From contig JAFRIE010000013.1 in assembly GCA_017432885.1 (NCBI GenBank), forward strand, positions 17,956 to 81,955: 64,000 nt of DNA, given 5' to 3'. The number at the start of each line of letters is the position of its first letter. Positions within the stretch are counted from its first letter, which is position 1. The stretch comes from Erysipelotrichaceae bacterium. Its GTDB lineage: Bacteria > Bacillota_I > Bacilli_A > Erysipelotrichales > Erysipelotrichaceae. Below are positions 1 to 64,000 of this stretch, one piece after another. The notes below the pieces were generated by a model that ran no database searches, was not told the DNA's origin, and saw only the letters and a program-made list of their open reading frames with translations. A program made the position numbers and the translations under genes.

Positions 1-173
1 TTAGTGTTGATATTGGCAGCCGGGATAGCTTCGCCGGATGTTCTGCTTATCGATGCAATTCCGGGCTGCTGATAGTCAGACCTTTGGATGGTAATGCTCG
101 GACCACCGGGCAATTTCACGCGAAAAGCCATTGCTGAAATAACAGTCAGTTTTACCGCCTTCGTTCTTAACAT
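1..173 (-). CDS. N-terminal fragment of a hypothetical secreted protein (runs off the window edge)
   Basis: ATG at 171-173 with AAGGAG about 9 nt upstream. The frame is open to position 1. The N-terminus MLRTKAVKLTVISAMAF looks like a signal peptide. No family recognised. Confidence 0.3.
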   Translation of the reverse strand, partial: MLRTKAVKLTVISAMAFRVKLPGGPSITIQRSDYQQPGIASISRTSGEAIPAANINT

Positions 174-241
174 ATTATTTTTTCTCCTTTGATAAACAAA
201 TTATTTCATCAGGATATATAGGAAAGGGAAAATACTATCCG

Positions 242-985
242 CTAGTGTTCGAACAGATGCCGGTACATCGTTTCCGGTTTTTCAATAAAGTCTTTGGTGA
301 TCCGGTAGTGTTCCGTTTCCTTATATGAGGTCTTCCGGATCCCTTCTTCATCTAATTCGAACAAAGCCGCATCCGGATAAGACATCAGGATTGGTGAATG
401 GGTCGCAATAATAAACTGAGAATCCTCTTCCACCAGGTCGTGTATCAGACACAGCAGCTGCATCATTCTTGCGGGTGACAGAGCCGCTTCCGGTTCGTCG
501 AGGATATAAAGACCGTTCCCTGAGAATCTGTTCTTCACCAGGGCAAGAAAGCTTTCTCCATGGGACTGTCTGTGCAAAGAGATACCGCCGTAACTGTCAA
601 TGAGCGGTCTTCCCCCTGAAGATTCGCGGTCCATGGTATCGATGGAACTTGCGACATTGTAGAAGCTCTCGGCTCTCAAAAAGAAACCGTCTTTCGGATA
701 AGCCTGTTTTGCTACGGTCAGATGGCGATGAAGTTCGGAATGGGAATCCGCTGTCGAAAACGTGAAGTTTCTGGTCCCTCCTTCCGGATTGAAACCGGAG
801 GCAACGGCAATTCCTTCGATCAATGTCGACTTGCCTGTCCCGTTTTCACCGATGAAGATCGTGACCGGACTATCAAAAACAAGGCTGTCTTTCTCCAGCT
901 GTTTTACTGCCGGGATCTCATTTAAATAAGATTCCGGATCCAGAGCTTCAGATAGATATATGCTTCTGATGTAGAGTCTGTCCAT
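242..985 (-). CDS. Stand-alone AAA/ABC-type ATPase (COG3910-like predicted ATPase)
   Basis: Walker A GENGTGKST, Walker B LYILDEPEAALSP and H-loop ATHSP in a 247-aa protein with no transmembrane partner nearby. Confidence 0.7.
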   Translation of the reverse strand: MDRLYIRSIYLSEALDPESYLNEIPAVKQLEKDSLVFDSPVTIFIGENGTGKSTLIEGIAVASGFNPEGGTRNFTFSTADSHSELHRHLTVAKQAYPKDGFFLRAESFYNVASSIDTMDRESSGGRPLIDSYGGISLHRQSHGESFLALVKNRFSGNGLYILDEPEAALSPARMMQLLCLIHDLVEEDSQFIIATHSPILMSYPDAALFELDEEGIRKTSYKETEHYRITKDFIEKPETMYRHLFEH

Positions 986-1085
986 CTTCTTAAATTATAT
1001 TATAAAGAATATGGCAGAATTTCTTTTTGCATAGGTGTTTGCCGTTTTCCTGTTACGTTATTCCCGTAAAACAAGAGATGATCCG

Positions 1086-1116
1086 ATAAAAGAAAGCCCC
1101 CTTTATACAGGGGGCT
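1086..1116 (-). terminator. Intrinsic terminator after the lipoprotein gene
   Basis: Minus strand AGCCCCCU-GUAUAA-AGGGGGCU followed by UUCUUUUAU. Confidence 0.6.
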
Positions 1117-1138
1117 TGGTTTATTCTGCCTGTCTTGA

Positions 1139-1804
1139 TTATTCAGCAGGTTCAAATACGGCAACGTATTCCGCATCCGCATCAAAGGTTTCCGTGATGA
1201 TGCTTTCAGTAGAAAGATCCTCGCCGTTTTTCGTCCACTTTACAAACTTGTTGCCTTCTTCCGGTCTTGCTTCCAGGATATAGGTTTCTGCTTCCGCCAG
1301 ATTGACAACGGCTGAAGTGGCAGGATAATCCTCGTCGAATACCAGTCCTTCACTTTCTTTTGCGTAATCGAAGAAACCGCAGCCTTCCGTCTTGATGTTG
1401 ATGAAGATCTTTGCTTCAGGCATTTCCATCGGTGTGAGATGGTAGGTATTTCCGCCTTCGATCTCCAGAACGATTCCATTTTCTCCTTCTTCTGAAACCG
1501 TAGCGATCAGTTCTCCTTCTTCATAGGAAGGAATCAGATTTCCATGAAGCGTCTCGCCTGCAAGATCAAGCTTGCTTCCGGTCGTGAGATCGCCAGCCAT
1601 GATTCCGACATACCAGCCTTTGTCTTCTTCCATCATGTTTTCATCATCCATCCAGGTAATGGAAACGATGTCGCCGTCTTCATCTGTGAAATACCCTTGT
1701 CTGGTCCATTCAAAATCCGATACAGGCTTTTCTTCCGACTTGCTGCAGGAAACAAGTGTTAAAACCATAAGCAGCGATAAAAATAATGCAATAAACTTTT
1801 TCAT
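1139..1804 (-). CDS. Lipoprotein of unknown function
   Basis: Start trimmed to MKKFIALFLSLLMVLTLVSC (lipobox LVSC), with GGAGG 6 nt upstream. Acidic mature part; no family recognised. Confidence 0.7.
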   Translation of the reverse strand: MKKFIALFLSLLMVLTLVSCSKSEEKPVSDFEWTRQGYFTDEDGDIVSITWMDDENMMEEDKGWYVGIMAGDLTTGSKLDLAGETLHGNLIPSYEEGELIATVSEEGENGIVLEIEGGNTYHLTPMEMPEAKIFINIKTEGCGFFDYAKESEGLVFDEDYPATSAVVNLAEAETYILEARPEEGNKFVKWTKNGEDLSTESIITETFDADAEYVAVFEPAE

Positions 1805-1921
1805 AGTCTCCTCCAATAATTCTTTATTATTCTATCATTAATCATTTCATCCGGTCTATTCCGGTTGATGGGATCTGGTAGTCCGGTTTTGGATCAGGCT
1901 TCGGTTTTTCCTTTGAAACCG

Positions 1922-2044
1922 TCACAGTTGTATATGTTTCCAGATAACATCTTCCCCATAAACGTCAGCGGTCAGAAAACACAGGATCAGCAGGAAAAAA
2001 AGCAGGTGTAGTATTGTTTTCTTCTTTTGATGAAAGATCTTCAT
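1922..2044 (-). CDS. Possible 40-aa secreted peptide
   Basis: MKIFHQKKKTILHLLFFLLILCFLTADVYGEDVIWKHIQL, with GAGGAA 7 nt upstream. Below the ORF-track cutoff and with no homology support. Confidence 0.2.
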   Translation of the reverse strand: MKIFHQKKKTILHLLFFLLILCFLTADVYGEDVIWKHIQL

Positions 2045-2123
2045 ATCGCGTTCCTCAAACAACATTTCATCTTATTTGCAGGGAAACAAAAAGGGAAGAC
2101 TGTGTCCTTCCTTCCTGCTTCAT

Positions 2124-2783
2124 TTATCGGTTTGTTTCTTTCTTGTATTCCTCATAAAGACCGTCGTTTCCTTTGAGATCAAGAAGATAGAACTGTCCAT
2201 CTTCGATCAGAATATCGGCGGCATAGCCGTTGATGACAATATGACCCGTCTTTCCTTTTCTGTGCAGGATAGCAAAGAGTTTCGTCAGATCGATCCCCAT
2301 TAGAAGTCTCATCATATGCATCAGAATGGCTCCATGGGATACAAGCAGGATGTGATCGCCATCCTTCGCTTCTTCATAGATCTGATCAAGGATTTCTTTT
2401 GCCCTTGTGACAGCGGTCTGCGGGTTTTCTCCTCCAACATCCGTCCAGTCACAGTCTCCCAGCCGTCTTCGGTTGATCTCTTCCGGATCATCGCTGATCA
2501 GAAAGCCGTCATAATCGCCCCAGGAGATCTCTTTTAGTTTCTTGGTGTAGACTAGCGGGACATTTCTGCCTTCCAGTACGATATGGGCAGTATCGACGCA
2601 GCGTTCACTGGTTGAAGTGTATGCCTTTCGCAGTGGAACATCTTTTAACGCTTCTCTGGCCTGTATGGCATCTTCGATGCCTTCTTTTTCCAGCGGCGAA
2701 TCAGACCAGCCCTGCATTCTTCCCAGGCGGTTGAACAAGGTTCTACCATGACGAACATAATGAATGTATACTTTCTTCTTCAT
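2124..2783 (-). CDS. Histidine phosphatase family protein (phosphoglycerate mutase-like)
   Basis: N-terminal VYIHYVRHGRTLFN (RHG catalytic motif) and a later SHG motif. Start trimmed to MKKKVYIHY. Confidence 0.8.
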   Translation of the reverse strand: MKKKVYIHYVRHGRTLFNRLGRMQGWSDSPLEKEGIEDAIQAREALKDVPLRKAYTSTSERCVDTAHIVLEGRNVPLVYTKKLKEISWGDYDGFLISDDPEEINRRRLGDCDWTDVGGENPQTAVTRAKEILDQIYEEAKDGDHILLVSHGAILMHMMRLLMGIDLTKLFAILHRKGKTGHIVINGYAADILIEDGQFYLLDLKGNDGLYEEYKKETNR

Positions 2784-2872
2784 GTTTTGTAGCGCTTCAT
2801 CCTCTCTTAACCGAACTGTCTTAATTATATGACAAACATGTTTCAAAATCGCCAAAGACCGTTCTATCGTGC

Positions 2873-2899
2873 ATAAAAAAGAAAGACGCAGGTCTTTCT
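2873..2899 (-). terminator. Intrinsic terminator after the esterase gene
   Basis: Minus strand AGAAAGAC-CUGC-GUCUUUCU followed by UUUUUAU. Confidence 0.6.
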
Positions 2900-2910
2900 T
2901 TGTTTCTTGT

Positions 2911-3729
2911 TTATTTTCCGATATTGCCGCTGTTGATCCCGCTTTGTGTTTTCTCCAGCGGAAGCCAGTCGATCACGTGTTTAATATAACGATTCCAGAA
3001 ATCCCATTCATGAGCTCCCGGACCGGTTTCAAATGTCACGTCGTAACTGTTCTCTTTTAATTGTTCCGCAATATGTTCTGAATGTTTCAGAAGCGGATCC
3101 GATTCTCCACAGGCAATATAAAGTTTCTGACCCTTGTTTCTGTTTTTACGAATCAGCCAGTCGATCGAAACATCGCTCTCTTTTGCTTGCTCAAGATCGC
3201 CAAATATGGCTTCAAGATAAGCATCCTGCATAAAAGACAGTGTACCATCCGGGATATCGACCATGCTGGCAGCAGATAGGGCTCCGACATATCCGAACGT
3301 ATCACTGTATTTCAGTCCATTACGTAAAGCTCCGTATCCGCCCATCGACAATCCGCAGATAAATGTATCTTCCTTCTTGTCGGATAGAGGGAACATCGCC
3401 CTAGTCACATCAACAAGTTCTTTGCCAATAAAGCGTCCGTAATAATCATGGGTCGCAGGCTGATCGACATAGAAACGATTTTCTCCTGCCGGCATGATAA
3501 CAGCCAGGTTCTTTTCTTCTGCCCATCTTTGCAGATTGGTGCCGTTGATCCAGTCGACTTGAGAACCGAAGATACCATGCAGCAGATACAGTGTCTTAAA
3601 CTGCTTTACCTTTTCGATCTTCTGATCCTTCTGATCCGGCATTGCAATCTTATCTGCCGGAAGAATCACATTGACATTGACCGTCCGGTACAGCGACTCG
3701 GACATCATATTTACCTGAATAAAAGCCAT
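2911..3729 (-). CDS. Alpha/beta-hydrolase esterase (esterase D / tributyrin esterase type)
   Basis: YLLHG oxyanion region and nucleophile elbow GLSMGGYGA. Length and layout are typical of the putative-esterase family. Confidence 0.75.
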   Translation of the reverse strand: MAFIQVNMMSESLYRTVNVNVILPADKIAMPDQKDQKIEKVKQFKTLYLLHGIFGSQVDWINGTNLQRWAEEKNLAVIMPAGENRFYVDQPATHDYYGRFIGKELVDVTRAMFPLSDKKEDTFICGLSMGGYGALRNGLKYSDTFGYVGALSAASMVDIPDGTLSFMQDAYLEAIFGDLEQAKESDVSIDWLIRKNRNKGQKLYIACGESDPLLKHSEHIAEQLKENSYDVTFETGPGAHEWDFWNRYIKHVIDWLPLEKTQSGINSGNIGK

Positions 3730-3743
3730 GTACGAATACCTTT

Positions 3744-4952
3744 CTATTTCTCAAGGATGCTGCTGAGCATGATGTTCATGCTTCCCTTCTTCAGCATCTC
3801 GGACAGTTCCCTGCTTTCTTCCCGGATATCAATCGGAATATCCTTCAGATATTTGTTTTCTCTAACAACACTCTTGATGCGCTCCAGAAAACGGTCTGAA
3901 GCGTAGGAGAATACGCCCTGAATCACAAACAGATCGGGATCGATCGCCAGAACGACGTTTCGGAATGCCATTCCGATGATGTCCGCCATGTAGGTACAGA
4001 GTTCACCGGCTTTTCCGTCTTCTCTCTTTTCTTCTTCCAGCAGATATCTGCGAATATCCCCTTTTCCGTCGTAATTCTTCAGAAGAACTTCTCTTTCTTT
4101 CTCCGGCATGGCGTTGACCATCTTCCAGATCCTCTTCTGGGAAATCAGGACTTCGAAGCATCCTTTGGAACCGCAGACGCAGGCTTCTTCATCATGAGGA
4201 TCCAGACACATGTGGCCCAATTCCCCATTTACGTCGTTGGTCGACTCCAGCGTCTTTCCGTCTTCCAGGATCGTAATGGATACACCGAAATCCGCATACA
4301 TTACGGCAGTTCTCTTCCCCTGGACCTCGCTGCTGAAGCGAAGCATGCTGGAACAGACTTTAGAAACATTTTCGATTTCGATACGTGTATCCAGCCCGAG
4401 CATCCTTGACAGATCTTCGGCGGCATGAAGATCGTTGCCCCATTGAGGGATGCTGGAAGTACGGAAGATTCCCGACTTCCTGTCGATAATACCGCCGGTA
4501 CAAAGAATAATCCCGTAGAGATCTTCCTGCGGGATCCCGTTTCTTTTCATGAGGATTCTTACGCTTTCCGCACTCTTTTCAATGAATGCTTCATAGGTCA
4601 GCGCAGCCGGAAACATGAAGGATACCGTATCGATTTCCTCACCCGTAAAAGACATGAGACAGGCCAGCGTTTCGCCTCCCGAAGGAGCGATCGAGATCCC
4701 ATAACGGCCATCATTCAGCGAGTATTCCTGCGGCTTCTTTCCGCCCAGACTCGTAGAACTGCCTTTTCCGCCCTGAATGACGATCCCTTTCTCTATGAAA
4801 CGTTCCAAAGCCCTCGTGATCGTCAACCTGCTGATCTTCGTCTGATTGGCAATATCCTGCACGGTAAAAACGCGCTGACCGGCGATCGATCGAAGGATCT
4901 CGGCATCGTTCTTCTGTTTGATGTCTTTCGGAAGTGCACCTATTCTATCCAT
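3744..4952 (-). CDS. ROK-family transcriptional regulator
   Basis: N-terminal wHTH (ISRLTITRALERFIEKGIV) plus a ROK sugar-kinase-like body with the zinc motif HMCLDPHDEEACVCGSKGCFE. Confidence 0.8.
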   Translation of the reverse strand: MDRIGALPKDIKQKNDAEILRSIAGQRVFTVQDIANQTKISRLTITRALERFIEKGIVIQGGKGSSTSLGGKKPQEYSLNDGRYGISIAPSGGETLACLMSFTGEEIDTVSFMFPAALTYEAFIEKSAESVRILMKRNGIPQEDLYGIILCTGGIIDRKSGIFRTSSIPQWGNDLHAAEDLSRMLGLDTRIEIENVSKVCSSMLRFSSEVQGKRTAVMYADFGVSITILEDGKTLESTNDVNGELGHMCLDPHDEEACVCGSKGCFEVLISQKRIWKMVNAMPEKEREVLLKNYDGKGDIRRYLLEEEKREDGKAGELCTYMADIIGMAFRNVVLAIDPDLFVIQGVFSYASDRFLERIKSVVRENKYLKDIPIDIREESRELSEMLKKGSMNIMLSSILEK

Positions 4953-4981
4953 TGTGTTGTCCTGTTTGTTAAATCGTCTAA

Positions 4982-5815
4982 TTAATCTACTCTTGTATAA
5001 TTGTAAGCTACATTGCCGAATTTACCGTCTGTACGATCCGGCCCGCCCTTGCTGGCCCATCTCTTTGGAATGCCTGCAACCATGGGATTCGGATGATCAA
5101 ATTCCTCTTTGTCGTCTGTTCCGGCAAGGATCCTCTGACAGCAGTCGATCACATTGTTGACGCAGTCGTTCGAAACGACATCGTAATCGTGGCAGATGGC
5201 CATGCCGCTCATTTTCGGCAGCCATTCTTTCCTGATCCTTTCAAGGGATTCAAGATAGTGGGAGATGGATGTGGAGTCCTCCAGGAAGACCCAGGTTGAA
5301 TTGTTGCAGCAGTCGCCGACAAACAGCAGTTTCGACCTGTCGTCGTAGAATGCCATGGAACCTTTTGTGTGGCCTGAGAAGTCGATCGCCGTCAGCGTTC
5401 TTCCACCCAGATCGTTGACTTCGCCATCCTGAATGTCGATGATCCTGACATCCTTCACGTCACAGACATCATCTTCCGTCCATTCCGTCTTTCCGGCGAA
5501 TGTACGCAGCATATCCATGTACTGCAGACGGTCCGCCTTGGTATTGCTTTCAAGCATATACAGATCCTTGTGGGACATATGGACTTCATCGAAGCGGTAC
5601 ATGCCGCCTGCATGATCCAGATGGCCATGTGTCAGATAAACTTCAACCGGTTTGTCCGTCAGTGTTTCAACAAAGGCCTTGATGTCGTGCGTACCCAGTC
5701 CCGTATCAAGCAGAACGGCTTTCTTTTCGCCGATCACCAGGTACATGCCTACAGCACCCTGACCCTCGATGTGAAGGATATCGTTTCCAAGATCTTTCGT
5801 TACGAATTCAGCCAT
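4982..5815 (-). CDS. MBL-fold metallo-hydrolase
   Basis: THGHLDHAGG metal-binding motif and a downstream His/Asp ligand pattern. Confidence 0.75.
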   Translation of the reverse strand: MAEFVTKDLGNDILHIEGQGAVGMYLVIGEKKAVLLDTGLGTHDIKAFVETLTDKPVEVYLTHGHLDHAGGMYRFDEVHMSHKDLYMLESNTKADRLQYMDMLRTFAGKTEWTEDDVCDVKDVRIIDIQDGEVNDLGGRTLTAIDFSGHTKGSMAFYDDRSKLLFVGDCCNNSTWVFLEDSTSISHYLESLERIRKEWLPKMSGMAICHDYDVVSNDCVNNVIDCCQRILAGTDDKEEFDHPNPMVAGIPKRWASKGGPDRTDGKFGNVAYNYTRVD

Positions 5816-6792
5816 TATTTAGCACTCTTTCTAACAACCTGTCTTCTGTTGAGGTTGTACACGTCGATACCGATCGCCATCAGCATGATGATTCCTTTAG
5901 CAATAAACTGATAGTATGTATCCAGACCCGCCAGCTGCATGCCGTTGGTCAGGATCGAAATGATCAGTACACCTGCAAAGACGCTGGTCATCTTTCCTTC
6001 GCCGCCACGTACGGAGATACCGCCCAGCAGAATACCGGTGATTGCCGTGAATTCTGTGCCCGGACCGGTATTGGAATGTGCCGAACCAAGTCTTGCCGTA
6101 AGGATGATTGCAGAAATAGCAATCAGTGCACCTGCAAGGGCAGAGATGATATAACGCATCTTCTTGACATTGATACCTGCCAGATTGGCGGCTTCACTGT
6201 TTCCGCCCAGAGCATAGACATACTGTCCGAAATAGGTTTTGGACATCAGGATCGAACATACGATCAGCAGGAAGAACATGATGAACACCGGAAGAGGAAT
6301 CTTACCGATGTTTGCCTGACCGATGGCCTTGAAACCGTCAGAGAAGCCCCTGATCGAAACGGACTTCGAAATGACGTAAGACAGACCCTGGAAGACCGAC
6401 ATCGTCGCGACCGTGATCATGAAACGGTTGATCTTCAGAAGTTCCGAAAGGAAGTTGTTCAGCATGCTGAGGATCATGCCAATGACAATCGTGATGAGAA
6501 TCGTAGGAACAGCCGGAATACCCATCTGAACATTCAGAATGCCGGCGATGACGGAGCACAGAGACATGATGTAGCCGACGGAAAGGTCGATCTCGCCTGC
6601 CATCATCAGGAAAGCGACACCCAGCGAACAGATGATCGCATAAGAGTTCTGTGAAAGTATGTTGACGATGTTCGCAAAGGACAGGAAGTTCTTTGTGAAA
6701 GAGAATAGAATCAGTACAACAAGCAGAATGATCCATGCCATGTACTTTTTAAATACTTCATCGAAATTGATTTTTTTCATTTTTATATCCAT
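5815..6792 (-). CDS. Sugar ABC transporter permease (CUT2, RbsC-like)
   Basis: Polytopic membrane protein with an RbsC-type layout, lying between the ATPase and the rest of the operon. Confidence 0.8.
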   Translation of the reverse strand: MDIKMKKINFDEVFKKYMAWIILLVVLILFSFTKNFLSFANIVNILSQNSYAIICSLGVAFLMMAGEIDLSVGYIMSLCSVIAGILNVQMGIPAVPTILITIVIGMILSMLNNFLSELLKINRFMITVATMSVFQGLSYVISKSVSIRGFSDGFKAIGQANIGKIPLPVFIMFFLLIVCSILMSKTYFGQYVYALGGNSEAANLAGINVKKMRYIISALAGALIAISAIILTARLGSAHSNTGPGTEFTAITGILLGGISVRGGEGKMTSVFAGVLIISILTNGMQLAGLDTYYQFIAKGIIMLMAIGIDVYNLNRRQVVRKSAK

Positions 6793-6798
6793 CCCTTC

Positions 6799-8292
6799 TT
6801 AAGCCGCTTCGCGGATGCCCGATGCGAGCGCCATGATATGATTCTGTTCAAAATTCTCTCTGTCGACGAATCCGGTAATCTCACCTTCGTAGAAAACCAT
6901 GATCCGGTCGGACATACCCATTAGTTCTTCCATTTCCGATGAGATCATCAGTACGGATTTCCCCTGTGCAACCAGTTCGTTGATCAGATTGTAGATCTCC
7001 TGCTTGGCACCGACATCGATTCCTCTTGTCGGTTCATCCATGATCAGGATATCCGCTTCCGTCGCCAGTGTCTTGGCAACGACGACCTTCTGCTGGTTTC
7101 CGCCGGAAAGGTTTCTGACCAGCTGCTGAGCCGATGGTGTTGCGATCGACAGTTCCTTGATGTATCGGTCGACGATTTCGGTTATCTTCTTCCGATCCAC
7201 AAACAGGCCGTTGGAAGCTTTCTTAATCATCATGATCGGAATATTCCAGTCGATGGCATATTCCAGGAAAGCACCTTCTCTTTTTCTGTCTTCGGGGATC
7301 AGACCGATGCCGTTGGCGATTGCTTCGGAAGGAATGCGGATGTTTTTCTTTTCGCCATGGGCATAGATCTCGCCCTTGTCTTTCTTCAGATAGCCGTAGA
7401 CCATCTTAGCCATCTCCGTCCTGCCTGCGCCAACCAGTCCGGCAACACCCAGGACTTCGCCCTTATGCAGCTGGAAGTTGATATCGACATCTCCCTGTCC
7501 GTACAGGCCTTTCACTTCCAGAACGACTTCGTCTTCCGGTTTCGTATCTCTTTTCGGATACTCATCGCCGATATCTCTGCCAACCATCAGTTTGATCAGC
7601 TCGCGACGGCTGGTTTCTTTCGTACTGAGGGTCTTGATATACTTCCCGTCTCTCATTACCGAGATTCGATCGGAAATCTGGAAGACTTCTTCCAGTCTGT
7701 GAGAAATATACAGGATGGTGACGCCCTTTTCCTTGAGTGTTCCGACCATCTTCAGCAGATTTTCCGTTTCGGCAGACGACAGCGATGCGGTTGGTTCATC
7801 CATAATCAGAACCCTGCAGTTCTTGATCATCGACTTGGCGATCTCCACCATCTGCTGCTGTCCGGTTGAAAGCGAGGAGACCATTGTATTCGGGTCGATC
7901 TCCATGCCCAGTTCTTCCAGCACTTTTGAAGTCTCGGCATTCATCTGCTTCTTGTCCTTGTAGAACCTGTGCCCAAGCTTGTTGCCCAGACAGACATTCT
8001 CCGAAACGGAAAGAGAAGGCACCAGATTGAATTCCTGGTAAATGACGCCGATACCGTTTTCCGAAGAAAGCGTCGGTGTCAGATGATCAAAGCTCTTTCC
8101 GTTAACCGTGATTGTTCCCTCGTTCGGACGGATGGCTCCGCCGACCGTTTTAATCAGCGTCGATTTGCCGGCACCGTTTTCACCCATGATCGCATGGACT
8201 TCTCCTTCTTCAAAAGAGAGAGAAACATCGTCCAGTGCCGTTACACCCGGATAAAGCTTCGTTATATTGTCTAATTGTAGGATCGTTCCCAT
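6799..8292 (-). CDS. Sugar ABC transporter ATP-binding protein (duplicated ATPase, RbsA-like)
   Basis: Two ABC cassettes: GENGAGKST / LSTGQQQ / LIMDEPTA, and GLVGAGRTE / LSGGNQQK / LIMDEPTRG. Confidence 0.9.
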   Translation of the reverse strand: MGTILQLDNITKLYPGVTALDDVSLSFEEGEVHAIMGENGAGKSTLIKTVGGAIRPNEGTITVNGKSFDHLTPTLSSENGIGVIYQEFNLVPSLSVSENVCLGNKLGHRFYKDKKQMNAETSKVLEELGMEIDPNTMVSSLSTGQQQMVEIAKSMIKNCRVLIMDEPTASLSSAETENLLKMVGTLKEKGVTILYISHRLEEVFQISDRISVMRDGKYIKTLSTKETSRRELIKLMVGRDIGDEYPKRDTKPEDEVVLEVKGLYGQGDVDINFQLHKGEVLGVAGLVGAGRTEMAKMVYGYLKKDKGEIYAHGEKKNIRIPSEAIANGIGLIPEDRKREGAFLEYAIDWNIPIMMIKKASNGLFVDRKKITEIVDRYIKELSIATPSAQQLVRNLSGGNQQKVVVAKTLATEADILIMDEPTRGIDVGAKQEIYNLINELVAQGKSVLMISSEMEELMGMSDRIMVFYEGEITGFVDRENFEQNHIMALASGIREAA

Positions 8293-8323
8293 CGTGATCT
8301 CCCTTCCGGTATTCCTTTATAGA

Positions 8324-8351
8324 AATCTCCTGCCTTTTCGGGCAGGAGATT
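8324..8351 (-). other. Intercistronic stem-loop between the binding-protein and ATPase genes
   Basis: 11-bp perfect stem AAUCUCCUGCC/GGCAGGAGAUU with only a weak U tract. This is typical of an mRNA-stabilising hairpin after a binding-protein gene. Confidence 0.5.
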
Positions 8352-8375
8352 CATTCTCTGTATTCTGTTCGGATC

Positions 8376-9398
8376 TTATTCAGCGGTATGCATTGCGTAT
8401 GCTTCCTGAATGTTTTCAGCAGTAATCGTGTACAGAGGCATGATAGCCTGCAGCTTGTCATTGACTTCGAGTTCGCCTACGCCTGCTTGCAGGAATGCGA
8501 GTGTGAAGTCACCTGATTCGATGAATGCACGGAATGCGCTCTTGCCTTCGACACTCTGTTCAACGGCGTTTGCGGCAGCTTCCAGCCAGTCACATGCGAA
8601 GATGCCCATGCCTGTTGGATCAACACCGGCAGTTCTCATGATAACTTCATCGATTGCATTGCCGTAGTCGGCGGAGTGGACAATGATAGCCTTAACATCA
8701 GGATGCTTAAGAAGCAGCTGATCCGTGTATTCCTGGCACATTGCCTTAGGGTTAGCCTGGCCTACCAGGTCATATGTTTCAACGACTTTTGCCTTGGATG
8801 TAAACTTTTCGACATCATGCAGACCGTCTGCTCTGGCGATAAAAGCATCCTGAGATCCTTCCTGGAATACTGCAACTTCGATGGAACCGTCCGCAGCATC
8901 CGGATAAGTCTTGTCGATCCATTCAGCAGCGGCACGTGCAGCTCTGGAACCGAATTCTCTCTGATCAACGTTCAGGCAGATCGCGAATGGTTCTTCACCT
9001 TCAAACGGATCGCCGACATAGACGCAGGTAACGCCCTGTTCGCTTGCTTTCTTCATGACATCATGGAGAGCTTCCACATCCAGCGGAGTGATCAGAATAA
9101 CATCACAGCCCTGAGTGATCATGTTTTCAATCTGGTTGACCTGCGTAGCGGCAACACCCTCAGCAGATGCTTTCGTATATTCGTATCCTCTTTCAGCACA
9201 GTACTTCTCCAGACCGTCGGAAGTCGTTACCATCCAGTTGTCGGAGAACGTCATTGCCGAGAAACCGACAAAGTGTTCAGCAGTCTTGGTTTCACCGCCG
9301 TTTCCACTGTCGGCAGGTTCATTCTTTTCAGAAGAACAACCAGTCAGTACTGCAAGAACAAGAACTAATAACAAGAATAATTTCGTAATCTTTTTCAT
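8376..9398 (-). CDS. Sugar ABC transporter substrate-binding lipoprotein (periplasmic-binding-protein type I)
   Basis: Signal peptide with lipobox LTGC. RbsB/LacI-type binding fold pattern. First gene of the ABC operon. Confidence 0.8.
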   Translation of the reverse strand: MKKITKLFLLLVLVLAVLTGCSSEKNEPADSGNGGETKTAEHFVGFSAMTFSDNWMVTTSDGLEKYCAERGYEYTKASAEGVAATQVNQIENMITQGCDVILITPLDVEALHDVMKKASEQGVTCVYVGDPFEGEEPFAICLNVDQREFGSRAARAAAEWIDKTYPDAADGSIEVAVFQEGSQDAFIARADGLHDVEKFTSKAKVVETYDLVGQANPKAMCQEYTDQLLLKHPDVKAIIVHSADYGNAIDEVIMRTAGVDPTGMGIFACDWLEAAANAVEQSVEGKSAFRAFIESGDFTLAFLQAGVGELEVNDKLQAIMPLYTITAENIQEAYAMHTAE

Positions 9399-9446
9399 CT
9401 TTTCCTCCTGTTTTGAAACATTGTTGCATTACTATATTACAATTCC

Positions 9447-9475
9447 ATAATAATCAAACATGAAAGCGCTGTCAA
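9447..9475 (-). promoter_or_regulatory. Sigma-A type promoter of the sugar ABC operon
   Basis: Minus strand TTGACA (9470-9475), a 17-nt spacer, then TATTAT (9447-9452), about 50 nt upstream of the binding-protein start. Confidence 0.65.
9461..9474. promoter_or_regulatory. cre (CcpA) operator overlapping the promoter
   Basis: TGAAAGCGCTGTCA matches the TGWAANCGNTNWCA consensus at every defined position. It overlaps the -35 box and spacer. Confidence 0.6.
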
Positions 9476-9579
9476 CAGCTTTTTTCAAAAATCGTCTGTT
9501 TTTCTCATAAAAATAAAAAGAAGACCTTCTCTTTTTCAGATCAGGCCTGTTTTCTATGATAATTGATATGATTGTTACA

Positions 9580-10407
9580 TTATCCGTCCAGTTTTCCGGA
9601 TATGAAGTATCCCAGTATAAACAGGAGGATATAGAGGAGCAGATAGGAAACCTGATAGGTGAGCTTCCATAACATGACGATAACCGAAGCGATCATGATC
9701 CCCCCGATAAAAGCGCTGATAAAATGCCGGTAACGGTCGTAAAGATGTTTCACCAGCTTTGATAAAGTCAATATGGCAGCAAGAAGTCCAATCAGCACCG
9801 GCACTATGACGGTAAGATCCAGATTCGCAATCGCGGCAGTGATCTTCTGGTACAGACCCATCACGATCAGCAAGGATGAGGAACTTAATCCGGGAATGAT
9901 CATGGATAGACCCCAGATAGAGCCGGAGACCAGATACCAGAAAATATTGGCCCGGATCTCAATACCCTGACTTGTATCGATAAACCGAAAGACCGACAGG
10001 AACAGTAATGTCCAGAAGACAAATCTGTAGATCCCTTTTGTTTTGATTTCCGCTTCTTTCAGGATCGCGGGCATTGTTCCGACAATCAGTCCGGCGAAAA
10101 AAACGGTAGCAACTGTTTCATACTTTAAGAAAAGAACTTCAAGCAGCTTTGCCAGAAGAAAGAAACCGCCCAGCCAGCCGATGGAGAAAGGCAGAAAGAG
10201 ATTCCGGTGTTTTTTGAGATTCTTTCCGGGATTAGAAAGAACTTCAATCAGCGGTTCATAGATCCCGAAAGCAAGGCAAAGTACACCGCCCGATACACCG
10301 GGCAGAATAGCTCCGGTCCCGACGATCATCCCTTTTAGAAGTATCAGAATCCAATCTGTTTTCTGTTCTGTTTCCTTTTTCAAGCTTTCCTGTGTTTTTT
10401 CAGACAT
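9580..10407 (-). CDS. DUF368 family membrane protein (family reported as undecaprenyl-phosphate translocase, PopT-type)
   Basis: Polytopic protein with the DUF368-type GAILPGVSGG motif near the N-terminus and a repeat of it (IPGLSSSS). Confidence 0.7.
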   Translation of the reverse strand: MSEKTQESLKKETEQKTDWILILLKGMIVGTGAILPGVSGGVLCLAFGIYEPLIEVLSNPGKNLKKHRNLFLPFSIGWLGGFFLLAKLLEVLFLKYETVATVFFAGLIVGTMPAILKEAEIKTKGIYRFVFWTLLFLSVFRFIDTSQGIEIRANIFWYLVSGSIWGLSMIIPGLSSSSLLIVMGLYQKITAAIANLDLTVIVPVLIGLLAAILTLSKLVKHLYDRYRHFISAFIGGIMIASVIVMLWKLTYQVSYLLLYILLFILGYFISGKLDG

Positions 10408-10442
10408 ATCCTCATTATAGTGCTTTTCTTTGAAACAGGGAT

Positions 10443-10470
10443 ATAAAAATCCGCCCGGTCAGGGGCGGAT
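10443..10470 (-). terminator. Intrinsic terminator after pcp
   Basis: Minus strand AUCCGCCC...GGGCGGAU followed by UUUUUAU. Confidence 0.7.
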
Positions 10471-10491
10471 CCTTAAATGATAATAAAGCTT

Positions 10492-11103
10492 TTACGCTTT
10501 TGAATCGACGATGGCTTCGATGGAAGCTTCAATCGCTTTCACAACATCTTCTTTGGAAAGAGACGGTGTTTCCTTCTTATTCATGACCTGTTCATGCAGG
10601 AACGGTACATGCATGAAGCCGCCGATCATATTCGGAAATTCCTTCTCGATGTAGTAGCGTACGCCGTACATCAGATGGTTGCAGACATAAGTGCCTGCGG
10701 TATTGGAGATCGCTGCAGGAACGTTGGCCTTCTTCATATATTCGACCATCTTCTTGATTGGAAGCGTGGAGAAGTAAGCGTTGGCTCCATCGGCGAAGAC
10801 AGGCTGATCGACAGGCTGATTGCCTTCGTTGTCAGGGATCCTGCCGTCATCGCAGTTGATTGCGACTCTTTCCGGAGTTACTTCAAATCTGCCGCCGGCC
10901 TGGCCGATGCAGAATACGACATCCGGATTCTCTTTTTTCATCGCTTCGTGAACCGTTTCAATTGCCTTGCCGAAGACAACGGGTACGTAACACTTCACGA
11001 TCTGAGCGCCTTTGATTTCGTCTTTTACCAGTGCGACCGCCTCCTGAGCCGGATTAACGGTCTCACCACCGAACGGTTCAAAACCGGTTAACAGTATTTT
11101 CAT
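10492..11103 (-). CDS. pcp: Pyroglutamyl-peptidase I
   Basis: MKILLTGFEPFGGETVNPA N-terminus, the catalytic Cys context GTYVCNHLMY and His in FMHVP. Confidence 0.9.
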   Translation of the reverse strand: MKILLTGFEPFGGETVNPAQEAVALVKDEIKGAQIVKCYVPVVFGKAIETVHEAMKKENPDVVFCIGQAGGRFEVTPERVAINCDDGRIPDNEGNQPVDQPVFADGANAYFSTLPIKKMVEYMKKANVPAAISNTAGTYVCNHLMYGVRYYIEKEFPNMIGGFMHVPFLHEQVMNKKETPSLSKEDVVKAIEASIEAIVDSKA

Positions 11104-11112
11104 ATCATTACC

Positions 11113-12054
11113 TTAGAATGCCAGCGTAAGCAGCAGCACGACATGAACCAGCAGCATGCATACGGCAAACGGAATCTGAGATGCGATAACAGAATACTTG
11201 TTCTTGGTCTCCAGCAGAGCTGCAGGCACGATATTGAAGTTTGCTGCCATTGGTGTGCACAGTGTGCCACAGTATGCGGCAGTCAGACCTAATGCGCCGA
11301 CAACGATCGGATTGGCACCCTGATTGATCAGGAACGGTACGCCGATACCGGTCATAATGACTGTGAAAGCGGCAAAGCCGTTGCCCATGATCATTGTGAA
11401 CAGAGCCATACCTAAGCAGTAAATGAAGCAGGCGATCAGGATGTTGTTCTCAGGAACGACCATCGAGACATAGTAGGATACCGCTTCACCGACGCCGGCA
11501 GCCGTGAACAGTGCGCCTAAGGCAGACAGCAGCTGAGGCAAGATACCTGTCGTAGATACATTGTCCATCAGTCTTGCGCCATCAACAGCGGCATACTTCG
11601 GAGATGCCTTGGTCAGCAGCAGAACTGCCAGTAAGGCAACAACACCGGAGAGACCGATCGCGTTATTCGCCGTCAGCCATGAAAGGGCCGGAACCTTGGA
11701 ACCCAAAGTAGCACCAACAACGGCAACGACAGCAATACATAATGCAGGAATAAAGATCTTGTAACCGAGTTCATCTGCATGTTTACGGACAGAGGCTGGA
11801 TCCGGTACATCGTTCTTGGACTGTACAACACCGCCGATAGCCGTCAGACAAGCCATGATGACGATCGCAGCGCCGACCAGCCATTTCGGAACCCATGGTC
11901 CGCAGATGAATGTAAAGGCCAGCAGGAACCAGAAAGCGGCAGTTGTCACTTTCTTGGAACAGCCTTCATCTTTTAATGCCTTGACACCGACAAGGATGAA
12001 GACCAAACCGATAATGCAATAGAATACTTCACCTAAAATCTGAGCTGCATTCAT
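11113..12054 (-). CDS. DUF979 family membrane protein
   Basis: 313-aa polytopic protein in the conserved DUF969-DUF979-pcp arrangement. Confidence 0.6.
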   Translation of the reverse strand: MNAAQILGEVFYCIIGLVFILVGVKALKDEGCSKKVTTAAFWFLLAFTFICGPWVPKWLVGAAIVIMACLTAIGGVVQSKNDVPDPASVRKHADELGYKIFIPALCIAVVAVVGATLGSKVPALSWLTANNAIGLSGVVALLAVLLLTKASPKYAAVDGARLMDNVSTTGILPQLLSALGALFTAAGVGEAVSYYVSMVVPENNILIACFIYCLGMALFTMIMGNGFAAFTVIMTGIGVPFLINQGANPIVVGALGLTAAYCGTLCTPMAANFNIVPAALLETKNKYSVIASQIPFAVCMLLVHVVLLLTLAF

Positions 12055-12743
12055 TATTTCGTTCCTCCTTTGCTGGCTTTATCCAGCTGCTTGTCCAGCC
12101 AGAGGTTTCTGGCAATACCCAGAACCATGGAAATGACAGCGACTGGGATGGACCATTTCGCAACCTCTAAAGCGATTGCACCGGTCTCACCTAAACCTAA
12201 TGTTTCTGATAAGAAACCTGCAATCAGCAGTGTTCCTGAAGAACCCATGAAGCAGTTCTGTGCAAAGAAGTTGCCATAGTTCTCGGCACCTGCCGATCCG
12301 CCCTTAATGATGTCTGACATCTTGTCATTCAATTCGCCATACTTAGCAACAGCAGCACCTTCGGCCATTGGTACAACGACCGGACGTACGAACTGAGGAT
12401 GTCCGCCTAATCGGATCGAGAAGGCAGCAGCCAGTGTTCTGATTGCCTCGTAAACGATGATGACTCTGCCGGCAGTTGCGGATTTGATACTTCTGATAAA
12501 GTCGATCGCTTTTTCTTTCAGACCGTATCTCTCACAAATGCCGATCGCTGGTAAAGTCAGAACGAACAGAGTTGCGGTTCTCTGAGAAACAAAGGAATTT
12601 CCTAAAGTCGTAAGAATATCCATGATGCTCATACCGCCAACCAGTCCGGTGACAATACCGGCAAGGACAACTGTTGCAATCGTATCGAATTTCAGTACTA
12701 AGCCCACTACAACAATTGCCACGCCAATTAATCTTATAAGCAT
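12054..12743 (-). CDS. DUF969 family membrane protein
   Basis: 229-aa polytopic protein, translationally coupled (ATGA overlap) to the DUF979 gene and upstream of pcp. Confidence 0.6.
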   Translation of the reverse strand: MLIRLIGVAIVVVGLVLKFDTIATVVLAGIVTGLVGGMSIMDILTTLGNSFVSQRTATLFVLTLPAIGICERYGLKEKAIDFIRSIKSATAGRVIIVYEAIRTLAAAFSIRLGGHPQFVRPVVVPMAEGAAVAKYGELNDKMSDIIKGGSAGAENYGNFFAQNCFMGSSGTLLIAGFLSETLGLGETGAIALEVAKWSIPVAVISMVLGIARNLWLDKQLDKASKGGTK

Positions 12744-12785
12744 AACAATAATCCCCTTTCTTTAATTTACGTTTAATTATAATAC

Positions 12786-12821
12786 GAAAAAAACATGCTT
12801 GCAACAATTTACACAAGCATG
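12786..12821 (-). terminator. Intrinsic terminator (usable in both directions)
   Basis: CAUGCUUG, a 12-nt loop, CAAGCAUG, flanked by A7 and T6 runs. Confidence 0.6.
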
Positions 12822-12847
12822 TAATTTTTTACATTTTATTTGAATTC

Positions 12848-13237
12848 TTATTCAGAAATATTCTTCTGGTCAATTTCGAAGCAAGATTCGAAAACATGTG
12901 TCATGATTCTTTCGGTCTGTTTTCTATCCTTCCCCGTAAGTTCCATCAGATCTTTGATCGACCAGATATGTTTTTTCAGCAGTTTAGGCGGGTATACACG
13001 CAGTTCATTCAGCAGTTCCCTGATCCAGTATGCCAGCATGATCAACGGAATCGATACAAGAACTCTCCATAGGGTAAAATCGATTACAAACTTTCCCTCA
13101 TGAATAAAAAGCAGTCCTATTACCGCCAGCATGATCAGGCTGAGCAGTGCCGAGTAAAAGACAATATCAAATTTCGGTGCCTTGTAATGCAGCAGCTTTA
13201 CCGGTCTGTTAAAATCATACACAGGAAGTCGTTTCAT
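12848..13237 (-). CDS. Hypothetical membrane protein
   Basis: Two predicted TM helices (FYSALLSLIMLAVIGLLFI and VLVSIPLIMLAYWI). No family recognised. Confidence 0.5.
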   Translation of the reverse strand: MKRLPVYDFNRPVKLLHYKAPKFDIVFYSALLSLIMLAVIGLLFIHEGKFVIDFTLWRVLVSIPLIMLAYWIRELLNELRVYPPKLLKKHIWSIKDLMELTGKDRKQTERIMTHVFESCFEIDQKNISE

Positions 13238-13289
13238 TTCATTTGTCCCCTTTTTATTGTATTATTTTAACATAGAAAGAATATAGCCT

Positions 13290-14261
13290 ATGATTAATAT
13301 CGATAAAGGAATTTCCATCATACTGCACGACTGGCTCGATGTAGGAAAAGACGAGCTGATCCATTTTATTACCGATGAAACTCACATGAAAGAAGCCGAT
13401 GCCATTTCCAGATGGGCATACGGAGCAGACGCTGTACTGAAGACGACTATCCTGAATTCTCAACTGGTACAGAAAGGCGAGATCATTGAAAGTATGACAG
13501 ATATCTTCTGTAAAGAAGACGTCATCATCGGAGCAACGGATTTTTCTTTCATCACAACCAACGCCATCCGGACTGCCGTCAGACACGGAGCCCGTTTCCT
13601 TTCTCTTCCGTTGTCCTGTTCCGACGGATCTTCCCTGCTGGAAAACGACTTCATCCAGATGGATCCCCGTGTCACTTATCGGGACGCCAGAAGGATCATC
13701 AATGTCTTGAAAAACTGTAAGAAAGTTCATATTACAACGAAGAAAGGAACAGACCTTTCCTTTGATATTGAAGGCAGAAATCCCGGCTATTTCAACGGAA
13801 AAGCTGCCCGGAAAGGACTGATCGGTTCTTCCTCTTTTGAAGTTTTCGTCGCGCCAAATGAAGACAAGACCAATGGCGTCCTTTATCTGGATGCTTCCTT
13901 CGGCTATCTTGGTCTGGTAGAAAATACAGTTAGGATCATTTTTAAGGACGGTAAGATCATATCGGCAGAGAGTGAAGGAAACGATGCGCAGAAACTGCTA
14001 AACTATATAGAATCATTTCAATCGGAAAACATGTACAAAGCCGGAGAACTGGGTATCGGACTGAACCGCATCTCCAGAACCAGAGGCATTTCCTATATTG
14101 AAGATGAATCCGCCTTCCACACTTTCCATATCGGCATGGGCAGAAACCGGGGACTGGGCGGAAAACAGGATGCTGCAGGACACTTCGATATCGTTACCAA
14201 CGATCCGACGATTATCGCCGACGGAAAGATCATTATGAAAGACGGAGAAATCGTCTGTTAA
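13290..14261 (+). CDS. M29 (AmpS/PepS, aminopeptidase T)-like metallopeptidase homologue
   Basis: The C-terminal pattern EDESAFHTFHIGMGRN ... GHFDIV resembles M29 metal-ligand motifs. Assignment is from memory only. Confidence 0.5.
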   Translation: MINIDKGISIILHDWLDVGKDELIHFITDETHMKEADAISRWAYGADAVLKTTILNSQLVQKGEIIESMTDIFCKEDVIIGATDFSFITTNAIRTAVRHGARFLSLPLSCSDGSSLLENDFIQMDPRVTYRDARRIINVLKNCKKVHITTKKGTDLSFDIEGRNPGYFNGKAARKGLIGSSSFEVFVAPNEDKTNGVLYLDASFGYLGLVENTVRIIFKDGKIISAESEGNDAQKLLNYIESFQSENMYKAGELGIGLNRISRTRGISYIEDESAFHTFHIGMGRNRGLGGKQDAAGHFDIVTNDPTIIADGKIIMKDGEIVC

Positions 14262-14263
14262 GA

Positions 14264-14285
14264 ACCGCAGCCGCGGTTTTTTTCA
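14264..14285 (+). terminator. Intrinsic terminator after the M29-like gene
   Basis: AACCGC-AGCC-GCGGUU followed by U7. Confidence 0.7.
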
Positions 14286-14385
14286 TTCTCATTGCATTCT
14301 ATAATATCTTCTATCAGTACAAATTAATGTATCTGTATTCACTCAGATAAACCATGATTTCGATCTGTAAGATCCCGCTGAACGG

Positions 14386-14417
14386 GAAAAGAAAAACACA
14401 AGAGAGAATCTTGTGTT
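14386..14417 (-). terminator. Intrinsic terminator after the 57-aa membrane peptide gene
   Basis: Minus strand ACACAAG-AUUCUCU-CUUGUGU followed by UUUUCUUUU, starting 1 nt after the stop codon. Confidence 0.65.
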
Positions 14418-14591
14418 TTAGAAGAAGCTAAGAACAAATCCTACGATCCCCAGGATCAGCAGGATGTGCGGAGCATCCAGTACCCCGTGTTCAAGAGAAA
14501 CCAGGGCGTGCATCTGTCTCCAGTAGAAGAACAGGTAAAGGCAATAGCCGATAGCGGCGGCAGCGACGGTGAAGAACAGTGTATGAATCAT
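14418..14591 (-). CDS. 57-aa two-TM membrane peptide (absent from the ORF track because it is under 60 aa)
   Basis: MIHTLFFTVAAAAIGYCLYLFFYWRQMHALVSLEHGVLDAPHILLILGIVGFVLSFF. GGAGG lies 7 nt upstream, directly abutting the stop codon of the upstream XRE-HD gene. Followed by a terminator. Confidence 0.55.
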   Translation of the reverse strand: MIHTLFFTVAAAAIGYCLYLFFYWRQMHALVSLEHGVLDAPHILLILGIVGFVLSFF

Positions 14592-14603
14592 AAGTTACCT
14601 CCT

Positions 14604-15434
14604 TTACATCAGCCTTTTATAAATATCCAGCATACTTCTGATCTGGTACTGCAGAAGCCAGGAAGCGTTGTTGTATTCCGGCGTCTGCTTTAGAACTTTA
14701 AACAGCGGCAGCACATACTGTTCCGTTTCCATGATCGTCCGGTAGATCCTGTCTCTGCTTAAACCCCAGGACATCGTTGTCAGGTTGTTGCAGCGGTCCA
14801 CGCACTTGATCAGGGCGGCTTTCGGATCGGATGCGAGGTCCTTGTAGTAGGCTTTCATGATCGTTTCCCTGTTTTTGTCATCCTTTTCATGCGTCAGCAG
14901 TTTTACCAGCCGTTTTGTTTCTTCTCCGGTCGGAAGATCATCCAGCCTGTATTCCGTATCTTCCACAACATCATGAAGCAGACAGGCGGCAATCAACGCG
15001 TCATCATCAACTTCCATCGCAAAACAGTGACATGCCAGATTAAGGGGATGATAAATATAAGGAATATCCGACTTTTTACGGGTCTGCCCCTCGTGTGCCT
15101 TGATGGCGAAGTCCAGGGCTTTCAAGGTGTCGCGATACCCTTTCGCTCTGGCGGTGTGTTTCACGAAAGTCGCCATGTGTTTCCAGTCAAAGATATTTTT
15201 GTCCGTCGTAAAGACGTAATCCTCTCTGTTCTCTACCAGGGAAGAAACGGAAACTTCAAACAGTTTTGCCAGTTCCAGCAGATTGTACATATCCGGAAGC
15301 GCCTTGTCATTCTCCCAGAGCGATACCGCCTGATAGGAAACATTCAGTTTATCCGCAACCTGTGCCTGCGTCATATCGGCATCCTTTCTGGCCTTAGCGA
15401 TCCTTTTTCCAATTGAATTCAATGTTTCGTTCAT
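14604..15434 (-). CDS. XRE-family HTH fused to a RelA/SpoT-type HD (ppGpp-hydrolase-like) domain
   Basis: N-terminal HTH (MTQAQVADKLNVSYQAVSLWENDK). The C-terminal HD domain has YIYHPLNLA, LLHDVVEDT and IKCVDRCNNLTTM, which parallels the SpoT motif KLADRLHNMRT. Confidence 0.75.
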   Translation of the reverse strand: MNETLNSIGKRIAKARKDADMTQAQVADKLNVSYQAVSLWENDKALPDMYNLLELAKLFEVSVSSLVENREDYVFTTDKNIFDWKHMATFVKHTARAKGYRDTLKALDFAIKAHEGQTRKKSDIPYIYHPLNLACHCFAMEVDDDALIAACLLHDVVEDTEYRLDDLPTGEETKRLVKLLTHEKDDKNRETIMKAYYKDLASDPKAALIKCVDRCNNLTTMSWGLSRDRIYRTIMETEQYVLPLFKVLKQTPEYNNASWLLQYQIRSMLDIYKRLM

Positions 15435-15513
15435 CGTCTTCCCTCCCTACATTTCCAGTATAGATTTTTATCCCTTATCCGGTAATGGAATAGCACTATA
15501 GTTACCAATAGAA

Positions 15514-15534
15514 AACTCAAGTAATACTTGAGTT
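15514..15534 (-). other. Stem-loop immediately downstream of a perfect TATAAT (15543-15548)
   Basis: Minus strand AACUCAAG-UAUUA-CUUGAGUU followed by UUCUAUU. Could be a 5'-terminal hairpin or an attenuator of the XRE-HD mRNA. Confidence 0.4.
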
Positions 15535-15586
15535 CCCTTTTTATTATACGAAATATAGGCAAAATATGCAAATGAATGTGTGTACG

Positions 15587-15608
15587 AAAAAACCCAGGAT
15601 ATCCTGAG
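15587..15608 (-). terminator. Terminator-like hairpin in the ASCH / XRE-HD intergenic region
   Basis: Minus strand CUCAGG-AUAU-CCUGGG followed by U6. Confidence 0.5.
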
Positions 15609-15678
15609 TTCTGCTGATCGTATTTACTCTTCTACGATATGAAGTATTTCTTTGAAAGAATCAATGCCGTAGGTGGTG

Positions 15679-15702
15679 TTAAAAAAGCGGTATTACCGCT
15701 TT
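15679..15702 (-). terminator. Intrinsic terminator after the ASCH gene
   Basis: Minus strand AAGCGG-UAAUA-CCGCUU followed by UUUU. Confidence 0.5.
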
Positions 15703-15732
15703 AAAATACTTTCTATTTCTATTTATCCAGTC

Positions 15733-16158
15733 CTATTTCTCATATACGACTTCAAATTCTTCACATACCAGCTTCATCTTCTCATCGAAAGTCATATTTA
15801 CCGATTCAAGCTCATCCGTAAAGAATTCCCGATGGACCTCGCGCCAGTATATCAGAGACCTGTCTCCTTCACCTTCCTTGAAAGCGTGTTCTGTCGATAC
15901 CTTGTCAAAAGATTCAATATAGACCTTTGTCGTCCGGATGATACATACCGCTTCCTGCCTTGCATTCAGGATAACACTGTAATCCCCTTCTTTCGGAATC
16001 TCTTCCCCTTCCTGTTCATACAGAACAAGAGCCGAACAGGTTGCCGTCTTGATTCCTTTTCTTGTCAGTTCCGCCAGCTTATCCGGAGCACCGCCGAAAG
16101 CCCATGCTTCATAGGATCCCTGTAAACCCGACTTCTGCCACAATTCTTCAGCCGTCAT
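15733..16158 (-). CDS. ASCH domain-containing protein
   Basis: Start trimmed to MTAEELWQKSG. Pattern AWAFGG...KGIKTATCS...EGEGDRSLIYWREVHREFF is typical of ASCH proteins. Confidence 0.8.
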   Translation of the reverse strand: MTAEELWQKSGLQGSYEAWAFGGAPDKLAELTRKGIKTATCSALVLYEQEGEEIPKEGDYSVILNARQEAVCIIRTTKVYIESFDKVSTEHAFKEGEGDRSLIYWREVHREFFTDELESVNMTFDEKMKLVCEEFEVVYEK

Positions 16159-16172
16159 ATTCTTTCCCTTCT

Positions 16173-17243
16173 TTACCACATCTCTTCCAGATTCCCCTGG
16201 TCCTGGTAGTAGTCTTCCATCAGAACCACAAAGCTCCACTTGGACCGCTTTAAAAACTCTTCATGCGAATAAGCCGTCACATGCAGATCCCCTGTCCAGT
16301 AGGATTCACCGGTATAGATCTTTTCCTCATCCATTCCGATAACCATTCCGATATGTCCGATCAGACCGACAAAGTCTCCCGGTTTTACCTCATCGATATC
16401 AAGATAACGCAGATAGACCTTTTCACCCAGATCACTCAGATCGTGCGTGCCGGCTCTAGGACCCGATCCCAGATCGCCACAGTCGAATCCTGCGTTGTAC
16501 AATACCTAGCTGATAAAACCGGAACAGTCAAATCCGTTACTGGAATACCTGCCCCTGCCGTATTCATAGATCTTGCATCCCCAGATCCCCGGACCCGTTC
16601 CGGATCTGCCGATTTCTTCTTTCTTCTCTTCTGAAAGATAAAGACCCTTGTGATAATATCTTCCCTCTCCATCAACTCCATAGGAATTACTTAATCTGCC
16701 GTTCTCAAAGAAATAATTCAGTTTATAAGGAAACTGCAGCAGAAGGAACCGCGCAGCAGCCACGACTCCCGCTCTCGTCCGATGACCGGCCTGTTTCACT
16801 TCATATTCCAGCACACTATCCAGAAACTCGTTCTCTTCTCTCGTATAATGTTCACAAGGCAGGAATTCTTTCTCCGCCAGAACAGGGATCGTATACAGAT
16901 CCGAAACATGCACCAGATAGCCACTGCATTCTCCCTGTATCCTGACTGTTCCTCTTTTTACTCCTTTGATCGTATTCCCTTCAATGGAAACGATCTCTGT
17001 GTCCTGAGAGATATAGCGTCCTTCCGGAAGGACGCGTTCCTCACCGAAAGCCAGATAGATCTCTTCCTCAAAATGCAGTCTGCAGGCTGCAGGTACATCA
17101 ACGGCAATCGTCTCTTCCAGTCTTAATGTTTCTGGCAGCGGCTCAACAGAAAGTTCTTTTTTTGCATAAAGATACAATCCTGAGAGAAATGAAAAAAGAC
17201 AAAACATGAACAGGGAGATCTTTATGTCGTAACGTTCCGTCAT
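16173..17243 (-). pseudogene. NlpC/P60 (C40) cell-wall hydrolase interrupted by one in-frame TAG
   Basis: ORFs 16506-17276 and 16173-16502 are in the same frame. The read-through sequence is ...NGFDCSGFIS*VLYNAGF...GDFVGLIGHIGMVIG. The catalytic Cys lies before the stop and the catalytic His after it. The stop sits where the family normally has Trp (TGG to TAG). Confidence 0.7.
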
Positions 17244-17295
17244 ACCGGTATTATATGATAACCGAATCAAAAACAAAAGAAATATAAAAACAGGT

Positions 17296-17802
17296 CTATA
17301 CCTGTTTCATGATCTCCTTTCCCGTTTCATATTTATCCTGTTCAGGAATCGTAAAGATGATCCTGATCTCGTGATCCGGATGCTTCCTGCACCAGTCCTT
17401 ACAGGCTCTCAGAGCCGTTTTCCAGGCTTTTTTCAAAGGATAACCGTAGATACCTGCCGAAATCAAAGGAAAGGCGATCGAAGAAATAGAATGCTCTAAA
17501 GCCAGATCCAGACTGCTGATGTAACAGCTGTAAAGAAGTGTTTCCTCGTCGTGGTTTCCATCTTCATAGATGGGTCCTACTGCATGAATGATGTAGGGAC
17601 AAAGCGCAAAGCCCGGCGTGATCACCGCATTTCCCGTCTCGCATCCGCCGATGTCGTCACAGGCTTTCTGCAGTCTTGCAGCACCTGCGGCTCTGAAGAT
17701 GGCGCCGCATACTCCACCTCCCTGTAAAAGACGGGAATTGGCAGCATTGACAACCGCTTGCGCTTCCGTGGCGGTAATACCTGTTTTTCTGATCTCTATC
17801 AT
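17296..17802 (-). CDS. Macro domain protein (O-acetyl-ADP-ribose deacetylase / YmdB-like)
   Basis: VNAANSRLLQGGGVCGAIFRAAG and IAFPLISAGIYGYP motifs. Confidence 0.85.
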   Translation of the reverse strand: MIEIRKTGITATEAQAVVNAANSRLLQGGGVCGAIFRAAGAARLQKACDDIGGCETGNAVITPGFALCPYIIHAVGPIYEDGNHDEETLLYSCYISSLDLALEHSISSIAFPLISAGIYGYPLKKAWKTALRACKDWCRKHPDHEIRIIFTIPEQDKYETGKEIMKQV

Positions 17803-17830
17803 TCCAATATCCTTTCCTTCTTCTATTCAA

Positions 17831-18148
17831 TTATTTTATAAAAACATTCTGTATCAGCAGCATGTATGCAATAGTTCCTGACAGAATAGACAAAGCCGTT
17901 GAATGCTTCCATTTATATGTAACAACGACGATGACAACAGCGATCAGTTCCGGCAGAAATCCGCTGAATGTATTAAAACGGACATCTTTCAGACAGTACA
18001 CCACCAGCATTGCCATGGCGCAGTACGGCAGAACGTTTCCCAGATACAGGATCGCTTCCGGAGTCTTTTTCTGAAACAGCAAAAAGGGCATGAAACGGAT
18101 CATCATCGTACATAGAGCCATGACTGTAATCAGGATCCAGCTATGCAT
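17831..18148 (-). CDS. azlD: Branched-chain amino acid transport protein AzlD
   Basis: 105-aa protein with 3-4 TM helices, overlapping the upstream AzlC gene by 8 nt. Confidence 0.7.
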   Translation of the reverse strand: MHSWILITVMALCTMMIRFMPFLLFQKKTPEAILYLGNVLPYCAMAMLVVYCLKDVRFNTFSGFLPELIAVVIVVVTYKWKHSTALSILSGTIAYMLLIQNVFIK

Positions 18149-18824
18149 TGAAATTCCCCCTTATTCTTTTTAACAGGAACAGCATGCCCGTTATCATCAA
18201 CATCGACCAGATAAGAAAACGTTCTTTTCCAAAAAGAAGCAGACAAAGAACGGTAATCAGAAAAGAAAGAACAACGGTCAGATGGTCCTTGTTTGTTTCC
18301 CACTGGCTTAATACAATAACGATGAACAGAGCGGTCATGGAGAAGTCGATACCGGTATAGTTGAAAGGAAGGACATCCCCCAGGATGGCTCCGATCAGGG
18401 AGCCTGTGATCCACCAGAGATGATGAAAAAGAGAAAGGTGGAAACAGTAAGTCTCTTTCTTTAGAGCGGAAAGATCTTTGCTGCAGACGATAGAAAAGGT
18501 CTCGTCCGTCAGAGCGAAAATATCATAAAGACGGTGTCTTTTTATCGTCCCGTATTCTTTCAGCATCCCTATTCCATAAAACAGATGTCGGATATTCACC
18601 ATGACGGTCATCAAGAATGTGGTAATCACGGAGGCGGATCCACTCAGCAAATCAACCCCTGCAAATTGCATGGAACCGGCGTAGATAAATACGGACATAG
18701 CCAGCGTATGAAGAAAAGAGAAACCCTTGGCATCCATGAGAATACCAAAGCCCATTCCAAGAACCATATAACCCGGAAAGATCGTCAGAGAATCTTTGAA
18801 TGCCATTTTTGTTTCTTTCTGCAT
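18141..18824 (-). CDS. azlC: AzlC family branched-chain amino acid exporter subunit
   Basis: 227-aa polytopic protein with an AzlC-like layout (FIYAGSMQF motif), paired with azlD. Confidence 0.75.
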   Translation of the reverse strand: MQKETKMAFKDSLTIFPGYMVLGMGFGILMDAKGFSFLHTLAMSVFIYAGSMQFAGVDLLSGSASVITTFLMTVMVNIRHLFYGIGMLKEYGTIKRHRLYDIFALTDETFSIVCSKDLSALKKETYCFHLSLFHHLWWITGSLIGAILGDVLPFNYTGIDFSMTALFIVIVLSQWETNKDHLTVVLSFLITVLCLLLFGKERFLIWSMLMITGMLFLLKRIRGNFNA

Positions 18825-19102
18825 TAAGTAAATTATAGGCCATTTCCGCTAATTGCATCAGGGAATTGCTTTGGAAACAGCCTTAAAGAAAGACAGGATT
18901 CGAATTACGAGATCTATTACCGGAAACTGCTGAAGGTGTGGGGATAATCATTTCAGATGTTGATCTTCCATCAAGGGACAGATCGTATATGACCCTGTGC
19001 AGTTTTTTTACCATCTCCGGTGTTATATTATCCGTGTAATCAAGTTAAGTCTCGCTTTCCTCTTTCTCCTTTCTGTGTTAGTCATTCTGTTTTTCCTTTC
19101 CT

Positions 19103-19156
19103 GAAAACCCCGGCAACGGGGTTTTCAACATAGAAAAGGATCCTTTCGGATCCTTT
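19103..19156 (-). terminator. Two tandem terminator hairpins after rtcB
   Basis: AAAGGAUCC-GAAA-GGAUCCUUU followed by UCU (overlaps the stop codon), then GAAAACCCCG-UUGC-CGGGGUUUUC. Confidence 0.55.
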
Positions 19157-20360
19157 ATTCATCAGCCTTGAAATTGTAGATCGGTTTCACCGTTTGAATG
19201 ATCTGTGCAGTCGGAGTGATATTCTCGACAATATCTTTCATATCCTTATAGGCCATCGGGCTTTCATCCAGCGTATTACGGTTTACCGTCGTAGAGTAGA
19301 TGCCCTCCATCTGCCTTTCAAACTCTTCTACCGACAAGGAACGGAAGGCTTCGTTCCTTGACATGATCCTTCCGGCACCGTGCGGTGCGGAACAGTTCCA
19401 TTCCGGATTTCCTTTTCCGATACAGATCAGAGATCCGTCTCTCATGTTGATTGGGATCAGGAGTTTCTCCCCTTTCTGTGCGGATACGGAGCCTTTTCTC
19501 AAGATCATATTTTCGGTATCGATGTAGTTGTGTACGGTCGTAAACTGGTCGGTAACAGTCAATCCCATTCCCTCAACGATGATCTGCATCATCGTTTTAC
19601 GGTTGATATCGGCAAATTCCTGCATGATCTTCATGTCGTGGATGTAGTCCTTGAACAGGCTGCCGCTTACATAGGCCATCTCCTTTGGAATGTCCGTCTT
19701 TGCCTCTTTCTTGATATCCTCCAGCATCGCTGAAATTTCTCCGCTTCTGCCCTGTGACTTCAGTTCATCGATCCTTTTCTGAATCTCTTCCTTTGTGACT
19801 CCGTTGATCTGCTGCCAGGCCAGACGCTGATAGATCTCGGCCACTTCCTTTCCCAGATGTCTGGAACCGGAATGGATGACGATGTAGAGAGTTCCTTTCT
19901 CATCTTTATCCACCTCGATGAAATGGTTGCCTCCGCCCAGAGAACCGATGGCTTTCAGTTCCTTTTCAAGGTGTTCCAATCTGCTGATGCATCTTAGATT
20001 AAAGACACGCACTTGGTCGGCATTGACGTGCTTCTTTTTGCGCACATTTATGCCCGAAGGGATCTGTTCATGGATCAGACGATCCAGTTTCTCAAGATCG
20101 ATCTCCTTCTCTTTGATCATGACCGTTTCCATCCCGCAGCCGATATCAACACCGACCATATTCGGTGTAACCGCGCCATGCAAAGTCATGGTCGTTCCGA
20201 TGGTACATCCCGCTCCCGCATGGACGTCCGGCATGATACGGATCCTGGAATCCTTGTATATCTCCATGTCACACAAGGCCTGCAGCTGCTGTAGCGCTGT
20301 TTCTTCTACGTTTGAAGTGTAAACGATCGCTTCGTTGTATTTTCCCTGTATCTTGTACAT
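19155..20360 (-). CDS. rtcB: RtcB family RNA 3'-phosphate/5'-OH ligase
   Basis: MPDVHAGAGCTIG, GGGNHFIE, IHSGSRHLG and SAPHGAGR (the guanylylated His context). 401 aa. Confidence 0.9.
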   Translation of the reverse strand: MYKIQGKYNEAIVYTSNVEETALQQLQALCDMEIYKDSRIRIMPDVHAGAGCTIGTTMTLHGAVTPNMVGVDIGCGMETVMIKEKEIDLEKLDRLIHEQIPSGINVRKKKHVNADQVRVFNLRCISRLEHLEKELKAIGSLGGGNHFIEVDKDEKGTLYIVIHSGSRHLGKEVAEIYQRLAWQQINGVTKEEIQKRIDELKSQGRSGEISAMLEDIKKEAKTDIPKEMAYVSGSLFKDYIHDMKIMQEFADINRKTMMQIIVEGMGLTVTDQFTTVHNYIDTENMILRKGSVSAQKGEKLLIPINMRDGSLICIGKGNPEWNCSAPHGAGRIMSRNEAFRSLSVEEFERQMEGIYSTTVNRNTLDESPMAYKDMKDIVENITPTAQIIQTVKPIYNFKADE

Positions 20361-20405
20361 ATTACTCCTTTCATAAATCCGTCCGATCTCAGGACGGGCC
20401 TAAGA

Positions 20406-21854
20406 TTAGACGGTGATTCTTTCGTATCTTTCCGTATTCAGTACGGAAAGCATGTATTCATATGGCGTCATGTTGATTCCTTTGACCAGGGATTCGAATA
20501 CGGCTGTCGACTGACCGGAAGCCAGCTGTACCCCTTTACGGTCAAAGGAAGCGTGATAAGTACTGTGACGCGAATTGACGTTCCAGAAGACCACGCTTGG
20601 CATCTCGTAACCGTTATCCTCGAACTGTTTCTTCATCAGGTCGTAGAACAGCCAGTTGCCGCTGACGCATCTGTCGATTTCCATGTCGGTAATGACGACG
20701 ATGGAAGAAGGCATTTCCTCTTTCGGGGTCCGGTATTTGACTGCCGTATACAGCAGGAGCCGGAATGCGGCTTCAAGGTCCGTGTTCATCGCCCATTGGG
20801 CATTCGCAATGTATCGGATCTTCTCGAAAAGACTGTCGCCCTTGATGGTGACCAGTTCCGGCCTTGCGGAGAAGGTCATGAAGGTATTGGCAAAAGGACC
20901 TTTGTTTCTTTCGGCAAAATACATGGCCAGACCGACCGAAGTCGCCATCGGTCTGCCGGACATTGAACCGGAAACATCGGCCATGACCAGAAAGCTGTTT
21001 TCGCCTTCGATGTAATTCGGTAAGGCCTTCCACTGTTCCTCAAGGACCTTGTCCACACCTTCCGACTGATAAAGATATTTTTCAACGATATCGTAAGGAT
21101 AAAGGACGGAAGAATTTATTTTCTCTTCGCCTCTTTCAACCTTGCTTACGAACTCGTCGAAACGTTCTTCATCATGACGCCGGAAAGCTTTGCGGTAGTT
21201 GTTCATGGCTTTGGAAGGAACTTCCGGATAGATAATATCTTCCCAGTTCTTTGCAGACATATCGACTTCAACTACATTCAGATACTTACGCAATACCGCA
21301 AGGGTCTTCCGGTATTCCCGCTCGGACATGCCGAAGCTTTTCGCCAGATATTTGCCTTTTCTGACCGTCTCCCTGTTAGAAGTATTGACGGAAGGAAGCC
21401 ATTTCGCCAGTAAAGATACAGGCTCCATTTTCTTCATACCGGCCAGGTCTTCCTTAAGCTGTTTCTTCAGCAGCGGAACGATGACATCCGCTGCATCGTC
21501 CAGCAGATAGACCAGATCGTCCCATCTTCCGTAATCGGCAACGTATTCCAGATTCTTTCTGAAGATATCGGGATAGTTTTCAGCCAGATACTTCAGCATC
21601 AGTCTGCCGGTACGTCTTTCCCCCAGACCGCCTCTGACATCTCTGGTATAGAAAGCCAGTTTTGTCGCAACAAGCTTATCTTTCACCATGGCTTTTGAGA
21701 ACAGGGCGATGATTTCCTCGTCTTCTCTCTCGCGCATTGCGCCGGAGACGGCAAAAAGATCAACCAGGGCGTCTGACGTGCTGTTTAAAGCCAGAGCGTC
21801 GTTTTCGGTTAGTGTGTAGTTCTGTTCCTTTCTGATGTTATCGAATAAAGTCAT
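20406..21854 (-). CDS. DUF2828-type protein: helical N-terminal half plus C-terminal vWA/MIDAS domain (Ro60-like architecture)
   Basis: Start trimmed to MTLFDNIRKEQ, with AAGGAGG 7 nt upstream. MIDAS motif VMADVSGSMSG and a later VVITDME. N-half has YTRDVRGGLGERR and YGRWDDLVYLL motifs. The family name is from memory and unverified. Confidence 0.65.
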   Translation of the reverse strand: MTLFDNIRKEQNYTLTENDALALNSTSDALVDLFAVSGAMREREDEEIIALFSKAMVKDKLVATKLAFYTRDVRGGLGERRTGRLMLKYLAENYPDIFRKNLEYVADYGRWDDLVYLLDDAADVIVPLLKKQLKEDLAGMKKMEPVSLLAKWLPSVNTSNRETVRKGKYLAKSFGMSEREYRKTLAVLRKYLNVVEVDMSAKNWEDIIYPEVPSKAMNNYRKAFRRHDEERFDEFVSKVERGEEKINSSVLYPYDIVEKYLYQSEGVDKVLEEQWKALPNYIEGENSFLVMADVSGSMSGRPMATSVGLAMYFAERNKGPFANTFMTFSARPELVTIKGDSLFEKIRYIANAQWAMNTDLEAAFRLLLYTAVKYRTPKEEMPSSIVVITDMEIDRCVSGNWLFYDLMKKQFEDNGYEMPSVVFWNVNSRHSTYHASFDRKGVQLASGQSTAVFESLVKGINMTPYEYMLSVLNTERYERITV

Positions 21855-22019
21855 GGTTTTTACCTCCTTATGATTCTTAGACACGGCACTACGGGTGTTG
21901 CGTTTTTCCGGTTTTCTAGATGGTGCAAACAGTTTGTTGCAAGTGCCGTTATACAAGATGCCATATTCGTTCATTTATGAGATGAATGTCACTAAGATTG
22001 CTGCAGGCATCTTTGTTTC

Positions 22020-22122
22020 AAGACGTTGTTATGATCGCGGGATTCGAACCCGCCTGTCCCTGACTGCAAGTCAGGTGCTTACCGCTTAGTCAGATCTCTC
22101 AAAAGATTGCTGTTAACGTCTT
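22020..22122 (-). ncRNA. tRNA-like module (Y-RNA/YrlA-like candidate) in the leader of the vWA-rtcB operon
   Basis: Perfect T arm GCGGG-UUCGAAU-CCCGC (22037-22053). Anticodon-like arm CCUGA-CUUGCAG-UCAGG (22059-22075). D loop AAGCGGUAAG. Only a 4-bp acceptor (GAUC/GAUC) and no CCA. Clamped by an 8-bp helix AAGACGUU/AACGUCUU. Transcript ends are unknown. Confidence 0.5.
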
Positions 22123-22341
22123 TCATTCCAGACACCATAGTTCCTTTACAAGAGGTTTTGCTGTCGGTGTCTGATGTCCCTTGGGACAATTTCATCATAA
22201 CAGGAGTCATATTTATAATAAATTGTCAGTTTCTCAAATTACTTGACCACCTGTTTTATCATTTTTTATGGTTTTTTTACATAGATTTCTTTATTTCTTG
22301 ACCACCTTTTGTGTACCATAAAGGTATATGAAGGCAGAAAC

Positions 22342-23361
22342 ATGGAAGAAAAGATCAAAATATACATACCGGAAAGCGTCAACAGTATCCTATTAAAGGA
22401 CATGGAACTCTTTGAATTCTTCAAAAAGGACGGTTCCTTGAATAAAAACGAGTTCTACAACACTCTGATCGTCAACTACTATGAACAGTACGAAGAAAAC
22501 CAGAGTGCGATCTTTTCTCATATCATCGGCAGCATTTCCGAAAAGTCATCCCTTACGGAAACGGAGGCCAAGGACATCGCCGCCGACATCCTGCAGTACG
22601 TGGATGTCCGAACCTATCAGCTGGACAGACAGAAATACGACGTGGCGATTGCCATGAAACCGACCCGGAAATCCTCCGACGATATCGAATACATCCAGAA
22701 CTGTCTGCTAGGCAATTCCACGCTATCCAATTATTTCCGTAACATGTTCGCATCCTATTCCCTGCTGCCTCAGGACAAACGGGAGACGATCATTTTTAAG
22801 CAGAATTTCGACCTGATCAGGGAAGCTATTGAAGAAGACAGGAAGGTTTATTTCACTACTGTCAAAAACACTGCACCGCACATTATGTCTCCGTATACGA
22901 TCGCCAGTTCCAGAGAGGAGCTTTTCAACTATCTGATCGGTAACTACAAAGACCATCCCTACAGTTTCCGCATTTCCCGGATCCGGCAGGTCAAGATCCT
23001 GAATGAATCCAGGGATATGCCGGAAGGACTCGTCAGAATTTTCGAATGGATGGAAAAGTTCGGTCCGCAGTTCTCCTACGACATCAAGAAACCGAGAACG
23101 CCGATCATCGTCAGACTGACGGAAAACGGCAGACGGCAGTTCCGTTCCATGTATCTGCATCGGCCTTCTCCTTTCAAGATCGAGGAGGATCTCTACTATT
23201 TTGACTGTTCCCGTTCCCAGGCTTTCCAGTACTTCTCCAGACTCGGAAGCAACGCGACCGTACTGAAACCTGAAGACCTGGCCGATGATCTGTACAGGTT
23301 CTATTCCATGGCGGAAAGAAAATACCGGAAACTTGTCAGAGAAGAACCCGGAAATGAATGA
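22342..23361 (+). CDS. WYL-like domain protein with a WCX-like C-terminus and an unrecognised N-terminal region
   Basis: Start trimmed to MEEKIKIYIPE. WYL-type core: KVYFTTVKNTAPHIMSPYTIASSREELFNYLIGNYKDHPYSFRISRIRQVKIL. C-terminal ...FSRLGSNATVLKPEDLADDL resembles the WYL C-terminal extension. No canonical wHTH seen. Confidence 0.5.
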   Translation: MEEKIKIYIPESVNSILLKDMELFEFFKKDGSLNKNEFYNTLIVNYYEQYEENQSAIFSHIIGSISEKSSLTETEAKDIAADILQYVDVRTYQLDRQKYDVAIAMKPTRKSSDDIEYIQNCLLGNSTLSNYFRNMFASYSLLPQDKRETIIFKQNFDLIREAIEEDRKVYFTTVKNTAPHIMSPYTIASSREELFNYLIGNYKDHPYSFRISRIRQVKILNESRDMPEGLVRIFEWMEKFGPQFSYDIKKPRTPIIVRLTENGRRQFRSMYLHRPSPFKIEEDLYYFDCSRSQAFQYFSRLGSNATVLKPEDLADDLYRFYSMAERKYRKLVREEPGNE

Positions 23362-23364
23362 CGG

Positions 23365-23435
23365 ATTCTTTGCTGAGACTTGAACACAGATCTGCAGATT
23401 CAAAGTCTGCTGTCCTTCCTTTAGACGACAAAGAA
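23365..23435 (-). tRNA. tRNA-Gln (anticodon UUG), atypical
   Basis: Acceptor UUCUUUG/CAAAGAA (U1:A72). D arm GUC-UAAAGGAAG-GAC. Anticodon arm GCAGA-CUUUGAA-UCUGC. T arm CUGUG-UUCAAGU-CUCAG with one U*U mismatch. No encoded CCA. The 3' end is 3 nt from the stop of the convergent gene. Confidence 0.6.
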
Positions 23436-23438
23436 ACG

Positions 23439-23522
23439 TGGTGCACAGGGAAGGAATTTGCACCTTCACAGAATTAACGGGAGTTTTACAGACTCTTGAG
23501 CTCACTCGTGCTCAGCCTGTCC
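23439..23522 (-). tRNA. tRNA-Tyr (anticodon GUA), long-variable-arm type with a non-canonical elbow
   Basis: Acceptor GGACAGG/CCUGUGC (G2*G71 mismatch), A73, CCA encoded. D arm GAGC-ACGAGUGA-GCUC (no GG). Anticodon loop CUGUAAA. 12-nt variable region. T stem GAAGG/CCUUC with an 8-nt loop UGCAAAUU. Confidence 0.6.
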
Positions 23523-23523
23523 A

Positions 23524-23600
23524 TGGTCAGTGTGACAGGATTCGAACCTGTGGTCTCATGGTCCCAGGCCATGCGCTTTGCCAAGCTAAGCTACACACTG
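23524..23600 (-). tRNA. tRNA-Pro (anticodon UGG) with C at position 33
   Basis: Acceptor CAGUGUG/CACACUG. D arm GCUU-AGCUUGGCA-AAGC. Anticodon arm CAUGG-CCUGGGA-CCAUG. T arm ACAGG-UUCGAAU-CCUGU. A73 and CCA encoded. Confidence 0.8.
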
Positions 23601-23605
23601 ATGAT

Positions 23606-23680
23606 TGGCGGTCTATACGGGAATTGAACCCGTATCCGGTGATAGACAGTCACCTATCTTAGCCGTTAGACGAATAGACC
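23606..23680 (-). tRNA. tRNA-Asp (anticodon GUC)
   Basis: Acceptor GGUCUAU/AUAGACC. D arm GUCU-AACGGCUA-AGAU. Anticodon arm GGUGA-CUGUCUA-UCACC. T arm ACGGG-UUCAAUU-CCCGU. G73 and CCA encoded. Confidence 0.85.
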
Positions 23681-23682
23681 AC

Positions 23683-23757
23683 TGGTTCCAGATCAGGGAG
23701 TTGAACCCTGTTCCTGCGGCTTATGAGACCGCGACAGATACCGACCTTCCATCTGGT
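23683..23757 (-). tRNA. tRNA with CAU anticodon (Met, initiator or lysidine-Ile; undecided)
   Basis: Acceptor ACCAGAU/AUCUGGA with an A1*A72 mismatch. Weak D stem. Anticodon arm GCGGU-CUCAUAA-GCCGC. T arm CAGGG-UUCAACU-CCCUG. A73 and CCA encoded. Confidence 0.7.
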
Positions 23758-23760
23758 ATA

Positions 23761-23835
23761 TGGTAATGCCACCGGGACTTGAACCCGGATTGCAGGATTG
23801 AAAATCCTGTGACCTGACCTTTCGTCGATGGCATC
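23761..23835 (-). tRNA. tRNA-Glu (anticodon UUC)
   Basis: Acceptor GAUGCCA/UGGCAUU (G1:U72). D arm GAC-GAAAGGUCAG-GUC. Anticodon arm CAGGA-UUUUCAA-UCCUG. T arm CCGGG-UUCAAGU-CCCGG. A73 and CCA encoded. Confidence 0.85.
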
Positions 23836-23836
23836 A

Positions 23837-23911
23837 TGGTAGAAGCTGATGGACTTGAACCAGTCAACTGACGATTATAAGTCGCCTGTTTTTCCTTTAA
23901 ACTAAGCTTCT
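23837..23911 (-). tRNA. tRNA-Ile (anticodon UAU), atypical T stem
   Basis: Acceptor AGAAGCU/AGCUUCU. D arm GUUU-AAAGGAA-AAAC. Anticodon arm GGCGA-CUUAUAA-UCGUC. T loop UUCAAGU with stem GA(C)UGG/CCAUC (bulged C). A73 and CCA encoded. Confidence 0.7.
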
Positions 23912-23913
23912 GC

Positions 23914-23988
23914 TGGGGTATTGTAACGGTACTGCCCCGTTTCTTTCGCGGTCACAACGCGACGTACTGCTTCTATACGAACAACACC
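23914..23988 (-). tRNA. tRNA-His (anticodon GUG) with a non-canonical T loop
   Basis: Encoded G-1 paired to C73. Acceptor GUGUUGU/ACAAUAC. CCA encoded. Anticodon arm UCGCG-UUGUGAC-CGCGA. T stem AACGG/CCGUU is perfect but the loop is GGCAGUA. D loop AGAAGCA lacks GG. Confidence 0.7.
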
Positions 23989-23991
23989 ATA

Positions 23992-24065
23992 TGGCTTCGG
24001 GTGACCGACTCGAACGGTCATCCTATGAGTCAGAGTCATAGATCCTGCCATTAGAAGAACCCGAA
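23992..24065 (-). tRNA. tRNA-Gln (anticodon CUG)
   Basis: Acceptor UUCGGGU/ACCCGAA (U1:A72). Anticodon arm UAUGA-CUCUGAC-UCAUA. T arm GACCG-UUCGAGU-CGGUC. G73 and CCA encoded. D stem about 3 bp. Confidence 0.8.
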
Positions 24066-24070
24066 TCCCG

Positions 24071-24098
24071 GAGAGCCCTGGGTTCTCATTTTTCTTTT
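24071..24098 (+). terminator. Plus-strand intrinsic-terminator-like signal just past the tRNA array
   Basis: GAGAGCC-CUG-GGUUCUC followed by AUUUUUCUUUU. The minus-strand version is not followed by U's. It overlaps the 3' end of the XRE CDS. Confidence 0.5.
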
Positions 24099-24292
24099 AC
24101 AATGATCTCATCGATCGTCATCTGAAACAGTTCTGACAGCACCGCCAGATTATCCACAGTTGGCAGTGCTTCACCCCTCTGCCACTTGAAGATGGCCTGA
24201 GGCGTGTTGAAGCCCATCGCTTCCTGAATCGCTTTAATCGAAAGACCTTTTTCTTTTCTTAAGCGGGAGATATTGTTTCCCGTTTTGATCAT
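24086..24292 (-). CDS. Small XRE-family HTH protein
   Basis: MIKTGNNISRLRKEKGLSIKAIQEAMGFNTPQAIFKWQRGEALPTVDNLAVLSELF is a classic Cro/CI-type HTH. The start is ambiguous (24292 or 24325). Confidence 0.75.
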   Translation of the reverse strand: MIKTGNNISRLRKEKGLSIKAIQEAMGFNTPQAIFKWQRGEALPTVDNLAVLSELFQMTIDEIIVKEK

Positions 24293-24333
24293 GTTGATCC
24301 TGACTGCTACAAACACAGCAACCATCTCCTTTC

Positions 24334-24377
24334 AAACAAAAACCGCTTGTTATTGTTTTCTGCAACAGCCAAGCGGT
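24334..24377 (-). terminator. Intrinsic terminator after the channel/SepF-like operon
   Basis: Minus strand ACCGCUUG, a 20-nt loop, CAAGCGGU, followed by UUUUUGUUU. Confidence 0.55.
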
Positions 24378-24605
24378 CATTATTCTTCGGAATAATCAGG
24401 TTCGTTTATATCAAAAACGCAGACACACTGAAGCAGAAACGTCATCAAAAACGCCATCATCATATATAGGGCTGATAGCCTGCTGTTCTTCGTGCTGTGA
24501 ATAGAATCGCATGTTTCTGTTTAAGTTTTGTTTCAGCATGTGTTTCCTCCTTTACGGGAATACTATAACATAATTTTCAGAAAAGGGAAGTATACCTGTG
24601 GTATA

Positions 24606-24971
24606 TCATTCCTCAATGATCCCGACATTCTTGGGAGTACAGATAAAGACATCCTGCTGCAGTTTGACAATTGTTCCTTCCCTGGCCATGGCTACACCGG
24701 ACATAAAGTCAAGAAATCTTTGTTTCTCAGGTGTTTTCATTTCTTCCGTATGGATGATGATCGCCCTGCCGTTCTTGAGATGATCGCAGATCTTTCCGGC
24801 ATCCATGAAGGCTTTCGGACGGACCACGATCAGAAGATATTCGATCGGACCGTTTCCTTCCTGATAATCTCTTGTGATGTCTCCTGTTCCTTCCCCTTTC
24901 TTCTTTTCAGGATCAGGTTCAAAGATTGTATCGATGATTCTGCTTAGAATGCCCTTCTTTTCTTCTTCCAT
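24606..24971 (-). CDS. sepF: SepF-like cell division protein
   Basis: N-terminal amphipathic helix GILSRIIDTIF. C-terminal core LLIVVRPKAFMDAGKICDHLKNGRAIIIH...FLDFMSGVAMAREGTIVKLQQDVFICTPKNV matches the SepF/DUF552 pattern. Confidence 0.75.
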   Translation of the reverse strand: MEEEKKGILSRIIDTIFEPDPEKKKGEGTGDITRDYQEGNGPIEYLLIVVRPKAFMDAGKICDHLKNGRAIIIHTEEMKTPEKQRFLDFMSGVAMAREGTIVKLQQDVFICTPKNVGIIEE

Positions 24972-24972
24972 T

Positions 24973-26808
24973 TTAGTTCTCTCCTAATACAAACAGTCTG
25001 TCATTCTTATCAAACAGTACTCTTTCATTTGAATCGGGATTCAGATGAACAGCGCCATGATTGCTGTAACCTAAAAGTGTGTAGCCGTAGGACAGGACGA
25101 TCTGTTTCAGTCCGTTATAAGAATAATCATGCCTGGTCTGCAGATTAAACAGATGGATGGACTTGGAATACAGTTCGTTCCCTTTCTTGGAAAGCAGTTC
25201 ATTCAGGATCTCCTCCAGATCCGGATTCTCGGAAATCTGGGCCAGCAGCAGAGAAGCGATATTCGAACCGACGATATAGTCGATCTTGCTGTTTTTCATA
25301 GAAACGTTGTAGGAGTTTTCCATGTTCAGTTCAATCGTGATGTTGTAGTCGTAGCCGTAGAGTTCCTTTAAATTCATCAGTTTTAAAAGGAGAAGGATAT
25401 TATTGATGTCAGCGTCTTCTTTTTCCATGTTTCTGTCGATCAGAATGACGATATGATCGGCATCTTCGGCGAGCTGTTTCAGATCTTCTTCGTAGTCTCC
25501 TTCGTAACGGACAATCTTCTTCATCTTGTTTTTCCTGATCAGTTTATCTACCGTCTCTTCTTCATCTGATACGATCGTGATCTTCTCGACTTCATTAGGC
25601 AGCTCTTTCAAGATCGTATTCAGCATGACGTTTGAACCGAAGATCAGGACTTTCCCTTTCGGTTCCGTTCGGATTTCCGGCAGATCCCGTTCATTGACGT
25701 TCTTTTCGAGCTCTTCCGTAACCTCATAAGAACCTCTGCTTTCTTCAAAGAAAACCAGATCGTCTTCAATATCGACATTCATATCCTTGTCCGGATTCAG
25801 AATCGTCTTTCCTCCTTTTCGGATCCCTACGATAGAAGCCTTGTTCAGACATTTGGTGATCTCCATGACATTTTTGCCGATGAGACGGTAATCTTTCTCG
25901 AAATAGAATTCGTTTTCTTCAAAATTCAGCAGTTCCTTAAAGGCGATCGAAAGTCCCGGCTCCGTCGAAGTATGGGCGACGATCTTGGCCATGATGTCGT
26001 CCGTTTTCAGCATAATGATGTTTTTCTTATCGATCTTGTTTTTCGGCAACATGTGCTTCTCATCGGTCACACAGGCGACGATACGGCCTCTGAATTCCGG
26101 ATATTCCTTACGGATACACAGTACCGCCAGAATGGCTTTTATTCTTCGGTTGTCATCCAGGGCATTGACGACGATCACATCGGCTTTTTCGATTGAGCAG
26201 CAGCGCAGATCGTTGGTATTGGTGATATCGCCGTTCCTGCAGATCACTTCGATGTTCTTTGGGATCTCGACATTGTTCTGCAGATCCTGTTCCAGATCCG
26301 GCTTTTCGATATCCGTACAGATAACGATACATCTTTTCTTTTCTCCGGTCGCCAGGATCAGCTGTCTTAACAGACCGTGTTCCCCGATGTTATAGCCGAG
26401 AATCACGGTATGGCCATTCTCCAGAACCAGGGAATTTCCCTTGCGCAGATCATTCAGTTTCTCTTCAATGCCGCTGCTGACAACACCGATCAGAATACTG
26501 GTAAACAGCAGTCCTGCCAGAGCCGTCAGTGTATTCAGAACGATATAACCGATACCGCCGTCTTCACTGGAAGGCATTTCAGTATTGATGGTATTCGCCA
26601 GAGAATCCCAAAAGGCGGGGAAGATACTGTCCCTGAGTTTGAACAGAATAGCCAGAACAGAAACAAATACAATGACCGAAAGAACGGCCAATGTCAGAAG
26701 AACGATGATACTCATGGTTCCTTTCGCCATTTTCTTGTCCAGCCAGTATTTGAAACGGTCTGTCAACGAGGCATTCTTAATCGTTTTGCTATGATTGTAT
26801 TCAGACAT
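24973..26808 (-). CDS. CASTOR/POLLUX-related putative ion channel with RCK/TrkA-N-like domains
   Basis: N-terminal DRFKYWLDKKMAKGTMSIIVLL, a second TM/pore region LLFTSILIGVVSSGIEEKLNDLRKGNS, then NGHTVILGYN (Rossmann start) and a second one, KVLIFGSN. Confidence 0.7.
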   Translation of the reverse strand: MSEYNHSKTIKNASLTDRFKYWLDKKMAKGTMSIIVLLTLAVLSVIVFVSVLAILFKLRDSIFPAFWDSLANTINTEMPSSEDGGIGYIVLNTLTALAGLLFTSILIGVVSSGIEEKLNDLRKGNSLVLENGHTVILGYNIGEHGLLRQLILATGEKKRCIVICTDIEKPDLEQDLQNNVEIPKNIEVICRNGDITNTNDLRCCSIEKADVIVVNALDDNRRIKAILAVLCIRKEYPEFRGRIVACVTDEKHMLPKNKIDKKNIIMLKTDDIMAKIVAHTSTEPGLSIAFKELLNFEENEFYFEKDYRLIGKNVMEITKCLNKASIVGIRKGGKTILNPDKDMNVDIEDDLVFFEESRGSYEVTEELEKNVNERDLPEIRTEPKGKVLIFGSNVMLNTILKELPNEVEKITIVSDEEETVDKLIRKNKMKKIVRYEGDYEEDLKQLAEDADHIVILIDRNMEKEDADINNILLLLKLMNLKELYGYDYNITIELNMENSYNVSMKNSKIDYIVGSNIASLLLAQISENPDLEEILNELLSKKGNELYSKSIHLFNLQTRHDYSYNGLKQIVLSYGYTLLGYSNHGAVHLNPDSNERVLFDKNDRLFVLGEN

Positions 26809-26860
26809 TTTGTGTTACTCCTGTTTTCATTATAACAGATAGAACCTGTAGTCCTTTTTA

Positions 26861-26890
26861 ATATAAAAGATCAGATGAATCTGATCTTTT
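26861..26890 (-). terminator. Intrinsic terminator after the vWA gene
   Basis: Minus strand AGAUCAGA-UUC-AUCUGAUCU followed by UUUAUAUU. Confidence 0.6.
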
Positions 26891-26902
26891 GTTGCAGGAC
26901 AT

Positions 26903-27547
26903 TTACTTTTTCCTTTTCTCGTAGTCTTCCGCGATCTGTACACTCCAGTCCTCTGCGATACAGCCGCAGGTTCTGTGCATTTTAACGGCATCCGATAGTA
27001 CTTCATAGTTCTTCTTTGTTCCCTTGGAATCGCTGTGAAACCTTACCGCCCTGTCTTCTTCGATCCCGTAGCGTTTCGCCGTTTCTACCGCATCGATGTT
27101 GGCTGCCAGGAAGAGGAATTCCCAGCCTTTCTTTTTCTGCCGAGAGACCATTTTCTTGACATCGTCGGATGAATACCGGGTCGAAGCATTCTCCATGCCG
27201 TCGGTTATGATCACAAAGATCGTTTTCTCCGGGACATCCTCTTTCCGGATGTATTTGTGGACATTCCGGATGTGATGGATGGCGTCTCCCATGGCGTCGA
27301 TCAAAGCCGTCGTTCCGGAAGGGAAGTAGTCCTCTCTGTCCATCTTTCTGATCTCTTTCAAAGAGACCCGATCATAGACTACTTTACTGGTCTGGTTGAA
27401 CAGGACAGTCGAAACCAGACATTCTCCGTCCACTTTTTTCTGTTTTTCCACGAAAGAATTGAATCCGCCGATCGTGTCTTCCTCCAGACCGCTCATCGAT
27501 CCGCTTCGATCTAAAATAAATACCAGTTCTGTTAAATTCTTATTCAT
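26903..27547 (-). CDS. Small cytoplasmic vWA domain protein
   Basis: MIDAS LVFILDRSGSMSG plus FVIITDGMEN. 214 aa with no signal peptide. Confidence 0.8.
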   Translation of the reverse strand: MNKNLTELVFILDRSGSMSGLEEDTIGGFNSFVEKQKKVDGECLVSTVLFNQTSKVVYDRVSLKEIRKMDREDYFPSGTTALIDAMGDAIHHIRNVHKYIRKEDVPEKTIFVIITDGMENASTRYSSDDVKKMVSRQKKKGWEFLFLAANIDAVETAKRYGIEEDRAVRFHSDSKGTKKNYEVLSDAVKMHRTCGCIAEDWSVQIAEDYEKRKK

Positions 27548-27633
27548 TATCTACCTCCTTAAAATGTGACCGTATTTCTACAGTCACATCATAAGATTTA
27601 TCGGAAAATGAATGGTCGTTTGGGAAACGACAT

Positions 27634-28668
27634 TTAACAGCCCAGTGTTTTCTGATCCTGTTCGAACAGGATCTCGTTGACCTGATAAATATTGTAGATC
27701 CTGTGTTCAATGCAGTAACGGATAATCAGATCGAATTTGATCGCTTTCGAAAGAACATAACCTGCTCTCTCCAGAAGGATATTCGTATCTTCCATGTTCA
27801 GTCTCATTCCGATAGCCAGAGCTACGGCTGTTTCTTTCTTTGGCCGGTAGTTCTTCGTATTCTTGATGTGGTTGAAGTGTTTCCGGTCGATGTTGGCCTT
27901 TTTGTATACCTCGGGATCCGGCAGTCCCCTCTCGTCGATCATACGGATCAGACATTCCGAAAAGGATTCATCCGGTTCAAATTTTTCTTCTTCATAAACG
28001 TATTCTACCGATGTTGTATATTTTGGAACAACGGCATCTTCTTCGTAAAGTCTTCCCGCCTGCTCCGGCATCATTCCATCGACAAAAAACGTATCCTGAT
28101 ATGTTTTCCTTGCTTTCTTTGCCGTGTGATGGGCCGATGAACGAAGCTGTCCGTCCAGATAGTCTTGAATATCGAGATATAACCTGTTGGCAGTATCAAA
28201 GGATTCCTTGTCGTAAACCAGCAAAGAAACCTTCATTTCATTGTCATTCAGGAAATCCGTAATCGTGTCGGTAGCGATTCTTAACGCCTGACCTTTCGGG
28301 AAAGAAAAAGATCCTGAAGCAATTAAGGGAAATACGATCGACTCCAGTTTCTGTTCTTTGGCGATATTCAGACATCTCCGGTAACAGGAGGTCAGCAGCT
28401 CCACTTCCTGATGTTTTCCGTCTGTGTAGTTTGGACCGCAAGTATGGATGATGTAACGGTATCCTTTCAGGTCGAAGGAATCGCTTAAAACGGCCTCTCC
28501 TGCCGAAATATGACCAATGCCGAAACAGAATTCATCAAGCTTTTCTCCCGACAGTTCATGGATGATCCTGTCGACCCCTCCGGAGCCGGATAAAAAGACA
28601 TCCGTCGGACAGACGATCGCATCGGCACTGATGTTTCGGATATCGTTTCTGCTGATTTCCAGTGGCAT
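27634..28668 (-). CDS. Macro domain protein with a C-terminal HTH-like domain
   Basis: N-terminal macro fold (ADAIVCPTDVFLSGSGGVDRIIH and VFPLIASGSFSFP). The C-terminal about 110 aa (FSECLIRMIDERGLPDPEVYKKANIDRKHFNHIK...LLERAGYVLS) resembles an XRE-like HTH module. Confidence 0.7.
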   Translation of the reverse strand: MPLEISRNDIRNISADAIVCPTDVFLSGSGGVDRIIHELSGEKLDEFCFGIGHISAGEAVLSDSFDLKGYRYIIHTCGPNYTDGKHQEVELLTSCYRRCLNIAKEQKLESIVFPLIASGSFSFPKGQALRIATDTITDFLNDNEMKVSLLVYDKESFDTANRLYLDIQDYLDGQLRSSAHHTAKKARKTYQDTFFVDGMMPEQAGRLYEEDAVVPKYTTSVEYVYEEEKFEPDESFSECLIRMIDERGLPDPEVYKKANIDRKHFNHIKNTKNYRPKKETAVALAIGMRLNMEDTNILLERAGYVLSKAIKFDLIIRYCIEHRIYNIYQVNEILFEQDQKTLGC

Positions 28669-28847
28669 AATTTTCTCTTTTCTTTCTATTCAAATCATAC
28701 ATCATTCAATATGCCGTATGCTATAACGAATGACGGATCCGAAGTCATCGATAAATTTTTTCCTTGCCGGTATCGGTCTCTTTTCCTTAAAGATCATTAG
28801 ACATCAGAAGAAAAAGGTAATATAATACCGAGAATGGAGGTAATACT

Positions 28848-29237
28848 ATGACTAGACTGATTTACATGTTTATTCAACTGATCTCAAAACTTCATTCGAA
28901 GCTTCTTTCCATAAATTACAATCACGGCTACGATCTCTCCGATAAACAGCTGCATTTCCTGATTATCGGATTCTTCGGGTTCTGTATGCTGATGGTAATA
29001 CAGCCGGTCATCAAGTGGCTGTCAAAGCATCATGCCGAACTGATGATCACTTTCATTTATGTATTCTCCATCGTTATTGTAGTCAGTTTTGCGATCGAAC
29101 TGGGACAGGCTTATTCCGGAACAGGTGATATGGACTTTTACGACATCGCTTCCGGCATCCTGGGTTTCTTTGTCTTTTTCGGAATCTACCTGATCGGTTA
29201 TCTGCTATACGGGATCTATAAAAAGAAGACTGTCTGA
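28848..29237 (+). CDS. Small membrane protein, possibly VanZ-like
   Basis: Four predicted TM segments. The ELGQAYSGTGDMDFYDIASGILG pattern is reminiscent of the VanZ motif. Weak assignment. Confidence 0.4.
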   Translation: MTRLIYMFIQLISKLHSKLLSINYNHGYDLSDKQLHFLIIGFFGFCMLMVIQPVIKWLSKHHAELMITFIYVFSIVIVVSFAIELGQAYSGTGDMDFYDIASGILGFFVFFGIYLIGYLLYGIYKKKTV

Positions 29238-29238
29238 T

Positions 29239-29535
29239 CTATTCCGCGATCTGGGCGATCAGCAGTTCCTGATTCATGAATCGGATGATGCATAAAGCAT
29301 CATCTTTTATTTGGTCGTAGACTCTTCCTGCCGAACAGGTTCCTCTCATAACCGAGTAGACCGAGTTGGCCACATAGCCGCATTTCATCTGGTCTTTCAG
29401 TACGACAATAGCTTCATCGTCGTAAAGATTGTTTCTGTCTTTCTTGAGTGTCAATAGATCTCCCGGTTTAAGAAAAGCTGCACTGTTAAAATCATCCAGA
29501 TGGCTGATCGTAATGAATATGTTTCTTTCTTTCAT
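29239..29535 (-). CDS. Stand-alone HIRAN-like domain protein
   Basis: Start trimmed to MKERNIF, with GAGG upstream. LKPGDLLTLKKDRNNLYDDEAIVVLKDQMKCGYVANS fits the HIRAN pattern (G-D-x-L-x-L-x-x-x-x-N-x-x-D-x-x-A-I-x-V...G-Y-V). Confidence 0.55.
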   Translation of the reverse strand: MKERNIFITISHLDDFNSAAFLKPGDLLTLKKDRNNLYDDEAIVVLKDQMKCGYVANSVYSVMRGTCSAGRVYDQIKDDALCIIRFMNQELLIAQIAE

Positions 29536-29630
29536 GGCTAAAACCTCATCTGTAACCGGCCTTATTCTAAAAAGGGGAAGATGCAAAAAAAACGACAGGG
29601 ATGCTAAAATGAAGAAAAGAGGAAACGATC

Positions 29631-30599
29631 ATGGCAGAAAAGAAGCACAGCGTTCTGGCTTTACTGGAGATTTTGCGAAAGTATTCCGACGAAGATCATA
29701 TTTTAAGTCTAAAAGAAATACAGAGGCATCTGGAGAACGAATACGGTACGGTTCTGGATCGAAGGACAATCTATACCAATCTGGATATTCTGGAAGATTT
29801 CGGCTACGAGATCAGTGATTTCGAGGATAACGGAAAGGGATACTTTCTGGTTCAAAGGGAATTCGACAAGGGAGAAATCCTGCTTCTGGCGAATGCCGTT
29901 CATGCATCACATTTTATTTCAGCGAATCAGTCCGCTTCCCTGATCAACAGGCTTCTGGAAACGCAAAGCAGATATGTGAAGGCCGATTTCAAGGACAAGG
30001 TCTTTATGCCCAATCCGGTAAAAACGATGAAGCGGCAGCTTCTTTACAACCTGGAGACCGTTTCTGACGCAATCAGAGACAGCAGACAGCTGCAGTTCAA
30101 GTATCTGCGCTACGACAGCAGAAAGAAACCGGTACCCCGCAGAGAAGAACCTTACATCGTCGAACCGCGTTATATCGTCTATGCCGATGCCAGACCCTAC
30201 ATGATCGTCACCAGCGAAAATCATCCGGGATTCATTCATTACCGGATCGACAGGATGGCAGATGCCAGGATCCTCACTGAAAAATCCAGGCCGCTGCCTA
30301 AAAGATCCGATCCCTACGACTATGCCAGAAACAAACTGTTTATGTATTCCGGGGATACGGAAACGGTCTCCTTCCGATGCAGGAATGAAGTCATGGATCA
30401 TATGATCGATATCTTCGGTCCGGAACTGACTGTTCTACCGGAAGACGGGGAACACTTCCGGATCCGGGTAAAAGTTCCTGCCCAGGGAGCCCTGTATCTG
30501 GCACAGCAGTTCATGGACAGTATTACGATCATGGAACCGGAAGATCTGAAAGAAGAGTTTAAGGCGAAACTGAGGGAAGTCAGAAAGAGATATGCATAA
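29631..30599 (+). CDS. WYL-domain transcriptional regulator (wHTH-WYL-WCX)
   Basis: N-terminal wHTH (LSLKEIQRHLENEYGTVLDRRTIYTNLDIL). WYL core LQFKYLRYD...PYIVEPRYIVYADARPYMIVT...IHYRIDRMADARIL. C-terminal ITIMEPEDLKEEF. Confidence 0.8.
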   Translation: MAEKKHSVLALLEILRKYSDEDHILSLKEIQRHLENEYGTVLDRRTIYTNLDILEDFGYEISDFEDNGKGYFLVQREFDKGEILLLANAVHASHFISANQSASLINRLLETQSRYVKADFKDKVFMPNPVKTMKRQLLYNLETVSDAIRDSRQLQFKYLRYDSRKKPVPRREEPYIVEPRYIVYADARPYMIVTSENHPGFIHYRIDRMADARILTEKSRPLPKRSDPYDYARNKLFMYSGDTETVSFRCRNEVMDHMIDIFGPELTVLPEDGEHFRIRVKVPAQGALYLAQQFMDSITIMEPEDLKEEFKAKLREVRKRYA

Positions 30600-30619
30600 G
30601 AGACATGTCTCTTTTTTTA
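30599..30619 (+). terminator. Terminator after the WYL regulator gene
   Basis: Palindrome AGAGACAUGUCUCU followed by U7. TATAAT at 30626-30631 follows, serving pepD. Confidence 0.5.
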
Positions 30620-30654
30620 TTCTGCTATAATAGGGAAAATGACGGAGGTATCAT

Positions 30655-32091
30655 ATGGAATTTGATCTGTCGAAAAAATACTGTTACTACTTTAATGAAA
30701 TATCGAAAATCCCCAGAGGAAGCAGAAACGAAAAAGCCATCAGTGATTATGTTGTTCTTTTGGCAAAGAAAAACGGCTACGCCTGGAAGCAGGATGAAGT
30801 ATATAACGTAATCGTCGAGAAGCCGGCTTCTGCGGGATATGAACACAGCGAGCCGGTCATTCTGCAGGCGCATATGGACATGGTTTGCGAGAAGAACCGG
30901 GATGTCGAGCACGACTTTGAAAAGGATCCGCTGGATCTGTATGTCGATGAAGAAGGCTGGCTGCATGCCCGAGGAACGACATTGGGTGCGGATGACGGCA
31001 TGGGTGTCGCCTACATGCTGGCGATCATGGATGACAAAGATTTAAAACATCCGGCTCTGCAGCTCGTCTTTACGGTCATGGAAGAGATCGGACTTTACGG
31101 TGCTGCAGCCCTGAAGAAAGAAGATCTTCATGCCAGACGCTACATCAATCTGGATTCCGGAGGAGAGAACCAGACCAGTGTAACTTCTTCCGGCGGCGCA
31201 AGAACCGAGATCACAAGATCTTTACATTTTACCGGAAACAGGTCAAATACCTACTGTCTGAAAGTCAGGGGACTTCAGGGCGGACATTCCGCCTCCTGTA
31301 TCCGTCTGGAAAGAGGCAATGCCATTCTTTTGGCCGGAAGGATCGCGGAAACACTGAATTGCCGTTTCCGGGATCTTCGACTGGCAGACTATAACGGAGG
31401 CATGAAATTCAATGCCATACCAAGAGAAACAGATCTCGTTTTTGCCAGCGATGCAGATGAAAAACAGCTGAGAGAAGAAACCGACAGGATCGCAGGACAG
31501 ATCAAAGAAGAACTGCAGTATTCCGATGCCGGTTTCAGGGTAAAACTGGAAAGCGTAGAAACGGCTTCTAAAGTCTTAAGCGCCGAAGATACGGCAGAGA
31601 TCCTGGAATTCCTTTTCGTGCTGCCAAACGGTCTGCGACATTCTTCCATGGCCATTGAAAACCTGACTGTGGCTTCCTTAAATGCCGGAGTCGTCCGGAT
31701 CGAAAACGATATCCTGTATCTTGATGACCTGGTACGCAGTGCCCTGGCATCTCATGGCGATGAGGTCCTCCATCAGCTGCAGCTTCTCTGCAGACGATAC
31801 GGGTTTGGCTTCAGGATCATCGACCGTTACTACGGATGGGATTATGCCAAGGATTCTCCATTGCGAGAGATCCTAAGAGATGTCCTGAAAGAAAAAGGCA
31901 TAGAGATGAAAGAACGTTCTACCCATGGAGGACTGGAATGCGGGATCTTCAAAGGACTGATTCCGGATCTGGATATCATTACCTACGGTCCGATCGAGAT
32001 CGGCGAACATACCCCGGAGGAGAAACTGAATCTGGCATCCTTCGATCGAGCCTACGTTAATCTGCTGGAAGTATTAAAAAGGTGTAAATAA
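30655..32091 (+). CDS. pepD: Aminoacyl-histidine dipeptidase (M20C, PepD)
   Basis: FNEISKIPRGSRNEKAISDY and ILQAHMDMVCEKN, 478 aa. Classic PepD pattern. Confidence 0.85.
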   Translation: MEFDLSKKYCYYFNEISKIPRGSRNEKAISDYVVLLAKKNGYAWKQDEVYNVIVEKPASAGYEHSEPVILQAHMDMVCEKNRDVEHDFEKDPLDLYVDEEGWLHARGTTLGADDGMGVAYMLAIMDDKDLKHPALQLVFTVMEEIGLYGAAALKKEDLHARRYINLDSGGENQTSVTSSGGARTEITRSLHFTGNRSNTYCLKVRGLQGGHSASCIRLERGNAILLAGRIAETLNCRFRDLRLADYNGGMKFNAIPRETDLVFASDADEKQLREETDRIAGQIKEELQYSDAGFRVKLESVETASKVLSAEDTAEILEFLFVLPNGLRHSSMAIENLTVASLNAGVVRIENDILYLDDLVRSALASHGDEVLHQLQLLCRRYGFGFRIIDRYYGWDYAKDSPLREILRDVLKEKGIEMKERSTHGGLECGIFKGLIPDLDIITYGPIEIGEHTPEEKLNLASFDRAYVNLLEVLKRCK

Positions 32092-32117
32092 AAAGTGCTG
32101 TTAATAGCACTTTTTTT
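32091..32117. terminator. Bidirectional terminator between pepD and the AKR gene
   Basis: AAAGUGCU-GUUAAU-AGCACUUU flanked by an A run and a T run. Confidence 0.7.
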
Positions 32118-33219
32118 AATCTTCCAGTTCTCTGCACTTTTCCAGCAGTGAAATGATCGGGAGATGCTGAGGACAGACACTTTCACACTGACCGCACTGG
32201 ATACAGTCGCTGGCCTTGCCTTTCCCGGTCGTGACGATCACATATTCTCTCTTGGTCCTGAATTCCGGAGATCCCTTTTTTCTGTTTTCTACAGCAAAGA
32301 TATCAGGAATCGGAATTCCCATCGGACAGCCTTTTGTACAGTATCGGCAGGCGGTGCATGGAATGGACTGATCTGCATCGATCGCTTTCTGGGCTGCCGT
32401 GATGACCTGTTTCTCTGCTTCGTTTAAAGGCTTAAAATCTTTCATGTAGCTCAGATTGTTTTCCATCTGTTCCAGGCTGCTCATGCCGCTTAAAACCTTG
32501 AAAATCCCTTCCTGTGAAGCTACAAAACGGACTGCCCAGGATGCATAGGACGCATCAGGATCTGCCTCATTCAGGATCTTCTTGACACTTGGGATAGGAT
32601 CTGCCAGAATGCCTCCCTTGACCGGTTCCATGACGATCACCGGTTTGTTATGGGCTCTGCAGATCTCCAGGTTTTCTCTGGACTTGACACCCGGATTCTC
32701 CCAGTCGGCATAGTTGATCTGTAACTGAACAAAATCGACATCCGGATGCTTCTGCAACAGTTCTTCCAACAGTTCCGGATCGGCATGGAAAGAGAAACCG
32801 TAGTGTCTGATCAGTCCCTGTTCCTTCAACTGCTTCGCATAATCCCAAATGTGATATTCATCATACTTCTGATAGTTTCCTCTCTGCAGGGCATGTAAAA
32901 GGTAATAATCCAGATAAGTGGCCTGTGTTCTTTCCAGGGAAATATCAAATTCCCTCTTGGCATCTTCTTCGCTGCTGATATCCGGTGAACACATCAGCTT
33001 GCTGGCAAGGGTATAGCTGTCCCGCGGATAGCGCTCCACCAGAGCCTGACGGATCGCTTCTTCCGATCCCGGATAGGCATAAGCGGTATCAAAGTAGGTT
33101 CCCCCGGCTTCTATGAACAGATCGACCATCTTTTTGGTCTGTTCTACATCAATCGTTCCATCTTCCAGTTTTGGCAGTCTCATCAGTCCAAAACCGAGTT
33201 TTAGTCTGTTCTCATCCAT
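32116..33219 (-). CDS. Aldo/keto reductase with a C-terminal 4Fe-4S ferredoxin-like domain
   Basis: AKR N-terminus (GFGLMRLP, YFDTAYAYPGSEE) plus Cys clusters CTACRYCTKGCP and CIQCGQCESVCP. Confidence 0.8.
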   Translation of the reverse strand: MDENRLKLGFGLMRLPKLEDGTIDVEQTKKMVDLFIEAGGTYFDTAYAYPGSEEAIRQALVERYPRDSYTLASKLMCSPDISSEEDAKREFDISLERTQATYLDYYLLHALQRGNYQKYDEYHIWDYAKQLKEQGLIRHYGFSFHADPELLEELLQKHPDVDFVQLQINYADWENPGVKSRENLEICRAHNKPVIVMEPVKGGILADPIPSVKKILNEADPDASYASWAVRFVASQEGIFKVLSGMSSLEQMENNLSYMKDFKPLNEAEKQVITAAQKAIDADQSIPCTACRYCTKGCPMGIPIPDIFAVENRKKGSPEFRTKREYVIVTTGKGKASDCIQCGQCESVCPQHLPIISLLEKCRELED

Positions 33220-33232
33220 AATAAATCCTTAC

Positions 33233-35047
33233 CTATTTCTTCCACTTACCCAAAAGATAACGCATCTCGGCACCCTTGGAGATATTTCCATCGACTTTCA
33301 TCTGACCGTTTACAAACAGTTTATCTGCTGATACTGTTCCGTTCGCCATGTTGTAGAGATTATCGAAACTGGTAGATATCGTCACATCCGCACCATAGTA
33401 GCTGTACGGCTGCATCTCCATACCCTGCTTCGTACATTTGACGTAGAAAGTTCCCTCACCAGGTCCTTCGATACGGATCTGGGCAACATTCCGATAATCG
33501 TCATCCTGTTTTGAAAGATAGGCTTTACGGTATTCTTCCAGATCTCCATAGGCGACCTTCAGAACTTCATAGGCATCTTCAAAAGTGACGTTCGGATCAT
33601 AGCCGCTGCCGCAGATATCCGCATACATCTTCATGTAGGTCTGTGCGGAACGGTCCCAGGAGAAGTCTTTTCTCATACAGCGGTCCCGGATCGTCTTAAA
33701 GACATCGTTACGCGCAAAGTAGACCTTGATTGCTTCATCGATCGCCAGCATTAGTGATTTCGCATCATAGGAGGCAAAGGAGAAACCATCTCCGATTCCA
33801 TCGAAGTCGGAATACGGACGAATCGTATCCTTGAGTCCTCCGGTCTCATGGACGATCGGCACGGTTCCATAGCGCATGGCCATCATCTGGGAAAGACCGC
33901 ATGGTTCAAAGGAAGAAGGCATCAGGTAGAAGTCCGCTCCCGCAAAGACTTTGGCAGCCATTTCTTCGGTATACTGATCCGAAAAACCGAACTGTCCGGG
34001 ATATCTGTCCCTGCATTCATAGAAGTAATTGACATAGCGTTTTTCACCCTGGCCGAAAATGACGATCTGTATCCCTTTTTTCATCAACTCCGGCAATATC
34101 TGACAGATCAGGTCAACGCCCTTCTGTTCCACCAGTCTGGCCACCACCGCAAACAGAGGCCAGTTCTTTTCTTTTCTTAAGCCGAACTGTTCCTGAATAT
34201 ATTCCTTGCATTTCTCTTTTCCCCGTTTGTTTCTGACCATGAAATTGGCCGGAATACGCGGATCGCTTGCCGGATCATAGTGGGCAGGGTCGATACCGTT
34301 AAGAATACCGTACATCTTGGATTCGATCATATCGCAGACACCTTCCAGACCTTTGCCGAACTGCGGCGTATGAAGTTCTCTGGCATAAGTAGGCGATACC
34401 GTCGATACCGCGTCCGCCATCAGCATTGCTCCTTTCATCAGATTAATATCGGATCTTCCCTGGTAATCATAGGCAAGACCTCCTTCATACCATCCCGGAT
34501 CCAGGGCAAACGTGCTTGTCAGTTCGGAAGCCCCATACTGTCCCTGATAGGCAATGTTGTGGATGGTAAAAACCGTCTTGATATTCCGATATCGTCCATG
34601 AAGAGCCTGGTCATCTTTAAGATACATGACACACAAGGCGCTTTCCCAGTCGTTGCAGTGCAGAATGTCCGGGATGAAACCGATCTGATCCATTGAATCG
34701 ATCACTGCCTTGGAGAACCAGGCAAAACGGAAACGGTCATCGTCGTAGCCGTATAGCCTGTCCCGGTGAAACAGATCCATGTTATCGATGAACCAGACCG
34801 TAACACCGGATAAAACTGTTTTAAACAGACCGCAGTAAAGTGTCTTCTCGCCTAAAGAGACGGAAAAGTCTTTTACATATTCACATTCCTTTTCAAAACG
34901 GTCCCTGACACATTTGTAGTAGGGTGTAATGATCTCGACTTCATTGCCGCATTTTAACAGTGCCGGAGGAAGAGAGAAAGCCACATCCGCCAGACCTCCT
35001 GACTTCGAGTACGGCGCACATTCGCTGGTAACAAACAGGATCTTCAT
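33233..35047 (-). CDS. glgA: Glycogen synthase GlgA with a C-terminal SCP2-like extension
   Basis: MKILFVTSECAPYSKSGGLADV and a GT5 body to about residue 480. The last about 124 aa show an SCP2-type pattern (see findings). Confidence 0.85.
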   Translation of the reverse strand: MKILFVTSECAPYSKSGGLADVAFSLPPALLKCGNEVEIITPYYKCVRDRFEKECEYVKDFSVSLGEKTLYCGLFKTVLSGVTVWFIDNMDLFHRDRLYGYDDDRFRFAWFSKAVIDSMDQIGFIPDILHCNDWESALCVMYLKDDQALHGRYRNIKTVFTIHNIAYQGQYGASELTSTFALDPGWYEGGLAYDYQGRSDINLMKGAMLMADAVSTVSPTYARELHTPQFGKGLEGVCDMIESKMYGILNGIDPAHYDPASDPRIPANFMVRNKRGKEKCKEYIQEQFGLRKEKNWPLFAVVARLVEQKGVDLICQILPELMKKGIQIVIFGQGEKRYVNYFYECRDRYPGQFGFSDQYTEEMAAKVFAGADFYLMPSSFEPCGLSQMMAMRYGTVPIVHETGGLKDTIRPYSDFDGIGDGFSFASYDAKSLMLAIDEAIKVYFARNDVFKTIRDRCMRKDFSWDRSAQTYMKMYADICGSGYDPNVTFEDAYEVLKVAYGDLEEYRKAYLSKQDDDYRNVAQIRIEGPGEGTFYVKCTKQGMEMQPYSYYGADVTISTSFDNLYNMANGTVSADKLFVNGQMKVDGNISKGAEMRYLLGKWKK

Positions 35048-35151
35048 ATTTCATTCTCCTTGTATGATGATTGACATTGTTTTGTTTCTTATATTGTATC
35101 ACTGAATACGGTGCCTTAAGAGGCATACATAAAGAAAGGACTGTTTGAAAA

Positions 35152-35176
35152 GAATGAAAAAAGAGCTGACGCTCTT
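35152..35176 (-). terminator. Intrinsic terminator after the PNPOx-like gene
   Basis: Minus strand AAGAGC-GUCA-GCUCUU followed by UUUUUCAUU. Confidence 0.6.
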
Positions 35177-35191
35177 TTGTGTAAACGTTGT

Positions 35192-35584
35192 CTATAGTTT
35201 TACGGTTCTAGGAGCTTCCGTAAAGGAATAGAAAGTCGCTTCCGCTTCCTCAAAGTACAGGACAATGGTATTGTCATCATTCTCGTCGTACATGCCTCTA
35301 AGACTCGGATTCTTATCCAGCATGTCTTTCTTGGCCTCTACTCTGTCATCCGGAATCAGCTTTCCTGTCAGTCTAAGCCATCTCCCGTCCTTGAAGCAGC
35401 AGATCTCCGCCTTTGGATCCACCAGAAGCTGTCTGTAACAGTCCTTCTTCTTTCCGGTCTGAATGTAGAGTTTTCCTTCAAACTCTTCCGCCGTACCGAA
35501 CGGCCTTACTCTAGGCTGATCGCCCTCCAGTGTTGCCAGATAATAAACACCGCACGACTTGATAAAATCCAATACTTCTTTCAT
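35192..35584 (-). CDS. Pyridoxamine 5'-phosphate oxidase family (FMN-binding split barrel) protein
   Basis: YYLATLEGDQPRVRPFG pattern; 130 aa. Confidence 0.7.
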   Translation of the reverse strand: MKEVLDFIKSCGVYYLATLEGDQPRVRPFGTAEEFEGKLYIQTGKKKDCYRQLLVDPKAEICCFKDGRWLRLTGKLIPDDRVEAKKDMLDKNPSLRGMYDENDDNTIVLYFEEAEATFYSFTEAPRTVKL

Positions 35585-35586
35585 TT

Positions 35587-36249
35587 TTATTCTCCTGTCT
35601 TTACTGTAAGTTTATATTCACCCGATGCGTAGGAAGCCACAAAGTTTCTGATCAGTTTAAGCGCATTGTCATTTGCCTTATCCAGAATGCCTTTCTCGAT
35701 CGCTTTTTCTTCTTCCGCATGGATCAGCTCCGCAAAAGAGACCGCATAATCCTGCGGATCGATCGGATTCAGAATGTTGTTTTTAACTTCATAGAAAACA
35801 TAGCTGTCCGGATCGATGACAGAACTCAAGATCCTGGCCTGAGGAAGGATGACTGTCAGTTCTTTCTTCTCCGTATCTTTTTCTACCCTGACTGCAGAGA
35901 AATCAATACCTGCCTTGATCTCTCCGTCATAACTGTAAGAAAAACTGTTGGTCGTAAGCGGAATATCGTGGATGAAATTGATTCCGATACTGGTAAGATC
36001 GATCTTCTTGGTACTTTCTACCGTCTCCACGCGGGAGAAATAGTATTCCGCCGTATTCAGCTCACCCAGTTCCCGGATCCCCGACTGCAGCGTTTCTCCT
36101 AAGACCGTCATTTCTTCCTGAATGATCCCTTCCTTATCGGTAGCCATCGGATCCACTCTTTTGGAGTATACCTCAAAATACCACCACGATCCGCCGATGC
36201 AAAGTATCGCCACCAGGAGCAGCAGTTTTATCACGTTCTTGATTTTCAT
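35587..36249 (-). CDS. Membrane-anchored protein, DUF4230-like
   Basis: Single N-terminal TM helix plus about 190 aa outside. Family call is from memory and weak. Confidence 0.4.
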   Translation of the reverse strand: MKIKNVIKLLLLVAILCIGGSWWYFEVYSKRVDPMATDKEGIIQEEMTVLGETLQSGIRELGELNTAEYYFSRVETVESTKKIDLTSIGINFIHDIPLTTNSFSYSYDGEIKAGIDFSAVRVEKDTEKKELTVILPQARILSSVIDPDSYVFYEVKNNILNPIDPQDYAVSFAELIHAEEEKAIEKGILDKANDNALKLIRNFVASYASGEYKLTVKTGE

Positions 36250-36252
36250 CGA

Positions 36253-36825
36253 TTACTCCTTTAACAGTTCTTTACCGATGGAGAATGCCTGTCCGGCCTT
36301 TTCACCGACTGTATAATACCCGTTTTGAAACTGGTCGAACATCAGGGCATTCAGCCTATTCACGTCGACTTTCCCGTTTTCACTTAACACTTTCTCATCT
36401 GCAGAAACATTCACGATCTTTCCGACAACGCCAAAGATGCTTTCGGTTTCTATGATTTCAAACAGTTCACATTCCATGACCAGCGGGAATTCTTCGACGA
36501 CCGGTGCATGTACATGTGTGCTCTGCACAGCATGGAGACCGCTTATCTCGAACTTGTCTTTCTTCTGATTGGCTGAAACCATGCCGAAATAATCCGCTTC
36601 TTTCATATGCGCTACATCGGCCAAAGCTACCGTAAAAGCCTTGTGCAGGCGAATGTTTGCCGTTGTTTTATGAGTCTCTGTCAGCGAGAGGATGATCTTG
36701 TCGTAATCACAGATCTGCCCCCAGGCTGCATTCATAACGTCTACTTTATCTTCTTCATCGTATGTGCCGATCATCAATACCGGCATAGGGAATACTGCAG
36801 GAATAGCACCCAGATCTTTTTTCAT
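36253..36825 (-). CDS. Flavin reductase family protein (flavoredoxin-like)
   Basis: AVFPMPVLMIGTYDEEDKVDVMNAAWG pattern. Confidence 0.75.
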   Translation of the reverse strand: MKKDLGAIPAVFPMPVLMIGTYDEEDKVDVMNAAWGQICDYDKIILSLTETHKTTANIRLHKAFTVALADVAHMKEADYFGMVSANQKKDKFEISGLHAVQSTHVHAPVVEEFPLVMECELFEIIETESIFGVVGKIVNVSADEKVLSENGKVDVNRLNALMFDQFQNGYYTVGEKAGQAFSIGKELLKE

Positions 36826-36905
36826 CTCAAATACCTCCTAATTCAATATTAACAAATTTTTATTTGGAATATGTTAAAGTTAATTTGACCTAAGGAGAAC
36901 ATAAT

Positions 36906-37727
36906 ATGAGCGAAGTGTATCAAAAATGCAGTGAAGCAGCCGCCTATATCAGGACCTGCTTTGACGCACAGGGAGCTATCGGACTGATCCTGGGATCGGG
37001 ACTGGGAGAACTGGGTGATGAGATCGAGGATGCCGGAATCGTCAACTATGCGGATATTCCAAACTTTCCGGAAACGACCGTTCCGGGACATGCCGGTCAG
37101 CTGATCTGCGGAAAACTGAATGGCGTAAAAGTCCTGTGTATGAAGGGACGTTTTCACTTCTACGAAGGACATGACATGCAGACGGTAGCGATGCCTGTGA
37201 GGGTCATGAAACTGCTGGGCGTGAAAGCGGTGATCGTAACCAATGCGGCAGGGGGCGTCAACAGGACATTCAAGCCGGGAACCTTGATGTTTATCGATGA
37301 TTTTATCAACTACATGGGTGATAACCCGTTATACGGACCGAATGCCGATGAGTTCGGACCGCGTTTTCCGGACATGACCAAGGCAATCGATGAAGAATAC
37401 AATCGTTTGGGTAAAAAGTGTGCTGAAGAACTGGGTATCGAAGCCAGAAGCGGCGTCTACATGTCTTTCCGGGGGCCGAACTTTGAAACACCGGCAGAAA
37501 TCAGGTTTGCGGAAACGATCGGTGCAGATGCGGTAGGTATGTCTACGGTGCCGGAGATCCTGGCAGCCAGACACTGCGGTCTTAGACTGATCGGCATTTC
37601 CTGTATTACCAACATGGCGGCAGGCATTACCGGAGAAGAGCTGTCACACGAAGAGGTCCAGGAGACGGCCGATCGGGTCAAGGGACAGTTCAAGCAGCTG
37701 ATCAAAGAGATCGTCGGCAGAATGTAA
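36906..37727 (+). CDS. punA: Purine nucleoside phosphorylase (trimeric PunA type)
   Basis: GLILGSGLG, GRFHFYEG, NAAGG and VGMSTVPE motifs. Confidence 0.85.
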   Translation: MSEVYQKCSEAAAYIRTCFDAQGAIGLILGSGLGELGDEIEDAGIVNYADIPNFPETTVPGHAGQLICGKLNGVKVLCMKGRFHFYEGHDMQTVAMPVRVMKLLGVKAVIVTNAAGGVNRTFKPGTLMFIDDFINYMGDNPLYGPNADEFGPRFPDMTKAIDEEYNRLGKKCAEELGIEARSGVYMSFRGPNFETPAEIRFAETIGADAVGMSTVPEILAARHCGLRLIGISCITNMAAGITGEELSHEEVQETADRVKGQFKQLIKEIVGRM

Positions 37728-37730
37728 AGA

Positions 37731-37766
37731 AAAAGCCATAGATCATTGATTTATGGCTTTTTATTT
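37731..37766 (+). terminator. Intrinsic terminator after punA
   Basis: AGCCAUA, an 11-nt loop, UAUGGCU, followed by UUUUAUUU. Confidence 0.65.
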
Positions 37767-37768
37767 GA

Positions 37769-38593
37769 ATGCGATATAATGAAACCACGATGATACAGGA
37801 TATTGACCCGAACAGATACGATGTTTCCTATAAACCATGTCAGGTGGAAGATGACGACTTTGTTTTTCTTTTCAACCGGAACAGACAAACTGTTCTATTC
37901 CATAATGACATTGCCCGATACAAAGATCTTAAACATCGTCTGATTTCGGTGCAGTACCTGTTCTCGATCGACGAAGAACGGTTCTTCCTGGGTGTACAGA
38001 AAGATGAAGATTTTGAATGGGTCGCTGTCAGAAAACAGTTCCCGTTTCTAAACAAGACACACTGTTTCGCCTTATCCACAGCGCTTCATCTGTACCGCTG
38101 GTATTCCAGTCATATCTACTGCGGCGGATGCGGGCAGAAACTAAGACACATGGAAAATGAAAGAGCACTGAAATGTGACTGCTGCGGACAGATCTTCTAC
38201 CCCGTTATTTCTCCTGCTGTCATCGTAGCCGTAAGAAACGGGGAAAAGCTTCTGATGTCCCGCTATGCCGGAAGAGAGTACAGCGGAATGGCGCTGCTGG
38301 CAGGGTTCTGCGAGATCGGTGAAACGCCGGAGGATACCTGCAGAAGAGAAGTCATGGAAGAAGTCGGCATTCGAATCAAGAATATCCGTTACTTTGCCTC
38401 ACAGCCATGGGGCATAGAATCGGATCTGCTTCTGGGTTATACGGCCGAAGTAGATGGCGAAGACAGCTTGCGTGTGGATCACAATGAACTGGCAGAAGCA
38501 GTCTGGATCGACAGAAAAGACATTGAGGAGAGGACCGATCTGCGATCCCTGACCGCAAGTATGATTGAAGCCTTCCGTAAAGGAATCCTATAA
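37769..38593 (+). CDS. nudC: NAD+ diphosphatase NudC
   Basis: Zinc ribbon CGGCGQKLRHMENERALKCDCCGQ followed by the Nudix box GFCEIGETPEDTCRREVMEEVG. The start may be the downstream ATG at 37790. Confidence 0.8.
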   Translation: MRYNETTMIQDIDPNRYDVSYKPCQVEDDDFVFLFNRNRQTVLFHNDIARYKDLKHRLISVQYLFSIDEERFFLGVQKDEDFEWVAVRKQFPFLNKTHCFALSTALHLYRWYSSHIYCGGCGQKLRHMENERALKCDCCGQIFYPVISPAVIVAVRNGEKLLMSRYAGREYSGMALLAGFCEIGETPEDTCRREVMEEVGIRIKNIRYFASQPWGIESDLLLGYTAEVDGEDSLRVDHNELAEAVWIDRKDIEERTDLRSLTASMIEAFRKGIL

Positions 38594-38596
38594 GAA

Positions 38597-38623
38597 ACCC
38601 TCCATACCGGAGGGTCTTTTTTA
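38597..38623 (+). terminator. Intrinsic terminator after nudC
   Basis: CCCUCC-AUACC-GGAGGG followed by UCUUUUUUAUU. Confidence 0.7.
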
Positions 38624-38711
38624 TTCGTTGATCAGCTGTATCCCGGCAGCAGTACACGCATAAACCAGACAAACAGTTTTTTCATTTCATCGATCTTTTC
38701 CTGCCTCTGAT

Positions 38712-39440
38712 CTATTCGACATAGAAGATCTCGGCGATCTCTCCCTGCTCATTGATCTTCAGACAGCTTAATTTGCCTAAACCGCTTCCCATGGCACAGC
38801 CGCAGTCGATATTGTACCATACATAACCATTCCCAAAATCGTGAACAAAAACCTCATCCTTCCCGGAGAGTCTCCTGCTGATGATGTGTCCGGAAATCAA
38901 AGTAATTGGTTCCTCTATTGTTTCGTGGCAACTGAGCATTTCCAGAGAATACGGAAACATATTCCAGACAAAGTCCTGTATCTCCATCAGGCGGCCTTCA
39001 TAATCTTTCGTAAAGCGGTCGATACCATCGACCATAACGCCGGTATGGGAAAGAATATATCTATGTCCTTCGATCTCCAGATTCCTTACAACAGTAGTCC
39101 TGTTGCGGATGAAAGAAACGAACGCTTCTCTCTGTTCCTCATCGAGATCCATCAGCTTCTGATACGTTTCCCTTCCTCCGTTAGCCGCAAAAAACCAGGA
39201 TTCCTCATCCAGCCCATCCAGGTATGTCAGCATCATATGCTCATGGTTGCCAAGAAACATTTCCACATTTTCTCTATCCATGATATCCTGAAGTATCTTA
39301 AAACTGTCTGGTCCCCTGTCGATGACATCGCCCAGTACGTAAAGCCTGTCATCTTCTTTCAGATCGATTTTCTTTAACATGGCCTCATATCTATCGTAGA
39401 GACCGTGGATATCGGACATGATATAAATGTTACTCATCAA
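38712..39440 (-). CDS. Metallophosphoesterase (PPP-family Ser/Thr phosphatase, ApaH/PrpE-like)
   Basis: SDIHG, LGDVIDRGPDS and GNHE motifs. Confidence 0.8.
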   Translation of the reverse strand: MMSNIYIMSDIHGLYDRYEAMLKKIDLKEDDRLYVLGDVIDRGPDSFKILQDIMDRENVEMFLGNHEHMMLTYLDGLDEESWFFAANGGRETYQKLMDLDEEQREAFVSFIRNRTTVVRNLEIEGHRYILSHTGVMVDGIDRFTKDYEGRLMEIQDFVWNMFPYSLEMLSCHETIEEPITLISGHIISRRLSGKDEVFVHDFGNGYVWYNIDCGCAMGSGLGKLSCLKINEQGEIAEIFYVE

Positions 39441-39461
39441 TTACAATTATAAAACGTATCG

Positions 39462-39494
39462 GAAACAAAAAGAAAACCATCTTTTCAGATGGTT
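39462..39494 (-). terminator. Intrinsic terminator after prs
   Basis: Minus strand AACCAUC-UGAAAA-GAUGGUU followed by UUCUUUUUG. Confidence 0.65.
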
Positions 39495-39499
39495 CGTTC

Positions 39500-40912
39500 T
39501 TATTCGTAAAGAGAATAGACTTCCGATACCGGCGTATGGCAGGATACGGCAAGGATCAGTTTGGACAACATCCAGCCGATAGACAGCGTTGTGATTTTGT
39601 CAGTGTTTTTCAGATCCTCGGCACACGGAATGATCGTATTGGTTACGACGACTTCCTTGATCGGAGAATCCTGAATACGGATCGCCGCATTGTTTGAGAA
39701 GAGTCCGTGCGTCACACAGACGTAGATGTCTCTGGCGCCGTGTTCTTTTAAAATATTCGATGCGGCAATCAGGGAGCCGCCTGTATCGCAGATGTCGTCG
39801 ACAATGATCGCATCCTTGCCTTGTACATCACCGATCACATTGCAGGCTTCTACGACGTTGGCCTGCGGACGTCTCTTATCAATGATAGCCAGTGGCGTTT
39901 CCAGCATTTCCGCCATGATCCTGGCACGTTTGACGCCGCCATGGTCCGGGGATACGACCACCAACTGTTCCGGATCAAAGTGTTTTCTCTTGAAGTACTG
40001 TCCCATCATCGGCACTGTCGTCAGATCGTCGACCGGGCAATAGAAGAAACCCTGGATCTGTGCGGCATGCAAATCAAACGTTACAACACGGTTCGCTCCG
40101 GCATGTTCCAGCATTGAAGCGACCAGTTTTGCCGTGATCGGCTGTCTCGGCATGGCTTTCCGATCCTGTCTGGCATAGCCGAAATAAGGGATGATACAGG
40201 TAATCTCGGCTGCCGAAGATCTTCTTAAGGCATCCAGACAGATCAGTACTTCCATCAGGGTATCGTTGACCGGCTTGCAGGTGCTCTGAATGATGTAACA
40301 TCTCTTTCCTCTGACACTTTCACCCAGCTCGATCAGCGTTTCGCCATCCGCGAAATGTTTGACATCGATCTTGCCCGGTTCAATGTTCAAATAGTTACAT
40401 ACTTCTTTTACCAGAGAAACGCTGGAAGTCAGCGGAAAGACGACGACATCGTCCAGGCTTTCTTCCTTGGATGTCAATGCGTCTTCAACGGTAAACTTTC
40501 TGACTGTCTTGTGTTTAATTTCAATCGGCTGATAGTGGATCTTTTCATAGTCGTTCAGTCTGCTGCTGCGGATGGCAAAAGACTCAAGGATCCTTCCTTC
40601 CTGCACCAGCATTGCCGCATCGTAATCCTGCGACATCAGTCTGGTGTAGTCGTCGCCATTCAAGTCGGGAAACAAAGGAGAAACCAGTAAAGTCTTTCCT
40701 TCTGAATCGATTTCAGCCAATACATCCGCCACACTGTTTTTTATGACACATCCCGGCACTTCCGATTCCGCACCGATGATGAAAATATCCCTGATATCCT
40801 TCAGTTTACGGATTTCTTTCACGACATGTAACAGCAGATTACCGCCCAGATAAGGAGCTTTCGATAACTGCTTCTCTTGTTCATCCCGGATAAAAATAAT
40901 CGCGTTATTCAT
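39500..40912 (-). CDS. prs: Ribose-phosphate pyrophosphokinase with a roughly 150-aa N-terminal GlmU-like (degenerate nucleotidyltransferase) extension
   Basis: The C-terminal about 315 aa has KHFADGE, IIPYFGYARQDRKA and IIVDDICDTGGS. See findings for the N-terminal part. Confidence 0.85.
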   Translation of the reverse strand: MNNAIIFIRDEQEKQLSKAPYLGGNLLLHVVKEIRKLKDIRDIFIIGAESEVPGCVIKNSVADVLAEIDSEGKTLLVSPLFPDLNGDDYTRLMSQDYDAAMLVQEGRILESFAIRSSRLNDYEKIHYQPIEIKHKTVRKFTVEDALTSKEESLDDVVVFPLTSSVSLVKEVCNYLNIEPGKIDVKHFADGETLIELGESVRGKRCYIIQSTCKPVNDTLMEVLICLDALRRSSAAEITCIIPYFGYARQDRKAMPRQPITAKLVASMLEHAGANRVVTFDLHAAQIQGFFYCPVDDLTTVPMMGQYFKRKHFDPEQLVVVSPDHGGVKRARIMAEMLETPLAIIDKRRPQANVVEACNVIGDVQGKDAIIVDDICDTGGSLIAASNILKEHGARDIYVCVTHGLFSNNAAIRIQDSPIKEVVVTNTIIPCAEDLKNTDKITTLSIGWMLSKLILAVSCHTPVSEVYSLYE

Positions 40913-40948
40913 GGTTTTCTCCTTTATATACAGATTTATTATACTCTT

Positions 40949-41785
40949 TTATTGATTCAATGTTCTTGTAAAACGGATATAATAGCTGCTGTCTTTCAGT
41001 TCTTCCGCAATCTTTCTGATCTTGTTTCTGTCTTCGTCGATACAGAAAACCGTCGATCCGCTCCCCGACATCAGCACATTGCGTCCTCCGGCAGAGATCA
41101 GCTTTTCCTTGACGCTTACGATATCCTCGTTCAAGCGGAATGCCGGCTGTTCCAGAGAGTTACCCAGCAGACCGTCGATACCGGAACCGCTGATCAAAGC
41201 CTCTTTCAGTTTTTCAATATCCGGATGATCGCATTCATTCAGATCAAGAAGTTCATAGGCCTGTCTAGTAGAAACACCGGACCACGGTTTTACCAGAAGA
41301 ATATAATAGACTTTCTTCAGAGATATTCTTTCTATCTTTTCTCCCAGACCGGAAACAACAGCCGGAACATTATAGTAGTTGAACGGCACATCCGCTCCTA
41401 CCTGCATACAGATTTCCCGGATCTCGTCGTCTGTCATATTCAGATGATGAAGTTTTTTCAGGATACGTAAGGCGGCTGCCGCGTCGGCAGTACCTCCCCC
41501 CAGTCCGGCCTGTGTCGGGATCTGTTTGTTCAGTACAATGCGGTAATGATCCTTTAGAGAATAGCGTTGTTTCAGGATGTTTATCATCTTGATGACGGAA
41601 TTCTCTTCGGTATTACGGATATAATGGCGGTTGCACCTGTACTCGTCCTTGTCGGAGACGGCGATCTCCAGTTCGTCGTAAAAATCGATTGGAAGCATGA
41701 TGGACTTCAGATCATGGTAACCGTTTTCCCTGACGTTGAAAATATCCAGAGAAAGATTGATCTTGGCATAGGCGCGCTGTTTCAT
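40949..41785 (-). CDS. ispE: 4-diphosphocytidyl-2-C-methyl-D-erythritol kinase
   Basis: AYAKINLSLDI, PTQAGLGGGTADAAA (GHMP kinase motif) and MSGSGSTVF. Confidence 0.9.
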   Translation of the reverse strand: MKQRAYAKINLSLDIFNVRENGYHDLKSIMLPIDFYDELEIAVSDKDEYRCNRHYIRNTEENSVIKMINILKQRYSLKDHYRIVLNKQIPTQAGLGGGTADAAAALRILKKLHHLNMTDDEIREICMQVGADVPFNYYNVPAVVSGLGEKIERISLKKVYYILLVKPWSGVSTRQAYELLDLNECDHPDIEKLKEALISGSGIDGLLGNSLEQPAFRLNEDIVSVKEKLISAGGRNVLMSGSGSTVFCIDEDRNKIRKIAEELKDSSYYIRFTRTLNQ

Positions 41786-42600
41786 TGTGCTCCTCCTTCC
41801 AGGATCTGATGGATCTTCAGGAATGTTTCCAGACTCAGCTGCTGCGCTCTGATACCTTGTTCCAGATCCAGTTCCGTAAACACTTTCTGTATCAGATCCG
41901 ACTCATACAGATCTTTTAGATTGTTGTGCAAAGTTTTTCTACGCATCCGGAAACAGTTTTTTACCAGTGTGAAGAAACTCTTCTCGAATTCTCTGTTTCT
42001 TTCCCTTATTGGTGTAAAAGAGATGACGGCACTGTCGACCTGCGGTTTCGGATAGAAAACTTCCTTCGACACATTCATTTCCACTTTTACATCAAACAGA
42101 TACTGTACCTCGATACTTAAGGCACTGTAATCTTCACTTCCTATTTGAGCATTCAGACGGTCGGATACCTCTTTCTGTACCATGACCGTGATCTTTCGAA
42201 GATCCAGTCCGGATTCAAAGATCCGGAAAAGGATCGGTGTTGTTACGTAGTAAGGAAGATTCCCGCAGATGTTAAGCTTTTCCTTGTATTTTGAAAGATC
42301 GGCATCCAGAAAATCCTGCAGATAGACCTGCAGACGTTCGTCCTGGATCCCTTCATTCAGAAGACGATACATATCTCTGTCGATCTCATAAGCATCCACG
42401 TCTTTCGAATACTTCAGAAGCATTTCCGTGAGGGCACCTAAACCGGGTCCGATCTCGATCGTTTTCAAATCAGAGCTGCAGGCATTCTTCGCGATCCTGT
42501 CTACGATATTGGCATCAATCAGAAAATTCTGACCGAATCTTTTCTTCGCCCGCAATTCTCCCAGTGTTCTCTTTACATATGAAATATTCGCAATGTTCAT
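41782..42600 (-). CDS. rsmA: 16S rRNA (adenine1518/1519-N6)-dimethyltransferase
   Basis: KRFGQNFLID, IEIGPGLGALT and GNLPYYVTTPI motifs. Start trimmed to MNIANISY. Confidence 0.9.
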   Translation of the reverse strand: MNIANISYVKRTLGELRAKKRFGQNFLIDANIVDRIAKNACSSDLKTIEIGPGLGALTEMLLKYSKDVDAYEIDRDMYRLLNEGIQDERLQVYLQDFLDADLSKYKEKLNICGNLPYYVTTPILFRIFESGLDLRKITVMVQKEVSDRLNAQIGSEDYSALSIEVQYLFDVKVEMNVSKEVFYPKPQVDSAVISFTPIRERNREFEKSFFTLVKNCFRMRRKTLHNNLKDLYESDLIQKVFTELDLEQGIRAQQLSLETFLKIHQILEGGAQ

Positions 42601-42770
42601 CTGTTGTTTCTTTTCACTTCTCACGTCATTTTCCCGTGTGATAATATCATATCATTGCGCAAGACAATACGCTACAGACAGCGAGAATGAGACGGATGCT
42701 TCTGTGTAATCTGCCGGAAACAAACGTCTCAAATCTTTTTTGTCTATATTTGATGGACTGCTTTAATGGC

Positions 42771-45700
42771 TCATGATTTCGGTTTTACGCTATTGGAAGC
42801 ATCCTTGATCGTAAGCTTAAGAGTCGCCGTTTTAAGACCTTTGATGGAACTATCGGCCAGTGATTCTTCATAGGTGCCGTAGTCTCCGATCCAGTCGATC
42901 TTGATCGTAATGGCCTGCGAGGAACCCGACTTAAAGTTGGCGGCATCCTTGAGGATTACGATGATCTGTTTCTCAATATCGTCATAGAAGAATTCAAATG
43001 CTTCGGAAGCGGAGAACCACACATCGGCAACTTCGCCATAAGACAGATCAATAAGATCGATCCTTCCCACTTCGGTGTCTCTTTGTGAAGTATCATAAAT
43101 GTTGATTACGGACGTAGATAGCTTGACCGGTGGTGCCTTTCTGATGACCTTGACGGAGATCGGAGCCATGATCGGTTCTACGGCAGCATCGGTCATGACT
43201 GCCACATTGAATTTCAAAGTCTGATCCACGATCCTGTCTGCAACAGCCTTTTCAGTCAATGTAAAGACGATCTTATCTTCCTCGTTGAGGAAGATATCTA
43301 CATACTCATCGTCTTCCAGTACACCTAAGATTGAACCCTGTATATCGTTAAGTTTAATCGTACCAATACAGCTGCTTTCGTTTAACGGATCAAGCTGATT
43401 GAGGTTTCCTTTTATGGAGATGGAAGCCTTCGCCTGAGCATCGATCAGCGAAACGGTAAGTGTCAAAGGACTGCCGTCTCTCTCGATGAAGCCGTCAGTA
43501 TAGACAGGAGTCAGGGTATACTTGTAAGAACCCTTCTTCAGACCCGATCTATCATTCGGCAGACGGAAGCTGATCATCCCCGTATCTGTATCATAGTCCT
43601 GTCCTTCAATCACATCATCATTCACGGCATCCCATCTGACATCAGAAACTGTCGCGCCTTCCGGCAGGTCGACGACTTTCAAAAGAACAGCAGCTGTCTC
43701 ATCGTAGTTCAGATTGAGTTTTACAGATGATGAAGAAAGGGATGCCTTCGGCAATGTATTGGCCACCTTGACGGTGAGCGAAACATTTTTAAGCCCCTTT
43801 TCTTCCCCATTTACCGTGATGTATGGCGTGATCGTATACTTGTAGGTTCCGGTTTTGGCCTCATCGCTTCTGCTGATTAGAATGTATTTGCCGTCCTTTG
43901 AGCAGCTAAGCCCTTTCGCTTCGTAGTCCCCTTTGACCGTCAAATCGGAGATGTCATATCTTTGATCAAGACAATTCAAAGAAACTTCCGTATAGTTGGA
44001 AAACATAGAATTGAGCGAAACTGCCGCTTGCGATAATGCCGCATCCGGTAAAGTCTTGATCGTCTTGAAAGCGACTGTATACTTGTTATAGGCTCTTTCA
44101 TCGGAATAGCCTTCATAGTAGACCCTGACTTCACCCTTGAGGATTGGATTGCCCTTGCTGTCTGTGGTCAACGGATAAAGATAAGCGGATACTTCTTCCA
44201 TCCAGTTTCCTTCTGCGCTGTAGAATTCAATATCATATGGATGATCGCAAGTGACATCAAGGCCTAATGTGCTGGTGCCAAGTGCGGTATTGTATGTGCC
44301 TGTCGCCTTGAGAGTAGTCTTTGGAAGAGTAAGAACGGTGCTTACGGTATAGGCATAATCGTAGTTTCCCATATCGGTAACGACTCTGAGGATCTGCGCG
44401 TAGTTTGCGCCTTTGTTTTCTTTCTTCACCGCTTCGGACTGTCTGATGTTGAAATGGTTTTCACCCGGAACATAGGTGACAGTAAAGTCTTTCTCTTCAA
44501 GCGTCTTGGCGTTAAGCAGATGAATCTCCTGAATCGAAGAACCCGTGACTGCACTGATATTCACCTCTGTACCGTCATCGTAGTACTTGTTTACCGTAGC
44601 CTTGGCGGATTCAAGTCTCGGAGCGTAGTCCATGACACGGAATATGATCTCCTTCTTTACCGGATCAGCATCTTTCAGATTGGAAGTGACTGAAATCGTG
44701 ACCTTTGTCTGACCGGCCTTCTTGATCGTCGCCACGCCGTTCTTATCAACAGAAACGACCGATGCGTCAACAGGCGTATAGGCTACCGAGTAAGAACTCA
44801 TGTCTAAGCCGTCCCGGTCTTTTGCTGTAGTAGAGAAACGGATAGATCTCCCGATGGAATCAGAAACATCGAAATAAAGATTAAGCACACCGTTTTCGTC
44901 ATAAGTTCCGGTTCTTATGATGCTGCCGGCATCAACATACCGGAAACTGAGCTCTGCCGCCTGCCGCGCATGAATTTTGACGGTAAAACTAGCGGTTCTG
45001 CCGGCAGGATCACCAATCAGTTTTGCCGTGATCTTGACTGATCCCGGCTTATAGGCGGTAATCATTCCGTTTTCGTCAATCATTGCGATCGTTTCATTTG
45101 CGGAGCTGTATTCCAGGGCAGAAGCATCAATGTATTCATTACCGGCTTTTACCGTCAGGTATGCCGATTCAAGTACTTCCATTCCGGCGGAAGGATCATA
45201 GGAAACATCGTCGATAAAAGCGCTGAGACCGGCTGTTTTAGGATAGTCATAGACCGTGAAAACGGATACCGCTGTCTTGTCGATAATGCCTTCCTGCTGA
45301 TATAGTCTGGCCGTGATCGTCACTGTTCCGTGATTATGGAAAAGCACAAGTCCGTTCGTATCGACTTCGGCGATTCCGAGGTCTGAAGATTCATAGACCA
45401 GCGTATAGTAGTCTCCGGCGTTCTTTACACTCGCTTCGATCTGAACTCTTTCCCCCACCGTAACGTCTGCTTTGACCGGAGTAACCGTCAGACTTGCCGC
45501 TGAGGACGCTTTTATCGTCACCGGAATCGTATCGACATAGTCGCATCCATCGACCTGTGCCGAAAGCAGCACTGTCCCTGCCGCTTTGCCGCTAAGCCAT
45601 CCGCCCTGGCTGACTTCTGCCATTTCTTCATCATCAACCGACCAGAAGATCTCCCTGTCCGTGTTAACAACGAAGCGCGCGCTTCTGCCGGCGACGATCT

Positions 45701-48700
45701 CAGCCGTAGAGACGGTAATGTACGGCAGACTGATCGGGAAACTCGAACCGGGATCGTTGGCTGATCCTGACCCTTCAAATCCATAGGACTTCAACTTAAC
45801 CGTATAATCGCCCGACATACCCTCATACATCGAAGTTCTAGGAATCCTTACTTCGTTATTGATCTCATCATATAGAATGATCCGTTTCGTGACAGTATCC
45901 GCGTTCATTTCGTTAGCGAAAACATAATTGCCCTCAGCTGAAGAAAAGGAAATCATTCCACCCCTGCGGATCAGAACCCCGTTGACATCATATCTGTCCG
46001 GATCGGCCAGATTACGCAAATAGTCCTCGCTGTCCTCCGATACGGAATACACGACGATATCGCCGTTTTCTTCATCGAATCTCACATCGATTCCTTCAGG
46101 TACGTCCTCGCATCCTCCGGTGATGTCGATCGCAACAGGATATTCGTATACTTTATATCCTTTTGCCGTAAGCAATATGGTATAACTGCCATTCCTGATA
46201 TGTTCGGATTTTAACGAATCGGCACTAATGGTGATCGTGTCATTGTTGCAGGAATACACGATATGGGCGCTGTTTGGATAGACCCTGTTTTCCAGCTTTC
46301 TGTCTGTCAGGACTTCTCCGCCATCATCATAAGAGATCAGGCGGATATTTCCTCCCGTGGAAACGATCTGACTTGTGCTGCCGTATTCTGTCGCCTGTGC
46401 CACAGCATCCAGCCAAAGAGTGGCGGTGGAGCGAATGGTGATGTCGCCGTTTTCTTCAACGGTAATCTCTGGACCATCCGGAAGATTGCTGCTGCAAAGT
46501 TCCTGCAGAGTAACGCCCTCAAAGAATCTGTCATCATAAGCGGGAGCATGCAGTGTCACCGATGCACAATCGGTATCGTAGAAGTTCGCGTCGATCAACC
46601 GGTTCCTGCTGATGATGATCGTATTGTCCGATAAAACATATTGCTGATCCTCGACCAATGTGCCGTTTTGGTAATCAAGACGGTTGGTGAAAGCCTTGGA
46701 CGTATATCGGTCGCTGGATACCGCTATCTGTCCGCCCTGGACATATGCACTTCCATTGGTACTGCCATAGTTTCCTGTTGGAAGCATCAGGGCATTCAGA
46801 TAATCAGGATCATCTGCCGTGATCAACAGATCACCGTTATCGTTCTGACTGACGCTGATCTTCATTTCCGGAATGTATTCATCTAGGATCATAGGAAATT
46901 CGGTATCTTCATAACCGTAAGGCTGCAGAATCACTCTGTAGTTCCCGGCACTTATTCTCTTCTGCTTCAGCGATGTGGCTGAAAGCGTCACCTTGTCTGT
47001 ATCTACGACAATGGAATCGGCAGAAAACGCATAGCTGCTGCCATCGTCCAGATTCTCCAGCGTGATCATACTGTCCGGATGGGCAAAAGCGTTAACGTAA
47101 TCCGTATCATCTACGCTTATTTCCAAGTCTCTTTCACCATTCAGAACGACAGAAATTCCGGCAGGAATCTGCCTGATGCCACCCGTAACCGTGATTTCAT
47201 ACGGATAATCCATCTGCTTATAGCCGTAGGCAAAGAAGGCCAGATGGTAGTTTCCGTTCTTTATCCGGTTACGAATCAGGGAATCGGAACTGATCGTGAT
47301 CCTGCTGTTGCTGTAGCTGTAGCTTATGGCATGAAAATCGTTGTGAATATAGATGTCATAAGGATTGCTGTCATCTATGAATACGATCTCGCCGGGATAA
47401 ACGTTGTTGCCGTAATCCGATGCCCTGCATAAGGCATTCAGCCATGCGGTATTCAAAGAGGAGATCGTAATATCTCCGTTGTTCTGTTCATTTACCTGAA
47501 CGTCATCCGGAACCAGCGGATCACTTACCTGGTTTAAGGTAATCTCGCGGCTTATGCTTTCATATCCCGCAGGATACAAATTGATAATCGCAGATCCGGA
47601 ATAGACGTGTCTGTTCAGCATTTCCTGTCTCTTCAGGGTGATCTGCTTTTTATCGGTGGAAAGCGTATAAGTATAATCCCTGTTGATCTCAACGCCGTTT
47701 TCGTATTCTACGACATTGGAGTAACCTACATTCCTGCTTCCTTCCTGGATGATCTCTATTCTTCCGCCATATACCGCACTGCCGTCGGAATCAAATTCAT
47801 TGGCCTTGGCCAAAGCCTGCATGAAACCCGTATTATCAGAAGTGATGACCAGATCACCGATGGAACTCTGCCTTATCGTTACCTTGATGCCGGCAGTATA
47901 GTCTCCCAGAGTTACCGGGCCTTCATATGTGGCATAGCCGTAAACATGTAAATAAGCGGTATAGTCTCCCTCAGGAATCTTCCTCTCCTCCAGCTCGGCG
48001 GCAGGAATGGTCAGACTCTTTCCGCTCACTGTATAGTCGTTATTATCAAATTCATATGAGGATCCGCTTGTGTTATTGATGAAAACGACTCTGCTTTCGG
48101 CATGGGTAAATGCAGAGATGTACGCTGCGGTTTTGGATGAAATCACGATGTCGTAGTTATCCTGAGGCAAAATATCGATATCGTAAGGGTGTTCGATACA
48201 GACTCCCGATATACTGATCGGTGTGTTATATTCCTTCATTTGGGAACCAAAAGCAGTCGTCATGAATTTAAAGGTATATGATCCGTCAATTATGCCGTGT
48301 GCTCTCATAAAAGCGGCAGGAACGATCACCTTGCCGTCTTCGTAATAGTAAACCGGACCTTCACCGGTATTCGAACATCTGAACCAGTATCCGGTAGAAT
48401 TAACAAAAGCGATGACTCCTTTCTGTTGATCATCCGGATAATCTTCCGGTTCACATATCGCCATCAGCCATTCCGTGTCATTGCATGTGATGATTAAATC
48501 ACCGGAGAGATTTAAGAAAACATTCAGTTCATCTTCTTCACTGCCTGTGATTGACGCTTCGTCCTGTCCTTTGTTTTCTGTTAACGTCTCGCTTTCCTCG
48601 TGAATCTCAGTAGAATCCTGATCATTAGATTCTCCCTGGTCATTCGGCTCCTGTTCCAGGAACGTCTTATCCGTTGTATCATTACCTGAATCTTCTGAAG

Positions 48701-48830
48701 ATTCTGAAAGCACTTCTGTCTCACTGGTTGTTATATTTCCGTCTTCTTCTGCATAAATCCGATAATTGGATGTCATTACCGCAGTAATCAGCAGCAGAAC
48801 CGACAAAAAAACGTTCCATAAACGTTTCAT
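42771..48830 (-). CDS. 2019-aa secreted multi-repeat surface/extracellular protein (eight about 110-aa N-terminal modules, Big_2-like Ig domains, further Ig-like repeats)
   Basis: Signal peptide MKRLWNVFLSVLLLITAVMTSNYRIYA. An acidic linker, then repeated GD(I/L)xIxS...(W/Y)LxA modules. Big_2-type segments (for example GTVLLSAQV, GTVTITARL, GSVKITAKL, GQTKVTISV). No LPXTG and no C-terminal TM helix. Confidence 0.8.
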   Translation of the reverse strand: MKRLWNVFLSVLLLITAVMTSNYRIYAEEDGNITTSETEVLSESSEDSGNDTTDKTFLEQEPNDQGESNDQDSTEIHEESETLTENKGQDEASITGSEEDELNVFLNLSGDLIITCNDTEWLMAICEPEDYPDDQQKGVIAFVNSTGYWFRCSNTGEGPVYYYEDGKVIVPAAFMRAHGIIDGSYTFKFMTTAFGSQMKEYNTPISISGVCIEHPYDIDILPQDNYDIVISSKTAAYISAFTHAESRVVFINNTSGSSYEFDNNDYTVSGKSLTIPAAELEERKIPEGDYTAYLHVYGYATYEGPVTLGDYTAGIKVTIRQSSIGDLVITSDNTGFMQALAKANEFDSDGSAVYGGRIEIIQEGSRNVGYSNVVEYENGVEINRDYTYTLSTDKKQITLKRQEMLNRHVYSGSAIINLYPAGYESISREITLNQVSDPLVPDDVQVNEQNNGDITISSLNTAWLNALCRASDYGNNVYPGEIVFIDDSNPYDIYIHNDFHAISYSYSNSRITISSDSLIRNRIKNGNYHLAFFAYGYKQMDYPYEITVTGGIRQIPAGISVVLNGERDLEISVDDTDYVNAFAHPDSMITLENLDDGSSYAFSADSIVVDTDKVTLSATSLKQKRISAGNYRVILQPYGYEDTEFPMILDEYIPEMKISVSQNDNGDLLITADDPDYLNALMLPTGNYGSTNGSAYVQGGQIAVSSDRYTSKAFTNRLDYQNGTLVEDQQYVLSDNTIIISRNRLIDANFYDTDCASVTLHAPAYDDRFFEGVTLQELCSSNLPDGPEITVEENGDITIRSTATLWLDAVAQATEYGSTSQIVSTGGNIRLISYDDGGEVLTDRKLENRVYPNSAHIVYSCNNDTITISADSLKSEHIRNGSYTILLTAKGYKVYEYPVAIDITGGCEDVPEGIDVRFDEENGDIVVYSVSEDSEDYLRNLADPDRYDVNGVLIRRGGMISFSSAEGNYVFANEMNADTVTKRIILYDEINNEVRIPRTSMYEGMSGDYTVKLKSYGFEGSGSANDPGSSFPISLPYITVSTAEIVAGRSARFVVNTDREIFWSVDDEEMAEVSQGGWLSGKAAGTVLLSAQVDGCDYVDTIPVTIKASSAASLTVTPVKADVTVGERVQIEASVKNAGDYYTLVYESSDLGIAEVDTNGLVLFHNHGTVTITARLYQQEGIIDKTAVSVFTVYDYPKTAGLSAFIDDVSYDPSAGMEVLESAYLTVKAGNEYIDASALEYSSANETIAMIDENGMITAYKPGSVKITAKLIGDPAGRTASFTVKIHARQAAELSFRYVDAGSIIRTGTYDENGVLNLYFDVSDSIGRSIRFSTTAKDRDGLDMSSYSVAYTPVDASVVSVDKNGVATIKKAGQTKVTISVTSNLKDADPVKKEIIFRVMDYAPRLESAKATVNKYYDDGTEVNISAVTGSSIQEIHLLNAKTLEEKDFTVTYVPGENHFNIRQSEAVKKENKGANYAQILRVVTDMGNYDYAYTVSTVLTLPKTTLKATGTYNTALGTSTLGLDVTCDHPYDIEFYSAEGNWMEEVSAYLYPLTTDSKGNPILKGEVRVYYEGYSDERAYNKYTVAFKTIKTLPDAALSQAAVSLNSMFSNYTEVSLNCLDQRYDISDLTVKGDYEAKGLSCSKDGKYILISRSDEAKTGTYKYTITPYITVNGEEKGLKNVSLTVKVANTLPKASLSSSSVKLNLNYDETAAVLLKVVDLPEGATVSDVRWDAVNDDVIEGQDYDTDTGMISFRLPNDRSGLKKGSYKYTLTPVYTDGFIERDGSPLTLTVSLIDAQAKASISIKGNLNQLDPLNESSCIGTIKLNDIQGSILGVLEDDEYVDIFLNEEDKIVFTLTEKAVADRIVDQTLKFNVAVMTDAAVEPIMAPISVKVIRKAPPVKLSTSVINIYDTSQRDTEVGRIDLIDLSYGEVADVWFSASEAFEFFYDDIEKQIIVILKDAANFKSGSSQAITIKIDWIGDYGTYEESLADSSIKGLKTATLKLTIKDASNSVKPKS

Positions 48831-48900
48831 ATAAGCACATGCCTCCCTTGTTTTCAATGTATTTCCTTGATGCTCCTTATACAGCATTATTCCGGTTTTA

Positions 48901-49440
48901 TTATATCAAAACATCCGTCTTTCTTAGAAACAGACGGATCTCTTGGGCAGTAATCCCCGCAAGATTCAGGCGTTTCAATAATGTCTTGCCGTTGCATCTT
49001 CCCAGATGAAAATGTGCAGATACAAGCTGTCTTAAAGCGGCAGAATCTTCTTTTCCGTTTAATCCCAGAGAATAGAATTCACGCTCACTGATCGACTCCT
49101 GAACGTCTGTATAGCTTAATAAGTGTTTCAGTGCTTCTTCCAGCACTTCTTTGGATGCATGTTCGATCCCGACTTTCTTCTTTGTCCTGGCATCTTCTTT
49201 CATGAGGAAGGCATTTTTCAGTCCGGGTATGGCCTCGTTCAGCTTCTTTCTGATCTTCTCTCCCGGTGTATCGGGATCCAGAAACAGAATGATTCCTCTC
49301 TGCGTGTTGATCTGACGGATCAGTTCCACCGTCTCCCTGTTCAAGGCCATTCCATGTGTTTCTATCGTTTCACAGTCAAAAAAAGACTGCAGTCTTCTGG
49401 TGTCGTTCTTTCCTTCTACTACGATTATTTCTTTAATCAT
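48901..49440 (-). CDS. rnmV: Ribonuclease M5
   Basis: Toprim N-terminus IKEIIVVEGKNDTRRL and LDPDTPGEKIRKKL. Confidence 0.85.
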   Translation of the reverse strand: MIKEIIVVEGKNDTRRLQSFFDCETIETHGMALNRETVELIRQINTQRGIILFLDPDTPGEKIRKKLNEAIPGLKNAFLMKEDARTKKKVGIEHASKEVLEEALKHLLSYTDVQESISEREFYSLGLNGKEDSAALRQLVSAHFHLGRCNGKTLLKRLNLAGITAQEIRLFLRKTDVLI

Positions 49441-50066
49441 ATACCGATAAAATCTTCTTCCAGCGTGAGCTTTCGATTATCGTGAATGTCTTCCACAATA
49501 CTGACCGTATATCCGGCTGCTTCTACCAGGGATGCTTCGTCGGTAAAACGGATCCCATCGCTTTTTCTGTAACACTCTCGGATCAGATCGGTTTTAAAGC
49601 CCTGCGGAGTCTCGGCCAGAAACACTGTCCTGCGGTCTATCGTCCTGATGATCTTGTCTCCATCGATGATCTTAATGGTGTCTGTCGCTTTCTTTCCCGG
49701 TATGGCCGCCCCTGTCTCATAAACTTTCTGCTTCAGCAGTTCCAGCGTTTCCGGATGCAGAAAAGGCCTGGCTGCATCGTGGATCAGCACATAATCTGCC
49801 GTAACTTCTTTCAGTCCGTTCCTGACGGAATCTGTTCTCTCTTCTCCGCCTTTTACGACAACGGTTTTATCGCTCCGGTTCACCGCAGGTATGCAGTCTT
49901 CTCCGGTAACGATGATGATTTTCCGACAATCTTTATCCATGTTGAAAAGAGAGGCGGCATGTTCCAAAACCGTCCTTCCGTCTTTCATCTGATAGAAGGC
50001 TTTATTATAGCCGAGATTGGCTCTGATGCCCTTGCCGGAGGCAACGATGATCACATCATAATTCAT
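49437..50066 (-). CDS. ispD: 2-C-methyl-D-erythritol 4-phosphate cytidylyltransferase
   Basis: VIIVASGKGIRANLGYNKAF and IHDAARPF motifs. Confidence 0.85.
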   Translation of the reverse strand: MNYDVIIVASGKGIRANLGYNKAFYQMKDGRTVLEHAASLFNMDKDCRKIIIVTGEDCIPAVNRSDKTVVVKGGEERTDSVRNGLKEVTADYVLIHDAARPFLHPETLELLKQKVYETGAAIPGKKATDTIKIIDGDKIIRTIDRRTVFLAETPQGFKTDLIRECYRKSDGIRFTDEASLVEAAGYTVSIVEDIHDNRKLTLEEDFIGI

Positions 50067-50081
50067 AGTTCTTTTCTTGCT

Positions 50082-50867
50082 TTATATGAAAGGTTCAGTA
50101 ATATAGTTAAGATTCAGTCCATCCAGTTCTTTATAAGCATCCCTGACTGATTCCAGATCCAGCAGGTCTTCCGGCGCATGCGCATCAATACCGCAGACCA
50201 CCCGGATCGGATACTGTGCCAGGATCTGCCAGAAATCCCGGTTCGGATAGTAGCACTTTCTTCCTTCGATCGGACGACGTTTTCCTTTCATGATCCCTCT
50301 GACATTCAGTTCCAGAGGCGTATCTGTTTCTGCACATTTCTTCCCTATCATATGGGCGATCTCAACACAGGCACCGGTAAATTCCGGCTGTCTGGACATG
50401 ATCACATCCGGATGACAGAGATAGGTAAACAGGCCTGTATCCAGAGCCTCGCAGACCGACTTGCCATACTGCAGGATCTCTTCTTCACTGTTTTGTTTGA
50501 AATAATCGGTTTGTGTACACAGAGGATCGGAGAAATGCTGACCCAGCAGGAGATACTCCACTTTCTTCTTTAACTCTTCTCTTTCTTCGTGACAGTAAGG
50601 ATAGTACTCCGTTTCCAGTCCTACATGGATCTCGATCTGATCCCGGTATTTTTCTTTTAACTGTTCAATACTGCCGATGTATTCCTCCAGCTGGTCCCAA
50701 TCCATGAAACACTTTCGGTTGGAATACTTTTTAAATGGCGCATGATCGGAAAAACCAAGTATCCGATATCCTGCCTTGATGGCACATTGCACATATTCTT
50801 CATCCGTACCGGATGCGTGACCGCATCGTACGGTATGGGTATGGTAATTAAATCTCATCTTCTCCAT
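50082..50867 (-). CDS. PHP-domain phosphatase, HisJ (histidinol-phosphatase) family
   Basis: YHTHTVRCGHASG N-terminal PHP motif, and later FSDHAP and HPD. Confidence 0.7.
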   Translation of the reverse strand: MEKMRFNYHTHTVRCGHASGTDEEYVQCAIKAGYRILGFSDHAPFKKYSNRKCFMDWDQLEEYIGSIEQLKEKYRDQIEIHVGLETEYYPYCHEEREELKKKVEYLLLGQHFSDPLCTQTDYFKQNSEEEILQYGKSVCEALDTGLFTYLCHPDVIMSRQPEFTGACVEIAHMIGKKCAETDTPLELNVRGIMKGKRRPIEGRKCYYPNRDFWQILAQYPIRVVCGIDAHAPEDLLDLESVRDAYKELDGLNLNYITEPFI

Positions 50868-50869
50868 AT

Positions 50870-51340
50870 TTACTCTTTTACAATATCCTTAACATCTGCC
50901 TTAAGATAAGCCAGAATATCCTTTGTCTTCAGTTTCAGGCCGATCCCCATCGCTCCGGCGGAGATCTCGATCGCTTCGTGGTTCAGCACTTCTTTATCAA
51001 AGATTATGCCTTTGTTTTTCTTCACGCCGACAGGCGATACGCTTCCTCTTTCATAACCCACCAGTTTCAGCAGATCTCTGACGTGGATCATCTCCAGATT
51101 CTTGACACCCAGAGCTTTCGCGCATTTCTTGAAGTCGATCTCGTCGGCTACCGATAGTACGGCGATATAGACGTCGTGTTCGTGTATCAGTCCAAGCGTC
51201 TTGTAGCAGCACTTATAATCCAGACCCAGCAGATCGGAAACCGCCTCTCCGGAAAAACGGTCTTTTTCAATGGAATATTCCAGGACTTCATAAGCGATCT
51301 TGTCCCTGTCGAGCATTCGCATGGCGTTCGTCTTGTTCAT
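50870..51340 (-). CDS. ybaK: Cys-tRNA(Pro)/Cys-tRNA(Cys) deacylase YbaK
   Basis: MNKTNAMRMLDRDKIAYEV N-terminus and SPVG...ISAG pattern; 156 aa. Confidence 0.8.
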   Translation of the reverse strand: MNKTNAMRMLDRDKIAYEVLEYSIEKDRFSGEAVSDLLGLDYKCCYKTLGLIHEHDVYIAVLSVADEIDFKKCAKALGVKNLEMIHVRDLLKLVGYERGSVSPVGVKKNKGIIFDKEVLNHEAIEISAGAMGIGLKLKTKDILAYLKADVKDIVKE

Positions 51341-52236
51341 TTAAGCACCTGCATGTACAGTTTCTGCAAGTCATTCGGCAACTCGCAGTCTATCGAAAGC
51401 GTATCTTCTTTCAAAGGATGGTACATCTCCACGTTCTGGGCAAAGAGTCCCATCCGGATGCACAGGTCAGAGCTTCTTCCGTACAGAGGATCATTCAGGA
51501 TCGGATAGGACATGGAAGAAAGGTGCAGACGGATCTGATGTGTTCTTCCCGTTTCTAGGGAACAGTACAGGACACTATAGTTCTTCGGCTTGCTGCAGCC
51601 AAGGGATCTCACCTTTGTCAGGGCATTCTGGCCGTTCTTGTAGATGACTTTCCTGTTGGCGTTGTGCCGGTCGTTACCGATCGGCTTGTCGATGATCATC
51701 GTCTTTCCCGCTTCCATGATCCCGTGCACAAAAGCCAGATAGTTCCTGCGGATCTGTTTCTCGGAAAGCAGTTTATCCAGAAGCGGCTGAAAGACCGGAG
51801 ACTTGGAATAGATCACCAGTCCGCTGGTTTCCTTGTCCAGACGGTGGATCGGCAGCGGAACGACGTCATTCCGATCGCTGTAATAGGATTCCACGATCCT
51901 GTTGAGTGTCATTTCTCCGTTCCCATCCGAATGCACAAGCAGATCCTTCGGCTTGTTTACGATCGCCATGATCTCGTCTTCATAGACGATATCCGGACTT
52001 AAGCCAGTCTTTTCAAAAGAAGACGTTTCCGGATAGATGCACAGGCTTAATCGCATGCCTGCGATGTCGTCTTCCCTTTTCACCGGATTGCCGTCCAAAA
52101 GAATGTGCTTGTTCTGAATCAAAAGGTGCTGTATCTTTCTGGAAGGAACGTAGCTGTCAAAAAACTCCTGTATCGTCTTTACGAACAGGGACTCCGTTTC
52201 GATGTGCAGCCATCTGTCTTCCAGTATATATCGCAT
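51337..52236 (-). CDS. RluA-family 23S rRNA pseudouridine synthase (RluD-like, with S4 domain)
   Basis: HRLDKETSGL catalytic Asp motif and GRTHQIRLH. Confidence 0.85.
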   Translation of the reverse strand: MRYILEDRWLHIETESLFVKTIQEFFDSYVPSRKIQHLLIQNKHILLDGNPVKREDDIAGMRLSLCIYPETSSFEKTGLSPDIVYEDEIMAIVNKPKDLLVHSDGNGEMTLNRIVESYYSDRNDVVPLPIHRLDKETSGLVIYSKSPVFQPLLDKLLSEKQIRRNYLAFVHGIMEAGKTMIIDKPIGNDRHNANRKVIYKNGQNALTKVRSLGCSKPKNYSVLYCSLETGRTHQIRLHLSSMSYPILNDPLYGRSSDLCIRMGLFAQNVEMYHPLKEDTLSIDCELPNDLQKLYMQVLK

Positions 52237-52277
52237 ACACCACCATTATAACAAAGTCTGCATGTTATAATGAGGGC

Positions 52278-52964
52278 ATGATCACACAAATCTATTCCAT
52301 TCAAACCGTAGAAGAGGCACTCGACTGCATCGAAGCAGGTGCGGACTACATCGGTCTGGCCATCGATACGGGAGCGGGACTGCCCAACCAGGTATCGATA
52401 GATCAGGCAAAAAGAATCTTTGATGCGATCGGAAACAAGGCAAAAAAGGTCCTGATCTGCGTTACTGACAGTGATGAACCGATCTATGAACCACTTGTCT
52501 ATCTGAAACCGGATGTGATCCACCTCTGTGGTTATGATTTCCGGGCTACAAAGGAATTTGTCCGGAAAGTGAAAGAACTTGTACCGGGCATTGAAGTCCT
52601 GCAGGCGATCGGCGTAGAAGACGAATCATCCATTGAAGAAGCAATCTACTACTCCTCTTTTTGCGATACCCTGATCCTTGATTCTGTCGATCGGAATATC
52701 AACGGGATTGGTGCTGCCGGCTTTACCAACGACTGGGACATCGATGCGAAGATCGTAGAACTGGCAAAATGTAAGGTCATCCTGGCGGGAGGACTGTCAC
52801 CCGATAACGTCGAAGAAGCGATTCAGAAAGTCAGACCCTGGGGTGTGGATTCCTTCACTAAGACCAGCGATATCCTGCCGGACGGCAGCAGCCGCAAGAA
52901 TCAGGAAAAAGTCAGGGCATTCGTGCAGAATGCGAGAAAGGCTTTCACGGAAATCAATGACTAA
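52278..52964 (+). CDS. Phosphoribosylanthranilate isomerase (TrpF)-like TIM-barrel protein, orphan
   Basis: ADYIGL, GAAGFTNDWD and ILAGGLSPDNVEEAI...WGVD resemble PRAI motifs. No other trp genes in the window. Confidence 0.6.
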   Translation: MITQIYSIQTVEEALDCIEAGADYIGLAIDTGAGLPNQVSIDQAKRIFDAIGNKAKKVLICVTDSDEPIYEPLVYLKPDVIHLCGYDFRATKEFVRKVKELVPGIEVLQAIGVEDESSIEEAIYYSSFCDTLILDSVDRNINGIGAAGFTNDWDIDAKIVELAKCKVILAGGLSPDNVEEAIQKVRPWGVDSFTKTSDILPDGSSRKNQEKVRAFVQNARKAFTEIND

Positions 52965-53880
52965 GGTTCTTTGTCTAGGCGACAGCTGTGCCGATATCAT
53001 GATTCCGTATGGAGATCTTCTGAAAGGGAAAGATGTTTCCGTTTCTTTTTCCTGCGGAGGAGCCTGCGCCAATTCCGCTGCAGCCTTGGGCAGGTTGGGA
53101 GTAAACGTATCGTTTGCAGGAAAAGCCGGAAAAGACCTTTACGGTCTGACGATGAAAAAAGAGCTGGAAGAATGCGGCGTTGACACGGAATACTTCAGAA
53201 TCGACGACAGCCTGGTCTCCACCCAGATCCTGGTCGTACTCAACGAAAACAGCGAGCGTTATCCTTTCCTGATGCCCAAGGACAATCCGTCCTATCTGCA
53301 GATCTTTCCGGAAGAGCTGGATAAGATCGATCTTTCCGATACGGAATATATCCTGACCAACGGGATGATGCTGTTTCAGCAGCCTGCCGCAGGAAACATC
53401 TGTGCATTCCTGGATAGAGCACACCGTAAAGGAATCAGAATACTGCTGGATATCAACTACCGGATCGAGACCATTCATCAGGATAATGCCTGTCTGTTGG
53501 AAGCCGTTCAATTGAGCGATTACCTGTTGGGTTCTATCGAAGACGACTTTCTTCCTTTGACAGGAGGAAAGAACATTGAAGAAGCGATAAGAAAGCTCAC
53601 TGCACCGGACAAGGTCATCGTCGCCCGAAACAGCGAAGGCTCAACCGTATATACATCTGCAGAAGAATACTTCTGTCCCCGCTATGAAGTCGATGTATGC
53701 GATACATTAGGCGCAGGAGATGCCTTCAATGCCGGCTTCATCTATGGACTGACGAAGGGAAATAACCTGGAAACCTGCAACCGCTATGGATGCGCATCGG
53801 CGGCGATCTGCGTCTCCGGAAAGGGAGCCAGACATACACCTGATGAAGAAGAACTGCTTCGCTTCATCTTAAACCATTAA
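52957..53880 (+). CDS. PfkB-family carbohydrate kinase
   Basis: Start trimmed to MTKVLCLGDSCAD (8-nt overlap ATGACTAA with the upstream gene). GGACANSAAALG and the C-terminal TLGAGDAFNAGF motif. Confidence 0.8.
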   Translation: MTKVLCLGDSCADIMIPYGDLLKGKDVSVSFSCGGACANSAAALGRLGVNVSFAGKAGKDLYGLTMKKELEECGVDTEYFRIDDSLVSTQILVVLNENSERYPFLMPKDNPSYLQIFPEELDKIDLSDTEYILTNGMMLFQQPAAGNICAFLDRAHRKGIRILLDINYRIETIHQDNACLLEAVQLSDYLLGSIEDDFLPLTGGKNIEEAIRKLTAPDKVIVARNSEGSTVYTSAEEYFCPRYEVDVCDTLGAGDAFNAGFIYGLTKGNNLETCNRYGCASAAICVSGKGARHTPDEEELLRFILNH

Positions 53881-53881
53881 C

Positions 53882-53910
53882 AAAAAAAGAAGGATCATAT
53901 CCTTCTTTTT
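53882..53910. terminator. Bidirectional terminator
   Basis: GAAGGAU-CAU-AUCCUUC flanked by A7 and T5 runs. Confidence 0.65.
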
Positions 53911-53931
53911 AAATGTTCTGTTAATACGACA

Positions 53932-54573
53932 TTAAACCGCCTGTGTCTTCAGTGAGTCGGCAATGATTCCATACAGAGAATTCGCAACGGCTGTTCCATC
54001 TTTATACAGAGCTTGCGCTTCCTGTTCCATTTCTTTTACGAATGCCTGATCCTGAATTCCGCCGATGTTGATCAGCACGTTGAGATAGGCCGAATGCAGG
54101 GCTGCCTTCAATGATGCGACACCAGATCCCAGATCGCTTGCGGCATTTGTGTTGTACTTCTGAATCAGATCGGCAGCCAGTTTCAGTCCTTCATAGGAGA
54201 TCTTCATCGTCTCCAGAGGCGGATAACAGCATCCTTTCAGTCCTTCCTGTATTGTCTGTTTCCTGACTACTTTCTCTTCGTCTGTCTCTTTTGGAAGAGA
54301 GAACGCCCTGCTTACAACCATGAATGCATCCGTATCCTTGTCGATCGTAAGCTGGACCTGTTCACCCAGACGGTGTGCTTCTTTCAGGATCTTCCGATAC
54401 TTGTCGGCTTCATCCGCAAACTTCTTGTTCCGGATCGTGAGTTCGCAAACCATGGCAATCAGTCCGCAGCCGAACGAAGCCTCGACCGCAGCCGTAGATC
54501 CTCCGCCGGGTGCCGGAGAATCGCTTGCCAGTTCTTTGTAAAACCCTTCTACCGTATAATTTATCAGTTTCAT
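53932..54573 (-). CDS. Formimidoyltetrahydrofolate cyclodeaminase / cyclohydrolase family protein
   Basis: LASDSPAPGGGSTAA motif. All-helical 213-aa protein coupled to the formimidoyltransferase gene. Confidence 0.8.
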   Translation of the reverse strand: MKLINYTVEGFYKELASDSPAPGGGSTAAVEASFGCGLIAMVCELTIRNKKFADEADKYRKILKEAHRLGEQVQLTIDKDTDAFMVVSRAFSLPKETDEEKVVRKQTIQEGLKGCCYPPLETMKISYEGLKLAADLIQKYNTNAASDLGSGVASLKAALHSAYLNVLINIGGIQDQAFVKEMEQEAQALYKDGTAVANSLYGIIADSLKTQAV

Positions 54574-55484
54574 TCTTCTCCCTCCAGCAGTCTGTATTCC
54601 ATGACCTGTTCCATGCAGTCAAAATCATGCGCCTTCAGATAGAAAGCCGCACAGTCCAGCATCGCCTTGGCCGGTGTCAGACCGATGATTTCCGATTCAA
54701 TTACCTTGACCCCGTAGCTTTCCGCCAATGTCTTGATCATTTCAAACGGATAGTACAGCGGCGTCTTTTCATAGTTCACCATATTCATCGAAACCTGAAC
54801 AATGTGACGATCCTCCAGCGGGATTCCCAGAGCCTTGCAATACTTGAAACCTCCGGAGCTTCCCCTGATGGCCGCCGCAATCTTCTTGGCGATCTGCAGG
54901 TCATCCGTATCCAGGTTGACATTGAAGGCGATTAGAGGCATTCTGGCGCCGATGGCGGTAATTCCGGCAGTCTCGTGAACCTTTCTTTCGCCGAAATCCG
55001 GAGCCCATTCCGGAAGCTGCAGTTTCTCATTCATTCCTTCAAACTGTCCCTTGCGGCAGTTCGCAAGATTTCTTCTTTCTTCCCTTGTACAGGATTCTTC
55101 ATAAAGGAAGGAAGGAATCTGCAGTTCTTCCCAGATTCGCTTCGCCACTCTCTTTGACAGTTCCACGCACTCGCCGATATCCGTTCCCTTCAACGGGACA
55201 AACGGCATGACATCCGTAGCGCCCATTCTCGGATGTTCACCGGTATGCTTGCGCAGGTCTATTCTTTCAGCCGCCTTCTTGCATAAAAGGAATGCCGCTT
55301 CTTCTATCCCTTCCGGGGTTCCGATCATCGTGATGACGCTGCGATTATGGTTTCCGTCCGACTGAAAATCCAGCAGCATGCAGTCCTTGACGCTTTCTGC
55401 GACCTTGATCAGTTCTTCGCAGGTCTCGTTGTCATGTTCACGGCTGACGGAAAAATTAGGTATGAATTCAATCAGTTTCTTCAT
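54570..55484 (-). CDS. Glutamate formimidoyltransferase
   Basis: IEFIPNFSVSRE N-terminus and HPRMGATDV motif; 304 aa. Confidence 0.85.
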   Translation of the reverse strand: MKKLIEFIPNFSVSREHDNETCEELIKVAESVKDCMLLDFQSDGNHNRSVITMIGTPEGIEEAAFLLCKKAAERIDLRKHTGEHPRMGATDVMPFVPLKGTDIGECVELSKRVAKRIWEELQIPSFLYEESCTREERRNLANCRKGQFEGMNEKLQLPEWAPDFGERKVHETAGITAIGARMPLIAFNVNLDTDDLQIAKKIAAAIRGSSGGFKYCKALGIPLEDRHIVQVSMNMVNYEKTPLYYPFEMIKTLAESYGVKVIESEIIGLTPAKAMLDCAAFYLKAHDFDCMEQVMEYRLLEGEE

Positions 55485-56712
55485 TGAGATAGACTGTTTC
55501 TCCTTTCTTTATGACTCTATGCGCAAGATTGCTTCCCATCCTGTAGCACAGATAATTCAGATCCTTTGCATCCCAGATGACCAGGTCTGCCTGCTTACCC
55601 GGTTCGACGCTTCCGACCCTGTCTGCTCTGCCGATTGCCGCTGCTGCATTGATGGTCATCGCATTGAGCACTTCTTCCGGAGTCATTCTGTATTTCAGAC
55701 AGCCCAGATTCATAACCAGCTGCGGGTTCAGACACGGGCAGGATCCCGGATTGAAATCCGATCCGAAAGCGATCGCCACATCGTTATCGATCATCTTTCT
55801 TGCTTTGGCAAACTCTGCGGAAAGATAAAGACTTGTTGCCGGAAGCAGACAGGCAATGACGCCTCCCTTGGACAGTGCGTCGATCCCCTCTTGATTGCAG
55901 ACGATCAGATGTTCCGCACTGACCGCATGGATTTCTCCGGCCAGTATGGATCCGCCGATCGCATCGATCTCATCCGCATGGATCTTTGGTTTTAGTCCGT
56001 ATTCCTTTCCAGTCAGCAGTATCCTCCCGGATTCTTCCTTGGAGAATACTCCCGTCTCACAGAAGACGTCGCAGAATTCCGCCAGACCATGTTCGGCGAC
56101 ATACGGGATCACCTCTTCGCAGATCTTTTTGATGTATCCCTCGTGATCATTGACATATTCTTCCGGATAGGCATGCGCCCCCAGATACGTGGCAACCAGA
56201 TCCATCGGATGATTCCTGTCGAGTTCCCGTATCACTTCCAGCTGTTTGACTTCATCTTCCAGATTCAATCCGTAGCCGCTTTTTGCTTCACAGGTCGTCG
56301 TTCCCAGACTAAGCATCTCATCCAGGGACTTCCTGGCCTTTTCGTAAAGTTCTTCCTTTGCGGCCTTCCTGGTTTCCCTGACCGTCGAAAGAATCCCTCC
56401 TCCGGCTTTTAGGATGTCCAGATAAGCCGCTCCATTGAGTTTCATCGCCATCTCGTTTTGACGCCATCCGCCAAAGATAAGATGTGTATGGGCATCTACC
56501 AGTCCCGGCGTTACCAGTCTACCCTTCGCATCGATTACTTCATCCGCTTCAGAAAGAACGCCGTCACTGCCGTACTCTTTGATCTTTCCATCTTCACATA
56601 GAATATAGGCATTCTTGATCATCGATACATCTTTCTGATGTATTCCTTTCTTGAGCGATGAATCTGGGGATGTTGCCAGGAGGCCGATATTCTTAATCAG
56701 TAAACTCGACAT
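55468..56712 (-). CDS. hutI: Imidazolonepropionase
   Basis: PGLVDAHTHLIFGG, KIHADE and SDFNPGS motifs. Confidence 0.9.
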   Translation of the reverse strand: MSSLLIKNIGLLATSPDSSLKKGIHQKDVSMIKNAYILCEDGKIKEYGSDGVLSEADEVIDAKGRLVTPGLVDAHTHLIFGGWRQNEMAMKLNGAAYLDILKAGGGILSTVRETRKAAKEELYEKARKSLDEMLSLGTTTCEAKSGYGLNLEDEVKQLEVIRELDRNHPMDLVATYLGAHAYPEEYVNDHEGYIKKICEEVIPYVAEHGLAEFCDVFCETGVFSKEESGRILLTGKEYGLKPKIHADEIDAIGGSILAGEIHAVSAEHLIVCNQEGIDALSKGGVIACLLPATSLYLSAEFAKARKMIDNDVAIAFGSDFNPGSCPCLNPQLVMNLGCLKYRMTPEEVLNAMTINAAAAIGRADRVGSVEPGKQADLVIWDAKDLNYLCYRMGSNLAHRVIKKGETVYLNEETD

Positions 56713-58733
56713 TATTTCCTGTATTCCTTTATCGCTTTATCGATCAGTTCATCATCTGCCACATAAGGCAAAGTGATGACATCATTATCTTTGTTGTTCA
56801 GATTAAAGTCGGCAGCCGTACTTAACGCGTTCTCGTTTCTTGCCCAGGATCTTCTCGCTACGCCGACCATCGTATCCCAGGTCATTGCCATCTTAAGGAT
56901 CTCATCCACTCTCTTGCTGCCGTCCAGAACCATGCCGAAACCGCCGTTGATCGCTCTGCCGATGCCTGTTCCGCCGCCGTTATGCAAGGCAATGTAGCTC
57001 ATGCCTCTTGCCGCATTCCCGGCATAGCACTGTATCGCCATGTCGGCCATGATGTTGGAACCGTCCTTGATGTTGGATGTCTCTCTGAACGGAGCGTCCG
57101 TTCCTCCGGTATCGTGATGGTCACGTCCCAGAATGACCGGACCGATCTCGCCGTTTCTGACCATCTCATTGAACTTCAGAGCGATGTTGAGTCTGCCTGC
57201 GGCATCCTGATAGAGAATGCGGCACTGCGTTCCTACGACCAGTCTGTTCTTCTTGGCGTTCTTGACCCATACGTAGTTGTCATAGTCCTGATATCTTCTG
57301 TTATGGCTGTAAATATATTCTGCAGCAGCCTCATCCGTCTTATCCAGATCTTCCGGCTTTCTACTTAGACAGCACCATCTGAACGGACCGTAGCCGAAGT
57401 CGAACAGTCTAGGTCCCAGAATGTCTTCCACATAGGAAGGCAGAACAAACCCTTCCAGATCGTCCTTGCCGTTCTTGCAGATTGAAGTCTCTCCGGCATC
57501 ATAGACAGCTTTCAGGAAACTGTTTCCGTAATCGAAGAAATACGTCCCTTTATGAACGAATTTCTGAATCATCTCGTAATGATGTCTCAGCGATTTATTC
57601 ACCAGTTCTCTGAATCCGTCCCTGTCTTCTGCCAGCATCTTCGTTCTCTGTTCAAATGTCAGACCCTGCGGACAGTAGCCTCCGTCATATGGCACATGAC
57701 AGCTGGTCTGGTCGGACATCAGATCGACATGAACATCCTTTTCATACAGGTATTCCAGCAGATCGACGATGTTGCCGTTGTAGGCGATGGCGCAGGCCGT
57801 CTTGTCTTCCAGATGTTTTCTGGCCAAAGCCAGCGCTTCATCCAGATCTGAGGTCCTTTCCGAAACCCAGCCCTGTTCAAATCTGGTAGCGATACGGCTG
57901 GCATCGACTTCCGCAATGATGGCCGTCGCACCGGCAATCTCTGCCGCCTTTCCCTGCGCACCCGACATGCCTCCAAGTCCTGAAGAAACAAAGAGCTTTC
58001 CTTTCAGATCTCCGTTTTCAGGAACATTCAGTTTCAGCCTTCCCGCATTCAGCAGTGTATTGAACGTACCGTGAACGATTCCCTGCGGACCGATATACAT
58101 CCATCCGCCTGCCGTCATCTGACCGTAGTTGGCCACACCCAATGCCGCAGCTCGATTGAAGTTCTGCTGGTCATCGAATTCACCGATCATCAGACCGTTG
58201 GTGATGATGACCCTAGGCGCCAGTTTATGGGAATGGAAGAGTCCTAACGGATGACCGCTCATCACGACCAGCGTCTGTTCATCTGTCAGATTCTCCAGAT
58301 ACTTCTTGATCAGCCTGTACTGCATCCAGTTCTGACAGACCTGTCCCGTTTCGCCATATGTCGTAAGCTCATACGGATACAGAGCCACATCAAAGTCGAG
58401 ATTGTTGTCGATCATGACCTGAATGGCCTTGCCTTCAATGCACTTACCCTTGTATTCGTCGATCGGCCTTCCCCAGATCTTTCCGTAAGGACGGAAACGG
58501 TAGCCATAGATACGGCCTCTTTCTTCCAGTTCCTGATAGAATTCCTTCGCCATCTGTTCGTGGTATTTCGGATGAATGTAACGCAAGGCATTCTTGACCG
58601 CCAGGTGTCTGTCCGCTTCCGAAAGCTTTGATTCTCTCTTGGGTGCCCTGCGATACCCCGGCAGTATCTCGGGATATTCCGGAAGCTCCTCGTCCAGTGT
58701 AAATATCCTTGCCTTTTCTAAATCAAGATCCAT
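56712..58733 (-). CDS. hutU: Urocanate hydratase (long form)
   Basis: GLGGMSGAQ, MTAGGWMYIGPQGIV and HNGGG motifs; 673 aa. Confidence 0.9.
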   Translation of the reverse strand: MDLDLEKARIFTLDEELPEYPEILPGYRRAPKRESKLSEADRHLAVKNALRYIHPKYHEQMAKEFYQELEERGRIYGYRFRPYGKIWGRPIDEYKGKCIEGKAIQVMIDNNLDFDVALYPYELTTYGETGQVCQNWMQYRLIKKYLENLTDEQTLVVMSGHPLGLFHSHKLAPRVIITNGLMIGEFDDQQNFNRAAALGVANYGQMTAGGWMYIGPQGIVHGTFNTLLNAGRLKLNVPENGDLKGKLFVSSGLGGMSGAQGKAAEIAGATAIIAEVDASRIATRFEQGWVSERTSDLDEALALARKHLEDKTACAIAYNGNIVDLLEYLYEKDVHVDLMSDQTSCHVPYDGGYCPQGLTFEQRTKMLAEDRDGFRELVNKSLRHHYEMIQKFVHKGTYFFDYGNSFLKAVYDAGETSICKNGKDDLEGFVLPSYVEDILGPRLFDFGYGPFRWCCLSRKPEDLDKTDEAAAEYIYSHNRRYQDYDNYVWVKNAKKNRLVVGTQCRILYQDAAGRLNIALKFNEMVRNGEIGPVILGRDHHDTGGTDAPFRETSNIKDGSNIMADMAIQCYAGNAARGMSYIALHNGGGTGIGRAINGGFGMVLDGSKRVDEILKMAMTWDTMVGVARRSWARNENALSTAADFNLNNKDNDVITLPYVADDELIDKAIKEYRK

Positions 58734-58745
58734 TTCCTTCTCCTT

Positions 58746-60308
58746 CTATCTGTAATCAGAGATATACTGACGGACGATCTGCAGGAACTCCCCGCTCCTG
58801 ATCAGCTTCTCCATCTTCTCGATTTCTATTCTCATTTCCTTGTCTTCTTTTATAAATCCGATGACTTCCCTGACCCGTTCATAAACCGCATTCTGAACAA
58901 CGGAAAGGCCGTTGTTTTTCTCGTTCTTCTTTCTCAGATCGACTGCCTGGCAGGCCGTAAACAGCTCATAGCCCAGAACGGAAAAGACGTTCTGAATGAT
59001 GGAAGAACACTTCCTGGCGGCTGTCGTTCCCATGGATACGAAATCTTCCTGATTGGCGCTGCTTGGAATACTGTCGACCGATGCCGGATGAGCCAGCACT
59101 TTGTTTTCTGAAGCCATGGATGCGGCGGAATACTGTACGATCATAAAACCGCTGTTGATGCCCGGATCAGTACACAGGAAAGAATTCAGGCCGTTTGACA
59201 GTGATGCGTTCACCATTCTTTCCAGTCTCCTTTCCGAAATCGAAGCGATCTCGCTTAAGGCAATACCCAGAAAATCCATAGCTAGAGCCATCGGTTCGCC
59301 ATGAAAGTTTCCGCCCGATATCACCGTTCCATCTTCCGTAAACAGCAGCGGGTTGTCCGTTACCGCATTTAATTCGATATTGACTTTTTCTCTGACATAT
59401 TCAATCGCATCCCGGCAGGCACCATGTACCTGAGGGATACAGCGCAGCGTATAGGCATCCTGGACCCGCAGACCCTGAGATGCTTCACAGATCTCGCTTC
59501 CTTGCGTGAGCTTTAGGATGTTTTCAGCGGAATGGATCTGTCCTTTCTGCCCTCTTAACCGATGGATCCTATGATCAAAAGCATCCTTCTGACCGGTCAA
59601 TGCAGTAAAAGAGATAGAAGCGATCAGATCGGCCATGCCTATCAGTTCTTCTGCATCATAGAGATTAAGGGCAGCCAGCGAAGTCATCGCATGCGTGCCA
59701 TTGGTTAAGGCAAGACCTTCTTTGTTCACCAGGGTATCAAGTGTTTCAATTCCGGCAGCCTGCATCGCTTCCTTACCTTCCAGAATCCTGCCGCAATAAA
59801 AAGCTTTCCCTTTTCCCAACAGCAGCAAGGCGATATGACTCAACGGGGCCAGGTCTCCTGAAGCGCCCAGAGAGCCTTTCTGCGGTACTACAGGAATCAC
59901 ATCTTTGTTAAGCATGTCTATCAGGATCTCTACCGGTTTCACTCTGCAGCCGCTGTAACCCTTGGATAAAGAATTGCACAGCAGAAGCATCATCCCTCTG
60001 ATCTGTTCCTCGCTGTAGCTCTCTCCCGTCGCTACCGAATGAGAAAGAACCAGATTCGTCGAAAGTCTGTCCGACATTTCCCTGTCTACGGATACTCTGG
60101 AAAGCTCTCCAAAGCCTGTCGTAATGCCATAGGCTACATCATTGCGTTCGGCGATCTGTTCCACCAGCTTCCTGCTTTGCGTCATTTTCTCAATGGCCTG
60201 ATCGGCTATTCCGGTCCGCGCATGATATCTGGCAACCGCCACAAACTCTTCCAGACTCAGATCATGATCGCCGATTACGACCTTTTTCATTTCACATGCC
60301 TTTTCCAT
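58746..60308 (-). CDS. hutH: Histidine ammonia-lyase
   Basis: MIO-forming GSLGASGDLAPLSH motif. The start may be the ATG at 60290. Confidence 0.9.
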   Translation of the reverse strand: MEKACEMKKVVIGDHDLSLEEFVAVARYHARTGIADQAIEKMTQSRKLVEQIAERNDVAYGITTGFGELSRVSVDREMSDRLSTNLVLSHSVATGESYSEEQIRGMMLLLCNSLSKGYSGCRVKPVEILIDMLNKDVIPVVPQKGSLGASGDLAPLSHIALLLLGKGKAFYCGRILEGKEAMQAAGIETLDTLVNKEGLALTNGTHAMTSLAALNLYDAEELIGMADLIASISFTALTGQKDAFDHRIHRLRGQKGQIHSAENILKLTQGSEICEASQGLRVQDAYTLRCIPQVHGACRDAIEYVREKVNIELNAVTDNPLLFTEDGTVISGGNFHGEPMALAMDFLGIALSEIASISERRLERMVNASLSNGLNSFLCTDPGINSGFMIVQYSAASMASENKVLAHPASVDSIPSSANQEDFVSMGTTAARKCSSIIQNVFSVLGYELFTACQAVDLRKKNEKNNGLSVVQNAVYERVREVIGFIKEDKEMRIEIEKMEKLIRSGEFLQIVRQYISDYR

Positions 60309-60383
60309 TATCTACCTCTGATCATTCATATCTTCTATTTCTATTGTATATCCTGGCAGGTTTTTTCGCCTCACTTTACGGCA

Positions 60384-60416
60384 AAGAAAAAACGCATGCC
60401 TCTGAAACATGCGTTT
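60384..60416 (-). terminator. Intrinsic terminator after the C11 peptidase gene
   Basis: Minus strand AACGCAUG-UUUCAGAGG-CAUGCGUU followed by UUUUCUUU. Confidence 0.65.
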
Positions 60417-60437
60417 TCAGTAATGATAACAGCGTTT

Positions 60438-62717
60438 CTATTCCATCGGTGCCGTCCAGTAGGACTGCTGATAGATGTCTTTCAGTTCATAGCTGGAAAT
60501 CAGTGTGTAATCGGAAATGCTGACATCACCCAGATAGAGCTGATCAGTTACCGTGATCGGATCGCCCAGAATGTGGGTATCCTCGAAACTGCCGTCATAG
60601 TTGTAGTAGTCGCAGACAAAGGCGATCGTATCGGATTCCTTATCCGCTTCTTCATCTTTACCGATCTTGATCAGATTCTTCGCTACAACACCTGAACCCT
60701 CACGGTATTCAAACGTTGCACCGATCACCTTCGCAACACCGTCATTATCGATATTGACGATCAGGTTGGCGTATTCGCCGTTGAGCAGCACAGGGATCCT
60801 TCCGGTAAAGGTCACCTCATCCCCATCGATCGTCTGATACAGATAGTAGTAAGGGATGACCTGCCAGTTTTCTTTATCGATAGAAGCGGCCAGCCACATC
60901 TTGTCTTCATTTTTCAGCAGATTTCCTTCCTCATCGATCTCAAAAATACTGTCCTTACCTAGATCGATATAGCCGCTGCCGTCGTCCACCATAACATTCA
61001 GTTTCAGATCATCGATCAGTTCCCACTGATCCTTGCTGATGGCGATCTTGCCATCCTTCCAGTTAAGATCCGTAGAGAAATGGTTCTTTGCGATATATTC
61101 CGTCATGCTGCGGTCGATATTTCTGCCAAACAGCAGATCCAGCGCATCCCCGTAATAGGAAGAATAACTGTCGTTACTTGTATAAGAACCATTTAGGAAC
61201 AGATCCAGAACAGAATAGACCAGATCCGAGGAATCCTGATAGGAGTAGTAATCACTGGAACTGTATCCGCCGATCGACTGATAGGCATTATGCTGTCCGC
61301 CGGATGAAACCTGTCCTGCCGTCTGATAAGAAGCGAAGCTTCTGACGCAGTCGGCGTAATCGGCGTTCATGTTGATCTTGTTGTAGGTATTCAATACGGC
61401 ATTGACATACTTTCCGGAACGGTATGGGAAGTAAATGGATAAGCCATAGGATCCTGACATGTTTCTCGACGTGTTGTTGTATTTGATACAACTTAACAGG
61501 GCGTCTGCGAGATCTTTGGCTTCATTTGTGCCGACATTGCCGGCCAAATCAGCCAGGTCGACCAGATCGGTATAAGTCTGTGCCGCAAATTCTCTGGCTC
61601 CGCTTCTGGCGGAAGCGATCTGCCGGTAACCGTTGTTGTTGATCATATTAGTCGTAGATCTGGAGAATGCCGACAGTTTGGCAGGAAGAATGTCTTCCAC
61701 TTCTGCCAGGTCGATGACAGACAGCGTAGCACTCTGACTAGGCGTCTTGCTTCCGCAGGTTCTGACGAAACTGTCAGCTATATTTTTGCCGATTTCCAGT
61801 GTTGACATGGACGTGTTTCTTGACAAAGCGTTCAGCCAGTCGGTATAGTACCAGCCGATGCCCGGTTCGGATTCTTCCGACGCGATCAGATAGTCGGCAT
61901 GTTCCGCCAACATCAGCGCCGTTTCCGTATTTGCCATCAGACAGGCATCAAAGCCGATAAAGTCGAATGTCACATCGGCTTCTGTCAGAGCCTGGTCGAT
62001 CTTCGCCAGATCCATAGAGCCATTGTTCGGATATTTCAAGTCATAACCGTAGCCGCTGACCGAACCCCCACCATGATCCCAAAGGATCAGTTCATAACGG
62101 TCTGCTTCAAATTCATCGGCACACCATTCAATAAAACTCGTCAGCGTATCCGGATCGACCATCGATCCGGAACCGGCATTTTCTACCAGACGCAGAATTC
62201 CGTTTCCCTGGCCCTTGACCTGATAGATCTGATTGTACCTCGTGGAAATGCCCTCCGCATGCCACTTGGTCGTACCGCCGGTATAGACGATCAGATTGAT
62301 ATTGTCACTGATCGTGGCAGAGTTCATTTCCGACAGATCCGATACGCCCATGGCTGCCTGCGATTCCAGATCAGAACCGCACATGAATACCATGATCGTT
62401 ACCATATCCTTGTTGTTTCCCTGAATCTTTGTTCTCTTGGCCCGGACACCCGAAGCAACGGAACTGTTCAGTTTACCGACATTGCTGCTGAGTTTCCAGT
62501 TATTGTAGTAGCTGGAACCGTTGGCATTGTAATAGCCGGTATAAGTATCCTTGTCGCTGTTTCCGTCATTCGTACTGTTGTCTACTGCAGACGGTGCCGG
62601 ACTGACCGACGGCGTAGCCGGTTGCAGGAAAAAAGAACTGATAAAATAGAACGCTACTAAAACAAACACCAGAAACAGAAGCAGTTTAATAAAACTGAAA
62701 CCTCTTCTTTTTTTCAT
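60438..62717 (-). CDS. Clostripain-family (C11) cysteine peptidase, membrane anchored
   Basis: N-terminal TM helix. Catalytic dyad contexts LILWDHGGG and FIGFDACLMA. 759 aa. Confidence 0.75.
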   Translation of the reverse strand: MKKRRGFSFIKLLLFLVFVLVAFYFISSFFLQPATPSVSPAPSAVDNSTNDGNSDKDTYTGYYNANGSSYYNNWKLSSNVGKLNSSVASGVRAKRTKIQGNNKDMVTIMVFMCGSDLESQAAMGVSDLSEMNSATISDNINLIVYTGGTTKWHAEGISTRYNQIYQVKGQGNGILRLVENAGSGSMVDPDTLTSFIEWCADEFEADRYELILWDHGGGSVSGYGYDLKYPNNGSMDLAKIDQALTEADVTFDFIGFDACLMANTETALMLAEHADYLIASEESEPGIGWYYTDWLNALSRNTSMSTLEIGKNIADSFVRTCGSKTPSQSATLSVIDLAEVEDILPAKLSAFSRSTTNMINNNGYRQIASARSGAREFAAQTYTDLVDLADLAGNVGTNEAKDLADALLSCIKYNNTSRNMSGSYGLSIYFPYRSGKYVNAVLNTYNKINMNADYADCVRSFASYQTAGQVSSGGQHNAYQSIGGYSSSDYYSYQDSSDLVYSVLDLFLNGSYTSNDSYSSYYGDALDLLFGRNIDRSMTEYIAKNHFSTDLNWKDGKIAISKDQWELIDDLKLNVMVDDGSGYIDLGKDSIFEIDEEGNLLKNEDKMWLAASIDKENWQVIPYYYLYQTIDGDEVTFTGRIPVLLNGEYANLIVNIDNDGVAKVIGATFEYREGSGVVAKNLIKIGKDEEADKESDTIAFVCDYYNYDGSFEDTHILGDPITVTDQLYLGDVSISDYTLISSYELKDIYQQSYWTAPME

Positions 62718-62722
62718 TTCGC

Positions 62723-62890
62723 TTACCTTCCTCTGCTGTTCTTCTGTTTCCTAAAGAATTGAAACAGTCTTGATACAAAGCTGACGCCTTCTCCGACTCT
62801 ATCAAGACCCAGTCCTTGTCCCTGTCTCTTGACTTCGGCGACATTGCCTTCTACCGTATTTCTCTTTCTGCTTTTTGGTCTTTCACTCAT
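62723..62890 (-). CDS. 55-aa basic protein of unknown function
   Basis: MSERPKSRKRNTVEGNVAEVKRQGQGLGLDRVGEGVSFVSRLFQFFRKQKNSRGR. GGAGG lies 7 nt upstream of the ATG at 62888-62890. The gene overlaps the upstream stop by 8 nt and ends 5 nt before the C11 gene. Confidence 0.5.
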   Translation of the reverse strand: MSERPKSRKRNTVEGNVAEVKRQGQGLGLDRVGEGVSFVSRLFQFFRKQKNSRGR

Positions 62891-63482
62891 CTTGTACCTC
62901 CTGTTCGTCAACAGCTTCTTTGACGCTGATATTTTCTTCCTCGGCCAGGGTATCCAGATACGCCATGGCCAGTTCATCGGTTTTCCTGAATTCTTCGCTT
63001 TGTTTGTCTAGACCCGGGAATTCGTTGACCCGGAAACGGATCACCGGTATTTCTTCGTGGTCCAGCAACATTTCGAAATATAGATCAGCGCTGTCTTCAT
63101 CCAGGTAATCGGCTTCCATGACGCTGATCTCACGGATGGCAGAGAACGGGATCACGTCGGCATTTTCTTTCTTCAGATCTTTTCTTTTCGAAAAAATGAA
63201 CTGTGAAGCGTGTTCATCGATATAAAGAGAATACTTGCCTTCCACTTTCTTGTCGGTCGTAAAGCCATCCAGTTTCTCCAGATTCGCTTTCCGGTATTGC
63301 AGATGTTTGTGGATATCTTCCACTGTTCGGCTTTCATAATCCTTGTCTTCCAGCCAGGAAGACGCCTTCTTAACACAGTTCCGACACAGGATACCGTCTT
63401 TCAGTTTCTTGTTTCCGAATTCGGTCAGTCTTTCTCCGCATAAGGAACAGACTTCCTCTGTATACTCCAGTTCATGATCCAT
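62883..63482 (-). CDS. DUF4428-like zinc-ribbon protein
   Basis: Start trimmed to MDHELEY, with GGAGG upstream. CSLCGERLTEFGNKKLKDGILCRNC zinc-ribbon pattern. Acidic C-terminus. Confidence 0.6.
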   Translation of the reverse strand: MDHELEYTEEVCSLCGERLTEFGNKKLKDGILCRNCVKKASSWLEDKDYESRTVEDIHKHLQYRKANLEKLDGFTTDKKVEGKYSLYIDEHASQFIFSKRKDLKKENADVIPFSAIREISVMEADYLDEDSADLYFEMLLDHEEIPVIRFRVNEFPGLDKQSEEFRKTDELAMAYLDTLAEEENISVKEAVDEQEVQDE

Positions 63483-63532
63483 GTATGAAACCTCCATACT
63501 TTTATTTTTATTGTATCGCATTTTTAGCGGAT

Positions 63533-63574
63533 AATAAAAACCGGATGCCTGCGGACATGTCCGCCTTCATCCGG
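63533..63574 (-). terminator. Intrinsic terminator after the TelA-like gene
   Basis: Nested hairpin CCGGAUG...GCGGAC-AU-GUCCGC...CAUCCGG followed by UUUUUAUU. Confidence 0.7.
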
Positions 63575-63607
63575 CAATACTATTTTACCTTAACGGAACA
63601 GAAATTA

Positions 63608-64000
63608 CTATTTGTTGACGACGTCGGTCAGTTCTTTCTGCAGTTCCGCTTCAATACGACGCAGTTCAACCTGGGCAGCAGCTCTCTTTTCTCTGCCTTC
63701 CGTCTGAATACGTTTGACTTCTTCCAGTGTCTCAATCAGTTTCTTGTTGGTTTCGGTCAGCGTCTCGATATCTACGATGCCTCTTTCGGATTCCTTGGCT
63801 GTCTCGATCGTCGCCATCTTCAGATTCTCGGCATTCTGTTTCAGCATCTTGTTGGTCATTTCGGATACTTCATTCTGGGCCTTGACGGCTTCCTTAGAGT
63901 GAGCAATACCCAACGCAATCAACATCTGTGATTTCCACAGAGGAATGGTATTGACCAGTGTAGACTGGATCTTTTCCGTCATCAGCGTATCGTTGTTCTG
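63608..64000 (-). CDS. Toxic anion resistance protein TelA family, C-terminal part (continues past the window)
   Basis: The frame stays open to position 64000. IPLWKSQMLIALGIAHSKEAVKAQ...IETLTETNKKLIETL matches the TelA C-terminal pattern. Confidence 0.75.
   Translation of the reverse strand, partial: QNNDTLMTEKIQSTLVNTIPLWKSQMLIALGIAHSKEAVKAQNEVSEMTNKMLKQNAENLKMATIETAKESERGIVDIETLTETNKKLIETLEEVKRIQTEGREKRAAAQVELRRIEAELQKELTDVVNK

What the first reader, a model, noticed from the sequence alone, without database searches (positions are those of the whole stretch)
19155..24292. rtcB, a Ro60-like vWA protein, a tRNA-like leader, a WYL-like gene and a nine-tRNA array: candidate tRNA damage repair/replacement locus
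Seen in sequence:
- The minus-strand operon 21854 to 19155 encodes a 482-aa protein with a helical N-half and a C-terminal vWA/MIDAS domain (VMADVSGSMSG).
- RtcB follows 45 nt later (GGGNHFIE, HSGSRHLG, APHGAGR).
- The roughly 350-nt ORF-free leader of this operon contains a tRNA-like module.
- A gene with a WYL-type core is divergent from the operon.
- Convergent to that gene are nine tightly packed tRNA genes and a small XRE gene.

Established knowledge:
- Ro60/Rsr (helical TROVE plus vWA) is encoded next to Y RNAs and rtcB in Salmonella and other bacteria, and the Y RNA YrlA carries a tRNA-like domain.
- RtcB seals 2',3'-cyclic-phosphate/5'-OH ends, such as those left by anticodon nucleases.
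- WYL domains act as ligand sensors in nucleic-acid damage regulons.
- Extra tRNA sets can substitute for cleaved tRNAs.

Inference: the locus couples sensing (WYL-like protein), repair (RtcB plus the Ro-like protein and its RNA) and replacement (tRNA array) of damaged tRNA. I do not know of a described system with this combination.
Basis: partly seen in the sequence, partly recalled or inferred. Interest (0 to 1): 0.85.

Follow-up and report, generated by a model that had tools for sequence, protein, structure and literature searches.

The report
Ro-like RNA-repair locus with new RNA modules
A gut bacterium carries a phage-style cassette (extra tRNAs, a ring-shaped Ro-like RNA-binding protein, the RNA ligase RtcB and an RNA-sensing-type regulator) whose leader holds four copies of a conserved, apparently undescribed small-RNA module that accompanies this protein family in bacteria and hundreds of phages.

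Summary
On the minus strand lie an XRE gene, nine packed tRNA genes (7 found by ARAGORN, plus a clear tRNA-His and a weak Tyr-like one), a leader, a 482-aa DUF2828/DUF7788 protein and RtcB. A WYL gene is divergent from the operon.

- **Ro-like protein.** Its model (pLDDT 89.5) matches only Ro60/Rsr over its full length in the PDB. It does not match Pfam TROVE, so it is Ro-like but not an Rsr orthologue.
- **Leader.** It is not just a tRNA-like leader. It holds four tandem modules, each an 8-bp closing helix plus ACAGCAA plus a variable insert. One insert is the tRNA mimic.
- **Module family.** The module is enriched upstream of DUF2828 genes in 80 genomes. It also occurs in Listeria, Staphylococcus, Bacillus, Campylobacter, Felix-O1-type and mycobacterial phages. 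A search with the motif alone recovered DUF2828 genes in 58 of 120 viral loci, always on the same strand. No Rfam family covers it.
- **WYL protein.** It is a full-length homologue of WYL1, the ssRNA-binding Cas13d accessory protein. Its relatives sit divergent to DUF2828 or RtcB genes.

Verdict: a new variant of the Ro60/Y-RNA/RtcB theme, phage-type in origin. RNA binding, sensing and tRNA replacement remain inferred.

The parts
24086..24325 (-). Small XRE-family HTH gene directly upstream of the tRNA array on the same strand, probably co-transcribed with it
   Evidence: Pfam HTH_3 2.2e-9. XRE homologues recur beside DUF2828/tRNA arrays in 9 of 80 loci and in Listeria phage LP-048.
23363..24065 (-). 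Array of nine tightly packed tRNA genes in this order: Gln-CUG, His-GUG, Ile-UAU, Glu-UUC, Met/Ile2-CAU, Asp-GUC, Pro-UGG, Tyr-GUA-like, Gln-UUG. Eight of the nine (all but the last, Gln-UUG) have an encoded CCA. The sequences are atypical and fast-evolving.
   Evidence: ARAGORN finds 7 and Rfam finds 5. The His and Tyr-like genes come from folding and reading the sequence. The orthologous arrays in L002 and L003 differ in content and sequence.
22342..23361 (+). WYL1-family protein (ribbon-helix-helix N-domain, WYL domain, C-terminal dimerisation domain), divergent from the operon; candidate RNA-sensing regulator
   Evidence: Pfam WYL. Family profile vs PDB 6OAW (WYL1): E 1.3e-20, full length. 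AF2 pLDDT 89.8. Foldseek top hit 6OAW, E 4e-17, TM 0.68. Relatives are divergent to DUF2828 or RtcB.
22242..22306 (.). Two direct repeats, CTTGACCACC on the + strand (22242-22251 and 22297-22306), 55 nt apart, between the WYL start and the operon promoter; candidate operator
   Evidence: Repeat family D2. Invariant G-GGTC cores in 7 orthologous leaders. Similar paired repeats lie next to WYL1-like genes in L088, L089, L091, L049 and L079.
22194..22202 (-). TGnTATGAT, an extended -10-like element conserved in orthologues; probable operon promoter. It is followed by a small 5' hairpin (22176-22187).
   Evidence: Conserved columns in alignment A4; sequence read. Not picked up by the two-hexamer scan.
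22125..22177 (-). Module M0: helix CAGACACC/GGUGUCUG, ACAGCAA, 21-nt insert
   Evidence: Module finder. Model R1, built without this window, scores it 28.9 bits, E 6.6e-5. Conserved in orthologues.
22020..22122 (-). Module M1: helix AAGACGUU/AACGUCUU, ACAGCAA, 79-nt insert that is a tRNA mimic (22029-22099; D-arm, anticodon-like arm, canonical T-arm, weak acceptor stem, no CCA)
   Evidence: (tRNA 32.8 bits), and 99 (fold z -2.9 with the outer helix). In orthologues the T-arm is invariant and the anticodon-like stem covaries.
21951..22017 (-). Module M2: helix AAGAUGCC/GGCAUCUU, GCAGCAA, 35-nt insert
   Evidence: R1 scores it 33.5 bits, E 9e-6. Also.
21883..21949 (-). Module M3: helix ACGGCACU/AGUGCCGU with a degenerate core GCAACAA (ACAGCAA/ACAGCGA in most of the six orthologues), ending about 20 nt before the ribosome-binding site
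   Evidence: Not detected by R1.
20406..21854 (-). Ro60-like protein: helical ring (DUF2828) plus vWA/MIDAS domain (DUF7788)
19155..20360 (-). RtcB RNA ligase (3'-phosphate or 2',3'-cyclic phosphate joined to 5'-OH)
   Evidence: Pfam RtcB 1.4e-64. The motifs GGGNHFIE, HSGSRHLG and APHGAGR are read in the translation.
19135..19156 (-). Intrinsic-terminator-like hairpin ending the operon

Best explanation
**What it is.** A chromosomal, phage-type RNA-maintenance cassette.

**How it probably works (all steps inferred).**
1. An extended -10 promoter drives one transcript: four structured modules, then the Ro-like gene, then rtcB.
2. The modules (an 8-bp helix with a purine/pyrimidine pattern, an asymmetric loop with ACAGCAA on the 5' side and A-rich residues on the 3' side, and a variable distal part) are the cognate RNAs of the DUF2828 Ro-like ring. 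This makes them the functional counterpart of Y RNAs.
3. They are most likely processed out of the leader and bound through the helix-plus-ACAGCAA element.
4. The distal part, a tRNA mimic in M1, engages tRNA-recognising factors or acts as a decoy.
5. The RNP works with RtcB on broken or misfolded tRNAs or rRNA: RtcB reseals 2',3'-cyclic-phosphate/5'-OH breaks, and the ring handles ends that cannot be repaired.
6. The divergent WYL1-family protein binds the paired GGTC-containing repeats through its ribbon-helix-helix domain. It changes operon transcription when its WYL domain binds single-stranded RNA fragments, a role analogous to the CARF domain of RtcR.
7. The upstream XRE-tRNA array supplies extra, divergent tRNAs.

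**Shown here:** the protein folds, the module family and its tight linkage to DUF2828 genes, and the recurrent neighbourhoods.

**Inferred:** RNA processing, RNA-protein binding, the ligand of the WYL domain, and any role against anticodon nucleases.
For: **Protein fold**
- AF2 pLDDT 89.5.
- The top 7 PDB matches are all Ro60/Rsr, full length, TM 0.5-0.6 for the best.
- MIDAS residues are invariant.

**Module enrichment near DUF2828**
- Strict modules: 106 on the DUF2828 strand vs 17 on the opposite strand in 81 loci; 67 lie within 500 nt upstream.
- CAGCAA occurs 165 times in 53 kb of upstream sense sequence vs 576 times in 1686 kb elsewhere. It carries a closing helix of 7 bp or more in 72/165 vs 51/576 cases.
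- All 8 helix pairs covary across 71 modules from 36 genomes.

**Independent detection**
- Model R1 was built without the window or any phage. It finds window M2 (33.5 bits, E 9e-6) and M0 (28.9 bits, E 6.6e-5). It also finds modules in Campylobacter, Bacillus and Staphylococcus phages at 31-32 bits.
- Modules sit beside the DUF2828 gene in Tsamsa, wV8, Krypton555, LP-048, S-CoN_Ph2 and CP30A.

**Reciprocal test**
- The motif pattern alone, searched in IMG/VR, returned at least 120 loci.
- 58 encode DUF2828 in the stored stretch.
- All 72 motif-gene pairs are on the same strand, 59 of them upstream.
- 85 loci carry tRNAs.

**Inserts**
- 31 of 122 modules carry a T-loop.
- One phage module holds a permuted YrlA-type domain (Rfam YrlA 38.3 bits over model positions 24-84 only).

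**RtcB and WYL**
- RtcB is adjacent to DUF2828 in 25 of 80 loci and lies nearby in the Listeria phage.
- WYL1 homology.
- WYL1 binds ssRNA and has an RHH domain (PMC6547453).
- WYL1-like genes are divergent to DUF2828 or RtcB, with conserved paired repeats.

**Literature**
- Bas63 gp130 (Ro60-like, upstream of the tRNA stretch) counters the Ppl defence (PMC11482910).
- The Listeria phage CKA15 homologue lies downstream of highly transcribed unannotated regions near the tRNAs (PMC12282133).
Against: - There are no expression, processing or binding data for this organism or for any module.
- The protein does not match Pfam TROVE or any NCBIfam model. A sequence-level PDB search finds no Ro60.
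- Only 42 of 81 loci have a strict module within 1.5 kb upstream.
- RtcB is adjacent in about 30% of loci, larger tRNA arrays in about 10%, and the WYL gene in 8 of 80. The four components are therefore separable.
- In the window the modules sit in a 5' UTR, which fits a cis-acting role equally well.
- Helix pairing in alignment A2 is 100% by selection, so only the covariation and the location statistics are independent.
- R1 misses M1 and M3.
Confidence: 0.6

Rival explanations
1. The modules are cis-regulatory binding sites, not free RNAs. The Ro-like protein, or the WYL1-like ssRNA binder, binds the leader of its own mRNA to control translation or stability of the DUF2828-rtcB message.
For: In the window and its orthologues all four modules lie in the 5' UTR, and M3 ends about 20 nt before the ribosome-binding site. 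No promoter or terminator separates them from the gene.
Against: In phages the modules also lie downstream of the gene (S-CoN_Ph2, Krypton555), or interleaved among tRNAs up to several kb away, always on the same strand. Copy number varies from 1 to more than 5, and the inserts include complete tRNA mimics. These features resemble tRNA-like processed products more than an operator on an mRNA.
Confidence: 0.2
2. The cassette is phage or mobile-element cargo, a counter-defence kit, that happens to reside in the chromosome. It serves an element, or is a relic, rather than a host stress response.
For: DUF2828 homologues occur in 708 phage records, typically beside tRNA arrays. The array tRNAs are atypical, carry an encoded CCA and diverge fast between orthologous islands. 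An XRE gene accompanies the array. Bas63 gp130 counters a defence system (PMC11482910).
Against: The window has no phage structural, integrase or replication genes. The flanks are housekeeping genes. The island keeps its place between SepF-side and Macro/NlpC-side genes in relatives at 70-80% protein identity. It has acquired a dedicated divergent regulator. This points to a domesticated, vertically kept function. The two readings are not exclusive as to mechanism.
Confidence: 0.15
3. Chance juxtaposition: an ordinary tRNA cluster, a degenerate tRNA-Ala pseudogene and unrelated genes.
For: Each component also occurs without the others. The tRNA-like element scores just above the Rfam threshold.
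Against: Strand-specific and position-specific enrichment of the modules. The reciprocal motif-to-gene recovery. Conservation of the whole arrangement in L001-L006, and of its parts in phages of four host phyla.
Confidence: 0.03

Closest known systems
Salmonella rsr-yrlBA-rtcBA operon with the divergent regulator RtcR (Ro60 orthologue Rsr, Y RNAs YrlA/YrlB, RtcB, RtcA)
   Same: A ring-plus-vWA Ro-type protein, small structured RNAs that include a tRNA mimic, and RtcB in one transcription unit. A divergently transcribed regulator carries a ligand-sensing domain. RtcR's CARF domain binds tRNA fragments (PMC7790460).
   Different: - The protein is DUF2828/DUF7788, not Pfam TROVE.
- The RNAs precede the gene, number four, and use a helix-plus-ACAGCAA element.
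- The tRNA mimic is in linear D/anticodon/T order, not the permuted YrlA order.
- There is no RtcA.
- The regulator is an RHH-WYL protein rather than a sigma-54 CARF activator.
- A tRNA array is attached.
Canonical Ro60/Y RNA RNPs (vertebrate Ro60; D. radiodurans Rsr-Y RNA-PNPase; Thermus phage phiLo phiRo60 with Yrl1/Yrl2)
   Same: The predicted fold matches Ro60/Rsr over its full length. The candidate RNAs are encoded next to the gene, as for phiRo60 (PMC12135203) and bacterial YrlA (PMC4201824).
   Different: Sequence identity is about 12-13%. The phiLo paper describes a 5'-3' stem flanking a bulge with a CGAA motif as a canonical Y-RNA feature (PMC12135203). Here the conserved element is ACAGCAA next to an AAGRYRC/GYRYCUU helix. 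Rfam YrlA does not cover it. Any PNPase link is untested.
WYL1, the accessory protein of type VI-D CRISPR-Cas13d (PDB 6OAW)
   Same: The same three-domain architecture over the full length. WYL1 binds ssRNA with high affinity (PMC6547453).
   Different: There is no Cas13d or CRISPR array in the window. Here, and in relatives, the gene is divergent to Ro-like and/or RtcB genes with paired DNA repeats. This suggests transcriptional control rather than stimulation of a nuclease.
tRNA arrays of large lytic phages (Felix O1, Tsamsa, P100/A511 types)
   Same: Tightly packed, atypical tRNAs on one strand, with the DUF2828 gene at the edge of the array and modules interleaved. Jumbo-phage surveys link phage tRNAs with RNA ligases and ROT/TROVE proteins (PMC7824862).
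   Different: Here the array is chromosomal, short (nine genes), preceded by an XRE gene, and separated from the Ro-like operon by an inserted regulator gene.

Membership tests
Ro60/Rsr (TROVE) proteins | Helical-repeat ring followed by a vWA domain with a MIDAS site | tested here: met
   AF2 model pLDDT 89.5. Foldseek top 7 hits are Ro60/Rsr, E 3e-6 to 2e-4, with 549-574 aligned columns. DxSxS, T and D are invariant.
Ro60/Rsr (TROVE) proteins | Sequence membership: match to Pfam TROVE, or sequence similarity to solved Ro60 proteins | tested here: not met
   Pfam gives DUF2828 + DUF7788 only. NCBIfam gives nothing. phmmer and the family profile find no Ro60 in the PDB.
Ro60/Rsr (TROVE) proteins | Binds Y RNA through a conserved helix and threads RNA ends through the ring | not testable with these tools
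   Needs RIP, EMSA or a structure.
YrlA Y RNA (Rfam RF02553) | Reaches the family gathering score (69 bits) | tested here: not met
   No YrlA match in the leader at E up to 10. The only window match (18.2 bits) lies on array tRNAs.
YrlA Y RNA (Rfam RF02553) | tRNA-like domain in permuted order (T-arm, acceptor-like hairpin, D-arm) closed by the Rsr-binding stem | tested here: not met
   Window M1 has linear D/anticodon/T order (alignment). Permuted versions do occur in other members of the module family (Krypton555, Tsamsa, wV8), but with the ACAGCAA helix.
Functional tRNA (for the leader element 22029-22099) | Paired 7-bp acceptor stem with a free 3' end or CCA, and a conserved anticodon | tested here: not met
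   Two non-canonical acceptor-stem pairs, at model positions 1 and 3. No CCA. The ends are enclosed by the 8-bp outer helix. The anticodon-like loop differs among orthologues.
RtcB RNA ligase | Pfam RtcB above the cut-off, with the conserved metal- and GMP-binding His motifs | tested here: met
   219 bits vs cut-off 27. GGGNHF, HSGSR and HGAGR are read in the translation. It falls below all NCBIfam equivalog cut-offs, so it belongs to no named subfamily.
WYL1 family (type VI-D accessory) | RHH N-domain + WYL + C-terminal dimerisation domain | tested here: met
   Profile vs 6OAW: E 1.3e-20 over residues 13-331. Foldseek: E 4e-17, TM 0.68.
WYL1 family (type VI-D accessory) | Encoded in a Cas13d CRISPR locus | tested here: not met
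   No Cas13d-like protein or CRISPR context in the window or in L088-L093.
tRNA gene array | Each member is recognised as a tRNA | tested here: inconclusive
   7 of 9 by ARAGORN and 5 of 9 by Rfam. His is convincing by fold. The Tyr-like one is weak.

The most novel reading that the evidence does not exclude
The helix-plus-ACAGCAA modules are a new, very widespread class of Y-like RNAs that load onto DUF2828 Ro-like rings. Together with linked tRNA arrays and often RtcB, they would form a 'tRNA guard' used by large phages, and here by a bacterium, to survive RNA-cleaving immunity or toxins. WYL1-family proteins would be RNA-fragment-sensing transcription factors for this repair response. That would give WYL1 a role outside CRISPR and supply the missing Y RNAs that phage studies have guessed at.
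Probability: 0.4. Interest if true: 0.85.

Novelty: new variant of a known kind. Interest (0 to 1): 0.7.

Why it matters
DUF2828 Ro-like proteins form a large family: about 9,000 clusters at 50% identity and 708 phage records, including core genes of Felix-O1-type, P100-type and staphylococcal phages used in biocontrol. No RNA partner has been defined for them.

Two recent phage papers could only speculate that some 'tRNAs' or unannotated transcripts are Y RNAs. A concrete, searchable RNA module with a defined helix and loop makes this directly testable by RIP, EMSA, mutagenesis or cryo-EM. It may also help explain how Bas63 gp130 defeats the Ppl defence.

Linking a WYL1-type ssRNA binder to RtcB and Ro-like operons suggests a Firmicute counterpart of the RtcR damaged-tRNA sensing circuit.

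Tried and rejected
- **Rfam.** Searched the window at gathering scores and at E up to 10, and nine module-rich loci at gathering scores. Only tRNA matches appeared and no family covers the modules.
- **Sequence-level links to Ro60.** None found with phmmer, a family profile against the PDB, or NCBIfam.
- **Model R1 with filters off.** It recovered M0 but lost M2, and it never finds M1 (long insert) or M3 (degenerate core). The model is therefore not a complete detector.
- **Exact search for the window's repeat AGGTGGTCAAG in all loci.** Nothing found. The repeat is conserved only as RGKGGTCA.
- **Literature.** 'DUF2828' returns only irrelevant papers. Burroughs & Aravind 2016 (NAR) may already class this family with ROT/TROVE, but it is not in the library, so I could not check.
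- **Rejected: the leader element is a real tRNA-Ala.** See the membership test.
- **Rejected: the window is a prophage.** The flanks are housekeeping genes.
- **Not established: Bas63 gp130 orthology.** Felix-O1-type phages all carry the gene (251 records), but Bas63 itself was not seen in the rows listed.

Full report
**1. What is in the sequence**

The window comes from an Erysipelotrichaceae metagenome-assembled genome: the 482-aa protein is 100% identical to a protein of that origin. Reading the minus strand from 24325 down to 19135, the elements are:

- a small XRE-family gene (24325-24086);
- a dense tRNA array (24065-23363);
- the 3' end of a plus-strand WYL gene (22342-23361);
- a roughly 340-nt non-coding stretch;
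- a 482-aa gene (21854-20406);
- rtcB, 45 nt later (20360-19155);
- a terminator-like hairpin (19156-19135).

Pfam confirms RtcB (E 1.4e-64), WYL (6.7e-6) and HTH_3 (2.2e-9). It assigns the 482-aa protein to DUF2828 plus DUF7788 with a weak VWA_2 hit.

ARAGORN finds seven tRNAs in the array and Rfam finds five of them. Two gaps remain:

- 23915-23989 folds as a textbook cloverleaf tRNA-His(GUG) with the 8-bp acceptor stem typical of tRNA-His, an encoded CCA and an odd T-loop.
- 23437-23522 is a weak Tyr(GUA)-like cloverleaf.

The flanking genes are ordinary chromosomal genes: SepF, a Castor/Pollux-type channel, AzlCD, Macro-domain proteins, hut genes and glycogen synthase. There are no phage structural genes, no integrase and no Cas13.

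**2. The 482-aa protein is Ro60-like in fold but belongs to a separate family**

- Sequence searches do not connect it to Ro60. There is no Pfam TROVE hit, no NCBIfam hit, and no Ro60 among PDB sequence or profile hits.
- A model built on 29 homologues is confident (pLDDT 89.5, pTM 0.89).
- The seven best PDB matches are all Ro60/Rsr: Xenopus 1YVR and 2I91, human 9NF8/9NEP/9NFA, and Deinococcus 2NVO. E-values run from 3e-6 to 2e-4 and the alignments are full length. Isolated vWA domains follow far behind.
- The MIDAS residues are invariant in the family.
- The family is large: 9,023 50%-identity clusters at E up to 1e-3.
- It is common in phages: 708 records, including Felix-O1-type coliphages, Listeria P100-type, staphylococcal, Bacillus Tsamsa-type, Campylobacter, KVP40-type and mycobacteriophages. 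Annotators already write 'Ro-like RNA binding protein' for some of these.

**3. The leader is an array of four RNA modules**

Comparing regions upstream of DUF2828 genes revealed a repeated unit. It consists of:

- an 8-bp helix with consensus 5'-AAGRYRCN / NGYRYCUU-3', followed by G;
- one or two unpaired bases, then ACAGCAA, on the 5' side;
- a variable insert;
- an A-rich stretch before the 3' strand.

The window has four such units:

| Module | Coordinates (-) | Core | Insert |
|---|---|---|---|
| M0 | 22174-22128 | ACAGCAA | 21 nt |
| M1 | 22122-22020 | ACAGCAA | 79 nt |
| M2 | 22013-21955 | GCAGCAA | 35 nt |
| M3 | 21949-21883 | degenerate in the window (GCAACAA); ACAGCAA/ACAGCGA in most orthologues | 43 nt |

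It has a D-arm, a 6-7-bp anticodon-like arm and a canonical T-arm. Its acceptor stem is mismatched, it has no CCA, and its ends are enclosed by the outer helix. In six orthologous loci the T-arm is invariant, the anticodon-like stem covaries, the loop sequence changes, and the D-arm is sometimes lost. It is a tRNA mimic, not a tRNA.

**4. Is the module more than chance?**

- **Strand and position.** In 81 loci, strict modules number 106 on the gene's strand against 17 on the other. Of the 106, 67 lie in the 500 nt upstream of the start codon.
- **Motif density.** CAGCAA is about nine-fold denser in the 700 nt upstream (165 in 53 kb) than elsewhere (576 in 1686 kb). It has a closing helix of 7 bp or more in 44% of upstream cases against 9% elsewhere.
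- **Covariation.** Across 71 modules from 36 bacterial genomes every helix position covaries, with 173 double-substitution cells. Pairing itself is 100% by selection, so only covariation counts here.
- **Independent model.** A covariance model built from those 71 modules, excluding the window and all phages, finds window M2 (33.5 bits, E 9e-6) and M0 (28.9 bits, E 6.6e-5). It also finds modules in Campylobacter phage CP30A, Bacillus phage Tsamsa and a staphylococcal phage at 31-32 bits.
- **Phage loci.**
  - LP-048 has three modules immediately upstream of the DUF2828 gene.
  - CP30A has two upstream.
  - S-CoN_Ph2 and Krypton555 each have three immediately downstream.
  - In Tsamsa and wV8 they are interleaved with the tRNAs.
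- **Reciprocal test.** Of these, 58 encode a DUF2828 homologue in the stored stretch, against 1.4% of phage records overall. All 72 motif-gene pairs are co-oriented, 59 are upstream, and 85 loci carry tRNAs, up to 35 in one locus.
- **Known families.** No Rfam 15 family matches the modules.

**5. Relation to Y RNAs**

Of 122 modules, 31 carry a T-loop. Some have the linear order seen in the window. Others (Krypton555, Tsamsa, wV8, L020/L022, L076) have the permuted order T-arm, acceptor-like hairpin, D-arm that defines YrlA.

For Krypton555, Rfam YrlA matches only model positions 24-84 (38.3 bits). It does not match the closing stem. The tRNA-mimic idea is therefore shared with YrlA, but the presumed protein-binding element is different. 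Papers on canonical Y RNAs describe a bulged helix, and the phiLo paper adds a CGAA motif (PMC12135203). The original YrlA survey searched only next to TROVE-annotated genes (PMC4201824), which would have missed this family.

Two papers touch homologues of this protein:

- PhageMaP reports that Bas63 gp130, which is Ro60-like and lies directly upstream of the tRNA stretch, counters the Ppl defence. The authors guess that some of the 'tRNAs' are Y RNAs (PMC11482910).
- A study of Listeria phage CKA15 finds the homologue in virions and highly transcribed unannotated regions near the tRNAs (PMC12282133).

Neither defines an RNA motif. The three modules upstream of the LP-048 gene may correspond to those regions, which I could not verify.

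**6. The WYL protein**

- A profile of its family matches PDB 6OAW (WYL1, the Cas13d accessory protein) at E 1.3e-20 over nearly the whole length.
- The model (pLDDT 89.8) has 6OAW as its best structural match (E 4e-17, TM 0.68). DriD, PafBC, CapW and BrxR follow, matching only the WYL and C-terminal part.
- WYL1 has a ribbon-helix-helix N-domain and binds ssRNA tightly (PMC6547453).

The family is small, with 186 hits, mostly Erysipelotrichaceae and Clostridia. Its gene contexts are:

| Context | Loci |
|---|---|
| Divergent to DUF2828-RtcB | window, L001-L006 |
| Divergent to DUF2828 alone | L049, L079, L089 |
| Divergent to RtcB-DUF6847, without DUF2828 | L091-L093 |
| Next to neither | L088 |

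Between the WYL1-like gene and its divergent neighbour there are always two direct repeats, RGKGGTCA (GGGGTTG in L049 and L079), about 55 nt apart. I read these as a candidate operator. On the other strand they also resemble -35 boxes, so this remains inference.

**7. The tRNA array**

Eight of the nine genes (all but the last, Gln-UUG) encode CCA, and the genes lie 1-6 nt apart. They score low for bacterial tRNAs. They also differ substantially from the corresponding genes in the orthologous islands of L002 and L003, whose arrays have different content. L005 and L006 have the WYL-DUF2828-RtcB core but no array within 6 kb.

In other bacteria (L032, L039, L042, L047, L070) and in phages the arrays run directly into the modules on the same strand. 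The ancestral layout thus looks like XRE / tRNAs / modules / DUF2828 (/ RtcB). In the Erysipelotrichaceae clade the WYL1-like gene has been inserted between array and modules.

The anticodons include three of the four GUN types (His, Tyr, Asp) together with Glu-UUC and Gln-UUG. From my own knowledge, these are classes targeted by colicin E5-type and gamma-toxin-type anticodon nucleases. This is suggestive only.

**8. Chromosomal status**

L001 keeps RtcB followed by Macro and NlpC, as in the window. L003 keeps SepF upstream of the XRE gene. The island therefore holds a stable chromosomal position in relatives at 70-80% protein identity. This argues for a retained host function even though its parts are phage-type.

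**9. Verdict**

The Ro-like / RtcB / tRNA-mimic reading is supported. The 'sensing, repair, replacement' circuit is plausible but untested.

The locus is a new variant of the Ro60/Y-RNA/RtcB theme. Its most valuable product is a conserved, searchable RNA module family tied to DUF2828 Ro-like proteins across bacteria and phages. A link between WYL1-type proteins and RNA-repair operons comes with it.

Noticed in passing
window 17296-17802 (-) and 27634-28668 (-); L001 4281-4784: Two Macro-domain proteins flank the island. In the orthologous locus L001 the Macro gene follows RtcB directly, whereas in the window AzlCD lies between them. Macro domains process ADP-ribose-phosphate by-products of RNA ligation pathways, so the gene may belong to the repair set.
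   Followed up: partly
window 23524-23600 (-), 23606-23680 (-); L003 3900-3976; L032 5490-5562: The array tRNA-Pro(UGG) has C instead of the near-universal U at anticodon-loop position 33, and the same is seen in L003 and L032. The tRNA-Asp has U at position 37. Such loop changes could matter for resistance to anticodon nucleases.
   Followed up: no
window 23683-23757 (-): The CAU-anticodon tRNA has a 4-nt D-loop and an A/A first acceptor pair. It gets almost no Rfam tRNA score, yet its unusual D-arm is conserved in L003. It may be an Ile2 (lysidine) or initiator-like species.
   Followed up: no
L037 about 1745-1860; L032 about 5640-5760: A tRNA-shaped sequence with a good acceptor stem, D-arm and T-arm carries a roughly 45-nt insertion containing AACAGCAA where the anticodon or variable region should be. 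It looks like a hybrid between a tRNA and a module.
   Followed up: no
L087 (Campylobacter phage CP30A) 2889-3302: Four Rfam tRNA hits lie in an unannotated 1.3-kb gap just upstream of the two modules and the DUF2828 gene. The record annotates no tRNAs there.
   Followed up: no
L053 (Promethearchaeota MAG contig) 6001-7458: A DUF2828 homologue at 44% identity lies on a contig binned to an Asgard archaeon. This could be a virus, a transfer or a binning error.
   Followed up: no
L091-L093 4140-4592 / 2703-3155: Where the WYL1-like gene is divergent to RtcB without DUF2828, RtcB is followed by a DUF6847 protein of unknown role.
   Followed up: no
window 23361-23363: The last array tRNA ends 1 nt from the stop codon of the convergent WYL gene, with no terminator predicted between them. 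Read-through from the array would therefore be antisense to the regulator mRNA and could continue into the module/Ro-like operon.
   Followed up: partly
window 26903-27547 (-): A second, unrelated small vWA protein (VWA_CoxE-type, with a DRSGSMSG MIDAS motif) lies 2.5 kb from the island.
   Followed up: no

What the first reader, a model, noticed from the sequence alone, without database searches (positions are those of the whole stretch)
22020..22122. Degenerate tRNA-like module embedded in the leader of the vWA-rtcB operon (Y-RNA-like candidate)
Minus-strand RNA reads GAUC-UG-ACUAAGCGGUAAGCA-CCUGA-CUUGCAG-UCAGG-GACAG-GCGGG-UUCGAAU-CCCGC-GAUC.

Parts that are retained:
- a perfect T arm with a canonical T loop
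- a perfect 5-bp anticodon-like arm (the loop would read UGC)
- a D loop, AAGCGGUAAG, that keeps the GG pair

So the elbow-forming nucleotides are preserved.

Parts that are degraded:
- the acceptor is only 4 bp
- the D stem is about 2 bp
- there is no CCA

The module is clamped by an 8-bp helix (22115-22122 pairing with 22020-22027). It lies about 165 nt upstream of the RBS of the Ro-like vWA gene.

Bacterial YrlA Y RNAs are known to mimic tRNA. The topology here (closed anticodon arm, open acceptor) may differ from YrlA, so this could be a distinct class. Alternatively it could be an RNase P/Z processing signal.
Basis: partly seen in the sequence, partly recalled or inferred. Interest (0 to 1): 0.75.

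Follow-up and report, generated by a model that had tools for sequence, protein, structure and literature searches.

The report
tRNA-shaped module of a Ro-partner RNA
The element is a conserved tRNA-shaped domain inside one of four repeated hairpins in the leader RNA of a Ro60-like protein/RtcB ligase operon, and the same hairpin motif sits next to this protein family across bacteria and phages, so it looks like a new relative of the bacterial Y RNAs.

Summary
On the minus strand, 22099-22028 is a tRNA-like fold (ARAGORN tRNA-Ala(UGC); Rfam tRNA 32.8 bits against a 29-bit cut-off), clamped by the 8-bp helix 22122-22115/22027-22020.

It is neither a decoding tRNA nor a decayed remnant. In 14 distinct orthologous leaders the clamp, anticodon-like stem and T arm are kept with compensatory changes. 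The "anticodon" and U33 are not kept, and two relatives carry a tetraloop instead.

The element is hairpin H2 of four tandem modules (H1-H4). Each is a 7-8 bp basal helix followed by ACAGCAA. They lie in a ~330-nt leader upstream of a DUF2828/vWA protein whose AlphaFold model matches only Ro60/TROVE structures over its full length.

ACAGCAA is about 30-fold enriched on the sense strand upstream of DUF2828 genes (63 of 76 loci). I also read the helix–ACAGCAA motif next to homologues in Listeria, Bacillus and mycobacterial phages. In Lachnospiraceae it occurs circularly permuted inside complete tRNA-like genes.

Best reading: a Y-RNA analogue, with helix–ACAGCAA as the inferred binding site for the Ro-like protein and the tRNA/anticodon-arm mimic as the effector module. 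It fails Rfam's YrlA and Y_RNA models, so I call it a new variant. Binding and function are inferred, not shown.

The parts
22194..22202 (-). Probable extended -10 promoter element TGtTATGAT of the leader. The inferred transcription start is about 22187-22190.
   Evidence: Sequence reading. It is conserved in the alignment of relatives. The consensus scan did not call it, so this is an inference.
22175..22188 (-). H0: 5'-terminal hairpin UGUCCC-AA-GGGACA.
   Evidence: MFE fold. It is kept with different stems in relatives, for example GUCA/UGAC in L001 and GUC/GAC in L124.
22129..22173 (-). H1 module: helix CAGACACC (22173-22166) / GGUGUCUG (22136-22129), with ACAGCAA at 22164-22158. The distal loop CUUGUAA looks like an anticodon loop.
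22019..22122 (-). H2 module, the finding itself: basal helix AAGACGUU (22122-22115) / AACGUCUU (22027-22020) followed by G22019, with ACAGCAA at 22113-22107 and the tRNA-like domain as the distal part.
   Evidence: The basal helix is 99% paired in 14 sequences, with two compensatory pairs.
22028..22099 (-). tRNA-like domain: a 4-bp acceptor-like helix, a D-like arm with GG, the anticodon-like arm 22075-22059 (loop CUUGCAG), a 5-nt variable region and the canonical T arm 22053-22037.
   Evidence: ARAGORN, Rfam tRNA 32.8 bits and covariation.
22093..22108 (-). Alternative small hairpin AUCU-UUUGAG-AGAU directly after ACAGCAA. It is mutually exclusive with the acceptor-like pairing GAUC/GAUC.
   Evidence: It appears in the MFE fold. 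It is present in about half of the relatives, and L133 shows a compensatory AUCC/GGAU (sequences). Its meaning is unexplained.
21954..22013 (-). H3 module: helix AAGAUGCC (22013-22006) / GGCAUCUU (21962-21955) followed by G, with GCAGCAA at 22004-21998. The distal hairpin UUCAU-CUCAUAA-AUGAA (21986-21970) mimics an anticodon stem-loop.
   Evidence: L005 and L124 show a compensatory AAGAUGCU/AGCAUCUU.
21882..21949 (-). H4 module: helix ACGGCAC (21949-21943) / GUGCCGU (21889-21883) followed by G, with the variant motif GCAACAA at 21940-21934. It ends 13 nt before the RBS.
   Evidence: All 16 relatives keep the pairing, in the states ACGGCAC/GUGCCGU, ACGGCGC/GCGCCGU and ACGACAC/GUGUCGU plus G-U variants.
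21863..21869 (-). Ribosome-binding site AAGGAGG of the DUF2828 gene.
20406..21854 (-). DUF2828 + DUF7788/vWA protein (482 aa) with a Ro60-like fold. It is the inferred protein partner of the RNA.
   Evidence: Pfam. AlphaFold2 model with pLDDT 88.3. The top five Foldseek PDB matches are all Ro60/TROVE over the full length.
19155..20360 (-). RtcB RNA ligase (401 aa), directly downstream in the same operon.
   Evidence: Pfam PF01139, E=1.4e-64.
22342..23361 (+). Divergently transcribed WYL-domain protein, the probable regulator of the operon.
   Evidence: Pfam WYL, E=6e-6. It is syntenic in L001-L006 and in the close relatives.

Best explanation
The element is the tRNA-mimic module of a Y-RNA-like RNA that partners the Ro60-like DUF2828/vWA protein encoded just downstream.

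The operon leader runs from about 22190 to 21870 on the minus strand. It folds into a 5' hairpin and four tandem modules. Each module is a 7-8 bp basal helix whose 5' strand is followed by ACAGCAA and whose 3' strand is followed by G.

I infer that this helix–ACAGCAA unit is the docking site for the Ro-like protein, playing the role that the conserved stem plays for Ro60 in Y RNAs. The distal parts of the modules present tRNA-shaped surfaces. H2 carries a near-complete L-shaped tRNA body with an intact D-loop/T-loop elbow. H1 and H3 carry anticodon-stem-loop look-alikes.

These mimics would bring a tRNA-recognising partner to the RNP. The candidates are the co-encoded RtcB ligase, or an anticodon nuclease that is decoyed or sensed. 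Because the modules lie in the 5' leader, and H4 ends 13 nt before the RBS, binding may also feed back on translation of the operon.

Shown: the structure, its conservation and covariation, co-localisation with the protein family, and the Ro60-like fold. Inferred: protein binding, release as a discrete RNA, and the tRNA-related function.
For: 1. tRNA-like fold.

2. Conservation in 14 distinct orthologous leaders: 90.3% of cells paired against 32-46% for slid controls, and 10 pairs with changes on both sides. The basal helix is 99% paired, the T stem 96% and the anticodon-like stem 87%.

3. Not a decoder: the 'anticodons' read UGC, UUU, UCG, AAA, CAA, UAU, UGA, UGU, UCU and UCC. U33 is lost in several relatives, and L001/L081 carry a 4-nt loop.

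4. Four repeated modules: seen in the MAFFT alignment of leaders and in the MFE fold. H4 is paired in 16 of 16 relatives through three covarying states.

5. ACAGCAA occurs at 3.52/kb on the sense strand within 400 nt upstream of DUF2828 genes (63 of 76 loci). It occurs at 0.03/kb on the antisense strand and 0.117/kb elsewhere. T-loop motifs occur at 2.57/kb against 0.054/kb.

6. The motif is kept when RtcB and WYL are absent and when other neighbours are unrelated, so it tracks DUF2828 itself.

7. The same helix–ACAGCAA unit occurs circularly permuted inside 67 complete tRNA-like genes just upstream of DUF2828, all on the gene strand. Its hairpin is 98.6% paired in a sequence-only alignment, with compensatory changes.

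8. The motif also lies next to homologues in a Listeria, a Bacillus and a mycobacterial phage, and in Sutterella, Bacteroidales and Syntrophorhabdus loci.

9. The protein model (pLDDT 88.3) matches Ro60/TROVE structures over its full length (E 7e-8 to 2e-6, TM about 0.52-0.55). Every other match covers only a vWA domain. Phage homologues are annotated 'Ro-like RNA binding protein'.

10. Precedent: Y RNAs with tRNA-like domains are encoded on the same strand next to Ro60 in rtcB operons (Chen 2014, PMC4201824; Hughes 2020, PMC7790460).
Against: - There is no expression, processing or binding data, and all sequences come from metagenome-assembled genomes or phage records.
- No terminator separates the leader from the coding region, so in this locus the RNA may exist only as a 5' UTR.
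- Rfam's YrlA and Y_RNA models do not match, and the Ro-binding motifs GNCGAAN0-1G and GGUCCGA are absent.
- The Ro60 similarity is fold-level only. There is no Pfam TROVE hit at E<=0.01 and no PDB hit by sequence.
- The acceptor-like helix is short and competes with an alternative small hairpin.
- The 14 sequences are related, so the shuffle controls overstate significance. The slid-partner control is the fairer one.
- RtcB is adjacent in only about a third of loci, so the link to ligation is not general.
Confidence: 0.65

Rival explanations
1. It is a purely cis-acting regulatory leader. The hairpins would be operators for autoregulation by the DUF2828 protein, or sensors read by the WYL regulator or by damaged or uncharged tRNA. 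They would control translation or stability of the DUF2828-rtcB mRNA, with no role as a separate RNP scaffold.
For: - The modules lie between the promoter and the RBS with no terminator on the sense strand, and H4 ends 13 nt before the RBS.
- Mutually exclusive pairings exist: AUCU/AGAU against GAUC/GAUC.
- A WYL-domain regulator is divergently encoded.
Against: - The same motif lies 3' of the gene in mycobacteriophage Samty and between rtcB and DUF2828 in L012, L018, L019 and L029.
- It is built into free-standing tRNA-like genes with 7-bp acceptor stems in tandem. That arrangement fits stable, processed RNAs better than UTR operators.
- WYL is absent from most loci that have the motif.
- This rival is not exclusive of the best explanation.
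Confidence: 0.2
2. It is an RNase P / RNase Z processing signal. The tRNA-like fold would only direct endonucleolytic maturation of the operon transcript, as tRNA-like punctuation does elsewhere.
For: - The T arm and elbow nucleotides are intact.
- M. smegmatis YrlA is cut by RNase P (PMC4201824).
- The permuted relatives in Lachnospiraceae have full 7-bp acceptor stems and look processable.
Against: - In the window clade the acceptor-like helix is only 3-5 bp, it varies, and it is enclosed by the basal helix. Chen 2014 attribute RNase P cleavage to a 7-bp acceptor stem.
- This reading does not explain the three other ACAGCAA modules or the motif's linkage to DUF2828.
Confidence: 0.08
3. It is a functional, if unusual, tRNA-Ala(UGC) gene belonging to the nearby tRNA array.
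For: ARAGORN and Rfam both call it a tRNA. A 7-tRNA array lies 1.3 kb upstream on the same strand.
Against: - The acceptor has two A-A mismatches, there is no G3:U70, and the D stem has only 2 Watson-Crick pairs.
- Orthologous copies carry ten different 'anticodons', lose U33, or have a tetraloop.
- The element is enclosed in a conserved 8-bp helix inside a leader.
Confidence: 0.02
4. It is a decayed tRNA gene remnant with no function.
For: The tRNA score is low and the acceptor and D stems are degraded.
Against: - Stems are maintained by compensatory substitutions, and the GGUUCGAAUCC T loop is invariant, in 14 lineages whose neighbouring protein is only 65-89% identical.
- The element always occupies the same position inside module H2.
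Confidence: 0.02

Closest known systems
YrlA (Rfam RF02553), the bacterial Y RNA with a tRNA-like domain encoded in rsr-yrlBA-rtcBA operons
   Same: - It is encoded next to, and on the same strand as, a Ro60-fold protein, here in an operon with rtcB.
- It is modular: a conserved stem near the RNA ends plus a domain that mimics the tRNA D-loop/T-loop elbow with a canonical T arm.
- It has no decoding function.
   Different: - Arm order here is D, closed anticodon arm, T. YrlA has T, closed acceptor stem-loop, D.
- The conserved motif is helix + ACAGCAA, not GNCGAAN0-1G.
- The protein partner is DUF2828, not a Pfam-TROVE Rsr.
- There are four tandem motif copies in an mRNA leader.
- The Rfam model gives no hit even at E<=10.
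Deinococcus radiodurans Yrn1 (Y RNA)
   Same: As described by Chen et al. 2014, the stem-loop between the D-like and T arms occupies the anticodon-arm position and the RNA ends form the Ro-binding stem. This is the same topology as the window element.
   Different: - Yrn1 has only partial D features and a 6-nt 'anticodon loop'.
- It binds Rsr through a GGUCCGA-like bulged helix and tethers PNPase.
- No sequence or model similarity was found here.
Canonical tRNA (Rfam RF00005)
   Same: It has a cloverleaf-like order of arms, a 5-bp anticodon-like stem with a 7-nt loop, a 5-nt variable region, a perfect T arm and G18G19. It scores 3.8 bits above the gathering cut-off.
   Different: The acceptor is degenerate. 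The triplet and U33 are not conserved among orthologues. No CCA follows. The element is enclosed in a longer helix within a leader.
The tRNA-like RNA of RtcB/RNA-repair systems mentioned by Burroughs & Aravind, NAR 2016 (recalled from the abstract only; the paper is not held)
   Same: It is a non-coding tRNA-like molecule proposed as a cofactor of a scaffold protein in RNA-repair operons.
   Different: As I recall it, that RNA was linked to SPFH/Band-7 modules and Y RNAs to Rot/TROVE. No SPFH gene was seen in the loci examined. Whether DUF2828-linked RNAs were covered could not be checked.

Membership tests
tRNA (RF00005) | Covariance-model score at or above the gathering cut-off | tested here: met
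   32.8 bits against 29. ARAGORN also calls it.
tRNA (RF00005) | 7-bp acceptor stem with free ends able to carry CCA | tested here: not met
   Two A-A mismatches and one G-U. The helix is 3-5 bp in relatives. No CCA follows. The ends continue into the 8-bp basal helix.
tRNA (RF00005) | Anticodon and U33 conserved among orthologues (decoding function) | tested here: not met
   Ten different triplets occur, U33 is replaced by A or G in several copies, and L001/L081 have a tetraloop.
tRNA (RF00005) | T arm with a canonical T loop and D-loop GG (the elbow) | tested here: met
   GGUUCGAAUCC is invariant in 14 of 14 sequences, and a G of the D-loop GG is an invariant column.
YrlA (RF02553) | Match to the Rfam covariance model (gathering score 69 bits) | tested here: not met
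   No hit on the element at E<=10 in 3.5-kb and 421-nt searches. The only YrlA hit (18 bits) spans two adjacent ordinary tRNAs.
YrlA (RF02553) | Order T arm, closed acceptor stem-loop, D arm | tested here: not met
   The order here is D, closed anticodon arm, T. A YrlA-like order was read by eye inside one ACAGCUA hairpin of Bacillus phage PJN02.
YrlA (RF02553) | GNCGAAN0-1G motif near the 5' end (the proposed Rsr contact) | tested here: not met
   There is no GNCGAA or GGUCCGA anywhere in the 336-nt leader.
YrlA (RF02553) | Encoded within 4 kb of, and on the same strand as, a Ro60 orthologue | tested here: met
   The element lies 166 nt upstream of the start codon (21854) of the Ro60-fold DUF2828 gene, on the same strand.
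Y RNA (functional class) | Bound by the Ro60-family protein in vivo | not testable with these tools
   This needs RIP, CLIP or EMSA. Here there is only co-occurrence.
Ro60/TROVE protein family (for the neighbouring gene) | Sequence match to Pfam TROVE or to Ro60 PDB chains | tested here: not met
   Pfam gives only DUF2828, DUF7788 and a weak VWA_2 hit at E<=0.01. A profile search of PDB sequences finds no Ro60.
Ro60/TROVE protein family (for the neighbouring gene) | Helical-repeat TROVE-type N-terminal part plus a C-terminal vWA domain, matching Ro60 structures over the full length | tested here: met
   The top five Foldseek hits are 9kop, 9nep, 9nfa, 2i91 and 9l5y. E ranges from 6.7e-8 to 2e-6, 515-563 columns are aligned, and TM is about 0.52-0.55. 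The model has pLDDT 88.3.

The most novel reading that the evidence does not exclude
DUF2828 proteins and helix–ACAGCAA RNAs form a widespread, undescribed class of Ro-like ribonucleoproteins in bacteria and phages. Their RNAs display arrays of tRNA and anticodon-stem-loop mimics with conserved flanks (GA|CU-NNN-AA|UC) and a hypervariable 'anticodon'. These mimics would serve as decoys, baits or sensors for anticodon nucleases in phage-host conflict, working with RtcB and phage tRNA arrays. The same protein-binding unit would have been recombined with tRNA bodies in at least three circularly permuted layouts.
Probability: 0.3. Interest if true: 0.85.

Novelty: new variant of a known kind. Interest (0 to 1): 0.7.

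Why it matters
Bacterial Y RNAs with tRNA-like domains are known only for canonical Ro60 (Rsr). What their tRNA mimic does is still open.

This locus points to a second, sequence-unrelated Ro-fold family, DUF2828. It has homologues in 708 phage records, some annotated 'Ro-like RNA binding protein'. I found no RNA partner described for it in the literature I could search.

The family appears to come with its own RNA partner:
- The candidate protein-binding unit, helix + ACAGCAA, is simple enough to mutate.
- The tRNA or anticodon-arm mimics are modular and appear in permuted layouts.
- The genes often neighbour RtcB and tRNA arrays.

That gives an experimentally tractable handle on two questions: why Ro-like proteins carry tRNA mimics, and how phages and bacteria deal with tRNA damage. 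It also explains a class of sub-threshold or 'intron-containing' tRNA calls in Firmicutes genomes.

Tried and rejected
- Rfam YrlA, Y_RNA and all 4227 families: run on the window and, with lax filters, on the leader. Only the tRNA model matches.
- ARAGORN on 80 related loci: it misses nearly all the tRNA-like elements, so it was not usable for a census.
- My first helix finder (6-9 bp partner within 260 nt of RCAGCRA): it gave as many hits elsewhere in the window as at the locus. I dropped it as too permissive and replaced it with enrichment counts and alignment-based tests.
- Profile search of PDB sequences for the protein: no Ro60 hit. The fold search was needed.
- Metagenome scan for close relatives: only one was found. 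Closer leaders came from exact-protein look-ups.
- Literature: Burroughs & Aravind 2016 and Sim et al. 2020 are not held. The supplements of Chen 2014 are not held. Searches for DUF2828, Ro-like and YrlA found no description of this RNA.
- Conserved protein neighbour other than DUF2828 (SPFH/Band-7, for example): none was found in eight Lachnospiraceae loci.
- Attenuator in the leader: no sense-strand terminator was found.
- Covariance model R1 of the permuted tRNA-like genes: it finds none in the window. The window clade has only the 'insert inside hairpin' layout.
Full report
**1. The observation**

- ARAGORN calls 22099-22028 a tRNA-Ala with anticodon UGC.
- Rfam's tRNA model scores it 32.8 bits against a gathering score of 29. 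No other Rfam family matches the leader, even at E<=10 on a 421-nt slice.
- The Rfam alignment shows a perfect T arm (GCGGG/UUCGAAU/CCCGC) and a perfect 5-bp anticodon-like stem with loop CUUGCAG. It also shows U8, A14 and G18G19.
- The D stem has only two Watson-Crick pairs. The acceptor (AGAGAUC/GAUCAUA) has two A-A mismatches and one G-U. No CCA follows.
- The 8-bp clamp AAGACGUU/AACGUCUU (22122-22115 with 22027-22020) is present and forms in the minimum-free-energy fold of the whole leader.

**2. The surroundings**

The following are on the same (minus) strand, downstream of the element:
- 20406-21854 encodes a 482-aa protein with Pfam DUF2828 and DUF7788/vWA. It is preceded by AAGGAGG.
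- 19155-20360 encodes RtcB.

A WYL-domain protein is transcribed divergently from 22342. Seven tRNA genes lie at 23363-24065.

The protein is 100% identical to one from an Erysipelotrichaceae metagenome-assembled genome. Its family is large: 7967 of the 8000 scored candidates reach E<=1e-10.

**3. The protein is Ro60-like by fold**

An AlphaFold2 model (pLDDT 88.3, pTM 0.88) was searched against the PDB.
- The top five matches are all Ro60/TROVE over the full length: a TROVE domain crystal structure, Ro60 with misfolded pre-5S rRNA, Xenopus Ro60 and a Thermus phage Ro60 dimer.
- For these, E runs from 6.7e-8 to 2e-6, TM is about 0.52-0.55, and 515-563 columns are aligned.
- Every other match covers only a vWA domain.
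- Sequence methods do not see the relationship.

**4. The element is conserved and covaries**

I fetched 80 genomic loci with DUF2828 homologues, 43 metagenomic loci and 14 loci for close relatives.

The leaders of the closest clade (protein identity 65-89%) align along their whole length. Fourteen distinct versions of the clamp-plus-tRNA-like unit were aligned by sequence alone (A2).
- RNAalifold recovers the clamp, the anticodon-like stem and the T stem, with 8 pairs changed on both sides.
- For my full structure, 90.3% of cells are paired against 32-46% when partners are slid by 1-3 columns. Ten pairs show double changes. The covariation score is 0.262 against 0.04-0.09.
- By helix: clamp 99% paired, T stem 96%, anticodon-like stem 87%, D stem 67%. 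The acceptor-like helix is short (3-5 bp) and differs in sequence between lineages.
- GGUUCGAAUCC is invariant.

The 'anticodon' is not conserved: UGC, UUU, UCG, AAA, CAA, UAU, UGA, UGU, UCU and UCC all occur. Position 33 is often not U, and L001 and L081 have a tetraloop-capped 6-bp stem instead.

So this is a selected structure, not a decoding tRNA and not a decaying pseudogene.

**5. It is one of four repeated modules**

The leader alignment and the fold show the following, in order:
- a 5' hairpin (22188-22175), a few nucleotides after a conserved TGtTATGAT extended -10;
- H1 (22173-22129);
- H2 (22122-22019), which is the finding;
- H3 (22013-21954);
- H4 (21949-21882);
- the RBS.

Each module has a 7-8 bp basal helix. 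Its 5' strand is followed, after 0-2 nt, by ACAGCAA (GCAGCAA in H3, GCAACAA in H4). Its 3' strand is followed by G.

The helices covary among relatives:
- H2: U-A changes to C-G in L004 and L133.
- H3: C-G changes to U-A in L005 and L124.
- H4 is paired in 16 of 16 relatives as ACGGCAC/GUGCCGU, ACGGCGC/GCGCCGU or ACGACAC/GUGUCGU, or with G-U.

Relatives have three to six modules.

**6. The motif tracks the protein family, not the operon**

Within 400 nt upstream of DUF2828 genes, on the sense strand:
- ACAGCAA occurs at 3.52 per kb (63 of 76 loci), against 0.03 per kb antisense and 0.117 per kb in the rest of the loci.
- The T-loop motif GGUUCRANUCC occurs at 2.57 per kb (55 of 76 loci), against 0.054 per kb, even though the remainder contains real tRNAs.

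RtcB is adjacent in only about a third of the loci. WYL occurs only in the window clade and a few others. Other neighbours are unrelated.

By reading the sequences, the helix–ACAGCAA unit is also present in:
- Sutterella, Bacteroidales, Syntrophorhabdus and Christensenellaceae loci;
- the regions next to homologues in Listeria phage LP-048 (three copies upstream, with an RtcB-like ligase 1.3 kb downstream), Bacillus phage PJN02 and mycobacteriophage Samty (two copies just 3' of the gene).

It is absent from FelixO1, where the gene sits directly before the tRNA array. Homologues occur in 708 phage records, some annotated 'Ro-like RNA binding protein'.

**7. Permuted layouts**

In Lachnospiraceae and other Clostridia, Rfam's tRNA model finds 100-131-nt 'tRNAs' just upstream of DUF2828.
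- They have a 7-bp acceptor, a canonical D arm and a T arm.
- 40-58 nt are inserted in place of the anticodon stem-loop.
- The insert reads AAAAA-[GAAUCAUG-loop-GUGAUUC]-UA-ACAGCAA-UCC.

This is the same helix and motif as in the window. The helix is closed at its outer end instead of its inner end, so the unit is circularly permuted.

In a sequence-only alignment of twelve such genes, the inserted hairpin is 98.6% paired. Three of its six pairs, plus the extension pair at columns 46/71, change on both sides. One C-G pair and one U-G pair are invariant.

A covariance model built from them finds 67 copies at 46 bits or more. All are on the gene strand and immediately upstream of DUF2828, with one to four in tandem. 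None is in the window.

Other hairpins in these leaders have the window's layout, with a T arm or a tRNA-like body inside. One hairpin in Bacillus phage PJN02 appears to enclose a T arm, a closed stem and a D arm in the YrlA order. I read that by eye only.

**8. Anticodon-arm mimics**

The distal hairpin after ACAGCAA is often a 5-bp stem with a 7-nt loop of the form CU-NNN-AA. The closing pairs are conserved (GA|...|UC) and the middle triplet is highly variable.

Hairpins with this Y32-U33-R37 signature, a count that also includes T arms (about 38 of the 67 near ACAGCAA), occur at 2.67 per kb in sense-strand upstream regions. They occur at 0.32 per kb in the coding region and 0.09 per kb in shuffles.

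In the window:
- H2 has CCUGA-CUUGCAG-UCAGG.
- H3 has UUCAU-CUCAUAA-AUGAA.
- H1 has loop CUUGUAA on a weaker stem.

**9. Interpretation**

Known Y RNAs are encoded beside Ro60 on the same strand. They bind Ro60 through a conserved stem and carry a second module for an effector.

Bacterial YrlA and D. radiodurans Yrn1 both carry tRNA-like modules, in opposite orientations. In Yrn1 the stem-loop between the D-like and T arms occupies the anticodon-arm position, as it does here (PMC4201824). In Salmonella the Y RNAs sit in the rsr-yrlBA-rtcBA operon (PMC7790460).

By analogy and by co-occurrence, I infer that helix–ACAGCAA is the docking site of the Ro-fold DUF2828 protein. I also infer that the tRNA-shaped and anticodon-arm-shaped parts engage tRNA-recognising partners. 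The candidates are RtcB or anticodon nucleases. Hughes et al. raised the decoy idea for YrlA.

In this locus the RNA is also the operon's 5' leader, so an autoregulatory role is plausible and not exclusive. None of this has been tested biochemically.

**10. Comparison and novelty**

The element fails the YrlA tests that could be run: the model score, the arm order and the GNCGAAN0-1G motif. It passes the tRNA score cut-off but fails tRNA's functional features.

The papers I could search describe no RNA partner for DUF2828 or 'Ro-like' phage proteins. Burroughs & Aravind 2016, whose abstract as I recall it mentions Y RNAs with Rot/TROVE modules and a novel tRNA-like RNA with SPFH modules, could not be read.

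I therefore rate it a new variant of a known kind. Prior description somewhere I could not search remains possible.

**11. Caveats**

- All relatives are metagenome-assembled genomes, metagenomic contigs or phage records.
- The 14-sequence and 12-sequence alignments are small and the sequences are related.
- E-values from model R1 are rough.
- The promoter, the transcription start and the operator are read from sequence only.
- The short acceptor-like helix competes with a small hairpin, AUCU-N4-6-AGAU, that follows ACAGCAA in about half of the relatives and covaries in L133. I cannot say which of the two forms.

Noticed in passing
window 23363-24065 (-): Seven tRNA genes (Gln, Pro, Asp, Met, Glu, Ile-UAU, Gln) lie just beyond the WYL gene. 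Two of them (Met 23683-23757, Gln 23992-24065) do not reach Rfam's tRNA cut-off. Similar arrays flank DUF2828 genes in L002, L003, L040, L044, L059/L060 and in phages FelixO1 and PJN02. They may be a linked supply of spare tRNAs.
   Followed up: partly
window 22297-22306 and 22242-22251 (-): GGTGGTCAAG is a direct repeat, found only twice in the window, with 55-nt spacing between the divergent genes. Its complement TTGACC is the -35 of the predicted WYL-gene promoter. GTGGTCA-like pairs with 54-55-nt spacing recur in L001, L131 and L137. This is probably the operator of the WYL regulator.
   Followed up: partly
L010-L105, e.g. L011:3262-3867, L031:3449-3932: Tandem sets of one to four tRNA-like genes of 97-131 nt. 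Each has a perfect 7-bp acceptor, D arm and T arm, and a long insert carrying ACAGCAA in place of the anticodon stem-loop. There are 67 copies, all immediately upstream of DUF2828. Standard tools either miss them or report them as tRNAs with large insertions.
   Followed up: yes
L138 about 1600-1730 (Bacillus phage vB_BsuS_PJN02): One AAGACAC...ACAGCUA...GUGUCUUG hairpin encloses a T arm, then a closed stem, then a D-like arm. That is the YrlA order, and it lies in the middle of the phage tRNA array. I read this by eye only, and Rfam's YrlA model does not reach its threshold.
   Followed up: partly
window 22093-22108 (-): The small hairpin AUCU-UUUGAG-AGAU directly after ACAGCAA overlaps the 5' strand of the acceptor-like helix. 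It could be a structural switch or a coincidence of shared complementarity.
   Followed up: partly
window about 21900-21915 (-), inside H4: A loop sequence AACGCAA is conserved in the distal part of H4 in several relatives (window, L124, L126, L128). Its meaning is unknown.
   Followed up: no
window 17296-17802 (-): A Macro-domain protein lies three genes downstream of rtcB, beyond the AzlC gene and a short ORF. Macro domains process ADP-ribose-1''-phosphate, a by-product of 2'-phosphotransferase tRNA splicing. A link to the repair operon is only a thought.
   Followed up: no
L141 5343-6497 (Listeria phage LP-048); mycobacteriophage LeBron (PMC13148394): Phage DUF2828 homologues sit near RNA-repair genes: an RtcB-like ligase in LP-048, and an RNA ligase and polynucleotide kinase in LeBron. 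LeBron gp53, the 'Ro-like RNA-binding protein', was toxic when overexpressed in M. smegmatis.
   Followed up: partly
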